Part shown: in pieces, positions 1-64,000 of the stretch
Position numbering within the stretch: position 1 is the first letter of the stretch
How the letters are laid out: each line of letters begins with the position of its first letter
Translations under genes and position numbers: made by a program
NCBI GenBank assembly: GCA_963796955.1
Contig: CAWCNJ010000006.1
Location: forward strand, 127,111-191,110
Direction of reading: 5' to 3'
DNA from: Endomicrobiales bacterium
GTDB taxonomy: Bacteria; Elusimicrobiota; Endomicrobiia; Endomicrobiales; JALOBY01
DNA: 64,000 nucleotides
Notes under the pieces: generated by a model
What the model was told of the DNA's origin: nothing
The model's database searches: none
Seen by the model: only the letters and a program-made list of their open reading frames with translations

Positions 1-1
1 T

Positions 2-3000
2 CTGGATCTGGCGATAGCTGCCGGCACATTCAGGATAGATACAAACAAAGGCGACGGCACTTTTAACGCTACTCCAGTTATGCCTGAAGGCAGCGGCGGT
101 TACCAACGTGCCGCTACCAATGGTTATATGGCAAGCCTTGCCTGGGGCGACCTTAACAATGACGGTAAGCCTGACTTGGTAATGAACGGCGCGACTATTG
201 GCGGCACAAACACCTCACGCACATACACTAACAACGGGAACGGCACATTTACCGCGGCTGATATTTCTCCGGGTTGGGGTGTTAATGGCGCTGTGGCCAT
301 CGGAGATATTGACAACGACGGCGACGAAGATATTATTGCAGAGGGCACTCAGGCTTCTAACAGCGCAATATACTTGCGTGCCTTCCGTAACAGAAACAAC
401 GATATGGGCAATGTTAACGTTGCACCCAGCGCCCCAAGCGGTATGTTGTCGCAGGTTTCGTATTCTGTAACATCATCCACCATAATTATCACCTGGCCGC
501 CATCTCAATACGACAGCGGCATGTCTTCCTGCTCGCTTTCTTATCAGGTAGCTGTTGCCACGATGTCTATGACGCTGGCCTCGAACCAGACGTTGATACA
601 ATCCCCCACATCATTCATGACCCCATGGGCCAGTGAAGGCGACAGCTACGGCACATTCAACCGCCCGCCGGTAAAGGTGTGGGGAACAGATGTTACGCCT
701 AAACATGGCTACCAGCTGAACTTAAGCACCAACTCAATAAAAGCCAACACCACCTATTATTACCGCGTGCAGACAATAGACAGCAGCCTTGCAAGAAGCA
801 ACTGGTCAACGGAATTTACGTATTTCACGGGCACACCGCCCTCTGGCGTAACAGACCTGTATGCAACCGCCGGCGGAATCGGCACTGGTGCCGTAATGCT
901 AACATGGACGGCCCCCGGCGATGCCGGCCAAATTGGTAACCTAGCCACTGGCTCAGCGTTCAAGATCGAGTATTCATCGGTTGGCATTATCAATTCCAGC
1001 ACGTTTACTTCGCCGCCGGCGAGCCTTGCCGTTAAGAGCATTACTATATCCACTAACACCACCGCCATGAGCCCGCAAAGCTACAACGTTACGGGACTTA
1101 TCGGCAGTACCACCTATTGGTTCACCCTGGAAACAGAAAACGCCGAGGGCGTGTGGTCTGTCTGGCAGTCATCGGCAGATGTCGCCGCCTACAACGACTT
1201 TGCCTGGGCTTATACAAATTATGTAAATCTCGCCCCGAATGCGCCGTTCAACCTTGCGCAGATAGACGGCAGCCTCGGCAATATCTCGTCGTTTACGTGG
1301 ACGAATTCCGGCAACATTGTTTCGTCGTTTACTATAACCGACCCCAATGTTGGCGATCAGGTGCGGTTTGATATTCAGATCACCTCGGTAACAACAAATG
1401 AAGCCGCCGATTGGACGAGATTGTTCGTTAGCACTCGTTCAGCGCTGATGAACCAGGGAACCACAACCTACACCTGGCCAACGCTCAATCCCAACGCCTT
1501 CTACTGGTGGCGCGTCTGGGCGGAAGATAGTTTTGGCTTAACGTCGGCTACATCTGCCGCGCTTGGTGTTATTGGCAGCACGGGCCCTGCGGTAGTTGCA
1601 TACAAAACGCCGTTTAATGCGGCTTACCTAGAGCCTACTCCCGGCTGGGGATTTGGGTGGTGGACAGCACTTGCCTGGGGCGACTTGAATGGCGATGGTT
1701 ACCAAGACCTTGCAGTGATCGGTACGGATGTTAGTTATACACGCACTCTGAGAGTGTATTTAAACAATGGCGATGGCACCGGATCCATGAATCCATCTTA
1801 CATAGTACCCGAGGCTGGTGTTGGCTTGGCCCTGGGAGATTTAGCGTGGGGTGATTTTAATAATGATGGAAATATGGACCTTGCGGTTACCGGATTTAAC
1901 GGCAGTGACCCCGGCCTGCTAAGAGTTTATGTTAACAACGGCTCCGGTGGCTTTAGTGCCAGCCACGTTGATCCCATCCCTGGCTGGGGCAGATACGGGA
2001 GCGCTGTTGCCTGGGGCGACTATGATAATGACGGCAACCTTGACCTGGCGATGATGGGTTCCGACGGCGGCCCTGTCAGCGACGGTGTATTTAGAATATT
2101 CCGCAACAAAGGCGATGGAACATTTGACCCTAACTTTATTGAGCCGCAAACAGGCTGGGGTATGTCAAGTGGCCGTATGTGCTGGGCAGATTACAACAAC
2201 GACGGCGATCTGGATATATCTTTATGCGGCAATAACACAAGCGGTGCGACTGAGGTGCGTGTATATAGAAACAATGGCAATGGCACATTTAACCCGACGC
2301 CAGCCTTTGTAAAGAGCGGTATTGGTGACATAGCCTGGGGCGATTACAGTAATGGCGGTTTCCTGGACATGTGTGTTTATGATATGGCCGCTGGCATACA
2401 GATTTATTCAAACACTGGTAGCGGTTCTCTTAGCGGAACACCAACAAATATCTGTTCCGACGGCGGCGGCATGTGGAGCATAAAGCTAGCTGCTGCTGAT
2501 TATGATAACGACGGCAACATTGATGTGGCGGCTTCAGGGCAAATTGGCAGCCTTAACATGGGCAACGTAAGATTCCTTCATAACAACGGAAATTCCACAT
2601 TCTCAGGTTCACGTTCAACGCCCCTGCCTGGTTTGGGAATTAACGGTACTCTCGCGCTATCAGATAATAATAACGACGGCGATGTTGATATAGCCGCAGC
2701 CGGTGTAAGTCAAGCCGGCGACAGATGTTTCCTTGGCATTTTCCAAAACATGGAAGCCCAGATGGGCAATGCCAATACACCGCCCATGCCGCCCTCTGCC
2801 AGCATAAACTTTAATTACAGCGGCTTTGCAACGCAGAAGAGTACCTTCACCATAACCTGGCAGCCAAGCCAGTACGATGTGGGCCACTCGTCTAACTCTA
2901 TTTACTTTAATGTTGAAGCCTCCACATTCCCGACGACACTTGGCAGCGGCGACAAACGCATAGCCACCACCGGCCGTTTTGCACAATCCTGGAACTTCGG

Positions 3001-6000
3001 CAGCCCCAACCTTGGCAGCTTCATACGCCCGGCTATCTCCACCAGCTGGGCCGGCGCAACAGGCACAAGCATTGTGGGCTATACTTTCGCGCCCTCAACC
3101 AGCGCGTTCGTATATAACACCACATACTATTTCCGAATTCAGACAATTGATTCCGGCTTAATGCGCAGCACCTGGTCTGCCGAATGTAAATGCCAATCCG
3201 CCGTGCCGCCAGCCGTTGTAACAGACCTTTATGCTACCGCCGGCGGCATAGGTTCTGGCGCGGTAATGCTTACCTGGACAGCCCCCGGCGATGCCGGACA
3301 GACCGGAAACCTTACAGCAGGCTCGGCGTTTAAGATAGAATACTCCACTGTTGGCATTATCAATTCAAGCACATTCACTTCGCCGCCGGCAAATCTTGCG
3401 GTGAAGACGGTAACGATCTCAACCAACACCACCGCCATGAGCCTGCAAAGCTACAACATAACGGGCCTAATTGGCAGCACCACCTACTGGTTCGCCTTGG
3501 AAACTGAAAATGCCGAGGGTGGCTGGTCCATCTGGCAATCATCAGCCGATGTTGCCGCCTACAACCTGTACGCCAGCACCTGCACGGCGTTTATACCGCC
3601 CGCCATGATATATCGTTCCGTTGGGCCCGGCAGCACAACTGCATTAGTTACGGGCGCGGGAAATGGGCTTGTTATTTCCGGCAGTACCGCGACATTCGAT
3701 AGCGGCCTTCCAAATAAAGTAGGCGTAGGTGATGCCATACAGTACGATGCTAACAACGATGGTACTGTTGATGCTATTCTCTTTATTTCAAGCAGAACGT
3801 CGGCGACAAGTTATACTGTGCAAAGCGCTGATGGCAAAACTGCACCAACTGCTACATCGGTAAAAACCAACACCTGGTCGGTATTTAGATCGTACACATC
3901 TTTGCATAATGTGCTTCAGTCACTGACGGTAAACAGCGGCATTAGCGGCCTGGTAAGCGGTAGCGTTAACCCGGGCATAAACCTGGTGTCAAATAATGTG
4001 CAGCTGAATATCGCCTGTTACGGTGATGCGGCCGACACCACCAAGGTAGCTTTTAGCGGAATGTGGGTAACAAGCCCATCGAATAAGATCAGGATATTTA
4101 CACCAGTTTCCAGCGGCGAGGCCGGCGTCAGTCAGCGCCATACAGGTATATGGGATACGGGCAAATATTACATTGAGAGTGGCAATGGGCATATCCTCTT
4201 GTTAGAAGTTAACTATATAGTAGTTGATGGTTTGCAAGTACATCTTAACTCAACTAGCAGTTCCGATACACGAGCAATAGGAATGAGTACACCCGCAGGC
4301 GCTTGCGATATCACTGTTGAGAACTGTATAGTAAGAGGTTCTACGAGTACCAGTAATACATATGACTACTTCGGTGGCATTGTTGATGGAGGCGGAAGCG
4401 GAACTGGCGTGATAAAGATAGTAAACAATATAGTATATGATTTCGCTGCGGGTGGCGGGGGGATTACTCACGTTGGCATTGCAGGGGTTGATGGCGGTGT
4501 CTGGTACTACGTTTATAATAATACGGTATATAATTGTAAGGATGGTTTATTTTTTGGCGGTAACGACACTCTTAAAAATAACATCTCGTATGGAAACTCA
4601 GAGTCAAATTACAACAATGCCGGTGTTGGCAATAATAATAACCTTTCCGGCCCTACGCTGGCGGATGCACCAGGTACAAACCCCCTTAACAGCGCTCCCG
4701 TGCAATTTGTTGATGCCAACCGCTACGACTTGCGCCTTAGTGTAAGCGAAAGCTCCGCTACCGATAAGGGCGCTAACCTTTCGTCCGACGCCAATTTGCC
4801 ATTCTCCACCGATGTTCTCGGCAACGCCCGCCCATACGGCGCGGCATGGGACGTTGGCGCATTTGAAAATTATCAAAATGTTCTCGGCGTGCCGCAGACT
4901 CTTACGGTTACCAATGTATATTATAGTTCTGTAACAGTTACATGGAACCTTATCAACGGCGCGACAGGCTATACGCTGATCGCCTCTACATCGTCCAATA
5001 TTCCGGTTACCGTATCCGCTTCAACCACCACGACCGGTGTAAATGCAACATCCGCGACGGTATACTCTCCCGCATTAAGCCTAGCAACCACCTATTATTT
5101 CTTCGTTCAGTCCACCGGCAACGCACTCGCAAGCGCCTGGTCGCTGCCGGTCTCAACAGTAACCTTGTCTGGCGACATCACACCGCCAGCCGCGATAACC
5201 AATCTTGCGGCAGTCACCGGTTTTGGCCCCGGCACCATTAACCTTTCCTGGACCTCACCCGGTGATGACGGCATAACTGGCAATATTACCGGCGGCGCGT
5301 ATAAGATACGTTACTCCACCTATACCCCAACATCGTGGAATGATGCCGATACCAGCTGGGCTGACTACGTCAATAAATATCAGATAACGATAGCCACAAA
5401 TTCTGTTCCAGGTGTAACGCAGTCTTATCCGCTTACCGGACTTACCGCTGGCGTAACCTATTACATTCGCGCCTGGACGCGTGACGAAGTGGGCGTAGAC
5501 AGCACCAGCTGGAACGGCAACTGGTCGGCGCTGTCAAACGGCGCCACAAGCTGGGCGCAGATGGATACGGCGCCAAACACCCCAATCAACCTTGTGCAGA
5601 TAGACGGCACGCTGGGCAATATCTCTTCATTTACGTGGACAAACTCCGGCGTAATAACGTCGTCGTTCACACTGAGCGACCCAGATAGCGGCCAGCAGAT
5701 TAAATATCATATCCAAATAACCACTGTTTCCAGCAACGGTCTTGCCACGTGGACCAGCGGCTATTTCCTGAATTATACCTCGCCGTTATTGAATCAGGGC
5801 ACAACCACTTACACCTGGCCCGCGATGACAGCCGGGAACTTCTACTGGTGGCGCGTCTGGGCGGAAGACAGTTATGGTTTAACATCTGCGACAACAACTG
5901 CCTTGATGAGCGGCGGTCCGGCAGTCTTTGCTTACAAAACCGCGTATGACGCAAAATATATAGAGGTTAACCCGGGCTGGGGAGTTGGGGGCAACGCCCA

Positions 6001-9000
6001 TGGATCTTCAATTAAGTGGGGCGATATAGAAAATGACGGTTACCAGGATCTGATGGTGGCGGGCGAAAATCAGATTGGAGGCGAAGAGTTCTGCATTTAT
6101 GATAACGCCAAAAATGGTTCCTTTAATGCTTCACCAATACATCCTAAACCGGGTTTCGGGGTGTCATGGTCGCCTTCCTGCGCTTGGGGCGACGTTAACA
6201 ACGACGGCATTCAGGATGTGGCGGTTATAGGCGCCTCCGCTGATGATGTTTCTGGTTATACATTCAGGGTCTTTGCGAGCAATGGGAACGGCACGTTTGG
6301 CGCCGCCCAGGAGCCTACTGCCAACTGGGGCGAAGAAAATGCGGGCATAGCTTTGGGTGATTTTGACAACGATGGCTGCCTTGATGTTGTTGTTAGCGGC
6401 GCGGACGATGCTAAGGTGTCGGCCAATTTTAGAATTTATCGCAATAACGGCGACGGCACTTTCGGCCCTAACTTTATAAGGCCGGATATACCGCTTGAAA
6501 GCTCGGGTGATGAAAACGGCGGCGGCGACACATTGGCGTGCGGCGACTACAATAATGACGGTCTTATGGATATAGCGATTTCCTGGCCGACAGGCCTTGT
6601 ACGAGTCTATAAAAACAATGGCGATCTTTCATTTGCCCATTTGACCAATGATATTTGTTCGTTCTTTGATTCCAATATTGCCTGGGGGGATTACAACAAT
6701 GATGGATACCTTGACCTGTTTGTAGCAGGCCATGGTTTTACCGGCGTATTTCACAATAAAGGCGATGGCACGTTCGACTCTTCCGTAAATATTGCCGGTA
6801 ATAATACTTTTACAGGAATTTCAGGCCAGGCGCCACTGTCACTTTGTGTCGGAGATTATGACAACGATGGCAATCTAGACCTTGCCGCCGCCGGCCTTGA
6901 CTATGCTGCCGGTACTGCGCGGAAATTGTATTTGTTCCACAACAACGGCCATGGCGCGTTTGACAGCGGCCCCGTTGAGACGATGCCTGGCTGGGGTGTT
7001 GTAGATTGTTCGCTTGCCTTCGCGGATTACAACAACGATGGCGGCCTTGACCTGGCTGTTTCCGGGGCAGACAACAATAATATAGCCCGCTGCTGCGTCT
7101 TTAATAACATGGAAGCCCAGATGGGCAATGCCAATACGCCGCCCATGCCGCCCTCTGCCAGCATAAACTTTAATTACAGCGGCTTTGCAACGCAGAAGAG
7201 TACCTTCACCATAACCTGGCAGCCAAGCCAGTACGATGTGGGCCACTCGTCTAACTCTATTTACTTTAATGTTGAAGCCTCCACATTCCCGACGACACTT
7301 GGCAGCGGCGACAAACGCATAGCCACCACCGGCCGTTTTGCACAACCCTGGAACTTCGGCAGCCCCAACCTTGGCAGCTTCATACGCCCGGCTATCTCCA
7401 CCAGCTGGGCCAGCGCGCCCGGCACCTCAATGGTCGGTTATACGTTTGCGCCCTCCACCAGCGCCTTCTTGATGAACACAACATGTTATTTCCGTATTCA
7501 GACGATAGATTCCGGCCTTGCGCGCAGTACCTGGTCAACGGAGAGTTCGGTGTATGTGTGTGGTTCTCCTACGGTGCCTGTGCTTGTTTCGCCGTTAGAC
7601 AATTATGCTACAAACCAAATGACCGTTACATTCAATTGGGCTGACTCAACGGACACGATCTCAAATTCCAATTACACACTCAGGCTATCATCGTCTCCCG
7701 ATTTCTCAGGAGTAACCTATTCATCTAATACCGTAAATATGTATGCCTCAATGGCCTTGACTACCAGTAAATGGTATTGGAGCGTTCGGGCGGGTAACCC
7801 GGTGGGCGCCTACAGCGCGTGGTCGTCAACGTGGTCGGTGGTGGTAGACACCCTAGCGCCGAGCGTGCCGATACTAACATCGCCACTAGATAATTTCACA
7901 ACCAACCAGATGGTGCTGACATTTGGCTGGAGCAGCGCGACCGATAACCTGACCGGTGTGAATGATTACACGCTGAGGCTTTCTACTGCGCCGGATTTCA
8001 CGGGCGTAACGTATTCATCGATAACAGCGAACATTGTAGCCCAAATGTCGCTGACAACTGGCCATTGGTTCTGGGCAGTGCGTTCATTAGATAACGTAGG
8101 AAATTATTCAGCCTGGGCCTCGACATACACGCTGATTGTTGACACAACACCGCCGACGGTGCCTATCCTTACCGGCCCTCTGGACGGCTCAACGACCAAT
8201 CAGACGGTGTTGACGTTCAACTGGGGCATATCCACGGATGACATAACAGGCCTGGCTAACTACACGCTTACCTTATCAACAGCAGCTGATTTCAGTGGGG
8301 TAATATATTCGTCAATTACGACGAACACATCAGCCGCGATGACTATCCAGAGCTCCGATAAATGGTATTGGACGGTGCGTTCAGTCGATAATGCTGTAAA
8401 TTATTCAGCATGGGCGAGCACGTGGTCGGTGGTCGTTGATACGCATGCTCCGACGGTACCGATACTTATAACGCCGCTTGATAACTTCACAACGAACCAA
8501 ATGACGCCTGCATTCGCCTGGCAAGGTTCAACGGATACGCTTTCAGGCATAGCGAATTATACGTTGCGCTTGTCGACCGCGCCAGATTTTAGCGGTACTA
8601 TATACAGCTCAACAACAGCCAACACCCTTGCCAGCAGGGCGTTAGTTTCGTGCCGGTGGTACTGGTCGGTTCGAGCCGCAAACAATTCCGGCAACTACAG
8701 CGCCTGGTCGTCAACGTGGTCGGTGGTCATAGATACCGTATCCTCAAGCATACCGGTACTAACGGCGCCGTTAGATAACTATACTACGAACCAAATGACG
8801 CTGACGTTTAACTGGAATATATCGATGGACAATCTGTCCGGCGTGAACGGCTATACGCTGCAGCTTTCAACGGCTCCCGATTTCACCGGCGTGACGTATT
8901 CGTCGATAACAGCGAACAATTCAGCCGTAATGGCGTTGACAACGAACAAATGGTATTGGACGGTGCGTTCGCAAGACAATGCGGCGAACTATTCAGCGTG

Positions 9001-12000
9001 GGCTTCAACGTGGTCGGTGGTCGTGGACACGATAGCGCCGACAATGCCGATACTAACGACGCCGCTGGACAACTTCACCACGAACCAGATGACACTGGCG
9101 TTTAACTGGGGAAGCGCGACGGACAACCTTTCCGGTGTGTCCGGCTATACGCTGAGGTTGTCGACAGCAGCCGATTTCAGTGGGGTGATAATGTTGTCGG
9201 TAACCGATAACACCGCTGCCACAATGAACCTGACTTCTAACAAATGGTACTGGACGGTCCGTTCAGGCGACAACGCGGGCAACTACAGCACGTGGGCATC
9301 CACGTATTCTCTGGTGGTGGACACGGTAGCATCAACCGTGCCGCTGCTGCTTTCGCCGTTGGATAACTTTGCGACGAACCAAATGACGCTGTCGTTCAGC
9401 TGGAGCAGCGCAACGGACAATTTAACGGGTGTGAATGATTATACGGTGCAGTTGTCTACAGCGGCGGATTTCACCGGTGTAACCTATTCTTCAATCACAG
9501 CGAACACGGCAGCTCAAATGGCGCTGACCTCCGACCGGTGGTACTGGACAGTACGCTCACTGGACAACGCGGCCAACTATTCAGCCTGGGCCTCGACATG
9601 GTCGCTGGTAATAGACACAACACCGCCAACGGTGCCTATCCTTACCAACCCGCTGGATGGTTCGACAACCAACCAGACGGTTTTAACGTTTAACTGGGGT
9701 GCCTCGACGGATGACATAACAGGCCTTGCCGGCTACACCCTGCGGTTATCAACAGCGCCTGATTTCAGTGGGGTGATATATTCGTCAGTTACCGGAAACA
9801 CCGCAGCAAGAATGACTATTCAGAGCTCCGACAAATGGTATTGGTCGGTGCGGTCAGTTGATAATGCTGAGAACTATTCAGCGTGGACGAGCACGTGGTC
9901 GGTGGTGGTAGACACGCGTGCGCCGACCGTGCCGCTGCTGCTTTCACCATTGGACAACTTCACCACAAACCAGATGACACTGGCGTTCAATTGGCAGGGC
10001 TCAACGGACACGGTTTCAGGTATTACGAACTATACGCTGCGGTTATCGACGGCCCCCGACTTCAGTGGTACGACGTATAGCTCAACAACGGCCATCACCG
10101 CAGCCATCATGAACTTAACGACTAACAAATGGTACTGGTCGGTACGCGCCTTAAATAATTCGGGCAACTATTCCAACTGGTCGTCAACATGGGCGGTGAT
10201 TATGGATACTGTAGTGCCGAGCGTGCCGATATTGACCTCGCCGCTGAATAATTTCACAACGAACCAAATGACGCTGGCGTTCAACTGGAACAGCGCGACC
10301 GACAATCTGACAGGTGTGAACGATTACACACTGCGGCTTTCTACCGCGCCAGATTTCACTGGTGTAACATATTCATCAATAACAGCGAACACCGCAGCCC
10401 AGATGGCAATGACCTCCGGCCGGTGGTACTGGACGGTGCGTTCGCTGGATAACGCGGCTAACTACAGCGCCTGGGCATCTACGTATACGCTGGTGGTGGA
10501 CACAACACCTCCGACGGTGCCGGCCCTCACTGGCCCTCTGGATGGCTCAACGACCAACCAGACTATGGTAACATTCGGCTGGAATTCTTCAACAGATGAC
10601 TTAACCGGTGTGGCATGCTATACCTTGCGATTCTCGACAGCGCCTGACTTTAGCGGGGCGATATATTCATCAGCCACGACAAATACTATTGCTGCAATGA
10701 CAATACCTGCTTGTGCAAAGTGGTACTGGACAGTGCGTTCCAGTGACAATGCCGGGAATTATTCGGCGTGGGCTAGTACGTGGACGGTACTCGTCGATAC
10801 ACGTGCCCCGACCGTGCCGCTGCTGCTGTCGCCGCTGGACAATTACACCACGAACCAGATGGCGCTGACGTTCAGCTGGCAGGGCTCAACGGATACGCTT
10901 TCGGGTGTTGCGGATTATACGCTGCGAATATCTACCGCGCTGGATTTTAGCGGTACAGTATACAGTTCAACAACGGGCAATACTCTGGCCGGCATGACAC
11001 AGGTTTCAAACAAATGGTATTGGTCGGTGCGTGCCGCAAACAATTCCGGTAACTACAGCGCCTGGTCGTCAACGTGGTCGGTAGTGATCGATTCCACGCC
11101 ATCAAGCGTACCGGTGCTGACGGCGCCGTTGGATAATTATACAACGAATCAAATAACGCTGGCGTTCAGCTGGAACAGTGCGACCGACAATATATCCGGC
11201 GTGTCCGGTTATACGCTACGGTTATCTACTGCCTCAGATCTCAGCGGGGTGGTGTATTCATCGGTGACGGCAAACAATGCGGCTGTCATGATGTTGTCGA
11301 CGAACAGATGGTACTGGACGGTGCGCTCGGTGGACAATGCAGCGAACTATTCTGCCTGGGCGTCAACGTGGTCGGTGATCATTGACACCGTTGTGCCTAA
11401 CGCGCTGAACGACCTTGCAGCCGCCCCGGGTTTTGCGCTGGGCAGCATAGCTCTGCACTGGACTTCGCCGGGTGATGACGGCCCAAGCGGCGCTATTATC
11501 GGTGGTTACTACAAAGTGCGGTATTCTACGTATACCACCGCCTCGGGAGCTTTCTGGACGGATGCGGCGGCGAACTGGGTGGACCCGGTCAACAAATATC
11601 AGATAACGATCGCAACTAATACGAATGTCGGCGATACACAATCGTACACCTTGAGCGGTTTAACGCAGGGCGTTACCTATTATATTCGTGCCTGGACGCG
11701 AGACGAAGTTGGCGTTGACAGCACGACTTGGACCGGCAATTGGTCGGCGTTGTCGAACGGGGCGACATGCTGGGCGGCCTGCGTGGGGATACCGCAGAAT
11801 TTAACGGTGAGCAGGGTGTACCAGAGTTCCATAGCGGTTACCTGGGATATGATAGCCAACGCGACCGGATATACGCTGGCAGCATCGACGTCGCCTAACA
11901 ATCCTGTTACTGTCTACGCCTCCACAACCACACTGGGTGTTAATGCGATCAGCGCAATTGTTCTGAACCCCGCGTTACAGCCGGCAACGACGTATTACCT

Positions 12001-14233
12001 GTTCGTAAAGGCAAACGGCAATGGCGGGGAAAGCGGGTGGTCCACATCTGTATCGACAGTAACGCCGGATTATCTGCCGGGTGCTATAACAAACCTTTCG
12101 GCGCTGACAGGACAAGGCGCCGGCTCGATAGATCTGAGCTGGACAGCGCCGGGGACGGATGGTTACAACGGAAACATCGTCGGCGGCGTGTACAAGATAC
12201 GCTATTCAACCTATACAACGGCAGCCGGGACATTCTGGACGGACGCTGCAGGGAACTGGACTGACCCGGTGAATAAATATCAAATCACTATTAACACGAA
12301 CACGGCGCCCGGCGAAGCGCAATCGTACCTGTTGTCGGGTCTCGGCCAGGGTGTGACCTACTACATTCGCGCCTGGACGCGTGATGAGGTTGGGATAGAC
12401 AGTACGACCTGGAACGGCAATTGGTCGGCGGTGTCGAATGGCGCGACCTGCTGGGCTATGCGGGTAAAGACCCTGCCGCCGCCACCGGTAACTGACCTGA
12501 CAGCCGTTAATGGTTTAAACGAGGGAAATGTGCTTCTTACCTGGACGGCGCCCTCGGCCTCTACATCCGCGCCGGTCACGGTGTCGTTGTATGAAGTCAG
12601 GGCCGCCACGTTCAGCGTCGGCGCCCTTACCGACGATACAACGGCCTGGTGGAACGCAGCGCCCTTCATCCATACGTTCCCGGAGCCCGGAACGCCCGCG
12701 AACCCCGATGCCATCACTCTTACCGGCCTGGCGGTAAGCACCTCGTGGTATTTCGCTATTGAGAGCGTGGGTCTAGCCGGGACCGTTTCGTTGATAGACG
12801 CAAATTCTTCGACGCACAACAGCCAGGCGTTCGTATTCACCACTGATGTGCAACCGGTACCTCCTACAGGGCTGACGGTGGTTGCCAGTACTTCGCCTAT
12901 TGTTGTTCTAAAATGGGACGATATGAGAAGCTTCCAGGGATATCTGGACTTCGACCGTTATCAAATATGGCGTTCGTTAACTTTTGCGCCGCAATCGTCG
13001 TTCGCTTCCATAGGCACCAGTACGAATACGGTCTTTATCGACGAAGCTGTCAGCGCCGGCGCCACGTATTATTATTTCATAGTAGGGGTCGACAGCGCGC
13101 CGCAAGTGCTGGTCAGCAGCCCTTCGGCGGTTGTAACCGCGGTGGTAACGGTGCCGCGTAAGAAGACCGATATAACGCAGCCCCTGCCCCCTTCCGGCAT
13201 ACAGATAGCCGTTGTTGACGCGCATCCCGTTATTTCCTGGGATATGCCTCAATATAATACCGACGGCACGCAGTGTGTAGACCAGGCCTCAAGCGTTATT
13301 TATCGCACGACTGGTCTGGACGATCCGTGGGATAACGTTGCCGCCATACCCTATGCCGGCGGTGTCGGCTGCCAGTGGACGGATACCGCGATCGACCTGA
13401 GTAACTCGGCTGTCTATTATTACAAGGTGCAATGCGTCGATACCAGCGGGAACGCCAGCGCCGCTTCCATGTATTGCGACACCAGCCGCGACCTTAACCT
13501 GATCGTAGAATCGTCTGATAAACAGGTGAATCTTGTTATGCCTCAAAGTGAAGCAGGCCTGTTGTACAGGCGCGGTCCGAACAAGGAAAATATCGATATC
13601 GTCGTGGATCAGGAAACAATGCCGGCGGATCCTGCCATTCTCCTGCAATTCGAATTTAAGGCCGTTACCGCCGGCACACGTCAAAAGATAAGCAGTTTTA
13701 TGTTCGATAAGCCGCTTAACAAGGTCGTGTGGCAATTCTCGCAAAACCCTGTGTTCGGCTCAGGCAAACGCGTTAACTTAAGCGCTGCTCCCGTAAATAT
13801 CGCGCAGGACATTTCCATGTTCTGGCACAGCGGCGTTGAATGGATAAAACTTAACAAATTAACGAATACGAATTCCATGCAAGTGTCGGTCAGACATCTG
13901 GGCAAATTCATGATCAAGCGTTCAATCGCCGCCACCAGTTTCTCAATGACAAAAGTTTTTCCGACGATATTTACCCCTAACGGTGATCACCGCAACGATT
14001 ATGTGGTATTCCAGTATGAAAACCCGAAAGATGACGCCGTTAGAGGAAAAATATATACTCCGGAAGGGGCTTTTGTAAGCAACCTGGTTAAATCCGATGA
14101 TAACTCCTCGCTGATCTGGGACGGCACCAGAGACGGCGGCAAGGTAGCGGAGCCTGGTGCGTACGTCTATCAGATAGAGGTGATAGGCTCCGACGCGAAG
14201 GTGATCAACGGGGTAATAATATTGGCGAAATAA
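2..14233 (+). CDS. Giant secreted adhesin, 5'-truncated by the window: FG-GAP/VCBS propellers, FN3/Ig-like domains, beta-helix, 13x stalk repeats, FN3 anchor module and C-terminal T9SS type-B-like (gliding motility-associated, CHU_C-like) sorting domain
   Basis: The frame is open from position 2 (LDLAIAAGTFRIDTNKGDGTFNATPVM...), so the ATG at 80 is internal. Many WGDxNNDGxxD FG-GAP motifs and WTAPG/YYFRVQ FN3 motifs. The C-terminus FTPNGDHRNDYVVFQ...LIWDGT...GAYVYQIEV...INGVIILAK fits the TIGR04131-type CTD pattern. Confidence 0.9.
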   Translation: MDLAIAAGTFRIDTNKGDGTFNATPVMPEGSGGYQRAATNGYMASLAWGDLNNDGKPDLVMNGATIGGTNTSRTYTNNGNGTFTAADISPGWGVNGAVAIGDIDNDGDEDIIAEGTQASNSAIYLRAFRNRNNDMGNVNVAPSAPSGMLSQVSYSVTSSTIIITWPPSQYDSGMSSCSLSYQVAVATMSMTLASNQTLIQSPTSFMTPWASEGDSYGTFNRPPVKVWGTDVTPKHGYQLNLSTNSIKANTTYYYRVQTIDSSLARSNWSTEFTYFTGTPPSGVTDLYATAGGIGTGAVMLTWTAPGDAGQIGNLATGSAFKIEYSSVGIINSSTFTSPPASLAVKSITISTNTTAMSPQSYNVTGLIGSTTYWFTLETENAEGVWSVWQSSADVAAYNDFAWAYTNYVNLAPNAPFNLAQIDGSLGNISSFTWTNSGNIVSSFTITDPNVGDQVRFDIQITSVTTNEAADWTRLFVSTRSALMNQGTTTYTWPTLNPNAFYWWRVWAEDSFGLTSATSAALGVIGSTGPAVVAYKTPFNAAYLEPTPGWGFGWWTALAWGDLNGDGYQDLAVIGTDVSYTRTLRVYLNNGDGTGSMNPSYIVPEAGVGLALGDLAWGDFNNDGNMDLAVTGFNGSDPGLLRVYVNNGSGGFSASHVDPIPGWGRYGSAVAWGDYDNDGNLDLAMMGSDGGPVSDGVFRIFRNKGDGTFDPNFIEPQTGWGMSSGRMCWADYNNDGDLDISLCGNNTSGATEVRVYRNNGNGTFNPTPAFVKSGIGDIAWGDYSNGGFLDMCVYDMAAGIQIYSNTGSGSLSGTPTNICSDGGGMWSIKLAAADYDNDGNIDVAASGQIGSLNMGNVRFLHNNGNSTFSGSRSTPLPGLGINGTLALSDNNNDGDVDIAAAGVSQAGDRCFLGIFQNMEAQMGNANTPPMPPSASINFNYSGFATQKSTFTITWQPSQYDVGHSSNSIYFNVEASTFPTTLGSGDKRIATTGRFAQSWNFGSPNLGSFIRPAISTSWAGATGTSIVGYTFAPSTSAFVYNTTYYFRIQTIDSGLMRSTWSAECKCQSAVPPAVVTDLYATAGGIGSGAVMLTWTAPGDAGQTGNLTAGSAFKIEYSTVGIINSSTFTSPPANLAVKTVTISTNTTAMSLQSYNITGLIGSTTYWFALETENAEGGWSIWQSSADVAAYNLYASTCTAFIPPAMIYRSVGPGSTTALVTGAGNGLVISGSTATFDSGLPNKVGVGDAIQYDANNDGTVDAILFISSRTSATSYTVQSADGKTAPTATSVKTNTWSVFRSYTSLHNVLQSLTVNSGISGLVSGSVNPGINLVSNNVQLNIACYGDAADTTKVAFSGMWVTSPSNKIRIFTPVSSGEAGVSQRHTGIWDTGKYYIESGNGHILLLEVNYIVVDGLQVHLNSTSSSDTRAIGMSTPAGACDITVENCIVRGSTSTSNTYDYFGGIVDGGGSGTGVIKIVNNIVYDFAAGGGGITHVGIAGVDGGVWYYVYNNTVYNCKDGLFFGGNDTLKNNISYGNSESNYNNAGVGNNNNLSGPTLADAPGTNPLNSAPVQFVDANRYDLRLSVSESSATDKGANLSSDANLPFSTDVLGNARPYGAAWDVGAFENYQNVLGVPQTLTVTNVYYSSVTVTWNLINGATGYTLIASTSSNIPVTVSASTTTTGVNATSATVYSPALSLATTYYFFVQSTGNALASAWSLPVSTVTLSGDITPPAAITNLAAVTGFGPGTINLSWTSPGDDGITGNITGGAYKIRYSTYTPTSWNDADTSWADYVNKYQITIATNSVPGVTQSYPLTGLTAGVTYYIRAWTRDEVGVDSTSWNGNWSALSNGATSWAQMDTAPNTPINLVQIDGTLGNISSFTWTNSGVITSSFTLSDPDSGQQIKYHIQITTVSSNGLATWTSGYFLNYTSPLLNQGTTTYTWPAMTAGNFYWWRVWAEDSYGLTSATTTALMSGGPAVFAYKTAYDAKYIEVNPGWGVGGNAHGSSIKWGDIENDGYQDLMVAGENQIGGEEFCIYDNAKNGSFNASPIHPKPGFGVSWSPSCAWGDVNNDGIQDVAVIGASADDVSGYTFRVFASNGNGTFGAAQEPTANWGEENAGIALGDFDNDGCLDVVVSGADDAKVSANFRIYRNNGDGTFGPNFIRPDIPLESSGDENGGGDTLACGDYNNDGLMDIAISWPTGLVRVYKNNGDLSFAHLTNDICSFFDSNIAWGDYNNDGYLDLFVAGHGFTGVFHNKGDGTFDSSVNIAGNNTFTGISGQAPLSLCVGDYDNDGNLDLAAAGLDYAAGTARKLYLFHNNGHGAFDSGPVETMPGWGVVDCSLAFADYNNDGGLDLAVSGADNNNIARCCVFNNMEAQMGNANTPPMPPSASINFNYSGFATQKSTFTITWQPSQYDVGHSSNSIYFNVEASTFPTTLGSGDKRIATTGRFAQPWNFGSPNLGSFIRPAISTSWASAPGTSMVGYTFAPSTSAFLMNTTCYFRIQTIDSGLARSTWSTESSVYVCGSPTVPVLVSPLDNYATNQMTVTFNWADSTDTISNSNYTLRLSSSPDFSGVTYSSNTVNMYASMALTTSKWYWSVRAGNPVGAYSAWSSTWSVVVDTLAPSVPILTSPLDNFTTNQMVLTFGWSSATDNLTGVNDYTLRLSTAPDFTGVTYSSITANIVAQMSLTTGHWFWAVRSLDNVGNYSAWASTYTLIVDTTPPTVPILTGPLDGSTTNQTVLTFNWGISTDDITGLANYTLTLSTAADFSGVIYSSITTNTSAAMTIQSSDKWYWTVRSVDNAVNYSAWASTWSVVVDTHAPTVPILITPLDNFTTNQMTPAFAWQGSTDTLSGIANYTLRLSTAPDFSGTIYSSTTANTLASRALVSCRWYWSVRAANNSGNYSAWSSTWSVVIDTVSSSIPVLTAPLDNYTTNQMTLTFNWNISMDNLSGVNGYTLQLSTAPDFTGVTYSSITANNSAVMALTTNKWYWTVRSQDNAANYSAWASTWSVVVDTIAPTMPILTTPLDNFTTNQMTLAFNWGSATDNLSGVSGYTLRLSTAADFSGVIMLSVTDNTAATMNLTSNKWYWTVRSGDNAGNYSTWASTYSLVVDTVASTVPLLLSPLDNFATNQMTLSFSWSSATDNLTGVNDYTVQLSTAADFTGVTYSSITANTAAQMALTSDRWYWTVRSLDNAANYSAWASTWSLVIDTTPPTVPILTNPLDGSTTNQTVLTFNWGASTDDITGLAGYTLRLSTAPDFSGVIYSSVTGNTAARMTIQSSDKWYWSVRSVDNAENYSAWTSTWSVVVDTRAPTVPLLLSPLDNFTTNQMTLAFNWQGSTDTVSGITNYTLRLSTAPDFSGTTYSSTTAITAAIMNLTTNKWYWSVRALNNSGNYSNWSSTWAVIMDTVVPSVPILTSPLNNFTTNQMTLAFNWNSATDNLTGVNDYTLRLSTAPDFTGVTYSSITANTAAQMAMTSGRWYWTVRSLDNAANYSAWASTYTLVVDTTPPTVPALTGPLDGSTTNQTMVTFGWNSSTDDLTGVACYTLRFSTAPDFSGAIYSSATTNTIAAMTIPACAKWYWTVRSSDNAGNYSAWASTWTVLVDTRAPTVPLLLSPLDNYTTNQMALTFSWQGSTDTLSGVADYTLRISTALDFSGTVYSSTTGNTLAGMTQVSNKWYWSVRAANNSGNYSAWSSTWSVVIDSTPSSVPVLTAPLDNYTTNQITLAFSWNSATDNISGVSGYTLRLSTASDLSGVVYSSVTANNAAVMMLSTNRWYWTVRSVDNAANYSAWASTWSVIIDTVVPNALNDLAAAPGFALGSIALHWTSPGDDGPSGAIIGGYYKVRYSTYTTASGAFWTDAAANWVDPVNKYQITIATNTNVGDTQSYTLSGLTQGVTYYIRAWTRDEVGVDSTTWTGNWSALSNGATCWAACVGIPQNLTVSRVYQSSIAVTWDMIANATGYTLAASTSPNNPVTVYASTTTLGVNAISAIVLNPALQPATTYYLFVKANGNGGESGWSTSVSTVTPDYLPGAITNLSALTGQGAGSIDLSWTAPGTDGYNGNIVGGVYKIRYSTYTTAAGTFWTDAAGNWTDPVNKYQITINTNTAPGEAQSYLLSGLGQGVTYYIRAWTRDEVGIDSTTWNGNWSAVSNGATCWAMRVKTLPPPPVTDLTAVNGLNEGNVLLTWTAPSASTSAPVTVSLYEVRAATFSVGALTDDTTAWWNAAPFIHTFPEPGTPANPDAITLTGLAVSTSWYFAIESVGLAGTVSLIDANSSTHNSQAFVFTTDVQPVPPTGLTVVASTSPIVVLKWDDMRSFQGYLDFDRYQIWRSLTFAPQSSFASIGTSTNTVFIDEAVSAGATYYYFIVGVDSAPQVLVSSPSAVVTAVVTVPRKKTDITQPLPPSGIQIAVVDAHPVISWDMPQYNTDGTQCVDQASSVIYRTTGLDDPWDNVAAIPYAGGVGCQWTDTAIDLSNSAVYYYKVQCVDTSGNASAASMYCDTSRDLNLIVESSDKQVNLVMPQSEAGLLYRRGPNKENIDIVVDQETMPADPAILLQFEFKAVTAGTRQKISSFMFDKPLNKVVWQFSQNPVFGSGKRVNLSAAPVNIAQDISMFWHSGVEWIKLNKLTNTNSMQVSVRHLGKFMIKRSIAATSFSMTKVFPTIFTPNGDHRNDYVVFQYENPKDDAVRGKIYTPEGAFVSNLVKSDDNSSLIWDGTRDGGKVAEPGAYVYQIEVIGSDAKVINGVIILAK
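2750..3052 (+). repeat. Near-identical ~300-bp intragenic direct repeat, second copy at ~7109-7411
   Basis: Both copies encode MEAQMGNANTPPMPPSASINFNYSGFATQKSTFTITW...ISTSWA with only a few nucleotide differences. Confidence 0.85.
7568..11396 (+). repeat. 13 tandem ~98-aa (~294-297 bp) FN3/Ig-like stalk repeats within the giant adhesin
   Basis: 13 copies counted of PxVPxLxxPLDxxxTNQ...YTLRLSTAPDF...WYWxVR...YSAWxSTWSVVVDT. Confidence 0.9.
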
Positions 14234-14236
14234 ATT

Positions 14237-15934
14237 ATGAAAAACACTATACAGCGCACCATTATCACGGGATTTCTACTTTGCGGGGCGGCTGCCGCCC
14301 ACGCTGAATTCAACGAACTGGGCAGCAGCGCACGCTCTGCCGGCATGGGGGACTGCTATGTGGCTATCGCCGACGACGCGTATGCCACGTTCTATAACCC
14401 TGCGGGCCTTGGGCGGCTGCACCACAAAGAGATCGCGACCACCTCAAGCCGGCTGCTGATGGGTTTGAGCGACCTTAATACGATCGATGAGAACATCATA
14501 AGCGCGGTGTACGGGACGCAGCTGTACGGCGGCATCGGCCTGGGCATCCATACGTTCGACGTTTCCGGGTTGTACAAGGAAAGCACCTCAATGCTCTCGT
14601 ATGGAAAGCTCGTCGGTAAAGAAGTGTACCTCGGCGCCTCTATGAAATTCATGTCGAAAGACTACGTGCCTAATCTCTACACTGAAAACGCCATAGACTT
14701 TTCAGGCGAATCGTTCGGGCGCGACCCCGTGTTCGCCAACGGGTATTCCAAAGCTTTCATGTCCTACGATCTGGGCAGCTATTACCAGTACAGCAAAAGG
14801 TTGGCCCTGGCCCTGGTGGCGAAGGATATAACCAGCCCCGATACCGGCCTTGCCGCCGCAAACCCGCTGCCCATGACGACAACCCTGGGCCTGTGCTACC
14901 AGGACGAAGGCCTGTTAATACCGCTTGAAATACAGACCAGAAGCGACGCGATAACATACGCGGCCGGCTTTGAAAGATGGCTATTCTCCGACCAGCTGGC
15001 GCTGCGCGCGGGCCTGCAGGAAGGCAGCGGCAATCTGTCGGTGGTGTCGTGCGGCGTGTCATACAGCTATAACAATATCATCCGTTTTGATTACGGTTTT
15101 TCCATGCCCTTGTCGGGTATAACGAACACCAGCGGCTCGCACCGGCTGAGCCTGGTGGTATCGATCGGCAAACCGAAAACGAACACTTTTGAGCTTGCGA
15201 AACAGCCGCGCGATTATATAGACGCGGTCACCGCCTTCGACAAAGGCCAGTACTTTACCGCCTACGATATGTTCGAGACACTGATAAAATCCCTGGAGAC
15301 CAGCCGGCAGTTAAAGGACCACGCCATCGCGTATGTCAAAGAGATCCTTTCCCGGATGCAGGCGAACATCAAGGCGAACGCGGCGCCCTCGGAAGTAGCC
15401 TACGCCAAGGGCCTTATGGCGTACAGCGTGCCGGATTACGAGGATGCTTTGAACGAACTGCAGGTGTTCGCGGGCATTATCCCCGGCAACACGGAAGTGA
15501 ACTATTATATCGAGCTGCTGAAAAAGATGCTGGGTAAAGGATCGGCAAAGCCGCAGGAAAACCAGTCCGGTGAGAACGGCGGGGGCAAGGGCGGCAAAGG
15601 GTCTGACCAGAAAGACGAATTCCCCGGGCTCGACGATAAAGCGCCGGACCCGATGCTGTCGAACATGTCGCGGGACGAATATATCAATTACAAACTGCGC
15701 AACGCGGTAACGGATTTCAACCAGGGGTATTACGACCTGTCGGCGAAAGACTGTTTATACGCCCTGCGCGCGGACCCGAACAAGGACCTGAGCTACGTGC
15801 GGCTTGGCTCGGCGTATTACGCGATGGGTATGCGCCAGTACGCGGTTAAAGCCTGGCAGAAGGCCCTGCAGCTGAACCCGGGCAACGCGGACCTCAGGGA
15901 ATTTATGCAGGAAAAAAATATACCGGTGAAATAA
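14237..15934 (+). CDS. PorP/SprF/PorV-like outer-membrane beta-barrel protein with C-terminal TPR region (copy 1)
   Basis: Signal peptide (AAAHA|EF). N-terminal motif ARSAGMGDCYVAIADDAYATFYNPAGL is typical of PorV/PorQ/PorP-like barrels. Amphipathic beta strands end near RFDYGF...HRLSLVVSIG. TPR motifs follow (YVRLGSAYYAMG...AVKAWQKALQLNPGN). Lies 3 nt after a CTD-bearing gene. Confidence 0.8.
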   Translation: MKNTIQRTIITGFLLCGAAAAHAEFNELGSSARSAGMGDCYVAIADDAYATFYNPAGLGRLHHKEIATTSSRLLMGLSDLNTIDENIISAVYGTQLYGGIGLGIHTFDVSGLYKESTSMLSYGKLVGKEVYLGASMKFMSKDYVPNLYTENAIDFSGESFGRDPVFANGYSKAFMSYDLGSYYQYSKRLALALVAKDITSPDTGLAAANPLPMTTTLGLCYQDEGLLIPLEIQTRSDAITYAAGFERWLFSDQLALRAGLQEGSGNLSVVSCGVSYSYNNIIRFDYGFSMPLSGITNTSGSHRLSLVVSIGKPKTNTFELAKQPRDYIDAVTAFDKGQYFTAYDMFETLIKSLETSRQLKDHAIAYVKEILSRMQANIKANAAPSEVAYAKGLMAYSVPDYEDALNELQVFAGIIPGNTEVNYYIELLKKMLGKGSAKPQENQSGENGGGKGGKGSDQKDEFPGLDDKAPDPMLSNMSRDEYINYKLRNAVTDFNQGYYDLSAKDCLYALRADPNKDLSYVRLGSAYYAMGMRQYAVKAWQKALQLNPGNADLREFMQEKNIPVK

Positions 15935-16054
15935 GGCCGTTCCATGCAAACATGGTTGCATTTAGTATCCTTTTAAATTAATTTTGGATTGATATATTGT
16001 ACATGTCAGTTAAATGTTGGCTTGATATTGTTGTCAAAATAGCTTAAACTTGAC

Positions 16055-16083
16055 TTGACTATGTTAACATTAGTGTGTATAAT
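16055..16083 (+). promoter_or_regulatory. Sigma70-type promoter TTGACT-N17-TATAAT; the predicted +1 falls at about the ATG at 16090
   Basis: TTGACT 16055-16060, 17-nt spacer, TATAAT 16078-16083, ATG at 16090 with no SD sequence. Confidence 0.65.
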
Positions 16084-16089
16084 TGTGGT

Positions 16090-17412
16090 ATGGAAAGACA
16101 CATAGATAGGCTTCTGTCTGAATGGAAAAATGACGATCATAGAAAAGTTTTGCTTTTGCGCGGCGCCAGGCAAGTTGGTAAAACGTATTCTGTAAGGGCG
16201 TTAGGGAAAACTTTTCCGCATTACCTTGAAGTAAACTTTGAGGAAGAAAAACCGGTTAAGGAATTTTTTAAGGGTTCCCTGAACCCGGAGATGCTTTGTC
16301 AGAAACTTTCTGCGTATTTTAAGAAACCTGTAATCCAGGGTAAAACACTCCTCTTTTTCGATGAGATCCAATCCTGCCCGGAAGCCTTAAGTTCGCTGAG
16401 ATACTTTTATGAAAAGATGCCTCGTCTTCACTTGATAGCAACCGGCTCATTGCTGGAATTTGCTCTTTCGCAAATACCGGCACAGGGAGTGGGAAGGATC
16501 ACTTCATTATATCTCTATCCGATGTCATTTGATGAGTTTTTGATCGCTTTGGATGAACGTAAGCTTACTGAAATAAAAACCGGATCCAGTTATAAGTCTC
16601 CCCTTGATACCGCGTTCCATGAGAAACTGATCGATTATCTAAAGATTTTTTTTATTATCGGTGGAATGCCTGAGGTAGTAAAAGAATACGTCGAACGAAA
16701 AGATCTGTTAGCATGCCAAAAAAAAATAAATGATTTGATCGAAACGTTTAAAGACGATTTTGCAAAATATAAGAACCGGTCGCCTTCGCAGAGAATAAAT
16801 GAGGTTTTCAGCTCGATAGTATATCAGTCCGGAAATAAATTTAAGTATTCAAACGTCGATTCCCATTCTTCGCATATCGCCATTAAAGATGCTTTAGACA
16901 TGATCGTTATGGCGGGGCTGGCAATTAAAGTATTCCATACTTCCGCGCAGGGCTTGCCTTTGGGCGCGGGTATCGACAGCAGAAAGTTCAAAGTTATTCT
17001 TTTTGATTTTGGACTTTATCAAAAATTGCTCGGGTTAGACATCTCGTCGATAATTGCGGATAATAATTTTACGGCGCTCAATAAAGGAAGCCTTGCGGAA
17101 TTATTTGTCGGGCTTGAAATTATTAAAAATAATCCATCATCTTTACGAAGTGATTTGTATTATTGGCACAGGGAAAAAAGAGCAAGCAACGCAGAAGTTG
17201 ATTATGTTATACAGAAAGGGAATGATATTTTACCGGTTGAGGTAAAATCCGGCTATTCGGGACAAATGCAGAGCCTGAGATTATTCATGCAGGAGCACAA
17301 CTCTAAAATGGGCATAAGAGTGTCGTTGGAAAATTTCGCAAAATTTGAGAAAATAGAAGTATATCCCATGTATGCGGTGAAAAACATTTTGCAAGGGAAT
17401 AGGGGGGAGTAA
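16090..17412 (+). CDS. Predicted AAA+ superfamily ATPase (AAA_14 + DUF4143, COG1373-like)
   Basis: Walker A GARQVGKT, Walker B LLFFDEIQ, TGS and GGMPE motifs, C-terminal YYW...AEVDYV...PVEVKSG (PD-(D/E)xK-like). AT-rich relative to the flanks. ATG 16090 is preferred over GTG 16075. Confidence 0.9.
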   Translation: MERHIDRLLSEWKNDDHRKVLLLRGARQVGKTYSVRALGKTFPHYLEVNFEEEKPVKEFFKGSLNPEMLCQKLSAYFKKPVIQGKTLLFFDEIQSCPEALSSLRYFYEKMPRLHLIATGSLLEFALSQIPAQGVGRITSLYLYPMSFDEFLIALDERKLTEIKTGSSYKSPLDTAFHEKLIDYLKIFFIIGGMPEVVKEYVERKDLLACQKKINDLIETFKDDFAKYKNRSPSQRINEVFSSIVYQSGNKFKYSNVDSHSSHIAIKDALDMIVMAGLAIKVFHTSAQGLPLGAGIDSRKFKVILFDFGLYQKLLGLDISSIIADNNFTALNKGSLAELFVGLEIIKNNPSSLRSDLYYWHREKRASNAEVDYVIQKGNDILPVEVKSGYSGQMQSLRLFMQEHNSKMGIRVSLENFAKFEKIEVYPMYAVKNILQGNRGE

Positions 17413-17583
17413 TACCCAAGTAACCTTGAGTACTAAAACGATGGCCGCGTTACGTATGATGGTGCATTGTTTAAAAACACACACTTAGATTAATTGGTGT
17501 GTGTTATTTATTGCTTTATCGTTGAAAATTCAGTAATATTTGTTGTTACCTGCCATACAGACGCCCTTAAACGTCTAAATGTA

Positions 17584-17611
17584 TTGATATTCATACGATT
17601 CATCTTATAAT
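17584..17611 (+). promoter_or_regulatory. Possible sigma70 promoter for adhesin locus 2 (TTGATA-N16-TATAAT)
   Basis: Consensus-like hexamers in the AT-rich intergenic region upstream of 17648/17678. Confidence 0.4.
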
Positions 17612-17647
17612 TTATAGTGAAGAAGTTACTGTATACCTTTTTTACTC

Positions 17648-20600
17648 ATGTATCACTATTTTCGCATGGAGAACGTCATGGTCGTTCGATTGTGTTTGCG
17701 AACAGTTAACTCTAAAAGCGCTACACTCGCGATAATTTTCGCGGTTGCTGCGCTATTATTTTTGCCCTCCGTTTCAATGGCTACCAGCGCGCCGACCAAT
17801 GTAATGCAGCGTGTCAGCGGTTCTGTTACTCTTTCATCGTTCTCATGGACCAGCTCGTCTCTCATAGTCTCTTCGTTCACTCTTCCCGGCAGCAGCTCAT
17901 ACTGCATTCAGGCAACCTCCGCCACCGTTAACGACCAACCGGACTGGACAAAGTTATTGTGGGGCACCAAGCGTTCCAGCGTACTGAACGCCGGCACGAC
18001 CTGGTATAACTGGCCCGCCCTTACTTCTCCCGGCATTTACTGGTGGCGCATCTGGGCGGAAAGCGCCGGTGTGGCTTCCTCGACGATCACCGTGCTCTCC
18101 GCAGGCGGCCCGGCGGCATTCGCCTACAAGACTGATGTGGACCCGCGGGGCATCGATGTTTCGTCGGGTCTCGGTGTTGATTTTGGGGAAGGCAATGGGG
18201 TTTTTGGCGGCCTGGCGCTTGGCGATTATGATAATAACGGCACGCTGGATCTTGCCGTGGCCGGTTACACAGGGTCTCAGACCATATGCCGCGTTTATAA
18301 AGGCAATGGCGATGGAACATTTAACCAGGCGTTCGTTGAGCCGATCACCGGCTGGGGCTCCGATAACGGATCCATCAATTGGGGCGACTACAATAACGAT
18401 GGTTCCCTTGACCTGCTGGTGAACGGTAATGGTTCTGATGGCCCGGTACATTTGTACGTTTTTAAAAACAACGGCGACGGTACGTTCAATTCAACGCCGA
18501 TAGAGCCGAAACCTGGCTGGGGACTTCACTATGGAAATGCACAATGGGGAGATTATAACAACGACGGTTATCTGGACATAGTAACAGAGGGCCAGGATTA
18601 TCCGGCATACCAAAATCGTTTCTATTTGTTCACGAATCTGGGCAATGGAAGCTTCAACCCTGTACCCATAGATCCCGATCCCAGTGACGCCTCAGGATAT
18701 TCCACTGCAGGTTTTTTCGATTACAATAATGATGGTTACCTTGATATCTGCATGACCGGGACAGGAAGTTGGGACAACCGCATTTACAAGAACAACGGTG
18801 ACGGTACCTTTACCAATTCAGGCAACGATGTGCCCTGGCCGTACGGCGGCGGGTATACCTACGGCGATTACGATAACGACGGCAATGTGGATGTGTGCCT
18901 GCCCGACGGCATATGGCAGAACAACGGTAATGGCACGTTTTCCGGGGGCGTTCAGTTTGGTGGAAATGAGGGTACACCGGCTTTAGCAGACATGAATAAT
19001 GATGGTAAATTGGATGTAGTCGTTGTCGGAAGTTATCAAGGCAACTTCTTAAAGCTGATCGCTAATAATGGCGGCAGCAATTTTACGGCGACAGACCTGA
19101 GCCCCGCGACCACCGGGCAGAATTTTTCCTACATAGTTTTGGGAGATCTTGACGGTGACGGGGATGCCGACATAGTTGTAGCCGGCCAGAAGAATGATGG
19201 TTCGAACGCCAGGTTCCTGAGCGTATACAAGAATAAGAATTACGAAATGGGCAACACTAATACCGCGCCGCAGCCGCCCGCCGGTCTTACCGCCCTGTTT
19301 AGCTACAACGTTAACAGCGCCAGTATAACGCTGTGCTGGACGCCCGCCCAGTATGATGTGGGCCATTCCTCGTACTCGATCTATTACAACGTGGAAATGG
19401 CGACCGCGCCCACAACGCTTACCGGCAGCAATATGAGGGTGTCCGGGGCTAACGGCTACAAAATACCCTGGGATTACCCTTCTGATCAAGGTAATTATAT
19501 CCGCCCTGCGGTAAAACAGCGGGCAGGCCTTTCCCAAATTACACAGGGATCAAGTTATCAGGTTCCGTATGGCAATTTGCAGGCGAACGCCACCTATTAC
19601 TTCCGCGTACAAACTATTGATGCCGGCTTGATGCGCAGTACCTGGTCTGCGGAAAGATCTATTTGTGCTGCGGCGCCGCTCCCGCCGAACACACCATCCG
19701 GGCTTATGCAATGCCTTGTGGGGGGTGCAACGGTATCGTCATACGGCTGGGTCGGCAAGGCGGGTGACGTTATATTTTCATCGTTCACGCTTACGGACCC
19801 CAACGGCAGTAGCCCGGTTAAATACCGCATTCAAATAACCTCGGTTACCGCCGCCGGCATTGCCCCGGTCTGGAACCAGGGCATTGCGGTAGACTACACG
19901 TCCGGCTGGCTGCCGCAGGGGGCGACCACCTATTACTGGCCTGGCTTGCCGGTCGGATTGTACTGGTGGCAAGTGTATTGCATAAACGGAAGCAGCGTTG
20001 CATCGTCCGTAGCAACCACTCTTGCCGACGGCAACAACCCGGTGCTATCCTACAAGACGAATTTCGACCCTACCGGAATTGATCTGGTGCCCGGCCTGGG
20101 TGTTAACAGCGGTTTTGTCTCTCTCGGTGATTTCGATAACAACGGCACGCTTGATATGGCGGTTATTGGTTATACCGGCTCAAGCTACATTAGCAAGGTT
20201 TATAAAAACAACGGAGACGGGAGTTTTAACCAGATCGCAGTAGCGCCGAGCAACAGCGTGGGCGTTAATGGTTCCGCCGCCTGGGGTGATTATAATAACG
20301 ACGGCGACCTGGACCTTGCGGTAAGTGGTTACGATGGCGGCTCTCCACGCCTGCGCATTTACAAAAATAGCGGTCTCGGAACATTTAATTCTTCGCTGGA
20401 CCTGATATCTGGCGGCGGTTTGGGTAGCAGCGGTGACCAAGGGGTTATTGCCTGGGGCGATTTCAACAATGACGGTTATCTTGACCTTGCAGGCGCAGGA
20501 ACGGATGGTAGTGCGGAGCGTTTTTATGTGTTCATGAATAATGGCAATGGAAGTTTTAACACAACCCCTGTGCAGCCTGATCCCGGCTGGGGTGTAGACA

Positions 20601-23600
20601 ACTGGTGGGGCGGGATATGTACCGTTGATTGCAACAACGACGGTAACCTGGATATAGCCGTCGCAGGTACCAGTGACGGCTTCGCGGGCTATGCCAGAAT
20701 ATACAAAGGCAACGGCAACGGGAAATTTAATTCAGCTTTTACCACACCGGACGCGGGTTACAATGGGGGCGACCAGGGGTATGCCTCAATGACGTTTGGG
20801 GATTATAACCTTGACGGCAACCTGGACGCAGCGGTAGGCGGTGTTGCGGGTTTCAGGGTGGATAAGGGCAATGGCGATGCGACCTTTACCGATACAACCC
20901 TTCAGCCTGACGGCGCCGGCTGGTTTGGCAGCGCCGACGGCGGTGCGGTAATCGCCTGGGCCGATATCAACAACGATGGTAAGCCCGATATGGTAATTGG
21001 CGGGCTTCAGAATGGCAACGGCGGTAAGTTCAGGCTGGAACTGAACAATGGCAATGGCACGTTCACGTCCAGCGATATCCAGCCCGGCTGGAACAGTTTC
21101 TGCAATGTTGCTCTTGGCGACCTGGACAACGACGGCGATGCGGACGCTGTCGTGTCGAATCAAAATGGTAATGACAGCGGCCACTACTATTTGAAAGCCT
21201 TCTTTAACAAAACCCATGAAATGGGTATCGCTACCAATGCGCCCGTCCCGCCGGGAAGTCTTACCTACCAGTCTTCATACGCGATAACCGGTTCCACGGT
21301 AATGATAACCTGGCCGGCAGCGCAGTACGACGCAACCGCATCGTCGCGCACGCTTTCTTTCCAGGTGGAAATATCAACGGCTCAAACGACGCTTGCATCG
21401 AACAAAAAATTGATATCAGCGCCCTCGTCAGCCGGTGCATTCATAAATACCTGGGCGTCTGAAGGCGATGATTATGGAACGTTTTACCGTCCTGCGGCAA
21501 AGGTCTGGGGTACGGATCCCTCGCCGAAATTCGGCATTCAGTTGAATTTAAGCACTGCCACCATCCAGGGCGGAACATCGTACTATTACCGCATACAAAC
21601 CATTGATGGCAGTCTTTTGCGCAGTACCTGGTCGGTGGAAGGCACACTGTATATGCCCATGGGCACGGCGCCGGCTGCTATCACCAACCTTACCGCATTG
21701 AAAGGCAACTCCGGTGGCGAGCTGAAACTAAACTGGACCTCCCCCGGCGCGGACGGAACCGCGAACAACATATACGGTGGTGTCTTTAAAATACGCTATT
21801 CCACCTACACCATCGCATCGGCCGGTTTCTGGACGGATGCGGCATCTAACTGGACGGACCCGTTAAACAAATATCAGATAACGATACCTACCAACTCCAC
21901 GCCGAGCACAACACAGTCAACGACGCTTGTAGGGCTTACCCCAGGCGGGACCTATTACGTCCGTGCCTGGGTGAGGGATGAGGTAGGCGTAGACAGTACC
22001 AGCTGGAACGGTAACTGGTCGGCGTTGTCTAATGCCGCGACCGCGTATGCGATGACGGCGACAACCCCGCAGGTGATAAGCGACCTGGTAGCCACGAACA
22101 ATGCGGCTCTGGGCGCCGTTAATCTTGCCTGGACGGCACCCGGCGGTAACGGGCAGACCGGCGACCTGAACGCAGGTTCCGCCTTCAAAATTAAATATTC
22201 GACGGTGAACGTTATCACGACCGATAATTTTACGACCATGCAGTCTACTATGGCTATCCAGAGTATAACTATTTCAACGGTTGCTACTGCCATGAGCAGG
22301 CAGAGCTACAACGTAGGGGGGCTTACCAACGGCAAAAAATACTGGTTCGCGATCGAAACAGAAAATTCCCAGGCCGCCTGGTCGACATGGTACTCTTCAG
22401 CCACAGGGGACGGTCATACCACCTACAGCATACTGGCAAGCACGATCTGTTCGTACACTAACCATGCGCCGACAATATCCAGCCTGGAACAGCTGAACGG
22501 TTCAATGGTTTCAATGACTTCGTTTACCTGGATAAATTCCGGCGCTATCATTTCATCGTTCACTATCATCGATACCGACCTGGGCCAGCAGGTGCGGTTC
22601 AATATCCAGATAACGTCAATAACAACTAACGATGCTGCCGATTGGACCAGTATATTCGCCAGCACGCGCTCAGCTTTGACCAGCCAGGGCACGTTGAACT
22701 ATACCTGGCCGGCGTTGAACCCGAATGTGTACTACTGGTGGCGCGCCTGGGCGGAAGATCAATTTGGCTTAACATCAGCTACCTCCACCGCGCTGGTAAG
22801 CGACGGTGCAGCGGTAATTGCCTATAAAACACCGTATGATCCGCATTTTATAGAACCTACCCCCGGCTGGGGAGTAGGATATTGGGGCGGCGGTACTGCC
22901 TGGGGCGACTTTAACGGTGACGGTAATCAGGACATCGCAGTTACCGGCTGCGGCTTTTGGGGCGGGAACGATTACCTCAGGGTTTATTTGAACAATGGTG
23001 ACGGCACATTCAGTTCCTCGTATATAGAGCCGCAGATCGGCGTGGGTTTCCGCAGCGGCGCAGTGGCCTGGGGGGATTTTGATAACGATGGTGATCTGGA
23101 TCTGGCGGCAACCGGCTCTGTCGACGGTGATGTTACCGGTATACTGAGAGTATACCGGAACAACGGCAATGGAGCTTCATTTAGTACAACCTATACGGAT
23201 GCGCCCGGTTGGGGCGGGTTCTACAGCTCAGTTGCCTGGGGCGATTATGATAACGACGGCAACCTTGATGTAGCTGTAACGGGGACGTTGGATGGGACGG
23301 CAGCTAACGGAAGATTCAGGATATACCATAACACCGGCAACGGGACTTTTGACACGAATTACCTGCAACCCACGGCCAATTGGGGCGTGACTTACAGTAA
23401 CACAACTCCACGTATTGGCTGGGCGGATTATGAAAATGACGGAGACCTGGACATTGCTGTCTGCGGCACTGATATCAGCAGCACGAATGTTTTGCGTGTA
23501 TACAAAAACAACGGCGACGGAACGTTCGCCTCCTCCCCTGCTCTCCTGGTCAATGATGTTATTGATTTTACCTGGAGCGACTATGATAACGACGGTTATC

Positions 23601-26600
23601 TAGACATTATAGGCGTAACCGCAACCGGCAGGGACGTGAGGGTTTTTCCCAATAACCGGAACGGCACTTTAAACGCGTCCCCGGTGATGATTCTTCCCGG
23701 TCTCAATGTAGATTTTTATGCGCTTTGTGCAGGGGATTATGATAATGATGGCAATGTAGATGTGGTAGTTACGGGCCATGATTTGACCAGCGATAACGGT
23801 TGTCTCAGGCAATACCGCAGCCTGGGTAACGGAACCTTTGATCAGAAGCCTACAAACCTTCTTCCCGGATGGGGGCCGCGTGTTTCAGGTTCCCTTGCGT
23901 TGTCGGACTACAATAACGATGGCGCTCTTGATATTGCGGTTACGGGTTGTTACGATACGGGGTGGACACCCACCTGGTTCCGCATCTTCCAAAATATGGA
24001 AGCCCAACTTGGCAACGCCAACACCGCCCCGGTGCCGCCAACTATTTCCACCGCGACGTTTAGCTATAGCGCCACCAGAAGCACATTTACTGTTGCCTGG
24101 GCACCGGGATATTACGACGTAGGCCATTCCTCCAACTCGGTTTATTACAATGTGGAAGTCGCCACATATCCTACCACGCTGCAATCGGACAATAAACGCA
24201 TCGTAAATTCAAACAAGTTTGTCCAGACTTGGGATTTCGGCAGCCCCAACCTTGGCAGTTACATTCGCCCCGCGGTTTCCACCAGCTGGGCCGGTGTTAA
24301 AGGCACCCAGATGGTTGGTTATACGATCGCCCCTTCAACAAACAATTATTTGCTTAACGCCACCACCTTCTATTTCCGTGTGCAAACCATAGATTCAGGA
24401 CTTATGCGCAGCACCTGGTCTGCTGAATATTCCTGCCTCGCCTCATCGTTTGTTGCTTCACCATCGGCAGGTATTATGATCGTAGCAGGGGCAACGGCCA
24501 GCAACCGGAACGACTCTGCGGGGACAGCCCTGACTGCCATGTTTGCCCAAGGCGTTCCGGCGGGAGATCTTCTGGTCGCCGCTGTAGCATATGAAGGTAA
24601 CGGTGCAATTACCGTTGCTGACGGTAAAGGTCAGACCTGGCAGCCGGCGGTCACGAGATATGATTCCGGTAATACTACAACGTGGGCCATATATTACATC
24701 TACAACACGCAGGCGCTGTCTTCTACCGCTGAGAAAACCGTAACACTGACGACGGTGTCTGGAACAACGTACCGGTATATGGTGATAACTGAGTTTTCTG
24801 GGGCTCAGGCGAGTTCTGACCCGCTTGATAAAACTACTTCCGGCAACCGGTCTTTTTCTACAGGGGCGAACGGAATATTCACCGATGCCTCGCCTACCCC
24901 GTCGGTCAACGGTGAACTGTTATTTTGCAGTCTTATGCAGGATTCTAACACCCATGTACCGCAAACAGCCGGGACAGATTTTACGATGGTAACGAACGGT
25001 ATTGTACCCAATGATAGTATCAGTTCCAACTATCATTTGCATACTGAATACTATGTACAGCCGACCGCTGCCGCTCATCTGGGAACGTATACCTGTTCAG
25101 GTTCAGACGCCGATACGTACGCTATAGCGATGGCTACGTTCAAGCCTGCAACAGCCGGCGATACTACTCCCCCTGCGGCGATAACGAACATTTCAGCCGT
25201 TACCGGTCTCTCGGGCGGCAGTATAAATCTAACTTGGACTGCGCCCGGGGATGACGGCATTTCCGGCGCCATTTCCGGCGGCGCTTTCAAGATCCGCTAC
25301 TCGTCCTATACCCCCACCTCTTGGACGGATGCCGCTTCCAACTGGACTGACTACCTGAATAAATACCAGATCACCTTGTCCACCAATGCCACACCGGGCG
25401 CCTGGCAGGCACGTACTCTTACGGGCTTAACCGAAGGTGTTACCTATTACATCCGCGCCTGGAGCCGCGACGAAGTTGGTGTAGACAGCACCAGCTGGAA
25501 CGGCAACTGGTCGACGTTATCGAACGGGGCGACAGCCTGGGCAACGGTTTCGCCCAAGCCGTCCTGCATAACGGACCTTGTTGCGACAACTAACGTTGCC
25601 GCGAACGGCATAACCCTTACCTGGACCGCTCCCGGCGATAACGGTCAAACCGGCAGTCTTACGGCCGGCTCCGTATTCAAAATAGAGTACTCTACGGTGA
25701 ACGTTATCAACGGCGCAGATTTTGCATTATTGCCCTCCACCATGGTGATCCAGAGCGTGACGATATCTACAACAACAACTGCCATGAGCCGGCAGAGCTA
25801 TACCCTTCCTTCGTTGAGCAATAACACAAAATACTGGTGCGCCATAAAGACCTGCAATGCCGAAGGGGGATGGTCGGTGTGGCAATCATCCGCAGATGTC
25901 GCGGCGTATAACATGCTTGCCGCCACGGTCTGTGTAAACGGGCCGAATAGCCCCCCGAACGCGCCGGCGAACCTGGTGCAATACGACGGCTCTTTTGTAA
26001 ATCTCTCGTCGTTCACCTGGACGAATTCAAGCACGATCATCTCATCGTTCACGCTTACCGACCCTGACGCAGGCCAGCAGGTGAAATACCGTTTACAGAT
26101 CACCACTGTTTCCAGTAACGGCCTTGCCATCTGGACGAACGGGTATTTTATAGACTATACCTCGCCGCTTTTGAATCAGGGCACCACCACTTATTACTGG
26201 CCCACGCTGACGGCCGGTAAGTTCTACTGGTGGCGCGTCTGGGCGATAGATGCGGCAAATGCAACATCTTCCACTTCGACCGTGCTCAGCTCGGGTGGCC
26301 CGGCGGTGGTTGCCTGGAATACGCCCTTCGACCCGAAGTACCGGGAACCCATGCCGGGTGACGGTATCGGCGGCGGCGGCTCCAGTCTTGCCTGGGGCGA
26401 CTTCGACGGCGACGGGTATCAGGATCTTGCCATACTTGGCAACAGCAATAGCAGCGGTGACATAACCAAAGTGTTTCCCGGCAAGAGCGACGGTACATTC
26501 AACGCGGCGGTAACCTTGCCTTCGGGGCAAACGTTCAGCTCTGGCGGTGTGGCCTGGGGAGATTTTAACAACGACGGTTTGCTTGACCTGGCCATTGCCG

Positions 26601-27109
26601 GCAAGAATAGTACTACGGGTAATGGCTCAGTGCGCGTGTACCGAAATACCGGAGGCGCCTTCAGCGCCACATTTGTGTCGCCGGAAACCGTGGGATACAG
26701 CTTCTCCAATCTGGCCTGGGGCGACTATGACAATGACGGCTGCCTCGACCTGGTCGTAGCGGGGTGGACCGATAGCTATGCAATCGTGTCGCGGGTATAT
26801 CACAATAATGGCAATGCCGGGTTCACCGTCGCCTACAATAATAACTTTGGAGTCGCCTCTACTGATGTCGGTTCTGTGCCCCCTCGCTTCAGTGGCTGGA
26901 TGTTGAAAATGATGGCGATCTGGATCTCGCGATGGCCGGCAACGCGGGCGGCACCTACAGTATGTCAATATACCGCAACCAGAACAGTACCTTTGCGTTC
27001 GGCTCGGCCCCGGTCTTCGAATACGACCCTGTCTCCGCCGCCGCCTGGGGCGATTTTAACAACGACGGTTTTATGGATTTCGCGGGCGTTGACTCTAATT
27101 CCCGGGTAG
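17648..27109 (+). CDS. Giant FG-GAP/FN3 adhesin, N-terminal segment (the true frame continues after a -1 shift at ~26879-26883)
   Basis: Sec-type signal peptide (ATLAIIFAVAALLFLPSVSMA; the start may be ATG 17678). Repeated FG-GAP propellers. The translation loses FG-GAP character after VPP at a C5 run, while the other frame reads SLQWLDVENDGDLDLAMAG. Confidence 0.85.
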   Translation: MYHYFRMENVMVVRLCLRTVNSKSATLAIIFAVAALLFLPSVSMATSAPTNVMQRVSGSVTLSSFSWTSSSLIVSSFTLPGSSSYCIQATSATVNDQPDWTKLLWGTKRSSVLNAGTTWYNWPALTSPGIYWWRIWAESAGVASSTITVLSAGGPAAFAYKTDVDPRGIDVSSGLGVDFGEGNGVFGGLALGDYDNNGTLDLAVAGYTGSQTICRVYKGNGDGTFNQAFVEPITGWGSDNGSINWGDYNNDGSLDLLVNGNGSDGPVHLYVFKNNGDGTFNSTPIEPKPGWGLHYGNAQWGDYNNDGYLDIVTEGQDYPAYQNRFYLFTNLGNGSFNPVPIDPDPSDASGYSTAGFFDYNNDGYLDICMTGTGSWDNRIYKNNGDGTFTNSGNDVPWPYGGGYTYGDYDNDGNVDVCLPDGIWQNNGNGTFSGGVQFGGNEGTPALADMNNDGKLDVVVVGSYQGNFLKLIANNGGSNFTATDLSPATTGQNFSYIVLGDLDGDGDADIVVAGQKNDGSNARFLSVYKNKNYEMGNTNTAPQPPAGLTALFSYNVNSASITLCWTPAQYDVGHSSYSIYYNVEMATAPTTLTGSNMRVSGANGYKIPWDYPSDQGNYIRPAVKQRAGLSQITQGSSYQVPYGNLQANATYYFRVQTIDAGLMRSTWSAERSICAAAPLPPNTPSGLMQCLVGGATVSSYGWVGKAGDVIFSSFTLTDPNGSSPVKYRIQITSVTAAGIAPVWNQGIAVDYTSGWLPQGATTYYWPGLPVGLYWWQVYCINGSSVASSVATTLADGNNPVLSYKTNFDPTGIDLVPGLGVNSGFVSLGDFDNNGTLDMAVIGYTGSSYISKVYKNNGDGSFNQIAVAPSNSVGVNGSAAWGDYNNDGDLDLAVSGYDGGSPRLRIYKNSGLGTFNSSLDLISGGGLGSSGDQGVIAWGDFNNDGYLDLAGAGTDGSAERFYVFMNNGNGSFNTTPVQPDPGWGVDNWWGGICTVDCNNDGNLDIAVAGTSDGFAGYARIYKGNGNGKFNSAFTTPDAGYNGGDQGYASMTFGDYNLDGNLDAAVGGVAGFRVDKGNGDATFTDTTLQPDGAGWFGSADGGAVIAWADINNDGKPDMVIGGLQNGNGGKFRLELNNGNGTFTSSDIQPGWNSFCNVALGDLDNDGDADAVVSNQNGNDSGHYYLKAFFNKTHEMGIATNAPVPPGSLTYQSSYAITGSTVMITWPAAQYDATASSRTLSFQVEISTAQTTLASNKKLISAPSSAGAFINTWASEGDDYGTFYRPAAKVWGTDPSPKFGIQLNLSTATIQGGTSYYYRIQTIDGSLLRSTWSVEGTLYMPMGTAPAAITNLTALKGNSGGELKLNWTSPGADGTANNIYGGVFKIRYSTYTIASAGFWTDAASNWTDPLNKYQITIPTNSTPSTTQSTTLVGLTPGGTYYVRAWVRDEVGVDSTSWNGNWSALSNAATAYAMTATTPQVISDLVATNNAALGAVNLAWTAPGGNGQTGDLNAGSAFKIKYSTVNVITTDNFTTMQSTMAIQSITISTVATAMSRQSYNVGGLTNGKKYWFAIETENSQAAWSTWYSSATGDGHTTYSILASTICSYTNHAPTISSLEQLNGSMVSMTSFTWINSGAIISSFTIIDTDLGQQVRFNIQITSITTNDAADWTSIFASTRSALTSQGTLNYTWPALNPNVYYWWRAWAEDQFGLTSATSTALVSDGAAVIAYKTPYDPHFIEPTPGWGVGYWGGGTAWGDFNGDGNQDIAVTGCGFWGGNDYLRVYLNNGDGTFSSSYIEPQIGVGFRSGAVAWGDFDNDGDLDLAATGSVDGDVTGILRVYRNNGNGASFSTTYTDAPGWGGFYSSVAWGDYDNDGNLDVAVTGTLDGTAANGRFRIYHNTGNGTFDTNYLQPTANWGVTYSNTTPRIGWADYENDGDLDIAVCGTDISSTNVLRVYKNNGDGTFASSPALLVNDVIDFTWSDYDNDGYLDIIGVTATGRDVRVFPNNRNGTLNASPVMILPGLNVDFYALCAGDYDNDGNVDVVVTGHDLTSDNGCLRQYRSLGNGTFDQKPTNLLPGWGPRVSGSLALSDYNNDGALDIAVTGCYDTGWTPTWFRIFQNMEAQLGNANTAPVPPTISTATFSYSATRSTFTVAWAPGYYDVGHSSNSVYYNVEVATYPTTLQSDNKRIVNSNKFVQTWDFGSPNLGSYIRPAVSTSWAGVKGTQMVGYTIAPSTNNYLLNATTFYFRVQTIDSGLMRSTWSAEYSCLASSFVASPSAGIMIVAGATASNRNDSAGTALTAMFAQGVPAGDLLVAAVAYEGNGAITVADGKGQTWQPAVTRYDSGNTTTWAIYYIYNTQALSSTAEKTVTLTTVSGTTYRYMVITEFSGAQASSDPLDKTTSGNRSFSTGANGIFTDASPTPSVNGELLFCSLMQDSNTHVPQTAGTDFTMVTNGIVPNDSISSNYHLHTEYYVQPTAAAHLGTYTCSGSDADTYAIAMATFKPATAGDTTPPAAITNISAVTGLSGGSINLTWTAPGDDGISGAISGGAFKIRYSSYTPTSWTDAASNWTDYLNKYQITLSTNATPGAWQARTLTGLTEGVTYYIRAWSRDEVGVDSTSWNGNWSTLSNGATAWATVSPKPSCITDLVATTNVAANGITLTWTAPGDNGQTGSLTAGSVFKIEYSTVNVINGADFALLPSTMVIQSVTISTTTTAMSRQSYTLPSLSNNTKYWCAIKTCNAEGGWSVWQSSADVAAYNMLAATVCVNGPNSPPNAPANLVQYDGSFVNLSSFTWTNSSTIISSFTLTDPDAGQQVKYRLQITTVSSNGLAIWTNGYFIDYTSPLLNQGTTTYYWPTLTAGKFYWWRVWAIDAANATSSTSTVLSSGGPAVVAWNTPFDPKYREPMPGDGIGGGGSSLAWGDFDGDGYQDLAILGNSNSSGDITKVFPGKSDGTFNAAVTLPSGQTFSSGGVAWGDFNNDGLLDLAIAGKNSTTGNGSVRVYRNTGGAFSATFVSPETVGYSFSNLAWGDYDNDGCLDLVVAGWTDSYAIVSRVYHNNGNAGFTVAYNNNFGVASTDVGSVPPRFSGWMLKMMAIWISRWPATRAAPTVCQYTATRTVPLRSARPRSSNTTLSPPPPGAILTTTVLWISRALTLIPG

Positions 27110-30100
27110 CTGTTTTCCTCAACACCGGTAATTTCACCTTCAATACCGTGTCTCCCATTGTACTGACATCCACTATCAACAATTTCACGAACGTCGCCGC
27201 GGGTGACGTTGATAATGACGGCCTCTCGGACGTATTTGTCGCCGGCAGCACCGGCACGGCATTGTATTACAATCGTAATGGAAGTTTTGTAAATCAACCC
27301 ACCTTTCCATTCTGGCCGCTGTACGCAGACGAAAGCATTGCCCTTGCCGATTATAACGCCGACGGCGCTTTGGATGCCGCCTTTGCCGGCGGCGATCTTC
27401 TCGGTGCCGACTACTTCAGGGTTTTTAACGGCAAGCAGACGAATACCGCGCCGGTCCCTCCCAGCCCCAGCGTTACGCTTACCTATAGCGGGGCGGCGGT
27501 CAACCGCAGTACCTTTACCGTTACCTGGCCGCCCTCTCAGTATGATACGGGCAATTCTTCCAACTCGCTCTATTACCAGGTTGAGGTTTCCACTTTCCCG
27601 ACCGCGCTTTCCGGCGATGCCCTGCGCATAACGACGGGAGGGAGGTACCAGAATCCGTGGAATTTCGGCACGCCCGGCCTGGGTGGTTTTGTGCGTCCGG
27701 CGGTTTCCACTAGCTGGGCCGGCGTAACGGGCAGCCAGATGCAGGGGTTCATGTTCAGCCCCTCAACGGCGACGCTGGCGGCGAGTACCAGTTTCTACTT
27801 CCGCGTGCAGACGATAGACGCGGGCCTTAAGCGCAGTACCTGGTCGGCGGAGTATATGTGCGTTATTGCCACCTACGCGCCGTCCGGCGTTACCGACCTG
27901 ACTGCTACTACTAATATCGGCATAAATGGAATATCACTGGCCTGGACGGCGCCGGGCGACCACGCGCTTTCCGGGAATCTTACCAGCGGCTCGCAGTTCA
28001 AGATAGAGTACTCATCCGTCGGAATAATCAATACGGCAAATTTCGACTCTCCGCCCGCGAACCTCGCGGCAACCGCTATCTACATCTCCACCGTTACTAC
28101 GGCGCGCAGCCGCCAGAGTTGGAGCGTGCCGAACCTGCAGAACAATACGGTCTACTGGTTCGCCGTTAAAACCGAGAATAGCGCGGGCCTGTGGTCGGTG
28201 TGGCAGTCGTCCGCGGACGTGGCAACATACAACCTGCAAGCCAGCACCCGCTGTGTTGCTGTTAACCATGCCCCGAACGCGCCGGCGAACCTGGTGCAAT
28301 ACGATGGCTCTTTTGTAAGCCTCTCGTCGTTCACCTGGACGAATTCAAGCACGATCATTTCATCCTTCACTCTTACCGACCCGGATGCAGGCCAGCAGGT
28401 GAAATACTGTTTGCAGATCACCACCGTTTCCAGCGCCGGTCTTGCCACTTGGACGAGCGGCTATTTTTGGAATTATACTTCCCCGCTTTTGAACCAGGGC
28501 ACAACCACGTATTACTGGCCCACACTGACGGCCGGTAAGTTCTACTGGTGGCGCGTCTGGGCGATAGACGCGGCAAATGCGACATCTTCCACTTCTACCG
28601 CCCTCAGTTCGGGCGGGGCCGCAGTATTAACCTATAAAACCGATTTCGACCCTAATGGAATACGCATTGTACCCGGCCTCGGTTTATACGGAAATGACGT
28701 TTATAGCCAGCTTGCCCTTGGTGACTTTGACAACAACGGCACCCTTGACCTTGCTGTTACTGGTGAGGATATTAATTCGCTTTTTGATTTTAGAGTATAC
28801 TCAGGCAATGGCGATGGAACATTCAACTTCTTGCCTGCACTGCGTAATGATGGTACCTATTTCGCATCGTTGGCATGGGGTGATTACAATAATGACGGCG
28901 ATCTGGATATCGCGCTCAGTGCGGGTAACATAGAAAACACCATAGGACTGTATGTTTACCGTAACAAGGGAAACGGCACATTTGATACTACGCCGCTGCA
29001 GCCTGCCGGAGCCGGTGTCGGTATAGGCGGCGGGCTTGCCTGGGGAGATTTTAACAACGACGGCTTTTTAGATCTTGCTGCCTCCGGGTGGATAAATGCA
29101 ACGACTGAAAAATTCTACATTTACAAAAACAATTGCAACGGCAGCTTCAATACAACCCCCGTTCAGCCTGACAGCGCAATGCTATTTGGCGGCTACGAAG
29201 GTTCGCCCATCAGCTGCGCGGACTTTAACAATGACGGTCTTTTGGATATAAGTGTGTGTGCGGATTATTGGCAGTCCAGGCTTTACAAGAATGACGGTGA
29301 CGGCACATTTACGATAACGAACGTCGGCGTTACGGATGTACCGTACGGCCAGGCCTACGCGTTTGGCGATTATGATAATGACGGCAGCCTGGACATCGCA
29401 TCTCCCGGCGGAGTATATCAGAACAACGGTGCCGGATCATTTTCAATGGGGCCAGCCCTTCCGTCTAATGGCGACTATTACTGCCCTTCAAGCTGGGCGG
29501 ATTTTAATAATGATGGTAAGCTGGATCTTGTTGAAAGCGGCGGGTTCGATTATGAATATTTGATCGAGCTGACAAACAACGGCAGTAGTGGTTTTTCCGG
29601 GACTGAAATAATGCCTGGTTTCGGGCTCGGCGATGCGTCATTAGCTGTCGGGGATGTGGATAACGATGGCGATACCGATATTATTGCCAGTGGCGGTAAC
29701 GGCGCTGCCAATTTGCTTTTGTTCAAGAATAAAAACAGTGAGATGGGCAATGCCAACATCGCTCCAGTGCCGCCGTCAGGCTTGTCATACCAGTCTTCAT
29801 ATTTCATATCAAATTCAACCGTCATTATAACCTGGCCTGCCGCCCAATATGATACCGGCATGTCATCGCGCACATTGTCCTTTCAGGTGGTTATCGCTTC
29901 CGCCCCCATGATGCTTGCCTCTAACCAGTCGCTGATAACATCGCCGGGGGCTTTTATAACCACCTGGGCGGCCGAGGCAGACGGTTTCGGCACCTTTAAC
30001 CGCCCCGTGGCAAAGATCTGGGGCTCGGATATATCGCCCAAGTTCGGTTATCAGCTGAATTTAACCACAGCATCTATTACCGGCGACACGTCGTACTACT

Positions 30101-33100
30101 ACCGCGTGCAGACGATAGACGGAGACCTCAAGCGCAGTACCTGGTCTGCGGAAAGTAAGTTGTATATACCCATGGGGCCTGCGCCGGCAGCCATTACGAA
30201 CCTTACAGCGCTTACCGGCGCTTCCGGCGGAGAAATAAAGCTGAGCTGGACGTTCCCTGGCGCGGACGGCACAGCGAACAACCTAGTCGGCGGCGTATTT
30301 AAGATACGCTACTCATCCTACACTACCGGGTCAGCCGGGTTCTGGACCGATGCGGCCTCTAACTGGGTCGATCAGGTCAATAAATATCAGGTAACCATAG
30401 CAACGAATGCCACATTGAGCAAAACGCAATCAGCCACGCTGGTCGGTTTAACTCCCGGCGTAACGTATTATGCCCGCGCCTGGACCCGCGACGAGGTTGG
30501 CGTTGACAGTACCAGCTGGAACGGTAACTGGTCGGCGTTGTCTAACGGCGCGACCGCCTGGGCGATGACGGCAACATCACCGCAGGTAGTAAGCGACCTG
30601 GTGGCTACGAACAACAGCGCGATAGGCGCCGTTAAGCTTACCTGGACGGCCCCCGGCGGCAACGGGCAGACCGGCGACCTGAACGCAGGTTCCGCCTTTA
30701 AGATAGAATATTCGACGGTCAATGTCATCACCACCAATAACTTTACCGCAATGCAGTCCACCATGGCTATCCAGAGCATAACTATTTCCACGGTTACCAG
30801 GGCCATGACCACGCAAACCTATAACGTCGGCGGTCTGACGAACAATAAGCAATACTGGTTTGCGATCGAGACGGAAAACTCCCAGGGCAACTGGTCTACA
30901 TGGTATTCCTCCGCCACGGGAGACACACACACTACCTACAATATACTCGCAAGCACCGTTTGTTCCTTCGCCAATCATCAGCCCGCTATATCCAATCTGG
31001 AACAGTTGAATGGCTCACTGGTCTCCATGACTTCGTTTACCTGGACGAACTCCGGCACGCTTATGTCGTCTTTCACGATCAGCGATGCTGATTACGGCCA
31101 GCAGGTGCGGTTTGTTGTACAAATAACTTCCGCCACTAACAACGCCGGCGCCGCTAACTGGGCAACGCTATTCCAAACCGCCCGCTCAGGCCTGATTCCT
31201 CAGGGAACAACGACGTATATTTGGCCCGCATTGAACCCGAACGCATTCTACTGGTGGCGGGCGTGGGCGGAAGATTCGTACGGGTTATCCTCCACCACAT
31301 CAACGGCGCTCGTCAGCGGCGGCTCGGCCGTGCTCGCCTACAAAACACCGTTCAATCCGGCTTTTATAGAGCCGCAGCCCGGCTGGGGAATTGGTTGGCA
31401 TGGCCCGGCCGTTTCATGGGGAGATTTCAACGGTGACGGTTATCAAGACCTTGCCATCGGCGGTAACGATAGCAACAATCAGTATATGAGGGTGTACATG
31501 AACAACGGCGCGGGGGGCTTTAATTCTTATGTGGAGCCGCAGCCCGGCCACGGTGTGCGTCTGGGGGAGATGCAGTGGGGAGACTTTAATAACGACGGAA
31601 AACTGGACCTGGCCGTTACCGGTTACGATGGTGATCCAGGACTTTGCCGGGTTTATATAAACGCAGGCAACGGCACATTCAGTGCAAGTTATGTGGACGC
31701 AACCTCGGGCTGGGGAAGGTATTACGGCAACCTTGCCATGGGAGATTATAACAACGACGGCAACCTGGACCTGGCCGTTATCGGTACCGCCGACATAAAC
31801 CCGCTGCGCGTTTTCAGGATATACCGTAATAAAGGCGACGGCACCTTTGATACCAATTTTGTCTCGCCGCAATCAGGCTGGGGTATCAGCGGTGATGACA
31901 GTAACAGCACGGATTATACCCGTGTGGCCTGGGGTGACTTTGAGAACGACGGCGACCTGGATATAGCCACTTGCGGTATTGATACCAACAACACGCAGGT
32001 TATGCGCGTTTACAAAAATAACGGGGACGGTTCCTTTAATTCGACTGCGGCTTTGATAACGAACACCGTCTATGATCTGGCCTGGGGCGATTACGATAAC
32101 GACGGCTTTCTGGATGTTATTGCCGCATCGGCAACGACCATCTGCGCCTTCCGAAATAACGGCAACGGCACATTGAACGCAACGCCGGTAAATATACTGG
32201 GGAATCTTAACATTGCCAACACCAGGATATCCCTGGGAGATTATGATAACGACGGCAATATCGATATAGCTGCTACCGGCCAGGATATCGCGTCGGGTCA
32301 AGGTATGCTGCGGTTTTACCACAGCCTCGGCAACGGTAACTTCGATCAGTCCCCTGTGAATATACTGCCAGGGTGGGGAATGTACCAATGCGGGGCGATG
32401 GCGCTGGCGGATTATGACAATGACGGAGGTATTGATATCGCTGTAGCCGGCCAGGGAAGCGGAACGGCCACCGATTGTTATCTGCGCGTCTTCAATGATA
32501 TGCAGGCACAGCTCGGGAACGCAAATACTGCGCCGACGGCGCCGGCCATATCCAGTATGACCTTCAGCTACAGTGCGCCACAGAGCACTTTCACTATAAC
32601 CTGGCTGCCCGGCCAGTACGATGTAAGCCATTCATCCAATTCAGTTTATTATGAGCTGGCAGTTTCAACATTTTCCACAAGCCTTTCTGCCGACAGTAAA
32701 CGGCTTACGACTGGCGGCTGCTACCAGTCTCCCTGGAATTTCGGAACCCCGAACCTGGGCAGTTTCATCCGTCCCGCTGTCTCCACCAACTGGGCAGGCG
32801 TTAAGGGCACCCAGATGGTTGGCTATACCATTACGCCCTCAACAAATGATTATCTGCTGAACGCCACAACGTTCTATTTCCGAGTTCAGACCATAGACTC
32901 GGGACTAACGCGCAGCGCCTGGTCTTCGGAATATACCTGTCTTGCGTCGTCTTACGTCGCCCTTCCGGGAACGCCCGCCGGGATAACCGACTTGACCGCG
33001 GCAAACAATTCTTCCATCAGCGGGATCTCACTGGTCTGGACCGCCACCGGCGATAGCGGTCAGAGCGGTAATCTTACCAGCGGTTCTGTGTTTAAAGTTG

Positions 33101-36100
33101 AATATTCCACGGTAGGGATATTGACCACCGGCAATTTTGATTCGCCGCCGGCCGGTCTTGCGGTAACGACGGTAAATATCTCAACGACCGCGACCGCTAT
33201 GAGCCGGCAAAGCTACAACCTGCCCGGATTGCTTACCAACACGACGTATTGGTTCGCTATCAAGACCGAGAACGGCGAAGGCCAGTGGTCCACCTGGCAG
33301 TCTTCCTCGGACGCGGCGGCCTACAATCTTCGAGCCAGTACGGTATGTAAGTACACAAATTCCGCCCCTCTGGCGCCCTCAGGCCTGGTACAGTACGACG
33401 GTTCAATGGTAAGCCTTTCGTCGTTCACCTGGACGAACTCTAGCACGATCATCTCATCCTTCACGCTTACCGACCCGGATGCAGGCCAGCAGGTGAAATA
33501 CTGTTTGCAGATCACCACCGTTTCCAGCGCCGGTCTTGCCACTTGGACGAGCGGCTATTTTTGGAATTATACTTCCCCGCTTTTGAACCAGGGCACGACC
33601 ACCTATTACTGGCCCGCGCTTACAGCAGGTAATTACTACTGGTGGCGCGTTTGGGCGATAGATGCGTTCGGCGCGACCTCCTCAACCACCACGGCACTGA
33701 TGAGCGGCGGCGCGCCGGTGTTTGCCTACAAAACGCACTTTGATCCCGTTGCCAGAAATATAATCAACGGTTTAAGTGTGGCCAATGCATTTGCCGCTCT
33801 TGGCGATTTTGACGGTAACGGCACGCTGGATCTGGCGATCACCGGCAATACGGGTTCCGGCTTTGTCAGCAGGGTTTATAAAAATAACGGTGACGGGAGT
33901 TTTAACCAGGCGCCGGTATCCATACCGGTCATCCCCCTCGGCAGCGGCTTGTCCGACGGAGCGGTAGCCTGGGGCGATTTTGACAACGATGGGGATCTGG
34001 ATATCGCAATTAACGGCACGCTCAATCCCGGCAACAGGTTGTTTGTTTTCCGCGGTAACGGTAATGGAACATTCAACCCGTCGCCGATATACCCAAACCC
34101 AGGGTGGGGCGATACCGGAATGATCACCTGGGCTGATTTCAACAATGACGGCTACCTGGACCTTGCTGCTTCGGGATACGACGGATCGGCAGGCCACAAT
34201 TATATATTCCTGAACAACCGCCTTGGCGATTTTAATCACACTCCCGTGGAGCCTGATGCCACCTGGGGGCCGGCTAGCTTTGACAACTGGGTTTCCGCCG
34301 CCGATTTTAACAATGACGGTAATCTTGATCTTGCTGTCGTCGGCACCGATGCAGGATACAACGGGCATGCAAGGATATATAAAGGTAATGGCAATGGTAC
34401 CTTTAACGCTTCCTATGTATCGCTTGATGCCAACAACGATCAGGGCTATTCTTCCATCACCTTCGGTGACTATAACCTTGACGGCAACCTGGATGTCGAG
34501 GTGGGTGGTAACGATCTGTTCGCGGTGAACACGAATAACGGTAACGGTACTTTCGGAACGGCTGTAACGCCTGAAGGCGGGGCCGGCGGCGGGCAGTTCG
34601 GTAACAATTTTGGCGGTGTATTTGCTGCCTGGGCTGATATTAACAACGACGGTAAACCCGATATGGTGGTCAGCGGGTATCGGGAAACGAATTCGGGCAT
34701 GGTTCGTCTTGAGCTGAACAACGGTAATGGAACATTCACTCCCACTGAGATCCAGCCGGCATTGCAAAGTTTCTGTCAGGTAGCACTTGGTGACCTGGAT
34801 AACGACGGCGATGTCGACGCGGTAATGTTGGGTTCTTCTCCAAATTATTATCTTGCGGCCTTCTTCAACAAGAACAGTGATATGGGGAATGCGAATACCA
34901 TCCCTGTGCCGCCCGCAGGCTTGTCGTATCAGTCTTCGTATAACATAACGAATTCAACGGTTGTCGTTACCTGGCCTGCGGCGCAGTATGACGCAGGTAT
35001 GTCTTCCCGCACCCTTTCTTTCCAGGTCGTCATTGCATCCGTGCCCATGACGCTCGCAACCGACCAGACGAAGATAGCATCGCCGGGCGCGTTTTTAACT
35101 ACCTGGGTCTCTCAGGGCGACGGATTCGGGGCGTTTAACCGGCCGAACTTCAGCTACCGGTTGAACCTGAGCACCGCGGGAATTACCGCAGATACCTCCT
35201 ATTACTACCGTGTACAGACGATAGACGGCAGCCTTGCGCGCAGCACCTGGTCTGCGGAAAGTAAGTTGTATATGCCTATGGGCCTGGCGCCTGCTGCCAT
35301 TACCAACCTTACCGCATTGAAAGGCAATTCCGGCGGCGAACTGAAACTAAGCTGGACCTCTCCGGGCGCGGACGGCACCGCGAACAACATATACGGCGGC
35401 GTCTTTAAAATACGCTATTCCACCTACACCATCGCATCAGCCGGCTTCTGGACGGACGCGGCAACCAACTGGACGGATCCGGTAAACAAATATCAGATAA
35501 CGATACCCACAAATTCTGTGCCGAGCGTAACGCAGTCGGCAACCCTTGTCGGGCTTACTCCCGGCGGGACGTATTACATCTGCGCCTGGACGAGGGATGA
35601 AGTGGGTGTGGACAGTACCAGCTGGAACGGTAACTGGTCGGCGTTGTCCAACGGCGCAACTGCCTGGGCTATGACGGCAACTGCGCCGCAGGTGGTAAGC
35701 GACCTGGTGGCTGTCAACAATGCCGCATTGGGCGTCATCAATCTTACCTGGACTGCTCCGGGCGGTAACGGACAAACGGGCGACCTGAACGCAGGTTCCG
35801 CCTTCAAGATAGAATATTCGACGGTGAACGTTATAACTACCAATAATTTTACCGTCATGCAGTCCACTATGGCTATCCAGAGCATAACTATTTCAACGGT
35901 AACTACTGCCATGAGCAGGCAAAGCTATAACGTAGGAGGGCTTACCAGCGGCAAACAATACTGGTTCGCGATCGAAACGGAAAATTCCCAAGCCGCCTGG
36001 TCTACGTGGTACTCTTCAGCTACAGGGGACGGTCATACCACCTACAACATACTGGCAAGCACGATCTGTTCATACACCAACCATGCGCCAACCATATCCA

Positions 36101-37527
36101 GTCTGGAACAGTTGAACGGTTCGATGGTGTCAATGTCTTCGTTTACCTGGACGAATGCCGCTACGATCATTTCGTTGTTCACTATCAGGGATACCGACCT
36201 GGGCCAGCAGGAGAAATATCATATACAAATATCTACGGTTATAAGTGCGTCGGGTCTTGCCACCTGGACGAGCGGGTATTTTGTCAATTATACGTCGACG
36301 CTGATAACCCAGGGTACCACGGCATATTATTGGCCCGTGCTGACGGCCGGCAATTTCTATTGGTGGCGCGCCTGGGTGGAAGACCAGTATGGCCTATCGT
36401 CGGCTACTTCAACGGCGCTGGTAAGCGGCGGTGCTGCGGTACTGGCGTATAAAACAGTGTTCAATCCGATATACACTGAACCGCAGCCGGGGTATGGGTA
36501 TGGTGTAAGTTTCGGCTCATCGCTCTCCATGGGTGATTTTGACGGCGATGGGTATCAGGATATCGCGGCCTGCGGCATACGGCAGGATGGATATTACACC
36601 GCCGTGTATTTGAACAATAGTTTCGGTGATGGAACATTCAGTGCAAACTATATTGAGCCACAGCCAGGGCTGGGCGGGGTAAGCAACGGCGATGTCGCCT
36701 GGGGTGACTTCAATAATGACGGCAAACTTGACCTTGCGGTCACGGGCTACAACGGCGATCCGGGTATACTCAGGGTGTATATCAATGCGGGGAATAATTC
36801 ATTCTCCGGATACGTTGAGCCGACTCCCGGCTGGGGCCGTTATTGGAGCGCCGTCGCCTGGGGTGATTATAATAACGACGGTAACCTTGATCTTGCGATG
36901 TACGGCGGCGATGACAGCAGCTCCGCAGACGGTATATGCAGGATATACCGCAATAAGGGCGACGGGTCGTTCGATCCGAACTATTATGTGCCGACGGCCG
37001 GCTGGGGCATGAGTTACAATAATACCAATATCGGACGTATCGCCTGGGCGGATTATGACAACGACGGCGATCTGGATATCGCTTTCAGCGGCGACGATAA
37101 CAGCGGTGTGCATGCGCAACGCGTGTACCGCAACAACGGCGACGGCACTTTCTCGGCCGCGCCGGTGTTTACATTAAGCTGGAATGCAGATGATATAGCT
37201 TGGGGCGACTACAATAACGACGGCTTTTTGGACCTCATGGCTACGTCCGGCAATACGGTGGTGGTATATCCCAATAACGGCAATGGTACCATCAACTCGA
37301 CGCCGGTCACCTTAGTCACAAATACGCTAAGCGCATGCCATCTGGTGCTGGGCGATTATGATAACGACGGTAATACCGATGCCGGCGTGATCGGCCAGTC
37401 TAATGGCGCCGGTGTTCTGAAATTCTATCATAACCATGGCAACGGTACGTTTGATGCCACAGATGTTACGCCGCTGCCGGGATGGGGCATTTACGGCAAG
37501 GGTAACATAAGGCTCTGGGGATGTTAA
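26932..37527 (+). CDS. Giant FG-GAP/FN3 adhesin, middle segment of the same frameshifted gene
   Basis: Starts and ends inside FG-GAP blades, has no signal peptide and shows the same module cycle as the flanking segments. Confidence 0.85.
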   Translation: MAGNAGGTYSMSIYRNQNSTFAFGSAPVFEYDPVSAAAWGDFNNDGFMDFAGVDSNSRVAVFLNTGNFTFNTVSPIVLTSTINNFTNVAAGDVDNDGLSDVFVAGSTGTALYYNRNGSFVNQPTFPFWPLYADESIALADYNADGALDAAFAGGDLLGADYFRVFNGKQTNTAPVPPSPSVTLTYSGAAVNRSTFTVTWPPSQYDTGNSSNSLYYQVEVSTFPTALSGDALRITTGGRYQNPWNFGTPGLGGFVRPAVSTSWAGVTGSQMQGFMFSPSTATLAASTSFYFRVQTIDAGLKRSTWSAEYMCVIATYAPSGVTDLTATTNIGINGISLAWTAPGDHALSGNLTSGSQFKIEYSSVGIINTANFDSPPANLAATAIYISTVTTARSRQSWSVPNLQNNTVYWFAVKTENSAGLWSVWQSSADVATYNLQASTRCVAVNHAPNAPANLVQYDGSFVSLSSFTWTNSSTIISSFTLTDPDAGQQVKYCLQITTVSSAGLATWTSGYFWNYTSPLLNQGTTTYYWPTLTAGKFYWWRVWAIDAANATSSTSTALSSGGAAVLTYKTDFDPNGIRIVPGLGLYGNDVYSQLALGDFDNNGTLDLAVTGEDINSLFDFRVYSGNGDGTFNFLPALRNDGTYFASLAWGDYNNDGDLDIALSAGNIENTIGLYVYRNKGNGTFDTTPLQPAGAGVGIGGGLAWGDFNNDGFLDLAASGWINATTEKFYIYKNNCNGSFNTTPVQPDSAMLFGGYEGSPISCADFNNDGLLDISVCADYWQSRLYKNDGDGTFTITNVGVTDVPYGQAYAFGDYDNDGSLDIASPGGVYQNNGAGSFSMGPALPSNGDYYCPSSWADFNNDGKLDLVESGGFDYEYLIELTNNGSSGFSGTEIMPGFGLGDASLAVGDVDNDGDTDIIASGGNGAANLLLFKNKNSEMGNANIAPVPPSGLSYQSSYFISNSTVIITWPAAQYDTGMSSRTLSFQVVIASAPMMLASNQSLITSPGAFITTWAAEADGFGTFNRPVAKIWGSDISPKFGYQLNLTTASITGDTSYYYRVQTIDGDLKRSTWSAESKLYIPMGPAPAAITNLTALTGASGGEIKLSWTFPGADGTANNLVGGVFKIRYSSYTTGSAGFWTDAASNWVDQVNKYQVTIATNATLSKTQSATLVGLTPGVTYYARAWTRDEVGVDSTSWNGNWSALSNGATAWAMTATSPQVVSDLVATNNSAIGAVKLTWTAPGGNGQTGDLNAGSAFKIEYSTVNVITTNNFTAMQSTMAIQSITISTVTRAMTTQTYNVGGLTNNKQYWFAIETENSQGNWSTWYSSATGDTHTTYNILASTVCSFANHQPAISNLEQLNGSLVSMTSFTWTNSGTLMSSFTISDADYGQQVRFVVQITSATNNAGAANWATLFQTARSGLIPQGTTTYIWPALNPNAFYWWRAWAEDSYGLSSTTSTALVSGGSAVLAYKTPFNPAFIEPQPGWGIGWHGPAVSWGDFNGDGYQDLAIGGNDSNNQYMRVYMNNGAGGFNSYVEPQPGHGVRLGEMQWGDFNNDGKLDLAVTGYDGDPGLCRVYINAGNGTFSASYVDATSGWGRYYGNLAMGDYNNDGNLDLAVIGTADINPLRVFRIYRNKGDGTFDTNFVSPQSGWGISGDDSNSTDYTRVAWGDFENDGDLDIATCGIDTNNTQVMRVYKNNGDGSFNSTAALITNTVYDLAWGDYDNDGFLDVIAASATTICAFRNNGNGTLNATPVNILGNLNIANTRISLGDYDNDGNIDIAATGQDIASGQGMLRFYHSLGNGNFDQSPVNILPGWGMYQCGAMALADYDNDGGIDIAVAGQGSGTATDCYLRVFNDMQAQLGNANTAPTAPAISSMTFSYSAPQSTFTITWLPGQYDVSHSSNSVYYELAVSTFSTSLSADSKRLTTGGCYQSPWNFGTPNLGSFIRPAVSTNWAGVKGTQMVGYTITPSTNDYLLNATTFYFRVQTIDSGLTRSAWSSEYTCLASSYVALPGTPAGITDLTAANNSSISGISLVWTATGDSGQSGNLTSGSVFKVEYSTVGILTTGNFDSPPAGLAVTTVNISTTATAMSRQSYNLPGLLTNTTYWFAIKTENGEGQWSTWQSSSDAAAYNLRASTVCKYTNSAPLAPSGLVQYDGSMVSLSSFTWTNSSTIISSFTLTDPDAGQQVKYCLQITTVSSAGLATWTSGYFWNYTSPLLNQGTTTYYWPALTAGNYYWWRVWAIDAFGATSSTTTALMSGGAPVFAYKTHFDPVARNIINGLSVANAFAALGDFDGNGTLDLAITGNTGSGFVSRVYKNNGDGSFNQAPVSIPVIPLGSGLSDGAVAWGDFDNDGDLDIAINGTLNPGNRLFVFRGNGNGTFNPSPIYPNPGWGDTGMITWADFNNDGYLDLAASGYDGSAGHNYIFLNNRLGDFNHTPVEPDATWGPASFDNWVSAADFNNDGNLDLAVVGTDAGYNGHARIYKGNGNGTFNASYVSLDANNDQGYSSITFGDYNLDGNLDVEVGGNDLFAVNTNNGNGTFGTAVTPEGGAGGGQFGNNFGGVFAAWADINNDGKPDMVVSGYRETNSGMVRLELNNGNGTFTPTEIQPALQSFCQVALGDLDNDGDVDAVMLGSSPNYYLAAFFNKNSDMGNANTIPVPPAGLSYQSSYNITNSTVVVTWPAAQYDAGMSSRTLSFQVVIASVPMTLATDQTKIASPGAFLTTWVSQGDGFGAFNRPNFSYRLNLSTAGITADTSYYYRVQTIDGSLARSTWSAESKLYMPMGLAPAAITNLTALKGNSGGELKLSWTSPGADGTANNIYGGVFKIRYSTYTIASAGFWTDAATNWTDPVNKYQITIPTNSVPSVTQSATLVGLTPGGTYYICAWTRDEVGVDSTSWNGNWSALSNGATAWAMTATAPQVVSDLVAVNNAALGVINLTWTAPGGNGQTGDLNAGSAFKIEYSTVNVITTNNFTVMQSTMAIQSITISTVTTAMSRQSYNVGGLTSGKQYWFAIETENSQAAWSTWYSSATGDGHTTYNILASTICSYTNHAPTISSLEQLNGSMVSMSSFTWTNAATIISLFTIRDTDLGQQEKYHIQISTVISASGLATWTSGYFVNYTSTLITQGTTAYYWPVLTAGNFYWWRAWVEDQYGLSSATSTALVSGGAAVLAYKTVFNPIYTEPQPGYGYGVSFGSSLSMGDFDGDGYQDIAACGIRQDGYYTAVYLNNSFGDGTFSANYIEPQPGLGGVSNGDVAWGDFNNDGKLDLAVTGYNGDPGILRVYINAGNNSFSGYVEPTPGWGRYWSAVAWGDYNNDGNLDLAMYGGDDSSSADGICRIYRNKGDGSFDPNYYVPTAGWGMSYNNTNIGRIAWADYDNDGDLDIAFSGDDNSGVHAQRVYRNNGDGTFSAAPVFTLSWNADDIAWGDYNNDGFLDLMATSGNTVVVYPNNGNGTINSTPVTLVTNTLSACHLVLGDYDNDGNTDAGVIGQSNGAGVLKFYHNHGNGTFDATDVTPLPGWGIYGKGNIRLWGC

Positions 37528-37540
37528 TAATGACGGTGTT

Positions 37541-40500
37541 TTGGATGTTGCCGTAACAGGGGGCGATGCAGGCAATAATCCCTATTTCCGCGTTTTCCAG
37601 AATATGGAAGCTCAGCTGGGCGCCGGCAACACAGCGCCTGTGCCGCCTGCTATTTCCAATGTTAATTTCAACTACAGCGCTTCACGCAGCACGTTTACCA
37701 TAACCTGGAATCCTGCGCAATATGACGTAAGCCACTCATCCTGCTCGCTCTATTTCAACGTGGAAGCTTCTACTTCGCCGACGACGCTTTCCGCGAACAA
37801 AATGGGAATGACCGTACCCAACAGCCATTTTGTGCAGACTTGGAATTTCGGCAGTCCAAATCAGGGCAGCTATATCCGGCCCTCAGTTTCCACCAACTGG
37901 GCCGGTGTTGCCGGCACGTCGATGGTCGGCTATACTCTGGCTCCCGCGACGAATACCTGGCTGTTGAACGCTACCACGTTTTATTTCCGCGTCCAAACCA
38001 TCGATTCTGGCCTGATGCGCAGCACCTGGTCGGCGGAGTTTTCCTGCTTTGCCTCTACCGGGGCGGCCGATATCACGCCGCCGGCGGCGATAACGAACAT
38101 CGCCGCAGTTACCGGTTTTACAGCCGGAACGATAAATTTAGCCTGGACCGCTCCCGGTGATGACGGCATAACCGGCAGCATAGTCGGGGGTGCCTTCAAG
38201 ATCAGATATTCCACTTTCACGCCTGCATCGTGGAGCGATGCGGCCGCGAACTGGACGGATTTCACCAATAAATACCAACTCACGATCGCGACGGATGCGG
38301 TGCCCAGCGTTACGCAGTCGTATACCCTCACCGGTTTAACGGGTGGCGTAACGTACTATATTCGCGCCTGGACGCGCGATGAGGTTGGCGTAGACAGCAC
38401 CAGCTGGAACGGCAACTGGTCGGCGTTGTCTAACGGCGCTACCAGCTGGGCGCAGATAAACCACGCGCCCAACGCCCCGGCGAACCTTGCGCAGCTGGAC
38501 GCTTCGCTGGCAAATCTCTCATCCTTCACCTGGACGAATTCAGGCACGATAATTTCTTCATTTACGCTCACCGACCCCGACGCCGGCACACAGGTGCGGT
38601 TCAATCTGCAAATAACTTCCGTTACAACCGGCGGCGCGGCCGATTGGTCAAGATTGTTCGTCAGCACCCGTTCCGCATTATTAAATCAGGGGACTACAAC
38701 GTTTATCTGGCCGACGTTGAACCCGAACGCCTTCTACTGGTGGCGCGTATGGACGGAAGACAGCGGCGGTCTTACCTCTTCGACCTCTACTGCCCTGATG
38801 AACGGCGGACCGGCTGTTCTTGCTTACAAAACGCCGTTTGACCCGAGGTTCGTTGAGCCTACACCGGGCTGGGGATGCGGGCATTACGGCTCGGCGCTGG
38901 CTTGGGGAGATCTTAACGGCGACGGCAATCAAGAACTTGCGGTAGCGGGTATCATAGGCACAACACCGCAAACACACATATACATGAACAATGGCGATGG
39001 CACATTCAACCCGTCGTATAACACCCTTCCATCGGGCGTAGAGATCGGCTGTCCGGACCTGCAATTTAGTGATTTTAATAACGATGGAAAAATGGACCTG
39101 CTTGCCGCCGGCTGGCCCAGCGCCGACCCCGGTATCGTAAGAATATATCTTGGCAATGGCGATGGCACATTAAATCCCACGTATGTTGACGCGATGCCCG
39201 GTTATGGCAGGTATTGGATATCGGCCCGCCTCGGCGATTATGATAACGACGGTAACCTGGATATCGCGATAACCGGTTCTGATGATGCCGGGCCGCAGAC
39301 CTCTACCTTCAGGATATATCACAACAAAGGAGACGGGACATTTGACGCTAATTTCATAGAGCCAAACCCCGGTTGGGGAGTTTCAAATCAGGGACCAGGT
39401 TGGGATCCTGTTGGTGGTCGTCTGCTCTGGGGCGACTACGATAATGACGGCGACCTGGACATCGCCTTATGCGGCCAGGACATTAACAACAACCAGCTGA
39501 TGCGCATCTACCGCAACAGCGGTACGGGTACGTTTTTTAGCGCAACGCCAATTATGCAGGTCAGCGATATAAACGATATTGCCTGGATAGATTATGACAA
39601 TAACGGGTACCTGGATATAGCGTCTTTCTCCGATGCTTCACAGAGAACACGGATTTACAAAAATAACGGCGATGGCACATTCAATGCCACACCCGTGGAG
39701 TTATTCCCCGGTGTGTCTATGCAACACACGAAGATAGCTGTAGGCGATTATGACAATGACGGTAACCCTGATATGTACCTTGTCGGCTGGAACTCGGTTC
39801 AGGGCGACATGGCGGGAGTTTACCGTAACCATGGTGACGGGACGTTTGAGCAGGGCATGATAGCCACCATGCCGGGGTGGGGCATTAATAGCAGCGGAGC
39901 AGTCGCGCTTTCCGATTTTAACAATGACGGCGGGTTGGATATGGCCGTGCAAGGTTTTGGTACCGGTGGCAATCTTAATTTAGGCGTTTTCAAAAATATG
40001 GAAGGGCAACTGGCCAACGCGAATGCACCGCCCATTCCGCCTTCGGCAAGCTTAAATTTCAACTACGGCGCAACAAAGAGCACGTTCACTATAACCTGGC
40101 TGCCGGGTCAGTACGATGTGGGTCATTCGTCTAATTCAGTTTACTTTAATGTTGAAGTTTCGACTTTCCAAACAGCTGTTTCAGCGGATAGAACCAGGAT
40201 AACAAGCGCCGGGCATTTCCAGGAGCCATGGAATTTCGGCAGCCCTAACCTTGGGAACTTTATTCGTCCCGCAGTATCCACAAATTGGGCGGGCGTGACT
40301 GGTACGCAAATGGTGGGCTATACCTTCATGCCATCCACCAGCGCCCTTATGCTGAATGCCACGTACTACTTCCGTACGCAGACGATAGATTCCAGCCTTG
40401 CGCGAAGCACGTGGTCTGTGGAGCAGTCGTACTATTGTAATGACACCATGCCGCCCTCGGCGTTAACTAACCTCGCTGCTGTCACAGGTTTTGGCCCCGG

Positions 40501-41257
40501 AACAATAAACCTTACCTGGACCTCGCCCGGTGACGATGGTCTCAACGGCACTATTACCGGCGGTGTGTTCAAAATCCGCTATTCCACCTATACGCCAACA
40601 TCGTGGGGCGATGCCGCAACGAACTGGACTGATTATACCAATAAATATCAGCTCACGATCGCGACGAATACCGTACCCGGTGTCACACAGTCGTATACCC
40701 TCACAGGCTTAACAAGTGGTGTGACCTACTATATCCGCGGCTGGACGCGCGACGAAGTGGGGGTAGACAGCACCAGTTGGAACGGCAACTGGTCGGCACT
40801 GTCTAATGCGGCTACTTCCTGGGCGCAGACTACTAATATTAACATTGTCATGGACACGGCAACTGTTTCGTTCGGGAACCTGGCGGTCGGTGCATCGACG
40901 ATAACCGTTACCAGTGCCACCATTTACAACTACGGCAACGTTACCGCCACCTTTAAAATGTGCGTGAGCACCAATACGCCGGGAACGCCCTGGTCTATCT
41001 CCCAGTCGTCCGGGGTGGATAAATGCGTGGTCTGGGGCGTGCTTAATTCCACCCAGGCGGTGGACAGTGACTTCGGCGTCGAAGATAAACTGTCATATTC
41101 CTTTACCACCTTCACCTCAACGTATATCGCCTCGAACCAGAACGGTGTCTCAGTGCCGCCCGGCGGCACCAGGATCTTCTGGTACAAACTGCAAATGCCG
41201 CTGGCAAGCAGCACAACGCAACAGCAATCAATAATATTTAAAGTGGGAGGGCAGTAG
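37541..41257 (+). CDS. Giant FG-GAP/FN3 adhesin, C-terminal segment ending in a pilin-like domain
   Basis: The frame upstream of the TTG reads GDVNNDGVLDVAV, i.e. mid-blade. The last ~140 aa align by eye with the three downstream 190-aa proteins. Confidence 0.85.
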   Translation: MDVAVTGGDAGNNPYFRVFQNMEAQLGAGNTAPVPPAISNVNFNYSASRSTFTITWNPAQYDVSHSSCSLYFNVEASTSPTTLSANKMGMTVPNSHFVQTWNFGSPNQGSYIRPSVSTNWAGVAGTSMVGYTLAPATNTWLLNATTFYFRVQTIDSGLMRSTWSAEFSCFASTGAADITPPAAITNIAAVTGFTAGTINLAWTAPGDDGITGSIVGGAFKIRYSTFTPASWSDAAANWTDFTNKYQLTIATDAVPSVTQSYTLTGLTGGVTYYIRAWTRDEVGVDSTSWNGNWSALSNGATSWAQINHAPNAPANLAQLDASLANLSSFTWTNSGTIISSFTLTDPDAGTQVRFNLQITSVTTGGAADWSRLFVSTRSALLNQGTTTFIWPTLNPNAFYWWRVWTEDSGGLTSSTSTALMNGGPAVLAYKTPFDPRFVEPTPGWGCGHYGSALAWGDLNGDGNQELAVAGIIGTTPQTHIYMNNGDGTFNPSYNTLPSGVEIGCPDLQFSDFNNDGKMDLLAAGWPSADPGIVRIYLGNGDGTLNPTYVDAMPGYGRYWISARLGDYDNDGNLDIAITGSDDAGPQTSTFRIYHNKGDGTFDANFIEPNPGWGVSNQGPGWDPVGGRLLWGDYDNDGDLDIALCGQDINNNQLMRIYRNSGTGTFFSATPIMQVSDINDIAWIDYDNNGYLDIASFSDASQRTRIYKNNGDGTFNATPVELFPGVSMQHTKIAVGDYDNDGNPDMYLVGWNSVQGDMAGVYRNHGDGTFEQGMIATMPGWGINSSGAVALSDFNNDGGLDMAVQGFGTGGNLNLGVFKNMEGQLANANAPPIPPSASLNFNYGATKSTFTITWLPGQYDVGHSSNSVYFNVEVSTFQTAVSADRTRITSAGHFQEPWNFGSPNLGNFIRPAVSTNWAGVTGTQMVGYTFMPSTSALMLNATYYFRTQTIDSSLARSTWSVEQSYYCNDTMPPSALTNLAAVTGFGPGTINLTWTSPGDDGLNGTITGGVFKIRYSTYTPTSWGDAATNWTDYTNKYQLTIATNTVPGVTQSYTLTGLTSGVTYYIRGWTRDEVGVDSTSWNGNWSALSNAATSWAQTTNINIVMDTATVSFGNLAVGASTITVTSATIYNYGNVTATFKMCVSTNTPGTPWSISQSSGVDKCVVWGVLNSTQAVDSDFGVEDKLSYSFTTFTSTYIASNQNGVSVPPGGTRIFWYKLQMPLASSTTQQQSIIFKVGGQ

Positions 41258-41412
41258 AGATAAAGAACTAGAAAAAGAAGGATAAAAACCGCCTGAACAG
41301 GCGTGCGTGGCTCGGCCTAAATGTAAGGAGAAAAAGGAGGTGTAATCGCAAATTCTCCACATGGGTTTCGGGCTATTCGTGCGCGTGTAAAGGCCAAAAA
41401 ACGGAGGGTGTC

Positions 41413-41991
41413 ATGAGTATGAAAAAGAAATTGTTGTTAGCAGTTGGCTTTATTGTAGGGTTGGCCGGAACGGCGATGGCCGGTATACCGAGCGATACGT
41501 TCCAGATAACGTTCACACCGACGGGTTCTCGCGGCGTGATCATATCGTTTGACTCGGCGCCGATCGCGCTGGGCAGTCTTGCGCTGGGGACTACGACGCA
41601 GACGAGCGCGATACCCGTTATCAGTACCGGCACTATCGGTATCATCAGCTACCAGATGTCGGGCGTCATAACAAGCGGAGGCACACCGGCGACGTTTACC
41701 GCCAGGACCAGCACGCAGCCCGCACAATCCGAGGTCTGTGTTCAAGGCCAGTTCTGTACAGCGGCACCCGTTACTTGGGGAGGCAGTAATAACAACATAA
41801 CCACGAGCGCGGTGAACGTCGGCTCAGCAACGAAAGGTTATTACGTTGACCCCAGTTTAACGACCACGATGGATGACATGGCGTTGAATGTTTCTAACAA
41901 CCTATGGGTGCGCCTGATGCTACCGCCGACCGCGTCATATTCCGCCCAGCAGACGATCACGGTAACAATAACGGCACAGGCAGGCTACTAA
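41413..41991 (+). CDS. Secreted pilin/fimbrial-subunit-like protein, paralog 1
   Basis: GGAGG RBS, signal peptide (AGTAMA|GIP), beta-rich T/S/G-rich mature domain, CxxxxxC pair, alternating C-terminal strand TITVTITAQAGY. Confidence 0.75.
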   Translation: MSMKKKLLLAVGFIVGLAGTAMAGIPSDTFQITFTPTGSRGVIISFDSAPIALGSLALGTTTQTSAIPVISTGTIGIISYQMSGVITSGGTPATFTARTSTQPAQSEVCVQGQFCTAAPVTWGGSNNNITTSAVNVGSATKGYYVDPSLTTTMDDMALNVSNNLWVRLMLPPTASYSAQQTITVTITAQAGY

Positions 41992-42016
41992 CGTATAACG
42001 AGAAAGGAGGAGTGTT

Positions 42017-42589
42017 ATGAAAAAGCTACTGTTGTTGACCGTGGGTATTATGGTGGGTTTAGTTGGGCTGGTGTTTGCCGGTATCCCGAGCGATACGTTC
42101 CAGATAACGTTTACGCCGACCGGTTCGCGCGGTGTGATCATATCGTCTGACTCGGCGCCGATCGCGCTGGGCAGCCTGGCATTAGGTACGACGACCCAGA
42201 CGGCAGCGATACCCGTTATCAGCACCGGCACTATCGGTATCACCAGCTACCAGATGTCGGGCGTCATAACAAGCGGAGGCACACCGGCGACATTTACCGC
42301 CCGGACCAGCACGCAGCCAGCGACGACCGAGGTTTGTGTTCAGGGCCAGTTCTGCACAGCGGCGCCCGCAACCTGGGGAGGGAGTAATAACAACATAACG
42401 ACAAGCGCGGTGAACGTCGGTTCAGCAACGAAAGGTTATTACGTTGACCCAACGTTAACCACAACGATGGATGACATGGCGTTGAATGTTTCCAACAATC
42501 TGTGGGTAAGGCTGATGCTGCCGCAAACAGCGTCATATTCGGCGCAGCAGACGATCACGGTAACGATAACGGCGCAGGCAGGTTATTAA
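42017..42589 (+). CDS. Secreted pilin/fimbrial-subunit-like protein, paralog 2
   Basis: Strong AGGAGG RBS; mature part nearly identical to paralogs 1 and 3. Confidence 0.75.
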   Translation: MKKLLLLTVGIMVGLVGLVFAGIPSDTFQITFTPTGSRGVIISSDSAPIALGSLALGTTTQTAAIPVISTGTIGITSYQMSGVITSGGTPATFTARTSTQPATTEVCVQGQFCTAAPATWGGSNNNITTSAVNVGSATKGYYVDPTLTTTMDDMALNVSNNLWVRLMLPQTASYSAQQTITVTITAQAGY

Positions 42590-42614
42590 CGGATAACGAA
42601 AAGGGAGGAGTGTT

Positions 42615-43187
42615 ATGAAAAGACGATTATTGTTAGCAGTGGGTTTATTGGTAGGTTTGGCCGGAGCGGCAATGGCCGGTATCCCGAGCGATACGTTCCA
42701 GATAACGTTCACACCGACAGGTTCGCGCGGTGTGATCATATCGTCTGACTCGGCGCCGATCGCGCTGGGCAGCCTGGCATTAGGTACGACGACCCAAACG
42801 GCAGCGATACCGGTTATCAGCACTGGCACTATCGGTATCACCAGCTACCAGATGTCGGGCGTCATAACAAGCGGAGGCACACCGGCGACATTTACCGCCC
42901 GGACCAGCACACAGCCAGCGACGACCGAGGTCTGTGTTCAGGGCCAGTTCTGTACGGCGGCGCCCGCTGTCTGGGGAGGGAGTAATAACAACATAACGAC
43001 AAGCGCGGTGAACGTCGGTTCAGCAACGAAAGGTTATTACGTTGACCCCAGTTTAACGACCACGATGGACGACATGGCGTTGAATGTTTCTAACAACTTG
43101 TGGGTACGGTTAATGTTGCCGGCGACAGCGTCATATTCCGCTCTGCAGACGATAACTGTGACGATAACGGCGCAGGCGGGCTATTAA
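42615..43187 (+). CDS. Secreted pilin/fimbrial-subunit-like protein, paralog 3
   Basis: Strong GGAGG RBS; mature part nearly identical to paralogs 1 and 2. Confidence 0.75.
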   Translation: MKRRLLLAVGLLVGLAGAAMAGIPSDTFQITFTPTGSRGVIISSDSAPIALGSLALGTTTQTAAIPVISTGTIGITSYQMSGVITSGGTPATFTARTSTQPATTEVCVQGQFCTAAPAVWGGSNNNITTSAVNVGSATKGYYVDPSLTTTMDDMALNVSNNLWVRLMLPATASYSALQTITVTITAQAGY

Positions 43188-43200
43188 ACGTAAGGAGCGG

Positions 43201-44127
43201 ATGTATATGAGAAAGAAACAGTACCTTATCTTAATGGGTATGGCGGCGCTTATAATGCTTCCCGTGAAGGCGCAGGCCCGCGTCGGTTTGCTGGCGCAGT
43301 TTGCCGACGATGTGATCCTGGAAAACCTTGAGCTGGGCAAGCCGTATAACTTGCGAACGCTTGGCCACCTGCCATATATTGTCACCAATGCCGGTGACAA
43401 GACGGTGGACGTTGCCATTGAGATCAAGCTGCCGGGCAAAGAGAATCTTAAACCCGGTTACGAACCGTTGGCCGATCCCGGCTGGGTTCAGGTGGTGCCC
43501 AATAAATTCCGTCTGGATCCCGGGGCGCAGGGTGTCAGCGAAATTGTTATTACGATCCCCAATGAAGAGGCGTACCGTAATAAGAATTATCAGTTTGACA
43601 TCTGGGCCCATACGCTGGGTTCACAGTTCATGGCAGCGGGAGCCGAGCACCGAATGCGCATGTCGACCGGCAAAGGTCCTCAGACCCTCGCGGCTGAAAA
43701 GAAAGAGAAGGCCATGCTTTCGCTTGACTTCGATATGGGGCCGGCGAATATGTACCTGATAGGCGTTCCACCCGGAAAGACCTATGACGCGAAAGCTGAA
43801 AAAGGATCTTCCCTGAAACTTACCAACAGGGGCGGCGCGGCTATCAAAGTAAAGGTTGTCAGCGTACCTTACTCAGCAGGCATACATCCACCTGAAGGGT
43901 ATACGGTCTCACCTGATCCGTCCTGGTTGAAGTGCAAACCTGACATGGTGAAAGTGGGCGAGCTTTCGATCAAAGAAGTCAAATTGTACGTTACGATCCC
44001 TGACAAGGCGGATTATTACGGGCAGAAATACGCCTTCTTGTTAAAATGCGAATTTCAGGGAACGGAAGTGCCGCTCGAAATGTACAGCCAGGTGTTGGTA
44101 ACGGTACCGCAGGCAATTGGCAAGTAG
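43201..44127 (+). CDS. Secreted two-domain Ig-like protein, putative pilus-assembly chaperone (PapD/DUF916-like)
   Basis: Signal peptide (PVKAQA). Internal duplication TNxG...GYxxxxDPxW...P...TIP...Y in both halves. WVQVVPNKFRLDPG resembles the chaperone/DUF916 'P..F.L.PG' motif. The start may be ATG 43207, which has better RBS spacing. Confidence 0.55.
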   Translation: MYMRKKQYLILMGMAALIMLPVKAQARVGLLAQFADDVILENLELGKPYNLRTLGHLPYIVTNAGDKTVDVAIEIKLPGKENLKPGYEPLADPGWVQVVPNKFRLDPGAQGVSEIVITIPNEEAYRNKNYQFDIWAHTLGSQFMAAGAEHRMRMSTGKGPQTLAAEKKEKAMLSLDFDMGPANMYLIGVPPGKTYDAKAEKGSSLKLTNRGGAAIKVKVVSVPYSAGIHPPEGYTVSPDPSWLKCKPDMVKVGELSIKEVKLYVTIPDKADYYGQKYAFLLKCEFQGTEVPLEMYSQVLVTVPQAIGK

Positions 44128-44191
44128 GCAATTGGCAATAGTAACGTCAAAATCAGATCTGGAATTTGAGATCTGAGATTCGCGGAGCGAA

Positions 44192-46093
44192 ATGAACAAC
44201 AGGGTTAGGAACACCATCATGTGGTTAGGGAGATCGGCAGCCGTTATGGCGCTGCTGCTCGCTACCTCTATGCCTGTATCTACTCTGTGGGCGGATTGGG
44301 GTGATTCGTTCTCCATTACCTTCACGCCTGTCGCAAGTTTAGCTCCGAACGCGGTTACAGATCTCTCTGCGGTCAATACCGCAAATGAAAGCTTTATAAA
44401 TATCATCTGGACGGCCCCGTCGGTTCCAACACCGGTGCCGGGCGCTGTCGCCTCATACGAAGTAAGGGCGGCGACGTTCAGCGTCGATTCGCTTTTAAAC
44501 GATACTACGGCCTGGTGGAACGCGGCTACCGTATCGAATTCATTCCCGGAATCGGTCTTGCCGGGAACCACTGAATCATTCCTGATCGGCAATCTGGCAG
44601 TCAGCAATACCTGGTATTTCGCCATCACAAGCAGATCACCAGGCGGAAAATTTTCTCTTATAGATGAAAAGGCTGCCGCACCCGGCAGTCAGGCGTACGT
44701 ATTTACATCGGATGTTCAGCCTGTGCCGCCGACAGGTTTGCAGGTTATACCCAGCACCTCACCCGTTGTGGTGCTTAAATGGGATGACATGAAAGCACAA
44801 CGGGGATACGTTGATTTCGATTACTACCGTGTGTACCGCTCGACGAACGCTTCACCGTTCTCGGCGTTCTTCCCTATCGGTGCCAGTACCGGTACGGTCT
44901 TCATTGACGGATTGGTTTCCGCCGGCGCCACCTATTATTACTGCGTAACAGCTGCAGATAAGCCGCCTCAGGTGTTGGTCAGTACGCCGTCTGCGACAGT
45001 AACGGCTTGCGTCACACTGCCGCCGCGTCAGAAAGTCGACCTGACCATACCGCTTCCCCCCTCGGGTGTGAAGCTGTCAGTTTCAAATTACCACCCGGTG
45101 ATAAATTTTAACGCGCCGTTATTCAACACTGACGGCACGCCCTGTATGGACCTTGATAAATGCGAAATATACCGCGCTACGGACATACATGCCGATTGGG
45201 ATGCGGTCGGTTTCGCGCCGTGCGGCGCAGGAGCGGCGGGTCAGTGGATCGACACCGGCATAAATCTTAAAAATTCGGCGATCTATTATTATAAAGTGGA
45301 AAGTGTCGATGCTTCCGGCAACACCAGCGCCGACTCGATGATCTGTGATACCAGTGTGGATTTGAACGTGATCGCCGTTTCATCCGATAAACAGCTGTAC
45401 GCAGTCGTCCCCCAAAGCGAAGCAGCAGCGCTTTACCGGAACAGTTCCAGGAACGATGATGTTGATATCGTGGTCAACAGTCTGGATGTGCCCGGTGTCA
45501 GCCAGCTTATCACTGCCGGAGAATTCAACGCCGTGAATGCTACCACACGGCAGAAAATATCCGGCTTCCAATTTGATAGATCGACGGTGAAGGTTGTTTG
45601 GAAATACGGCCTGAACCCGATGTTAAAGTCAAATGCAGCGGCCCATACACCGGTTGACATCGATAAAGAACTCTCGATCTTCTGGAATAACGGCGTCGAA
45701 TGGATCAAGCTGAGCAAAGTAATGAATACCGATTCCGCACAGGTAACGGTTAAGCATCTTGGCAAGTTCATGATAAAACAATCGCTGAAGGCTGAGAACT
45801 TTACCCTCACGAAGGTCTACCCTCAGATATTCACGCCCAACGGCGATAATCGTAATGACTATGTGGTGTTCCAGTTCGAAAATCCCAAAGACGACGATGT
45901 CTCCGGCAAGATATACGATATTCGCGGCGCATATATCAGCGCACTGACGAAGGCAGCAGATAACGCCTCCCTGATCTGGGACGGCACCAAAGACGGCGGA
46001 AAGGTTGCAGAGCCGGGAGCGTACGTCTATCAGATAGAGGTGATAGGCTCCGACGCGAAGGTGATCAACGGGGTAATAATATTGGCGAAATAA
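44192..46093 (+). CDS. FN3-repeat anchor protein with a pilin-like N-terminal strand and a C-terminal T9SS type-B-like CTD
   Basis: Signal peptide, then DWGDSFSITFTP. The remainder is colinear with the last ~585 aa of the locus-1 giant protein. Ends FTPNGDNRNDYVVF...INGVIILAK. Confidence 0.85.
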   Translation: MNNRVRNTIMWLGRSAAVMALLLATSMPVSTLWADWGDSFSITFTPVASLAPNAVTDLSAVNTANESFINIIWTAPSVPTPVPGAVASYEVRAATFSVDSLLNDTTAWWNAATVSNSFPESVLPGTTESFLIGNLAVSNTWYFAITSRSPGGKFSLIDEKAAAPGSQAYVFTSDVQPVPPTGLQVIPSTSPVVVLKWDDMKAQRGYVDFDYYRVYRSTNASPFSAFFPIGASTGTVFIDGLVSAGATYYYCVTAADKPPQVLVSTPSATVTACVTLPPRQKVDLTIPLPPSGVKLSVSNYHPVINFNAPLFNTDGTPCMDLDKCEIYRATDIHADWDAVGFAPCGAGAAGQWIDTGINLKNSAIYYYKVESVDASGNTSADSMICDTSVDLNVIAVSSDKQLYAVVPQSEAAALYRNSSRNDDVDIVVNSLDVPGVSQLITAGEFNAVNATTRQKISGFQFDRSTVKVVWKYGLNPMLKSNAAAHTPVDIDKELSIFWNNGVEWIKLSKVMNTDSAQVTVKHLGKFMIKQSLKAENFTLTKVYPQIFTPNGDNRNDYVVFQFENPKDDDVSGKIYDIRGAYISALTKAADNASLIWDGTKDGGKVAEPGAYVYQIEVIGSDAKVINGVIILAK

Positions 46094-47790
46094 ATTATGA
46101 AAAACACTATACAGCGCACCATTATCACGGGATTTCTACTTTGCGGGGCGGCTGCCGCCCACGCTGAATTCAACGAACTGGGCAGCAGCGCACGCTCTGC
46201 CGGCATGGGGGACTGCTATGTGGCTATCGCCGACGATGCGTATGCCACGTTCTATAACCCCGCAGGCCTTGGGCGGCTGCACCACAAAGAGATCGCGACC
46301 ACCTCAAGCCGGCTGCTGATGGGTTTGAGCGACCTTAATACGATCGATGAAAATATCATAAGCGCCGTGTACGGGACGCAGCTGTACGGCGGTTTCGGCC
46401 TGGGCATCCATACGTTCGACGTTTCAGGGCTGTACAAGGAAAGCACCTCAATGCTCTCGTATGGAAAGCTCGTCGGCAAAGAAGTGTACCTCGGTGCCTC
46501 GATGAAATTCATGTCGAAAGACTATGTGCCTAATCTTTACACTGAAAACGCCATAGACTTTTCAGGCGAATCGTTTGGGCGCGACCCCGTGTTCGCCAAC
46601 GGGTATTCCAAAGCTTTCATGTCCTACGATCTGGGCAGCTATTACCAGTACAGCAAAAGGTTGTCCATGGCCCTGGTGGCGAAAGATATAACCAGTCCCG
46701 ATACCGGCCTTGCCGCCGCAAACCCGCTGCCCATGACGACAACGCTGGGCCTGTGCTATCAGGACGAAGGCCTGTTAATACCGCTGGAAATACAGACCAG
46801 AAGCGATGCGATAACGTATGCGGCCGGTTTCGAACGCTGGCTCTTTTCCGACCAGCTGGCGCTGCGGGCGGGCCTGCAGGAAGGCAGCGGTAATTTGTCG
46901 GTAGTGTCCTGCGGTGTATCATACAGCTATAACAATATCATCCGTTTTGATTACGGTTTTTCCATGCCCTTGTCGGGTATAACGAACACCAGCGGCTCGC
47001 ACCGGCTCAGCCTGGTGGTATCGATCGGCAAACCGAAAACGAACACTTTTGAACTGGCGAAACAGCCGCGTGATTATATAGACGCGGTCACCGCCTTCGA
47101 CAAAGGCCAGTACTTTACCGCCTACGATATGTTCGAGACACTGATAAAATCCCTGGAGACCAGCCGGCAGTTAAAGGACCACGCCATCGCGTATGTCAAA
47201 GAGATCCTTTCCCGGATGCAGGCGAACATCAAGGCGAACGCGGCGCCCTCGGAAGTAGCCTACGCCAAGGGCCTTATGGCGTACAGCGTGCCGGATTACG
47301 AGGATGCCTTGAACGAACTGCAGGTGTTCGCGGGCATTATCCCCGGCAACACGGAAGTGAACTATTATATCGAGCTGCTGAAAAAGATGCTGGGAAAAGG
47401 ATCGGCAAAGCCGCAGGAAAACCAGTCCGGTGAGAACGGCGGGGGCAAGGGCGGCAAAGGGTCTGACCAGAAAGACGAATTCCCCGGTCTCGACGATAAA
47501 GCGCCGGACCCGATGCTGTCGAACATGTCGCGGGACGAATATATCAATTACAAACTGCGCAACGCGGTAACGGATTTCAACCAGGGGTATTACGACCTGT
47601 CGGCGAAAGACTGTTTATACGCCCTGCGCGCGGACCCGAACAAGGACCTGAGCTACGTGCGGCTTGGCTCGGCGTATTACGCGATGGGCATGCGCCAGTA
47701 CGCGGTTAAAGCCTGGCAGAAGGCTCTACAGCTGAACCCGGGCAACGGGGACCTCAGGGAATTCATGCAGGAAAAAAATATACCGGTGAA
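45970..47790 (+). repeat. ~1.8-kb near-identical direct repeat of ~14110-15930 (offset 31,860 bp)
   Basis: The lines at 14161 and 46021 are identical, and similarity continues to the stop codon of the barrel gene. Confidence 0.95.
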
Positions 47791-47794
47791 GTAA
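46097..47794 (+). CDS. PorP/SprF/PorV-like beta-barrel + TPR protein (copy 2)
   Basis: 565 aa; differs from copy 1 at about four residues (I>F, AL>SM, A>G). Confidence 0.8.
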   Translation: MKNTIQRTIITGFLLCGAAAAHAEFNELGSSARSAGMGDCYVAIADDAYATFYNPAGLGRLHHKEIATTSSRLLMGLSDLNTIDENIISAVYGTQLYGGFGLGIHTFDVSGLYKESTSMLSYGKLVGKEVYLGASMKFMSKDYVPNLYTENAIDFSGESFGRDPVFANGYSKAFMSYDLGSYYQYSKRLSMALVAKDITSPDTGLAAANPLPMTTTLGLCYQDEGLLIPLEIQTRSDAITYAAGFERWLFSDQLALRAGLQEGSGNLSVVSCGVSYSYNNIIRFDYGFSMPLSGITNTSGSHRLSLVVSIGKPKTNTFELAKQPRDYIDAVTAFDKGQYFTAYDMFETLIKSLETSRQLKDHAIAYVKEILSRMQANIKANAAPSEVAYAKGLMAYSVPDYEDALNELQVFAGIIPGNTEVNYYIELLKKMLGKGSAKPQENQSGENGGGKGGKGSDQKDEFPGLDDKAPDPMLSNMSRDEYINYKLRNAVTDFNQGYYDLSAKDCLYALRADPNKDLSYVRLGSAYYAMGMRQYAVKAWQKALQLNPGNGDLREFMQEKNIPVK

Positions 47795-47857
47795 GACAGG
47801 GCCTTAAGTCAGTTGTTATACCTGCCGGACATGTTGAAAATTTGATATTATATCACC

Positions 47858-48583
47858 ATGTCCATAGTGGAAATAGAACACCTTACCAAAATTTTTAACG
47901 GCTGCGCGGCTGTCGACGATATCAGCTTTGATCTGCCCGAAGGCCGCATTACGGGGCTGCTCGGGCCGAACGGCGCCGGCAAAACGACCACCATATACAT
48001 GATGCTGGGTCTGATAACCCCGACGGCAGGCTCTATCAGGATCTTCGGCAAAGATATACAGCGCCACCGGCAGGAGATCCTGGGCCGGATGAATTTTTCT
48101 ACCGCCTACGTAAGCCTTCCTTCGAACATGAAAATATGGGAGAACCTCCGGTTCTTTTCGTATCTGTATGACGTTCCCCATTGGACCGACCGGGCCGATC
48201 ACCTGCTGAAACTTTTCGAACTTTCCGAATTCAAACACAAAAAATCCGGCGAACTATCGAGCGGACAGTCCACGCGGCTGAACATGGTAAAATCGCTTTT
48301 AAACTCTCCCTGTTTTCTGTGTCTCGACGAGCCGACGGCCAGCCTGGACCCCGCCTCCGCGCGCATTGTGCGCCGCCAGTTGCAGCAGATCGCGAAACAG
48401 GACGGTGTTACGATCCTGTATACATCGCACAATATGCATGAGGTGGAAGAGATCTGCGAAGAAGTTATTTTTCTTCATCACGGGAAAATAAAAGCGCGCA
48501 CCACACCGGCCGAATTGGTGCAGCAGGCTAACCAGAATAATCTGGAAGACGCGTTTTTGGAATTGGCGAAGGATGAAGCATGA
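47858..48583 (+). CDS. ABC transporter ATP-binding protein (ABC-2/DrrA-like)
   Basis: GPNGAGKTT, LSSGQ signature, LCLDEPT, SHN switch. Confidence 0.92.
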   Translation: MSIVEIEHLTKIFNGCAAVDDISFDLPEGRITGLLGPNGAGKTTTIYMMLGLITPTAGSIRIFGKDIQRHRQEILGRMNFSTAYVSLPSNMKIWENLRFFSYLYDVPHWTDRADHLLKLFELSEFKHKKSGELSSGQSTRLNMVKSLLNSPCFLCLDEPTASLDPASARIVRRQLQQIAKQDGVTILYTSHNMHEVEEICEEVIFLHHGKIKARTTPAELVQQANQNNLEDAFLELAKDEA

Positions 48584-49392
48584 TGAAAAATTTCATGAAA
48601 TCCCTGAAACGTATTTACGGTTTGGTGGCCCGGCATGTTACACTGATGCCGCGCAATTTTACGCGCTGGATGGATATGTTCTACTGGCCGATGATGGACC
48701 TGATGGTGTGGGGTTACACCACCGTTTATCTTAACAGCCACAGCAGCGGAAAAATAGATTTTGTCCTGCTTTTCGTCGGAGCGTTGATCTCCTGGGATAT
48801 TCTTTTCCGCGCGCAGCAATCAGTAACGGTGACCTTCCTTGAAGATGTCTGGGCGCGTAATATCCTTAATATTTTCGTGTCGCCCCTTTCGCCGCTGGAG
48901 TTCCTGACAGCCGCGATCACATACGGTATGATCAAGCATTTTATCACTATCTCTTTTATGTCTATGATCGCTTTTTGGCTGTACAATTACAATTATTTTT
49001 CCCTGGGTTTCGCGCTGATACCGGCTATCCTTAACCTGCTTATTTTTGGCTGGTGTATCGGCATTGTAGCGACCGCGATAATCCTGCGGTTCGGGCAGTC
49101 GGCGGAGATCGTCGCGTGGGGGCTGGCATTTCTTTTTCAGCCCTTCAGCGGGGTGTTCTATCCGGTTGAAACGCTGCCGAAAGCCGCTCAGATTTTTTCA
49201 GCGATATTGCCTACCTCGTATGTGTTCGCGGAGCTGCGCTCCATAGTGCTGACAAAAGCCTACGACCCCCTGTTGATGTGGAAGGCGCTGTCGCTGAATA
49301 TGGCATATCTTATGGCCACCGGATTATTTTTTAATTGGATGTGGAAAGGTGTAAAAAAACGCGGTCTACTTACAAAATTCGAGGTCTACTAA
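48580..49392 (+). CDS. ABC-2 type transporter permease
   Basis: About six hydrophobic segments, FSGVFYPVETLP motif, ATGA overlap with the ATPase gene. Confidence 0.9.
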   Translation: MMKNFMKSLKRIYGLVARHVTLMPRNFTRWMDMFYWPMMDLMVWGYTTVYLNSHSSGKIDFVLLFVGALISWDILFRAQQSVTVTFLEDVWARNILNIFVSPLSPLEFLTAAITYGMIKHFITISFMSMIAFWLYNYNYFSLGFALIPAILNLLIFGWCIGIVATAIILRFGQSAEIVAWGLAFLFQPFSGVFYPVETLPKAAQIFSAILPTSYVFAELRSIVLTKAYDPLLMWKALSLNMAYLMATGLFFNWMWKGVKKRGLLTKFEVY

Positions 49393-49395
49393 ACC

Positions 49396-50325
49396 ATGGA
49401 AAAACATCTGCAGGGCTCGGTGCCGGTCACCCGTGAACACAAGGAAATGTTCGATGCCGCGTACCTGCACATGCCGCCGGCCGTTTCAGACATGGTTTTT
49501 GCAAATCTCGTCGGATGGCAGCACTATTTCGCCTACCACGTACTATCGTTCAGGGATCTGTTATGCGTTCATTTTGTCAGCGGAAAACGTCTGGAAATTC
49601 TGCCTCCATTGCAAACGAAACCCTGCACCGATCAGGAATATTTAACGCAATTTTTGGAGCTGGCGGAAGCGGTGCGCGCCCATTGCGCCGGCAACGGTCT
49701 GGAACCGGTTTTTCGCTATTTTCCCAATACGGTAATTGCGCGTTTGGGCGGCGCGATACAAGAGATAATTCCGGAACGCGATTATTTCGATTATGTGTAC
49801 GACCGAGAAGAATTTGTGACACTTCCGGGTGAAAGATTTTCGCCGAAAAGGAATTTAATAAATCAGTTCAAGGGCCGCTATAAATGGGAATATCTTCCGC
49901 TTGATGAGGCCGCCATTCCAGCGGCTAAAGAGTACATGGACAAACGCAGATTGGATACTGAAAAACATCTGACAAGCAAAGAATATTGCATAGGCTGCGA
50001 GATGTTGAACACGTTCGATCTTGGATATATCGGCGGTATTTTAAAAGTGGACGGAGCTGTTGTCGGTGTAACTATCGGCAGCGTAGTGGAAAGGTTTGAA
50101 TACGAAGGCGGTATAGAACCTTCAGTGGTAGTGCATTTTGAGAACGCGGATATTTCTTTTAAAGGCGCTTACCAAATTATAAACCAGCAGTTCTGCGAAC
50201 ATCTGCCTGCTCATATAAAGTTTATTAACCGGGAAGAAGACCTCGGGCTGGCCGGGCTTCGCAAAGCAAAAACTTCATACAATCCCGTGCGTTTTATAGA
50301 AAAAAGCGTGATCCTTCCAAAGTAA
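49396..50325 (+). CDS. DUF2156 / phosphatidylglycerol lysyltransferase C-terminal-like (GNAT-fold) protein
   Basis: DYVY...LPGERFSPKRNLINQF, VHFENAD..FKGAYQIIN, INREEDLGLAGLRKAKTSYNP. Confidence 0.85.
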   Translation: MEKHLQGSVPVTREHKEMFDAAYLHMPPAVSDMVFANLVGWQHYFAYHVLSFRDLLCVHFVSGKRLEILPPLQTKPCTDQEYLTQFLELAEAVRAHCAGNGLEPVFRYFPNTVIARLGGAIQEIIPERDYFDYVYDREEFVTLPGERFSPKRNLINQFKGRYKWEYLPLDEAAIPAAKEYMDKRRLDTEKHLTSKEYCIGCEMLNTFDLGYIGGILKVDGAVVGVTIGSVVERFEYEGGIEPSVVVHFENADISFKGAYQIINQQFCEHLPAHIKFINREEDLGLAGLRKAKTSYNPVRFIEKSVILPK

Positions 50326-50446
50326 CAAAAAAACCCTCTTTTTCATAGCTTAAAACACATCAAAAATCAATATGTTTTTGATTTTATTGTCGTTTTTAAT
50401 TAATCGAAAATACTTTTAAATATATAGTCCAAGTATAGTTATATAC

Positions 50447-50475
50447 TTGTTTTTGATATTATCTTTTAGTATACT
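50447..50475 (+). promoter_or_regulatory. Possible sigma70 promoter (TTGTTT-N17-TATACT) for the motor-like operon
   Basis: Hexamers at 17-nt spacing in an AT-rich gap, ending ~10 nt before ATG 50486. Confidence 0.35.
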
Positions 50476-50485
50476 TTAGCAAGAT

Positions 50486-52057
50486 ATGAGGTTATTAATA
50501 CTTATTGGCGCGATTATAAGTATTACAATCACTCAAGCGTTCGCTGAAACGTTTGAGTACTTGCCTGTCTGGAATTGGAATGGTCCCATCGCAGTATACC
50601 GCCTGATAACAAAAGAATATAATAGCGTCCCGGATCTCTCTGATGCGTTTAGCGCACAGCAGATAACCAACCTGGTGCGCCCGCTCGGCAGGATACGCGT
50701 CTCCCCGGCCGGTGCAAAACTTGCCTGCCAGTCTTTTGACCTGAAAAAACATCTTTCGAAAATATTCATCTGTGATACGGCCTCGGGTACGGTCACCAGG
50801 GAAATGCTTGACGATTCCTTTAACGAATCCGATCCCGCCTTCCTGAACGAAACGGAACTCGTGTATTGCTCCGACAGGACCGGCCAGCCGAAATTGTGGA
50901 AGATGGACCTGCAGACGGGAAAAACCGTTCAGCTGACGTTCAAGGATTCCCTGGACACCAACCCCGACGTTTCTTCTACCGACGGAAAAATAGTCTTCAA
51001 CTCCATATTCCACGAAACAGAAACCACCGCCATCTGCACTATTGCCGCCGCGGGCGACGGGTATACCTACCTGTGCGACGGCCTTATGCCCCGGTTCTCT
51101 CCGGACGGCAAGAGGATCGCCTTTCTGAGAGAAGTACCGGACTATACGCAGATCTGGGTGAGCGCGCTCGACGGGGTAAAACCGGTGCTGGCGACCAGTA
51201 TAGAGGGGAAAATTAGAAGCCTCGGCTGGCGCGATAAGGATAAATTATTTTTTACCAGCGATATGTTCGCAGCCGGTTCAAAACAGTCCCTGATCCCTGC
51301 CGGAAATTTCAATATTTTCATGCTGGACCTGAGAACTGCGAAACTGTTCCAGCTTACCTCGAACGCCTCGGCTCATACTGAGATCGCATTTTCCTCCGGC
51401 GAAGACAGATTGTATTTCAACTCCAACAGGGGCGGGGCCTGGAACGTCTGGGGCATGGATATGAAAAACGTTTTTGGCCTTGTGGCCCCCGAAGAGCTCT
51501 ATTTCCTCGCCGGTGACGGGAAAGTGTCGTTATCATGGTCGCCGGCGGACAACGACAAGGCGGAAGGATATAACGTATATTTCAAACCGTCAGCCGGAAA
51601 GAACTGGTGGAAGGCGAACGACGAGATGGTCGCCAGCCTGAGTTTCTCCGTAGAAGATCTTAAGAACGGCGTCCCCTACGATTTTAAGGTCAGCGCCTGT
51701 GACGAGCACAAGGCGGCGGAAAGCCCGTATTCAAAAATAGTTTCCACAGCGCCTTTTTCCGCAACGCCGAAGCCCCAGCCGAAGGTTACGGCGGCAAAAG
51801 CGAAAAAGCCGGCGAAAAAAATAAAGGCGCGCAAAAGATACATGACGTCCGCGCCGCCCGTTCCCGCAAAGACGGTAGACAAGCCGCAGATCGAAGAAGT
51901 GGTGCCTCCCGCGGCCCCGGCTGCCCCCGCAGGGCGCCCGGCGGCCCCAGCCGGCAGCCAGACGGCGCCGGTAAAGGGCAAGGCGGCACCCGGCGGCGGG
52001 CAGAGTGCACCTGCCGGCGGCGATGATTGGGGGGATAGTAAGTCTTCGTCGTGGTAG
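50486..52057 (+). CDS. Secreted TolB-like (PD40) beta-propeller + FN3 protein with a Pro/Ala/Lys-rich tail
   Basis: Signal peptide (QAFA|E). PD40 motifs PRFSPDGKRIAF, NPDVSSTDGKIVF and YFNSNRGGAWNVW. FN3 motifs GKVSLSW...GYNVY...LKNGVPYDFKVSA. Low-complexity C-terminus. Confidence 0.8.
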   Translation: MRLLILIGAIISITITQAFAETFEYLPVWNWNGPIAVYRLITKEYNSVPDLSDAFSAQQITNLVRPLGRIRVSPAGAKLACQSFDLKKHLSKIFICDTASGTVTREMLDDSFNESDPAFLNETELVYCSDRTGQPKLWKMDLQTGKTVQLTFKDSLDTNPDVSSTDGKIVFNSIFHETETTAICTIAAAGDGYTYLCDGLMPRFSPDGKRIAFLREVPDYTQIWVSALDGVKPVLATSIEGKIRSLGWRDKDKLFFTSDMFAAGSKQSLIPAGNFNIFMLDLRTAKLFQLTSNASAHTEIAFSSGEDRLYFNSNRGGAWNVWGMDMKNVFGLVAPEELYFLAGDGKVSLSWSPADNDKAEGYNVYFKPSAGKNWWKANDEMVASLSFSVEDLKNGVPYDFKVSACDEHKAAESPYSKIVSTAPFSATPKPQPKVTAAKAKKPAKKIKARKRYMTSAPPVPAKTVDKPQIEEVVPPAAPAAPAGRPAAPAGSQTAPVKGKAAPGGGQSAPAGGDDWGDSKSSSW

Positions 52058-52077
52058 CATGGACGCACCAAAATGAA

Positions 52078-53568
52078 ATGAGAAAACTTTTTTCCATTAT
52101 CCTGCTCCTGTTCCTCTCCGTAAGCGCTTTCAGCTATTCGGTCTCGGAGAAGCTCGCCCTGGAGAAAGATTATGCCGAGCGCCTTGAGCGGGTGCTGGAT
52201 AATGTTATCGGCAAAGGCAAAGTATTTGTTTTCGTAAGCCTTGAACTTGATTCCCTGCAAACGCAGGAGCAGAAAGAATCATACGTTAAACTTGGCGAAC
52301 AGGAACAGGCCCCGGCAAAGAAATGGCTCTTCGACGAGAACGGTAACTCCTCCCAATACTATCTGCCCGGTTTCCCGGCAGAACAGCAGAAAGCCCAGAC
52401 GAATCAGAATTTTCCCACCAATGTTCAAAAAGTGGTCGAGCAGACCATTAACCTGCCCGGCACCGTTATCAAACGGGCCGATGTAACGATCATGATAGAT
52501 CCCGGTATTACCGATGATACCGTTAAGCCTGTCGGCCGTATCGCGGGCAGCCTGCTGGGTCTCAGTAAGAGCAGGGGCGACACTATTTCCATAAAGCGCA
52601 TACCGTTCCCGCCGGTGCAGTCGCTCGCCGACCAATTTAAAAAACCCGAGCTTATGGTAGAGATAGGAAAATACGTGCTGTTGTTCATCATGCTGATGGC
52701 CTTCATCCTGGTGTTCCTGTTGTTGTCACGGGATCTGATCAGGAATGTGGCGGTGATCGGGCAGGCGCTGCGTCCCAAGCTTGACATAGCTCTCAATCAG
52801 CCCGTGCAGGAAGCTGGCGCGGCGGCCGGTGCCGGACTCCCCGTCAGGGCGCCTGCGGCAGGCGCGGCGCGCGGTGAAATTCGCAGGGCCGCTGCGGCGA
52901 CCGGCAGGTCCACCAGACGGTTTGATTTCATCAACGAAGAAAATATCAAGCGTCTTGGGGTTATCATGAAAACGGAGCCGTTGGAACATATCTCTATCGC
53001 GCTTTCCTATCTTCAGCCGAAAGATATTACCTTTGTGCTGGCCGGCCTGGAGCCGGCCAAGCGCAGCGCCGTCGCCAACCGGCTGGTGAACCCGCAGGAG
53101 ACTTCTTTTGAGGAAGTGGAAAAAGTAGAAAAAACGATCAAGAACAAGATGGAATATATGATCGGCGGCAGCGAGTTCATGCTGGGCGTGCTGGATATCG
53201 CCGATAATGACACCAGGGAATCCCTGCTGTCGGATGTCTCCAAGCAGAACCCGAAGATCGCCGATCAGCTGAGGAACGAATTGTTCCTTTTCTCCGACAT
53301 AGAGAAGCTCAGTGATTCTGAGATCAAGAAGCTTGTGGATAGCATCGACAATGAAACCCTCTCAGTGGCCCTGAAGGAAGCTCCCGCGCCTATCGTCGAC
53401 CGGTTCATGACAAATATCTCGGCCGGTGCTCAGGCTAATCTTAAACAGATGATGGAACTTATGGGAGCCCAGACGCCCAACAGGATAACTGATTCGCGCA
53501 ACAAGATCGTGGCCATAGTGAGGCGGCTGATAAACGAGGGGGCCATAGCCCCGAAGGCGAAGATCTGA
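52078..53568 (+). CDS. FliF C-terminal ring domain (RBM3-like) - TM - FliG middle/C-terminal domain fusion protein
   Basis: FliF-like motifs ERLERVLDNVIGKGKVFVFVSLELD and GLSKSRGDTISIKRIPF, then a TM helix. FliG-like motifs EPLEHISIALSYLQP, GGSEF, ELFLFSDIEKLSD and KIVAIVRRLINEGAI. Start placed at ATG 52078 (MRKLFSII...). Confidence 0.8.
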   Translation: MRKLFSIILLLFLSVSAFSYSVSEKLALEKDYAERLERVLDNVIGKGKVFVFVSLELDSLQTQEQKESYVKLGEQEQAPAKKWLFDENGNSSQYYLPGFPAEQQKAQTNQNFPTNVQKVVEQTINLPGTVIKRADVTIMIDPGITDDTVKPVGRIAGSLLGLSKSRGDTISIKRIPFPPVQSLADQFKKPELMVEIGKYVLLFIMLMAFILVFLLLSRDLIRNVAVIGQALRPKLDIALNQPVQEAGAAAGAGLPVRAPAAGAARGEIRRAAAATGRSTRRFDFINEENIKRLGVIMKTEPLEHISIALSYLQPKDITFVLAGLEPAKRSAVANRLVNPQETSFEEVEKVEKTIKNKMEYMIGGSEFMLGVLDIADNDTRESLLSDVSKQNPKIADQLRNELFLFSDIEKLSDSEIKKLVDSIDNETLSVALKEAPAPIVDRFMTNISAGAQANLKQMMELMGAQTPNRITDSRNKIVAIVRRLINEGAIAPKAKI

Positions 53569-53605
53569 GACCTTTACTGATTTAATTTGATAATAGGAGC
53601 TTAAA

Positions 53606-54373
53606 ATGGATTTTATGACGATGATCGGTTTACTGGGGGCGGTAGTTTCGGTGTTCTACGTTATGCATACGGGCGGCGTTACCGACCTGCTGCTGAACCG
53701 GGAGGCCTTCATACTGGTTTTTGGCGGTACCTTTTTCTGCATACTTATCTCATACCCCTGGCGGCTGCTTAAAAAGATCCCGCGCGGTGTTCTGATGATG
53801 CTGTTCCCGCCTAAGACGTACGACCCGGAAACCTTGATACCGATCATTGTGGGCCTTTCTGAAAAAGCGAAACGGGAAGGGCTTTCGTCGCTCCAGGAAG
53901 AGCTGTTGAAGATCGACGAAGTGTTTTTACGGGACGGCATTCAGATGGTGATAGATAGGGTGAACCCGGAAGTATTGAGGGAAAACCTGAACAAGGAGAT
54001 CCATTTTACCCGGGAACGGCACGAAGAGGTAGGCGGGATATTTCGCATCATGGGAACGTACTCGCCGGTGTTCGGGCTGCTGGGCACCCTGATCGGCGTG
54101 GTGCAGGTATTGAAAAATCTCTCCGACCCGAAGAGCCTGGGCACCTCCATGGCGATCGCGGTGACGACGACGTTTTACGGGATCTTCGGCGCGAATTTTA
54201 TATTCCTTCCCATCTGTACGAAGCTGCAGGTGCTCAGCGAAAGGGAGCTGCTGCTCAAAGAGGTCGCGATCGAGGGAATTCTTGCACTGCAGAATGGCGA
54301 CATACCGCTGGTGGTCAATCAGAAACTTAAAGCGTATCTGGCGTATAAACTGAGGCTTGAAACAGCGAAATGA
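53606..54373 (+). CDS. motA: Flagellar-type stator subunit MotA/PomA
   Basis: MDFMT start, IVFGGT-like motif, KAKREGLSSL, FLRDGIQMVID, PVFGLLGTLIGVV, AIAVTTTFYG; AGGAG RBS. Confidence 0.9.
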   Translation: MDFMTMIGLLGAVVSVFYVMHTGGVTDLLLNREAFILVFGGTFFCILISYPWRLLKKIPRGVLMMLFPPKTYDPETLIPIIVGLSEKAKREGLSSLQEELLKIDEVFLRDGIQMVIDRVNPEVLRENLNKEIHFTRERHEEVGGIFRIMGTYSPVFGLLGTLIGVVQVLKNLSDPKSLGTSMAIAVTTTFYGIFGANFIFLPICTKLQVLSERELLLKEVAIEGILALQNGDIPLVVNQKLKAYLAYKLRLETAK

Positions 54374-55035
54374 AAGTTAACACGATATCCGATGGCACCA
54401 TGAGCCGCAGAAAACAGGGTTTTTCCAGAGCGCCGATCTGGATGACGATCTACGCCGATATGATGACGAACCTGATGTTGTTCTTTCTGATGCTGTACGC
54501 TTTCAGCAGGTTCGAGATGGATGCGAAATCCCGTAACCAGTACCAACAGGTTTTCGGTCAGGAGCTGCTGGGCATACAGAGTCCTGTCGCGCAGAAGCGC
54601 CATAAAATGACTGAAGACGATATTGTCAGGGAGGCCAGCAAGATCAAAGGCTTCATCGCCTCGGATGAAGCGCGGATCAGGCTTTCCATGCCGGGCGAGG
54701 TGTTGTTCAATTCAGGTTCCGCGGAGCTGAACGGCTCGGCCGCGGGCAGTCTTCAGCAGGTGCTGGAGATGATTAAAAAAATACCGAACAAGATAATGGT
54801 GGAAGGCCATACCGACGACAGACCGATGGTGTCGGAAGAATTCTCGTCTAATTGGGAACTGTCGCTGGCGCGCGCCGAATCAGTGGTGGATTATTTCGCG
54901 GCTAACGGCGTGCCCAGGGAACGATTGTGCCTTTCCGGGTACGGTGAATTCAAACCGCTGGTGGCGAATACGGACGACGCGAGCAGGGCGAAGAATAGAA
55001 GGATCGAGATAAGCATTATCACCGTGGTTCAGTGA
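54370..55035 (+). CDS. motB: Stator subunit MotB, canonical with the conserved Asp
   Basis: WMTIYADMMTNLMLFFLMLYAFS TM; OmpA-like domain EGHTD, SNWELSLARA, GYGEFKP, NRRIEI. Confidence 0.9.
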   Translation: MKVNTISDGTMSRRKQGFSRAPIWMTIYADMMTNLMLFFLMLYAFSRFEMDAKSRNQYQQVFGQELLGIQSPVAQKRHKMTEDDIVREASKIKGFIASDEARIRLSMPGEVLFNSGSAELNGSAAGSLQQVLEMIKKIPNKIMVEGHTDDRPMVSEEFSSNWELSLARAESVVDYFAANGVPRERLCLSGYGEFKPLVANTDDASRAKNRRIEISIITVVQ

Positions 55036-55047
55036 CAGGATGCCTTT

Positions 55048-55707
55048 ATGATAAAGCATTTACGAAAGTTGGTGGCGCGGGAAAAGGGGGATGTGGGCGT
55101 GGACCTGTATCTGGTGCCGTTCGGCAACCTGATGACGATCCTGATGATATTCTTTCTGATCCTGTGGGCGTTCTCCCAGACGGAGAATCATGATTCGCTC
55201 CAGTACGAAAAAGTGATCAACGCTATACAAAAGTCGCTGGGGGCAAAAACGGAAAAGCGTGAAAAAGAAGTGGAGATGGCCGATAAAATGACCGCCCTGT
55301 TCAAGGATAAGGGCCTTTCCCAGGCGGTACAGGTTAAAGTTTCGGCACGCAAGATAAAGATGATATTGCGCACCCCGGTGCTCTTTGTTTCCGGCTCCAG
55401 CCAGCTGCAGCCGGAAATATATCCGGTGCTCGATGAAATACTGAAATATATAACGGCGGCGCCCAGCACCGTCAGTGTTGAAGGACATACGGATAATATC
55501 CCGCTGACCGGGAGCAATTACAAAAGCAATTACAGCCTTTCAGCGGCCCGGGCATTTGAAGTCGTTAAATATTTTATTCAACAGGGTGTCCCGCCGGGCA
55601 GACTTTCCATTGTGGGCTACGGGGAGTACGAGCCGGTGGTCCCCAACGATACGGAGGAAGGCCGTTCACTGAACAGAAGGATAGAAATAAGCATTACACG
55701 CAGCTAA
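55048..55707 (+). CDS. motB: Second MotB-like protein with Asp>Asn in the TM motif
   Basis: YLVPFGNLMTILMIFFLILWAFS TM; EGHTDN, SNYSLSAARA, GYGEYEP, NRRIEI. Confidence 0.8.
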   Translation: MIKHLRKLVAREKGDVGVDLYLVPFGNLMTILMIFFLILWAFSQTENHDSLQYEKVINAIQKSLGAKTEKREKEVEMADKMTALFKDKGLSQAVQVKVSARKIKMILRTPVLFVSGSSQLQPEIYPVLDEILKYITAAPSTVSVEGHTDNIPLTGSNYKSNYSLSAARAFEVVKYFIQQGVPPGRLSIVGYGEYEPVVPNDTEEGRSLNRRIEISITRS

Positions 55708-55714
55708 CATAAGG

Positions 55715-58276
55715 ATGATCATGGCTTACATACTTTTTTGCGTCATACTCTCAATGTCGTTCTTTTTGTTCATAAATTACACCGTGCTGCTCGTTATGTA
55801 CGCGAGGCGCAGGGCGCCGGATACCTCCGCCATTAAAAGTTTTCCCAAGGTCAGCATCTTTAAGCCTATCAGCCACCCGGATGATTTCCTTGAAGAGAAC
55901 ATAGAAACCTTCTTCACCCTTGATTATCCCGATTATGAGATAATTTTCGGTATGGATACCGCAGACAGGGAATGTTACGACATCGTCGAACGGGCGCGCG
56001 GCAAATTCCCGGACGTGTCCTCCAGGGTCGTTTCTACCGTCGGGCCGAAGCTGCTGAACCCGAAGGTCACGACACTGATGCACATGGAGCCGCATTGCAG
56101 GGGCGAACTGTACTGGTTGACGGATTCCAATATCAGGGTGGAGCGCGATACGCTTAAACGCCTGGTGCACGAATATGCGGTGAACGGTTCAAAGGCCGTC
56201 TTTTCCCCGATACGCGGCACCGGCAGCTGCACGCTGGGCAGCATTATAGAGAACTCACAGGTAAACCTGTTCGTCTCGGGCAATATTATCGGAGCCTGGC
56301 TGTATCTCAGAAAACCGGTCGTGGTCGGGAAGTCCATATTGCTGGAACGCAAGGCCATGCATAGTATCGGCGGCTTTGAGCGCTTTCGCGAATACCTCGC
56401 CGAAGACTATATGATGGGCCAGATCTACCGCGAGGAAGGCATACCGATCTCCACTAATTTTACCTGGGTGACCAACTACAGCTCTTTCAGCTCGGTAACC
56501 CAGTTCTATTCCCGCATGGAACGCTGGGCGAAGCTGCGGTTCCATATGGGCCTGTTCGTGTATCTGACGGAAATTCTGATGAACCCGCTGGCCATAGCCG
56601 CCCTTGCCGCGCTGGTGCTGGGCCCGCCGGGCGTACACCTTTTCAAGCTTTCACTGTTGGCGGTAATGGTACTGGAATACCTGGTGCTTTTTGCCGTAAA
56701 CTCCGGGGATCGGCGTAATCCTTTTATCGTCGCATTGTACCCGCTCTGCATTCTGGTGAAAGCGGCGGCGCTTTTCTTTGTGTTCCTTGCGCCGTTCTTC
56801 TCTCTGGCGGTGAAGTGGCGCGGCAGGACGATAAAAATAGGTCACCTCAGCCGCATCATCGACATTATCGAACCGCATGGTAAAAGCGAAGACCGTGATT
56901 GCGGGGAAGCGCAGTCCGGTGCGGAGCACGGCGCGTATTTGAACACCGAAAAGAAAGCCTGGGTCGTTTCTATCGTCATGGGCCTGGGGCACATGCGGGC
57001 GGCCTGGCCTCTGCGCGACATTGCCGACGGCGGCATTATCGTCGATGGTACGACGGACTTTTGCAGCAGGGATGAATATCAGATATGGGAGCGTCTGCGC
57101 AAGATCTATTACGTTATCTCCAAGGCTGAGCGTCTGCCGGTTATCGGTAAACCGCTGATGGCTGTGCTGAACTGGATAGAACAGATCCCGTCGTACTACA
57201 CCCATGTGGACCTTTCAAAACCTACCTGGGCGGTACGGTATTTATACTACATGGTGCGCAAACGCGGGCTGTGCGCCGCCCTGCTTAAGAAGATCACCTC
57301 AAAAGATCTGCCGCTGCTGAGCACTTTTTACGCGGCCCCTATGGCCGCCGAAATGAACGGGCTGAAGGAGCAGCGCAACTACGTGGTGATATGCGATTCC
57401 GATATCAATCGCGTCTGGGCCCCGGAAAACCCGCGGGCCAGCGCTATCAAATACCTGATACCGTGCACGCAGGTGCGCAAACGGCTGCTTGCCTACGGCG
57501 TGCCGAAAGACAATATTTTCCTGACGGGATTCCCTCTGCCGAAGGAAAATATCGGCGGCAAAAGGATGAAGGTGCTTAAAGACGATCTTTTTCAACGCCT
57601 GCTGCGCCTGGATCCCGGCAACAAGTTCTTTACCATGCACGAGCGGGACGTGCTTTCACTGCTGGAAAAAGATGCCCTGCCCGAAAAACGCGACGACAGC
57701 CTGACGGTAATGTTCGCGGTGGGCGGCGCCGGGGCACAGTCGGACATGGCTGAGAAGATCATAAACAGCCTGCGCGGAAAAATAGTGGGCGGCAAGGTAA
57801 GACTGGTATTGTCCGCCGGTGTTCAAAGATCGGTTTACGATGAGTTCCTGCGCTATATAGACGCTATTAAGCTTGCGGACCATGTTGGTGCGGGTGTGCG
57901 GATCGTGTACAGCCCCGACGTATTTACCTACATGGAGCAGTTCAACCAGGCGCTGCGGTATACGGATGTACTGTGGACGAAACCGAGCGAGCTTTCTTTT
58001 TACTGCGCCCTCGGCCTGCCTATATTGCTTGCGCCGAGCGTGGGCGTGCACGAGGTCATGAACCACAACTGGCTCAGAGAGATCCACGCCGGCATAAAGC
58101 CGTCCGGCCCGCTGGAATATACGGACGAATGGCTGCTGGATCTGCGCGACAACGGCCGCCTGGCTTCCGCCGCCTGGGACGGTTTTTTGAAAGCCCGCAA
58201 GCTCGGCACCTACAAGATCGAGGACCTTATCACGACCGGCAAATGCACGATAGGTTCATTACCGCTTGAACAATAA
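55715..58276 (+). CDS. Fused glycosyltransferase: N-terminal GT-A ceramide-glucosyltransferase/HpnI-like membrane domain plus C-terminal GT-B (MGDG-synthase/MurG-like) domain
   Basis: N-half: PKVSIFKP, LDYPDYEIIFG, NPKV, TDSN, LAEDY, RMERWAKLR and TM helices. C-half: MGLGHMRAA, TGFPLP, VGGAG, WTKPSELSFYCALGLP. Confidence 0.75.
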   Translation: MIMAYILFCVILSMSFFLFINYTVLLVMYARRRAPDTSAIKSFPKVSIFKPISHPDDFLEENIETFFTLDYPDYEIIFGMDTADRECYDIVERARGKFPDVSSRVVSTVGPKLLNPKVTTLMHMEPHCRGELYWLTDSNIRVERDTLKRLVHEYAVNGSKAVFSPIRGTGSCTLGSIIENSQVNLFVSGNIIGAWLYLRKPVVVGKSILLERKAMHSIGGFERFREYLAEDYMMGQIYREEGIPISTNFTWVTNYSSFSSVTQFYSRMERWAKLRFHMGLFVYLTEILMNPLAIAALAALVLGPPGVHLFKLSLLAVMVLEYLVLFAVNSGDRRNPFIVALYPLCILVKAAALFFVFLAPFFSLAVKWRGRTIKIGHLSRIIDIIEPHGKSEDRDCGEAQSGAEHGAYLNTEKKAWVVSIVMGLGHMRAAWPLRDIADGGIIVDGTTDFCSRDEYQIWERLRKIYYVISKAERLPVIGKPLMAVLNWIEQIPSYYTHVDLSKPTWAVRYLYYMVRKRGLCAALLKKITSKDLPLLSTFYAAPMAAEMNGLKEQRNYVVICDSDINRVWAPENPRASAIKYLIPCTQVRKRLLAYGVPKDNIFLTGFPLPKENIGGKRMKVLKDDLFQRLLRLDPGNKFFTMHERDVLSLLEKDALPEKRDDSLTVMFAVGGAGAQSDMAEKIINSLRGKIVGGKVRLVLSAGVQRSVYDEFLRYIDAIKLADHVGAGVRIVYSPDVFTYMEQFNQALRYTDVLWTKPSELSFYCALGLPILLAPSVGVHEVMNHNWLREIHAGIKPSGPLEYTDEWLLDLRDNGRLASAAWDGFLKARKLGTYKIEDLITTGKCTIGSLPLEQ

Positions 58277-58297
58277 CTAAAAAAAAGGAGCAGTATC

Positions 58298-59305
58298 ATG
58301 GACGCGCTGGCAAAGTTGACGGAAGAAGCAAAAGCCCTGAAGGGGACTATTATTTTCGCGGAAGGCGACGAAGAACGCACTATTGAAGCGGCGGTAAACC
58401 TGAAAAAAGACGGTATCTGTGAAGTTGTAGCGCTGGCTCCTACCATAGAGGCGATGCGAACGCTCGCGGCAAAGAAGGGCCTGGATATCTCGAACATCAA
58501 ACTTTTGGCGCCGTCCCTTGATCTGCTGGACAAGGCGATCCTTACCAAGTTTTTGGAGGGGCGCAAAAACAAGGGGCTGACCGATGAACAGTCGCAGGCG
58601 GCAGCTTTGAGCCCTCTGAACTTTGCCGCGCTGTACGTTAAAAGCGGCAAAGCTACCGGCACCGTTATGGGCGCACGGGCCTCGACGCCCGATGTACTTC
58701 GCGCGGCGATAGGCGGCATCGGCGCCGCCCCGGGAATGAAATTGATCTCATCGTTCTTTCTTATGGTGCCGCCGGCGGGCCATCCGGTCATAAAAGAACC
58801 GGTGATCTATGCCGATTGCGGTGTGAACCCGGACCCAAGCACCCTGGGCCTGCGCGATATCGCTCTTGCGAGCGTCAGGAGCTTTAAGAGCCTGTTCCCC
58901 GGGCGCCCCGCCAAAGCCGCCTTCCTTTCTTTTTCCACCAAAGGAAGCGCCCAGCACCCCGTTTTGAAGAAAGTGCTTGATGCCGTGGCTTCAACGCAGG
59001 AACACTTCAAGGATGACACCGGGGTATCGGTAGACGGCGAGCTGCAATTTGATGCCGCGGTTATCCCCCAGATCGCACAGCGCAAGTCGCCGGGCTCAAA
59101 AATCCAGGGTGATGCCAATATCTTTATTTTCCCGGACCTTAATTCCGGCAATATTTGTTACAAGGTCACGGAGAGGCTTGGCGGCTTCACTGCGTTAGGT
59201 CCCATCATCCAGGGTGTAGCGGCGCCGATAAACGATCTCAGCCGCGGCTGCAGTGTGCGCGACATCTATTACGTTGCGGTGGTAACGCTTTTGCAAAGCC
59301 GGTAG
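58298..59305 (+). CDS. pta: Phosphate acetyltransferase (short PTA/EutD type)
   Basis: ISSFFLM, YADCGVNPDP, LSFSTKGSA, DGELQFDAA, FPDLNSGNICYK, GPIIQG...INDLSRG. Confidence 0.93.
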   Translation: MDALAKLTEEAKALKGTIIFAEGDEERTIEAAVNLKKDGICEVVALAPTIEAMRTLAAKKGLDISNIKLLAPSLDLLDKAILTKFLEGRKNKGLTDEQSQAAALSPLNFAALYVKSGKATGTVMGARASTPDVLRAAIGGIGAAPGMKLISSFFLMVPPAGHPVIKEPVIYADCGVNPDPSTLGLRDIALASVRSFKSLFPGRPAKAAFLSFSTKGSAQHPVLKKVLDAVASTQEHFKDDTGVSVDGELQFDAAVIPQIAQRKSPGSKIQGDANIFIFPDLNSGNICYKVTERLGGFTALGPIIQGVAAPINDLSRGCSVRDIYYVAVVTLLQSR

Positions 59306-59309
59306 TCAC

Positions 59310-60599
59310 GTGAAGAACGTTATCCGCACATCGTTGCGCTATTCATTCTGGGATGGCGCATACTACTCTATAATGTTCGGCCTGGGTGAATTCTACATTA
59401 TTCCCCTGGCCGTACATTTAAAGCTCTCACCAACAGAGATCGGTGTGCTTTCAGCCATGATGGGATTGGCGGCAGCGTTAGCCCAATTCGCTTCTCCCGC
59501 CCTTTCCAGGGTAGGCGGCCGCAAAAAACTGATAGTCCGGGCCGTATTCCTGCAGGCGCTCATGTGCCTGCCGCTGGGCGCCCTCACCCTTGCAAGGCCC
59601 CATTGGCCCTTAATGCCTTATATAGGTATTATATTGATAGGGCTCGCAACGGTGTACGCGGTATTCGGTTCCATCGCAACGCCCGCCTGGTCAAGTCTCA
59701 TAGGCCAATATATCCCCGCGAACACGCGCGGCAGGTATTTTTCCTGGAGGCAGCGCCTGACAGGTTTCATTACCCTGCTCAGTACCTTTGCCGGCGCCGC
59801 CATTATCCAGTTCCTGCCCGCCGGGTACTTCATCGTTTTCACCCTTGCCTCGGCTTCGCGTTTCGCTTCCGACTGGAGCCTGACAAAACACTACGAACCT
59901 TCCTGCCGCAGCGATGCCGGGTTTTACCGGAATATCGTTCATACCTTCAAAGATCCTGCCTCCCGGAATTTCACCCGATTCGCTGTTTTCATTTCCGCCC
60001 TGACGTTCGCGGTGAATGTGGCGACACCGTTCTTTGCGGTGTATATGCTCAGGGATCTTGCTTTCAGCACCGTCACCTACACCCTGATAACCGTTACTTC
60101 CACCTTCGTGACATTGCTTGCCATGCCTGCCTGGGGCCGCCACGCCGACAAACTGGGTAATGTACAGATAATAAAGCTTTCGTCGCTGCTTATGTGCATC
60201 CTTCCGGCGTTATGGCTGGTCTCGCCGAACAAACCGTACCTGTTTTTTATTCAAATAGTAGGCGGTTTTGCCTGGTCCGGTTTCAATATCGCGGTGAATA
60301 ACTTTATCTACGACGCAAGCCCCGAACGGCAGCGGCTGGGCAATTTCGCCTTCTTTAACCTGCTGAACGGCATGGGTATATGCCTGGGTTCGCTGGCCGG
60401 CGGCATTATTCTGCCGCACCTGCCGCTGATCTTTAAATACCAGGTGCTGACCGTTTTCGCACTTTCCACGGTATTGCGTTTTACCGTCGTGGCCATGTTG
60501 TCGGGCGTCAACGAGGTAAAACAGGTTGATACCGTCGGAAAACTTCCCCTGCTGCTGAGCCTTGCCGGTATCCGGCCCTTGAAAAGTCCCCGGTGCTGA
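59310..60599 (+). CDS. MFS transporter
   Basis: About 12 hydrophobic segments; PANTRGRYF and WGRHADKLGN (motif A-like); GTG start. Confidence 0.88.
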   Translation: MKNVIRTSLRYSFWDGAYYSIMFGLGEFYIIPLAVHLKLSPTEIGVLSAMMGLAAALAQFASPALSRVGGRKKLIVRAVFLQALMCLPLGALTLARPHWPLMPYIGIILIGLATVYAVFGSIATPAWSSLIGQYIPANTRGRYFSWRQRLTGFITLLSTFAGAAIIQFLPAGYFIVFTLASASRFASDWSLTKHYEPSCRSDAGFYRNIVHTFKDPASRNFTRFAVFISALTFAVNVATPFFAVYMLRDLAFSTVTYTLITVTSTFVTLLAMPAWGRHADKLGNVQIIKLSSLLMCILPALWLVSPNKPYLFFIQIVGGFAWSGFNIAVNNFIYDASPERQRLGNFAFFNLLNGMGICLGSLAGGIILPHLPLIFKYQVLTVFALSTVLRFTVVAMLSGVNEVKQVDTVGKLPLLLSLAGIRPLKSPRC

Positions 60600-60614
60600 G
60601 CAGCCAGAATTAGT

Positions 60615-60643
60615 TTGACTTTCTCTCGTTAAAAAGTTACTAT
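60615..60643 (+). promoter_or_regulatory. Sigma70 promoter TTGACT-N17-TACTAT upstream of the DUF4912 gene
   Basis: TTGACT 60615-60620 and TACTAT 60638-60643; GGAGG RBS before ATG 60694. Confidence 0.55.
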
Positions 60644-60693
60644 TAACTGTAAAATTATTGAAATAAATAATTCAATTGTGAGGGGAGGGTATT

Positions 60694-61020
60694 ATGTCAG
60701 ACAACGTCAGTTCCAGGGTGTATAACCCTATGCCGAATGAGGTCGTTCGCGCCGCCGGTCTTCCGAAAAATTACGGCGACACAAAGATAGTTATTTTGCC
60801 GCGCGACCCGATGTGGCTGTACGCCTATTGGGAAGTTTCCCCGGCGAGCATAAACGAGTTGCGCGCCAGCATTGGCGAGCAGAAACTCTCCTCCAGCCGC
60901 TGGGTATTGCGTACGTACGACGTAACGGACATACAATTCAACGGATCCAACGCCCACCGCCATTTTGATATCTCTCTTGGCACCGATGCCGATAACTGGT
61001 ACGTTAAGCGAGTGACTTAA
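60694..61020 (+). CDS. DUF4912 domain protein, truncated at the fold-back junction
   Basis: LPKNYGDTKIVILPRDPMWLYAYWEV...LRTYDVTDI.F...NWYV is the DUF4912 pattern. The stop lies inside the hairpin loop, so the 3' end is unreliable. Confidence 0.8.
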   Translation: MSDNVSSRVYNPMPNEVVRAAGLPKNYGDTKIVILPRDPMWLYAYWEVSPASINELRASIGEQKLSSSRWVLRTYDVTDIQFNGSNAHRHFDISLGTDADNWYVKRVT

Positions 61021-61031
61021 CTTCACCGACA

Positions 61032-64000
61032 TTAACGTACCAGTTATCGGCATCGGTGCCAAGAGATATCAAATGGCGGTGGGCGTTGGATCCGTTGGAT
61101 TGCTATATACCAGTTGCGTCGTACGTGGAGCCCGCCAATGCTGGCGCGCAACTCGTTTGCGCCAGAACCCAATAGGCGTACGGCCACATGGGGTCGCGCG
61201 GCAAAATAACTATCTTTGTGTGGCCGTAATTTTTCGGAAGACCAGCAGCATCTCATTCGGTGATACACCTGGAACTGACATTGTGTAAGTAACATAATAC
61301 CCTCCCCTCACAATTGAATTATTTATTTCGAATAATTTTACAGTTAATAGTAACTTTTTAACGAGAGAAAGTCAAACTAATTCTGGCTCCGCGCGTATTT
61401 TAAGGGCCAGATACCGGCAAGGCTCAGCAGCAGGGAAGTTTTCCGACGGGTATCAACCTGTTTTACCTCGTTAACGATTGGCCACGACGGTAAAACGCAA
61501 TACCCCATTGGAAATGTGCAAAAACGGTCAGCACCTGGTATTTAAAGATCAGCGGCAGGTGTGCGGCAGATCCCGCCGGCCAGCGAACCCAGGCACGGTA
61601 ATTGCATGCCGTTCAGCAGGTTAAAGAAAAGCAATTACCAGGCCCCGCATTTCGGGGCTTGCGTCGTCCATAAAGTTATTCACCGCGTCTCTGAAACTCA
61701 ACCACCACAAAACGCCTCTATTTGAATAAAAAACAGGTACGCATTTTGTTCGGCGAGACCAGCCATAACGCCGGAAAGCCGTGCGCGTAAGCAGCGACGA
61801 AAGCTTTATTATCTGTACATTACCCAGTTTGTCGGCGTGGCGGGCCCCAGGCGGGCGTGGCAAGCGAATGTCACGAAGGTGGAAGTAACGGTTATCAGGG
61901 GTAGGTAACTGAAAGCAAGATCCTGAGCATATACACCGCAAAGAACGGTGTCAGCCACATTCACAGCAAACGTAGGGCGGAAATGAAAAGACAAAGTGAT
62001 AATTCCAGGAGGCAGGATCTTTGAAGGTATGAACGATATTCGGTGAAACCCGGCATCGCTGCGGCAGGAAGGTCTTGTCAGGCTCCCATCAGAAGAGATT
62101 GGAAGCGAGGCAAGGGTGAAAACGATGAAGTACCCGGCAGGAACTGGATAATGGCCGCGCCGGCAAAGTGTACTGAGCAAACCTCTAGTCCCTCCAGGAA
62201 ACCCTGTTGGGCAATATTGGCCTATAGGTTGGACAGGGCGGCATTCGAGGAAATAAATACGATACACGTTGACCTTATCAATATAATACCTATATAAGGC
62301 ATTAAGGGCCAATGGGCGTTGCAAGGGTGAGGGACCCAGCAGCAGGCATAGCAGCCCTAGGAATACGGCCCGGAGTATCGGCTTCGGCGCGCGGCAGGAG
62401 AACGATAACGCTCCACAATCCCATGGCTGAAAAGCGCACCGATCTCTGTTGGTGAGAGCTTTAAATGTACGGCCAGGGAGATAGTTAATTTCGCCGGCCG
62501 AACATTATAGAGTAGTATGCGCCATCCCGGGTGTGACGATATACAGATAACATTCTTCACGTGAGGTTGCCGGTTTTCAAAGCATACGAACGTAATGTCG
62601 CGCACACTGCAGCCGCGGCTGAGATCGTTTATGGGCGCCGCTACACCCTGGAGGATGATGGGACCCTGACGCAGTGAAGCCGCCGAGCCTCCGTGACCTT
62701 GTAACAAATACTGCAGAATAACATACCAGGAAGATAAAGATATTCGCATCACCCTGGATTTTTGAGCCCGGCGACTTGTGCATGCGATCTGGGGATAACC
62801 GCGACAATCAGATTGCAGCTCGCCGTCTCGTCCGGTGTCATCCTTGAAGTGTTCCTGCGTTGAAGCCACGGCATCAAGCACTTTCTTCAAAACGGGGTGC
62901 TGACGCCTTGGTGGAAAAAGGAAGAGCGGTTTGGGGCGCCCGGGCTTAGGTTCTTAAAGCTTCCTAACGCTTTCGCGCAAGCGATCGCGCAGGCCCGGGT
63001 GCTTGGGTCCGGGTTGGCACCCGCAATCGGCATAGATCACGGTTTTTTATGACCGGATGGCCCGCCGGCGGCACCAAGTGAACGATGAGATCGTCCGCAC
63101 ACGACAATGTGCGTTATCGCCGCGCGAAAGTGACCGGGCGTCGAGGCCGTGCGCCCATGACACTCTAACGTACAGCGCGGCCGAGGGCTCAAAGTTGCCG
63201 CCTTGCAACTTGTTCATCGGTCAGCCCCTTGTTTGCGCCCCTCCAAAAACTTGGTAAGGATCGCCTTGTCCACAGAGTAGAAGAAAACCTCCACGACAAA
63301 GTTTGATGTTGAGATATCCAGCCCTCTTTGCCACGGAGCGTTGGCATCGTGGTTGAGCCACAGCTACAACCGTCTTTTTTCAGGTTTACCGCCGCTTCAA
63401 TAGTGCGTTCTTCGTCGCCTTCCGCGAAAAAATAATAAGTCCCCTTCAGGGCTTTTGCTTCTTCCGAAATTGGTCCAGCGCGTCCATGATACTGCTCCTT
63501 TTTAGTTATTGTTCAAGCGGTAATGAACCTATGCGCTCATTCCCAGTAGGTGATAAGGTATCGATCTTGTAGGTCGAGCTTGCGGGCTTTAGAAAAACGG
63601 CAGGCGGCGGAAGCCAGGCGGCCGTATCCAGCCCGTATATTCCAGCGGGCCGGACGGCTTTATGCCGGCGTGGATCTCTGAGCCAGTTGTGGTCACCTCG
63701 TGGCACCTCGGCGCTCGGCCAGCCGAGGGCGCAGTAAAAAGAAAGCTCGCTCAGTTTTCGTCCACAGTACATCCGTATACCGCAGCGCCTGGTAAACTGC
63801 TCGTGTGGTGATATGCGTCGGGGCTGTCGCGGATGCCGCAGGCCGGCACCATGGTCCGCAAGCTTAATAGCGTCTATATAGCGCAGAAAAAATCATGGTA
63901 AACGATCTTGAACACAGCAGACAATCCACTTCTTACCTTGCCCCGCCCACTATTTTACCACGCAGGCTGTTTATGATCTTCTCCATGTGCCTGTCCGCAC
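61032..64000 (-). repeat. Degraded inverted copy of ~57730-61007 (probable long-read fold-back artefact)
   Basis: The reverse complement matches DUF4912, MFS, pta and the GT 3' end in mirror order, with dense indels. Arms meet at 61007/61032. The copy (~2970 nt) is shorter than the original (~3280 nt). Confidence 0.92.

Follow-up and report, generated by a model that had tools for sequence, protein, structure and literature searches.

Introduction

Donor-strand fibres occur in Proteobacteria, where they are built with ushers, in Bacillota (TasA and, more recently, the sortase-anchored WxL/Elr pilus) and in archaea. Chaperone-usher pili are assembled as tip-first fibres by donor-strand exchange via N-terminal extensions with alternating hydrophobic residues; they carry a two-domain adhesin with a C-terminal pilin domain and rely on a PapD-fold chaperone. 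PapH, their last subunit, donates a strand but cannot accept one, and sets the length and the base of the fibre; it is a full pilin whose groove is unable to undergo exchange. Type V (FimA/Mfa) pili are made from lipoprotein precursors and use C-terminal strands. In type IX secretion (T9SS), SprB and SprF exemplify a cargo with a type-B C-terminal sorting domain (CTD) and its PorP/SprF-like partner; to our knowledge, the known T9SS type-B CTD cargos are single polypeptides.

Three systems bear on the present locus. According to an October 2026 preprint, the WxL/Elr pilus of Enterococcus faecalis comprises the tip ElrA, the pilins ElrC/D, the DUF916/DUF3324 chaperone ElrE and the LPxTG base ElrB; ElrA is described there as the adhesin at the tip, with its acceptor domain at the C-terminus, and the system is reported as confined to Bacillota (bioRxiv 10.64898/2026.10.17.759780). 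For TapA from Bacillus subtilis, a non-pilin accessory and anchoring protein, the N-terminus is described as serving a TasA subunit as donor strand (PMC10151520). For TLP-1, an N-terminal strand is described that is predicted to be disordered in the monomer and serves as the donor strand in the fibre (PMC11494351). The strand-swapped, cell-tied fibre design is so far known mainly from bacterial groups other than Elusimicrobiota. Our literature searches found no work on a donor strand in Elusimicrobia and, for Elusimicrobia and type IX secretion, nothing on such a pilus by title or abstract; a search joining donor strand, type IX secretion and pilus returned Porphyromonas type V fimbriae or reviews only.

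Here, we analyse a locus of an Endomicrobiales bacterium (Elusimicrobiota; assembly GCA_963796955.1). The window, i.e. the whole stretch of DNA under analysis, comprises 64,000 nucleotides of contig CAWCNJ010000006.1; coordinates count from its first letter, and all features discussed lie on the + strand. It holds two related loci, referred to as locus 1 and locus 2. A preliminary description had noted that a 633-aa anchor protein of locus 2 begins with a copy of the N-terminal strand of three neighbouring pilins, and had proposed that it looks like a donor-strand-only terminator or base subunit, conceptually like PapH.

A peptide shared by the pilins and the anchor

The pilins of locus 2 are 192 aa (pilin 1, 41413..41991), 190 aa (pilin 2, 42017..42589) and 190 aa (pilin 3, 42615..43187) long. 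In pilin 1, the signal peptide is followed by the N-terminal strand GIPSDTFQITFTPTGS, encoded at 41482-41529, and the identical peptide is present in pilins 2 (42080-42127) and 3 (42678-42725). The anchor, or base subunit, is a 633-aa ORF (44192..46093) delineated by its domain matches and by its alignment with locus 1. Behind its signal peptide (aa 1-34, 44192..44293) it reads DWGDSFSITFTPVAS (D35-S49, 44294..44338), which matches the mature N-terminus of all three pilins; an exact match, the pilin profile, a position-specific scoring matrix (PSSM) and co-variation with the pilins all identify this segment as the proposed donor strand.

The coordinates and sequences reported for this resemblance agree with ours, and the resemblance is specific within the genome. 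In a six-frame translation of the whole 2,103,342-base genome, ITFTP occurs six times: four of these occurrences are the three pilins and the anchor, and the remaining two fall in frames of just 27 and 29 codons, with none in further real ORFs. Profile A1, a 39-sequence alignment of pilins, found only five matches among 3,921 ORFs of at least 100 aa from the same genome, namely the three pilins, the C-terminus of a 1238-aa protein and the anchor, in which aa 18-57 align with profile positions 8-45 (i-E 5e-3). The shared peptide is real and far beyond chance. The claim that the rest of the anchor is unrelated to the pilins was likewise borne out by BLASTP and by the pilin profile, which in anchors matches the signal peptide and the strand only.

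Whether the peptide persists on the mature protein depends on the cleavage site, which we place by reading the sequence and by the A-x-A-like context seen in homologues. In the anchor, about residue 24 marks the end of the signal peptide's hydrophobic core, and the flagged peptide begins at residue 35; among 30 homologous anchors, 25 have an Ala two residues ahead of the 11-residue peptide core, typically in an A-x-A-like context. With such a site ahead of it, and given its position relative to the hydrophobic core, the peptide is unlikely to be removed with the signal peptide and would be kept on the mature anchor, as the preliminary description had assumed. It lies about four residues ahead of the first FN3 domain, N-terminal to a complete FN3 start (PPxPVTDL), and in the pilin-less homologues L123 and C4_188530, the latter from the same genome, FN3 follows directly after the signal peptide. 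In the window, the 27-nt cores that encode the strand in anchor and pilins are identical at 19 of 27 positions and differ synonymously, which argues against recent gene conversion and, together with the conservation of the protein sequence, for selection on the peptide.

Pilin fold and the strand-less end of the adhesin

In the AF2 model of pilin 2 (pLDDT 87.2), no strand is formed by mature residues 1-16; strands begin at residue 17. Foldseek ranks the TasA fibre 8aur first for the pilin model (E 4.5e-4, TM 0.49; VIA Z 6.4), followed by FimG, CfaB, CS20, TLP-1a, Saci_0406 and AbpA, all of them donor-strand fibres. TLP-1 (9ikj_A) is the best VIA match (Z 7.6, rmsd 5.8, 140 aligned); the Fim, Cfa, Csu and Pap pilins reach a Z of only 5-6.2, and a wide VIA search of 48,161 representative structures returned no chain at a Z of at least 8. 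These matches are middling (Z 5-7.6), and such scores can reflect a common sandwich arrangement. No WxL-domain chain was among the 50 structural matches listed for the pilin model, and at E <= 0.1 neither the three pilins nor the C-terminal end of the 1238-aa protein had a match to the WxL domain (PF13731) or any other Pfam family. The pilins had no match to the TasA/camelysin family in Pfam or among PDB sequences, so that the link to 8aur is one of fold. The nearest named ESM-Atlas cluster is WxL (0.84), which we take as a lead, and a marginal match to a PilA fusion (E 0.0038, pilin profile against PDB sequences) was regarded as chance. A single-protein search within the same order, covering 60 other genomes, gave pilin-like matches in two, both being the pilin body within larger frames.

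The 1238-aa ORF (37541..41257) forms the C-terminal part of the giant adhesin of locus 2 and contains FG-GAP repeats (Pfam FG-GAP_3, 3e-44) and FN3 domains (Pfam fn3). It has no signal peptide and begins 13 nt past the preceding stop. Two overlapping giant ORFs in the ORF list, 17648-27109 (3153 aa) and 26932-37527 (3531 aa), which together span 17648..37527, are probably the N-terminal parts of the same adhesin, in frames that differ from each other and from that of the next ORF. The adhesin closes with a pilin-like domain, the proposed acceptor (aa ~1097-1238, 40829..41254), in which the N-terminal strand is missing: aa 1097-1235 match pilin profile positions 35-176 (6e-15), the domain is colinear with the pilin body in BLASTP at 25% identity, and the end of an FN3 repeat directly precedes it. 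This arrangement recurs in other loci. Whereas the profile match starts at position 1-10 in 81 of 83 free pilins, it starts at position 34-40, just past the strand, in 20 of 26 adhesin C-terminal domains, and these domains always finish no more than 14 residues from the protein C-terminus. The other six match from position 16-31 and may hold a strand-like segment in cis. As we read it, the donor-strand picture also calls for just such an adhesin end, pilin-like but lacking exactly this strand.

The anchor body and its fused counterpart

The anchor ends in a T9SS type-B-like C-terminal sorting domain (aa 543-629, 45818..46078); the type-B assignment follows from PF13585 CHU_C (E 1.9e-8, 34.8 bits, cut-off 27), and TIGR04131 scores 29.2 bits, under its cut-off of 35. 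A lipoprotein or sortase-type signal was ruled out because no Cys follows the signal peptide and there is no LPxTG.

Alignment places a homologous module at the C-terminus of the giant protein of locus 1 (~590 aa, 12455..14233), where it is fused covalently. Anchor aa 47-633 are 58% identical to this module, and the alignment opens at V47, straight after ITFTP. At the corresponding junction the locus-1 giant reads ...SNGATCWAMRVKTLPPPPVTDLTAV, a linker in place of the anchor's peptide, so the earlier remark that this module lacks the peptide was correct. Judged from their sequences, the fused form in locus 1 and the split form in locus 2 are a natural fusion control within one genome.

Candidate chaperone, barrel and export machinery

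Between the pilins and the anchor lies the gene for p308 (43201..44127), a secreted protein with two PapD-like/ASH beta-sandwich domains and a candidate pilin chaperone. Both sandwiches are evident in its AF2 model (pLDDT 78.8); by VIA, both domains resemble domain 1 of YadV, CsuC, Caf1M, FimC, SfaE and PapD (Z 9.5-11.3, rmsd 2.3-3.9, 101-119 residues). Both also resemble WxLIP, the full set of matches spanning Z 9.5-11.9, and the highest value belongs to domain 1 of p308 against WxLIP (9i1y_B; Z 11.9, rmsd 3.4, 123 residues). No NCBIfam match was found for p308, and no Pfam match at E <= 0.1, including PF00345/PF02753, DUF916 and DUF3324. The protein is kept beside the pilins in nearly all loci.

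Four nucleotides past the anchor stop begins the gene for a 565-aa PorV/PorQ-like outer-membrane barrel with a TPR tail (46097..47794), assigned by TPR matches and by NF033709 PorV_fam (60.4 bits, 2.2e-16, under the cut-off of 90); PF11751 reaches 17.6 bits (E 3e-3, cut-off 22.3). Its counterpart in locus 1 (14237..15934), likewise a PorV-like/TPR barrel, is 99% identical. The barrel is the probable membrane partner of the anchor CTD. The pilins and the adhesin have no CTD, and the question is raised how CTD-less subunits would cross the outer membrane. A search for the usher domain PF00577 gave no match at E <= 0.01 in this genome, whose completeness of 81% means that absence of an usher is not proven. 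Contig 8 holds an SprA-like frame of 1828 aa, in which four colinear stretches match SprA below threshold (55.5 bits at best, cut-off 200), and the PorU matches in the genome cover only its CTD-like end.

Recurrence and co-variation across Elusimicrobiota

Pilin profile matches were found in 96 of 401 Elusimicrobiota genomes, about a quarter of those sampled, and in 60 of 123 genera; the locus search itself was run with the 10-sequence alignment A2. In the 47 loci analysed, the recurrent operon order is an adhesin ending in the strand-less pilin domain, one to seven pilins, a protein with two PapD-like domains, a CTD anchor and a PorV-like barrel. The preliminary description had called for a comparison of homologous anchors, asking whether the peptide occurs only beside pilin genes and co-varies with the local pilin N-terminus. 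In many independent Elusimicrobiota loci, CTD-bearing anchors downstream of pilins do carry the peptide at their N-terminus, and pilin-less anchor-like proteins (the locus-1 giant, C4_188530, L123 and others) do without it.

Scored with a leave-one-locus-out PSSM derived from pilin N-termini, 24 of 37 CTD proteins of at least 300 aa lay above the threshold of 8.87, the 99th percentile of 1107 background frames, and 13 lay below; at the top of the 'background' stand broken pilins or fragments of anchors. The strand was judged by eye in several sub-threshold anchors and in 14 of the 24 anchors of a second set. Hydrophobic residues occupy columns 5, 7 and 9 in 89-100% of the pilin peptides (n=62) and 97-100% of the anchor peptides (n=30), and columns 6, 8 and 10 are mostly Thr. 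Anchors from many genera retain the pattern, on bodies ranging from 349 to 2137 aa and with type-A-like or type-B-like CTDs, whereas their signal peptides and the pilin motif that follows the strand, GxRGV, are not retained. The predicted co-variation was also observed: anchor and pilin peptides score 28.8 within their own locus versus 17.0 across loci (identity 6.0 versus 3.8 of 11), and the observed own-locus mean was reached in 0 of 20,000 label shuffles, in a test that counts related loci as independent and uses 30 peptides picked after the scores were seen.

A proposed fibre and alternative explanations

We consider it probable that locus 2 encodes a donor-strand-exchange pilus whose anchor, donating only, serves as terminator and base and is tethered via its T9SS-type CTD and the barrel. 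From the gene products we infer strand insertion, an order of assembly, a chaperone role for p308 and an export route. Locus 2 would give rise to a surface fibre assembled through donor-strand exchange, in which each pilin would be an incomplete beta-sandwich behind an N-terminal extension of ~16 residues with the core D-x-hydrophobic-x-hydrophobic-T-hydrophobic-T-P. The giant adhesin would form the tip, its C-terminal pilin-like domain acting as an acceptor only, and p308 would be the likely periplasmic chaperone. Since the anchor has the donor strand only, it would plug the last pilin and could take up no subunit beyond it; fibre termination and attachment to the outer membrane would both fall to this protein, the attachment by a route that leads from its FN3 stalk through the T9SS-type CTD to the adjacent PorV-like barrel. 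Locus 1 may then represent the anchoring module fused to its adhesin, and locus 2 the split form, rejoined by the strand and lengthened by pilins. All the sequence-level checks that the preliminary description had proposed favour the idea of a donor-strand-only terminator or base, while the parallel with PapH holds in function only, the anchor having no pilin domain at all.

The peptide could instead be a recognition tag, read by p308 or by an export or sorting machine, that marks pilins and anchor without linking them. Such a tag would sit well with the location of the peptide at the extreme mature N-terminus of pilins and anchors alike and with the conservation of p308 in the operon, and co-variation is also expected if pilins and anchor co-evolved with one local reader. 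The adhesins, however, must share the pathway and have N-termini without the motif, and a tag leaves unexplained why the adhesin ends in a pilin-like domain missing exactly this strand. A beta-strand completing a sandwich is what the alternating hydrophobic/Thr pattern suggests, as do the donor-strand fibres found among the fold matches; moreover, the chaperone in chaperone-usher and Elr systems occupies the groove and not the donor strand, as set out in the preprint (bioRxiv 10.64898/2026.10.17.759780). Overall, a tag seems unlikely. It also seems unlikely that the peptide is just the first strand of each protein's own fold, or a relic from a split anchor module that took the 5' end of a pilin gene, with no intermolecular role. 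A split-and-capture history is made plausible by the fused module of locus 1; the profile match also takes in the signal peptide as well as the strand, and a few large proteins have a strand-like segment ahead of a pilin-like domain in cis. A relic should nevertheless decay, and here the strand pattern has outlasted signal peptides and GxRGV across genera, tracks the local pilin sequence and is conserved as protein over synonymous DNA differences, indicative of selection. The peptide moreover precedes an FN3 start that is already complete, and the pilin-less proteins L123 and C4_188530 go from signal peptide to FN3. A chance similarity of two Thr-rich strand-like segments, for which the shortness of the peptide and a pairwise BLASTP E of only 0.016 could be cited, is so improbable as to be negligible in view of the uniqueness of ITFTP in the genome, the specific profile match, the same position in dozens of loci and the co-variation with local pilins.

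A more far-reaching and rather doubtful proposal is that of a widespread, usher-less donor-strand pilus class of Elusimicrobiota's own, in which the CTD of the base would be the sole secretion signal, p308 would serve the periplasmic assembly of CTD-less pilins and giant adhesins, and these would be exported piggy-back on the anchor via an SprA-like translocon and held by a PorV-like/TPR barrel. If true, chaperone-guided strand exchange would here be joined to an envelope-anchoring machine for a third time independently, beside usher and sortase.

Comparison with known systems

By analogy, the closest known parallel to the anchor would be ElrB of the Gram-positive WxL/Elr pilus (bioRxiv 10.64898/2026.10.17.759780, October 2026). 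The likenesses to the system outlined there comprise a modular tip adhesin with a C-terminal acceptor domain devoid of a donor strand, small pilins whose donor strand, of ~15 residues, is N-terminal, a two-domain PapD-like chaperone in the operon, and a base that has a donor strand without any acceptor domain and is tethered to the envelope, here by means other than LPxTG. The two also differ. There is no membership by sequence (Pfam WxL, DUF916 and DUF3324 give no match at E <= 0.1), the strand motif, D-x-hydrophobic-x-hydrophobic-T-hydrophobic-T-P, stands against [S/T]-x-[G/A]-x-[V/I]-x-F in the Elr motif given in that text, the host is diderm, and p308 has no match to the transmembrane-helix region that the same text assigns to ElrE. 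In addition, the base here is a 350-2100-aa FN3 stalk with a T9SS-type CTD beside a PorV-like barrel, in contrast with a 13-kDa LPxTG protein in the Elr system as described there. The restriction to Bacillota reported there for this architecture of chaperone, pilins and base would be contradicted by the present locus in mechanism, not in sequence family (bioRxiv 10.64898/2026.10.17.759780). The locus points to a diderm phylum, deep-branching and for the most part uncultured, that combines the donor-strand principle with a different outer-membrane solution, in which the base subunit would be no more than a donor strand carried by a stalk with a T9SS-type sorting domain at its end and a PorV-like barrel as partner. 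It also offers a testable function for four families without a Pfam or NCBIfam name, i.e. the pilin, p308, the anchor N-terminus and the strand-less adhesin module.

With chaperone-usher pili, locus 2 would share a tip-first fibre joined through N-terminal extensions with alternating hydrophobics, an adhesin closing with a pilin-like domain, a PapD-like protein and a last subunit that would only donate; unlike them, it came without an usher in our search, and anchoring is proposed to involve a CTD and a 14-strand-type barrel, not an usher pore. TapA differs from the anchor in that it is reported to act at initiation as a chaperone-like nucleator and not as a terminal base (PMC10151520); the TapA-TasA host is monoderm, and the camelysin/TasA family has no match here. 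In the monomer model of the pilin the first 16 mature residues form no strand, as is reported for TLP-1, which otherwise forms a tubule with subunit n+4 as the donor (PMC11494351) and has no sequence match to the pilin. A type V (FimA/Mfa) pilus was set aside; there is no lipobox here, and the strand is N-terminal. Compared with known T9SS cargos, the CTD protein would be unusual in bearing a non-covalently attached fibre, and the TPR tail on the barrel and the phylum, Elusimicrobiota, are further differences. The likeness lies in an SprA-like ORF in the genome, which scores below cut-off, as does the barrel, and in the CHU_C-type CTD gene directly upstream of a PorV/PorP-family barrel gene, a pairing that locus 1 repeats.

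The anchor begins with the N-terminal strand of the pilins

The source genome comprises 2.10 Mb in 11 contigs with a G+C content of 50.7%, and the window lies on contig 6. The preliminary description claimed that the 633-aa anchor protein of locus 2 (ORF at 44192-46093) starts with a copy of the pilins' N-terminal strand, and translation confirms this: anchor residues 35-49 (44294-44338) read DWGDSFSITFTPVAS, while GIPSDTFQITFTPTGS stands directly behind the signal peptide in all three pilins (190/192-aa ORFs at 41413-41991, 42017-42589 and 42615-43187), the core common to anchor and pilins being D-x-F-x-I-T-F-T-P. The string ITFTP occurs six times in a six-frame translation of the whole genome, four times in the anchor and pilins and twice in frames of 27 and 29 codons; likewise, an HMM profile of the pilin family, run against the 3,921 ORFs of the genome, matches only the three pilins, the C-terminus of the 1238-aa protein upstream and anchor residues 18-57. 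This rarity and specificity show that the match is not due to chance. Outside the peptide stretch the anchor is, as claimed, unrelated to the pilins. The 27-nt cores within the window are identical at 19 of 27 positions and differ synonymously, which points to a likeness kept at the protein level and not to a recent copy.

Fused and split arrangements

Locus 1 encodes a giant adhesin with a fused anchoring module, and its last ~590 residues are 58% identical to anchor residues 47-633 in an alignment that begins immediately behind the anchor's ...ITFTP. At this junction the giant reads ...NGATCWAMRVKTLPPPPVTDLTAV, the end of an FN3 repeat and a short linker followed by the module, and the absence of the peptide from the locus-1 module is thereby borne out. 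In the locus-2 adhesin an FN3 repeat ends alike (...SNAATSWAQ) and is followed by a C-terminal domain of ~140 residues that is colinear with the pilin body (25% identity; profile positions 35-176, 6e-15) and lacks profile positions 25-34, the strand. Based on the junction sequences and domain alignments, locus 1 thus reads as adhesin and anchor in a single chain, and locus 2 as an adhesin with an acceptor domain, three pilins with strand plus acceptor, and an anchor with the strand.

The PorV-like/TPR barrel genes of the two loci (14237-15934 and 46097-47794) share 99% identity (561/565), and the T9SS-type C-terminal domains (CTDs) are nearly identical over their final ~45 residues (~14090-14230 and 45950-46090). 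Homogenisation therefore appears to be recent and restricted to the barrel and CTD end, which suggests a gene-conversion tract. The locus-2 giant (17648-41257) is spread over three ORFs, of 3153, 3531 and 1238 aa, whose frames alternate. The first and second share 178 nt, and the third, which has no signal peptide, begins 13 nt after a stop. A frameshifted gene, misassembled repeats or a pseudogene could each explain this.

The operon in Elusimicrobiota

An exhaustive HMMER search returned 50 cluster representatives of the pilin family at E ≤1e-3 (27 at ≤1e-10), mostly of 180-215 aa. The mature N-terminus x-S-D-x-F-x-I-T-x-T-P-x-G-x-R-G-V is conserved in the family alignment, and several members open with DWGDSF..., as the anchor does. 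Of the 401 Elusimicrobiota genomes sampled, 96 match the profile, as do 60 of 123 genera; two large families gave no match (0/89 and 0/118). Across 47 analysed loci (39 distinct genome regions, seven other regions and the window, counted without the duplicate L053 = L011), one gene order recurs: a large protein with a pilin-like end, one to seven free pilins, p308, a CTD protein and a PorV-like barrel, often with a small signal peptide-plus-CTD protein ahead of the barrel. Profile start positions separate the free pilins (position 1-10 in 81 of 83) from the adhesin-type domains (34-40 in 20 and 16-31 in six of 26, one further row being a broken pilin with masked residues), and all of the latter finish at most 14 residues from the C-terminus. 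Judged by sequence, the pattern generalises to a phylum-wide operon.

The strand peptide on anchors

An 11-column matrix built from pilin N-termini, with the scored locus left out each time, was slid over the first 150 residues of every frame of at least 150 aa. The 99th percentile of 1107 other frames lies at 8.87, and 24 of 37 CTD-bearing frames of at least 300 aa score above it. The top rows of this 'background' are themselves broken pilins, an N-terminal anchor half from L070, where the anchor is split between frames, and a 3696-aa anchor-like frame that runs off its contig. The 13 lower rows include two frames other than operon anchors (L087_3_6098, which runs off its contig, and L084_9613), the CTD-bearing half of the L070 anchor (L070_8362) and a p308-CTD fusion (L091); the remainder consists of diverged anchors with a strand-like segment that can still be made out by eye (L006, L007, L012, L063, L072, L074, L077, L085 and L092). 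In the 30 anchors taken further the peptide lies behind an A-x-A-like site, with Ala two residues before the core in 25, and about four residues ahead of the FN3 start P-P-x-P-V-T-D-L. Columns 5, 7 and 9 are hydrophobic in 97-100% of these anchors and in 89-100% of 62 pilin peptides; Thr predominates in columns 6, 8 and 10, and Asp in column 3.

Forty regions around homologues of the first FN3 domain of the anchor formed a second set, which yielded 24 further anchors with complete N-termini directly 3′ of a pilin or p308. Ten exceed the matrix threshold, and in the other 14 an alternating segment of 9-14 residues was judged present by eye, a subjective call. Limitation of the peptide to pilin-adjacent anchors is favoured by the proteins that lack it: L123 (1690 aa, CTD and barrel, no pilin or p308 in 7.3 kb upstream), where FN3 follows directly after the signal peptide; L135, L139, L140 and four CTD-less FN3 proteins, none near pilins; and, in the source genome, the locus-1 giant and four other CTD proteins beside PorV-like barrels. 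Eight regions were uninformative: L133, L134, L149 and L150 have a peptide-like segment on contigs that end too close upstream to show whether pilins lie there, the protein N-terminus runs off the contig in L124, L151 and L153, and L148 is masked.

The anchor peptide also co-varies with the local pilin N-terminus. When anchor and pilin peptides of 30 loci are compared in register, own-locus pairs average 28.8 (BLOSUM62) and 6.0/11 identities against 17.0 and 3.8/11 for cross-locus pairs, the 30 peptides having been chosen after scores were seen and leaving out L072, L074, L081, L092 and the rows that are not operon anchors. The anchor's own locus takes first rank in 7/30 (median rank 4), and none of 20,000 label shuffles matched the observed mean, with loci treated as independent although they are related. 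Example pairs are NPDDLSLTVTI/NPDSLTLTVTI, LTADLTLTVGI/ATADLTITVTP and TSDSLSITIQL/VSDGLTITIQP.

Predicted structures

Neither the pilins nor p308 (308 aa, 43201-44127) match any Pfam or NCBIfam model at E up to 0.1. An AF2 model of mature pilin 2, made from 39 sequences (pLDDT 87.2, pTM 0.81), has its first strand beginning at residue 17 and no strand in residues 1-16; the N-terminus of TLP-1 is described as predicted to be disordered and becoming a donor strand within the fibre (PMC11494351). The best PDB match in Foldseek is the TasA fibre (E 4.5e-4), followed by FimG, CfaB, CS20, TLP-1a, the Sulfolobus thread and Pyrobaculum bundling pili. VIA-align scores are Z 7.6 with TLP-1a, 6.4 with TasA and about 5-6 with chaperone-usher pilins; among 48,161 representatives searched independently of Foldseek, none reaches Z 8. 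With such middling scores, the predicted fold is consistent with a donor-strand subunit, but not decisive.

The p308 model (pLDDT 78.8, pTM 0.47) consists of two beta-sandwiches joined by a helix. Each domain aligns with chaperone-usher chaperone domain 1, ASH/PapD-like domains and Enterococcus WxLIP at Z 9.5-11.9 (rmsd 2.3-3.9 over 101-123 residues).

A putative donor-strand-exchange fibre

The simplest model accounting for all data is a donor-strand-exchange fibre. The adhesin would be an acceptor-only tip, the pilins donor-plus-acceptor shaft subunits, and the anchor a donor-only base that terminates growth and links the fibre to the outer membrane via its CTD and the PorV-like barrel, with p308 as the probable chaperone. 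The preliminary reading of the anchor as a donor-strand-only terminator or base is supported by every sequence-level test available. Complementarity, conservation, co-variation and context of the strand are established at the sequence level; we infer that the strand inserts, how the fibre is assembled in order, that p308 serves as chaperone and by which route export runs.

The anchor combines FN3-like domains with a CHU_C/T9SS type-B C-terminal domain (PF13585, 34.8 bits, cut-off 27), and a PorV/PorQ-like barrel with a TPR tail begins four bases 3′ of it (NF033709, 2e-16, below cut-off). The source genome holds an SprA-like 1828-aa frame (contig 8, ~81.9-85.1 kb) with four colinear sub-threshold TIGR04189 matches, at least 12 frames with CTD-like ends and about 20 PorV-like barrels. 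Matches in a PorU search are confined to the CTD-like end, and no usher match was found in this 81% complete genome. The SprA-like, CTD and barrel frames look like parts of a T9SS-like apparatus of Elusimicrobiota in which no PorU catalytic domain can be recognised, and the CTD-less pilins and adhesins might cross the outer membrane piggy-back on the CTD-bearing anchor via the SprA-like translocon.

The likeness to PapH holds in part: PapH is the classical functional analogue but is itself a full pilin. Among described systems the Gram-positive WxL/Elr pilus comes closest. Its ElrD/C pilins are described as carrying a 15-residue N-terminal donor strand, ElrA as the adhesin at the tip, with an acceptor domain at its C-terminus, ElrE as a chaperone resembling chaperone-usher chaperones, and ElrB, from AlphaFold modelling, as having a donor strand and no acceptor domain and ending the fibre at an LPxTG anchor; the screen described there, of one proteome per genus in 81 phyla, placed the system only in Bacillota (bioRxiv 10.64898/2026.10.17.759780). 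The Elusimicrobiota proteins would work like this system and are not filed as its members: they have no match to the WxL, DUF916 and DUF3324 Pfam models, and differ in strand motif and tether. Either homology or convergence could account for the likeness. TapA, too, is described as giving its N-terminus to TasA (PMC10151520), but at fibre initiation, whereas the anchor is proposed as a terminating base. What is new here is that a putative donor-only base comes with a T9SS-type sorting domain and a PorV-like barrel, and does so in a diderm; no paper on such a system in Elusimicrobia was found in the literature searched.

Variants and related proteins

The small signal peptide-plus-CTD proteins (~100 mature residues; 19 frames between anchor and barrel, e.g. 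L056:11865-12341, L060:8148-7636, L063:8453-8010, L071:11932-12324 and L085:4394-4026) are absent from the window's locus and might act as a plug or competitor for the barrel. On contig 2 of the source genome (80637-81341, minus strand), a 234-aa secreted protein lies between two CTD proteins near a PorV-like barrel; it is beta-rich and pilin-like in composition, yet does not match the pilin profile. The order in L081 (G130 contig 57) is pilins, p308, a 431-aa CTD protein, a 951-aa adhesin with a C-terminal pilin-like domain, and barrel. In L091 (9510-8260, G009 contig 4), and likewise in L004, a p308-like first domain and a T9SS-type CTD are combined in one protein of 416 aa. Beside it in L091 lie a PorV-like barrel and a protein of 339 aa whose pilin-like C-terminal domain appears to retain a strand-like segment in cis; this is a compact variant of the system. 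Two MAGs titled Clostridia bacterium (L008, L009) encode large proteins with a strand-less pilin-like end (profile 35-180, 1e-30), and among the ESM-Atlas neighbours one cluster is dominated by Chloroflexota. Possible explanations are a family that extends past Elusimicrobiota and wrongly labelled bins.
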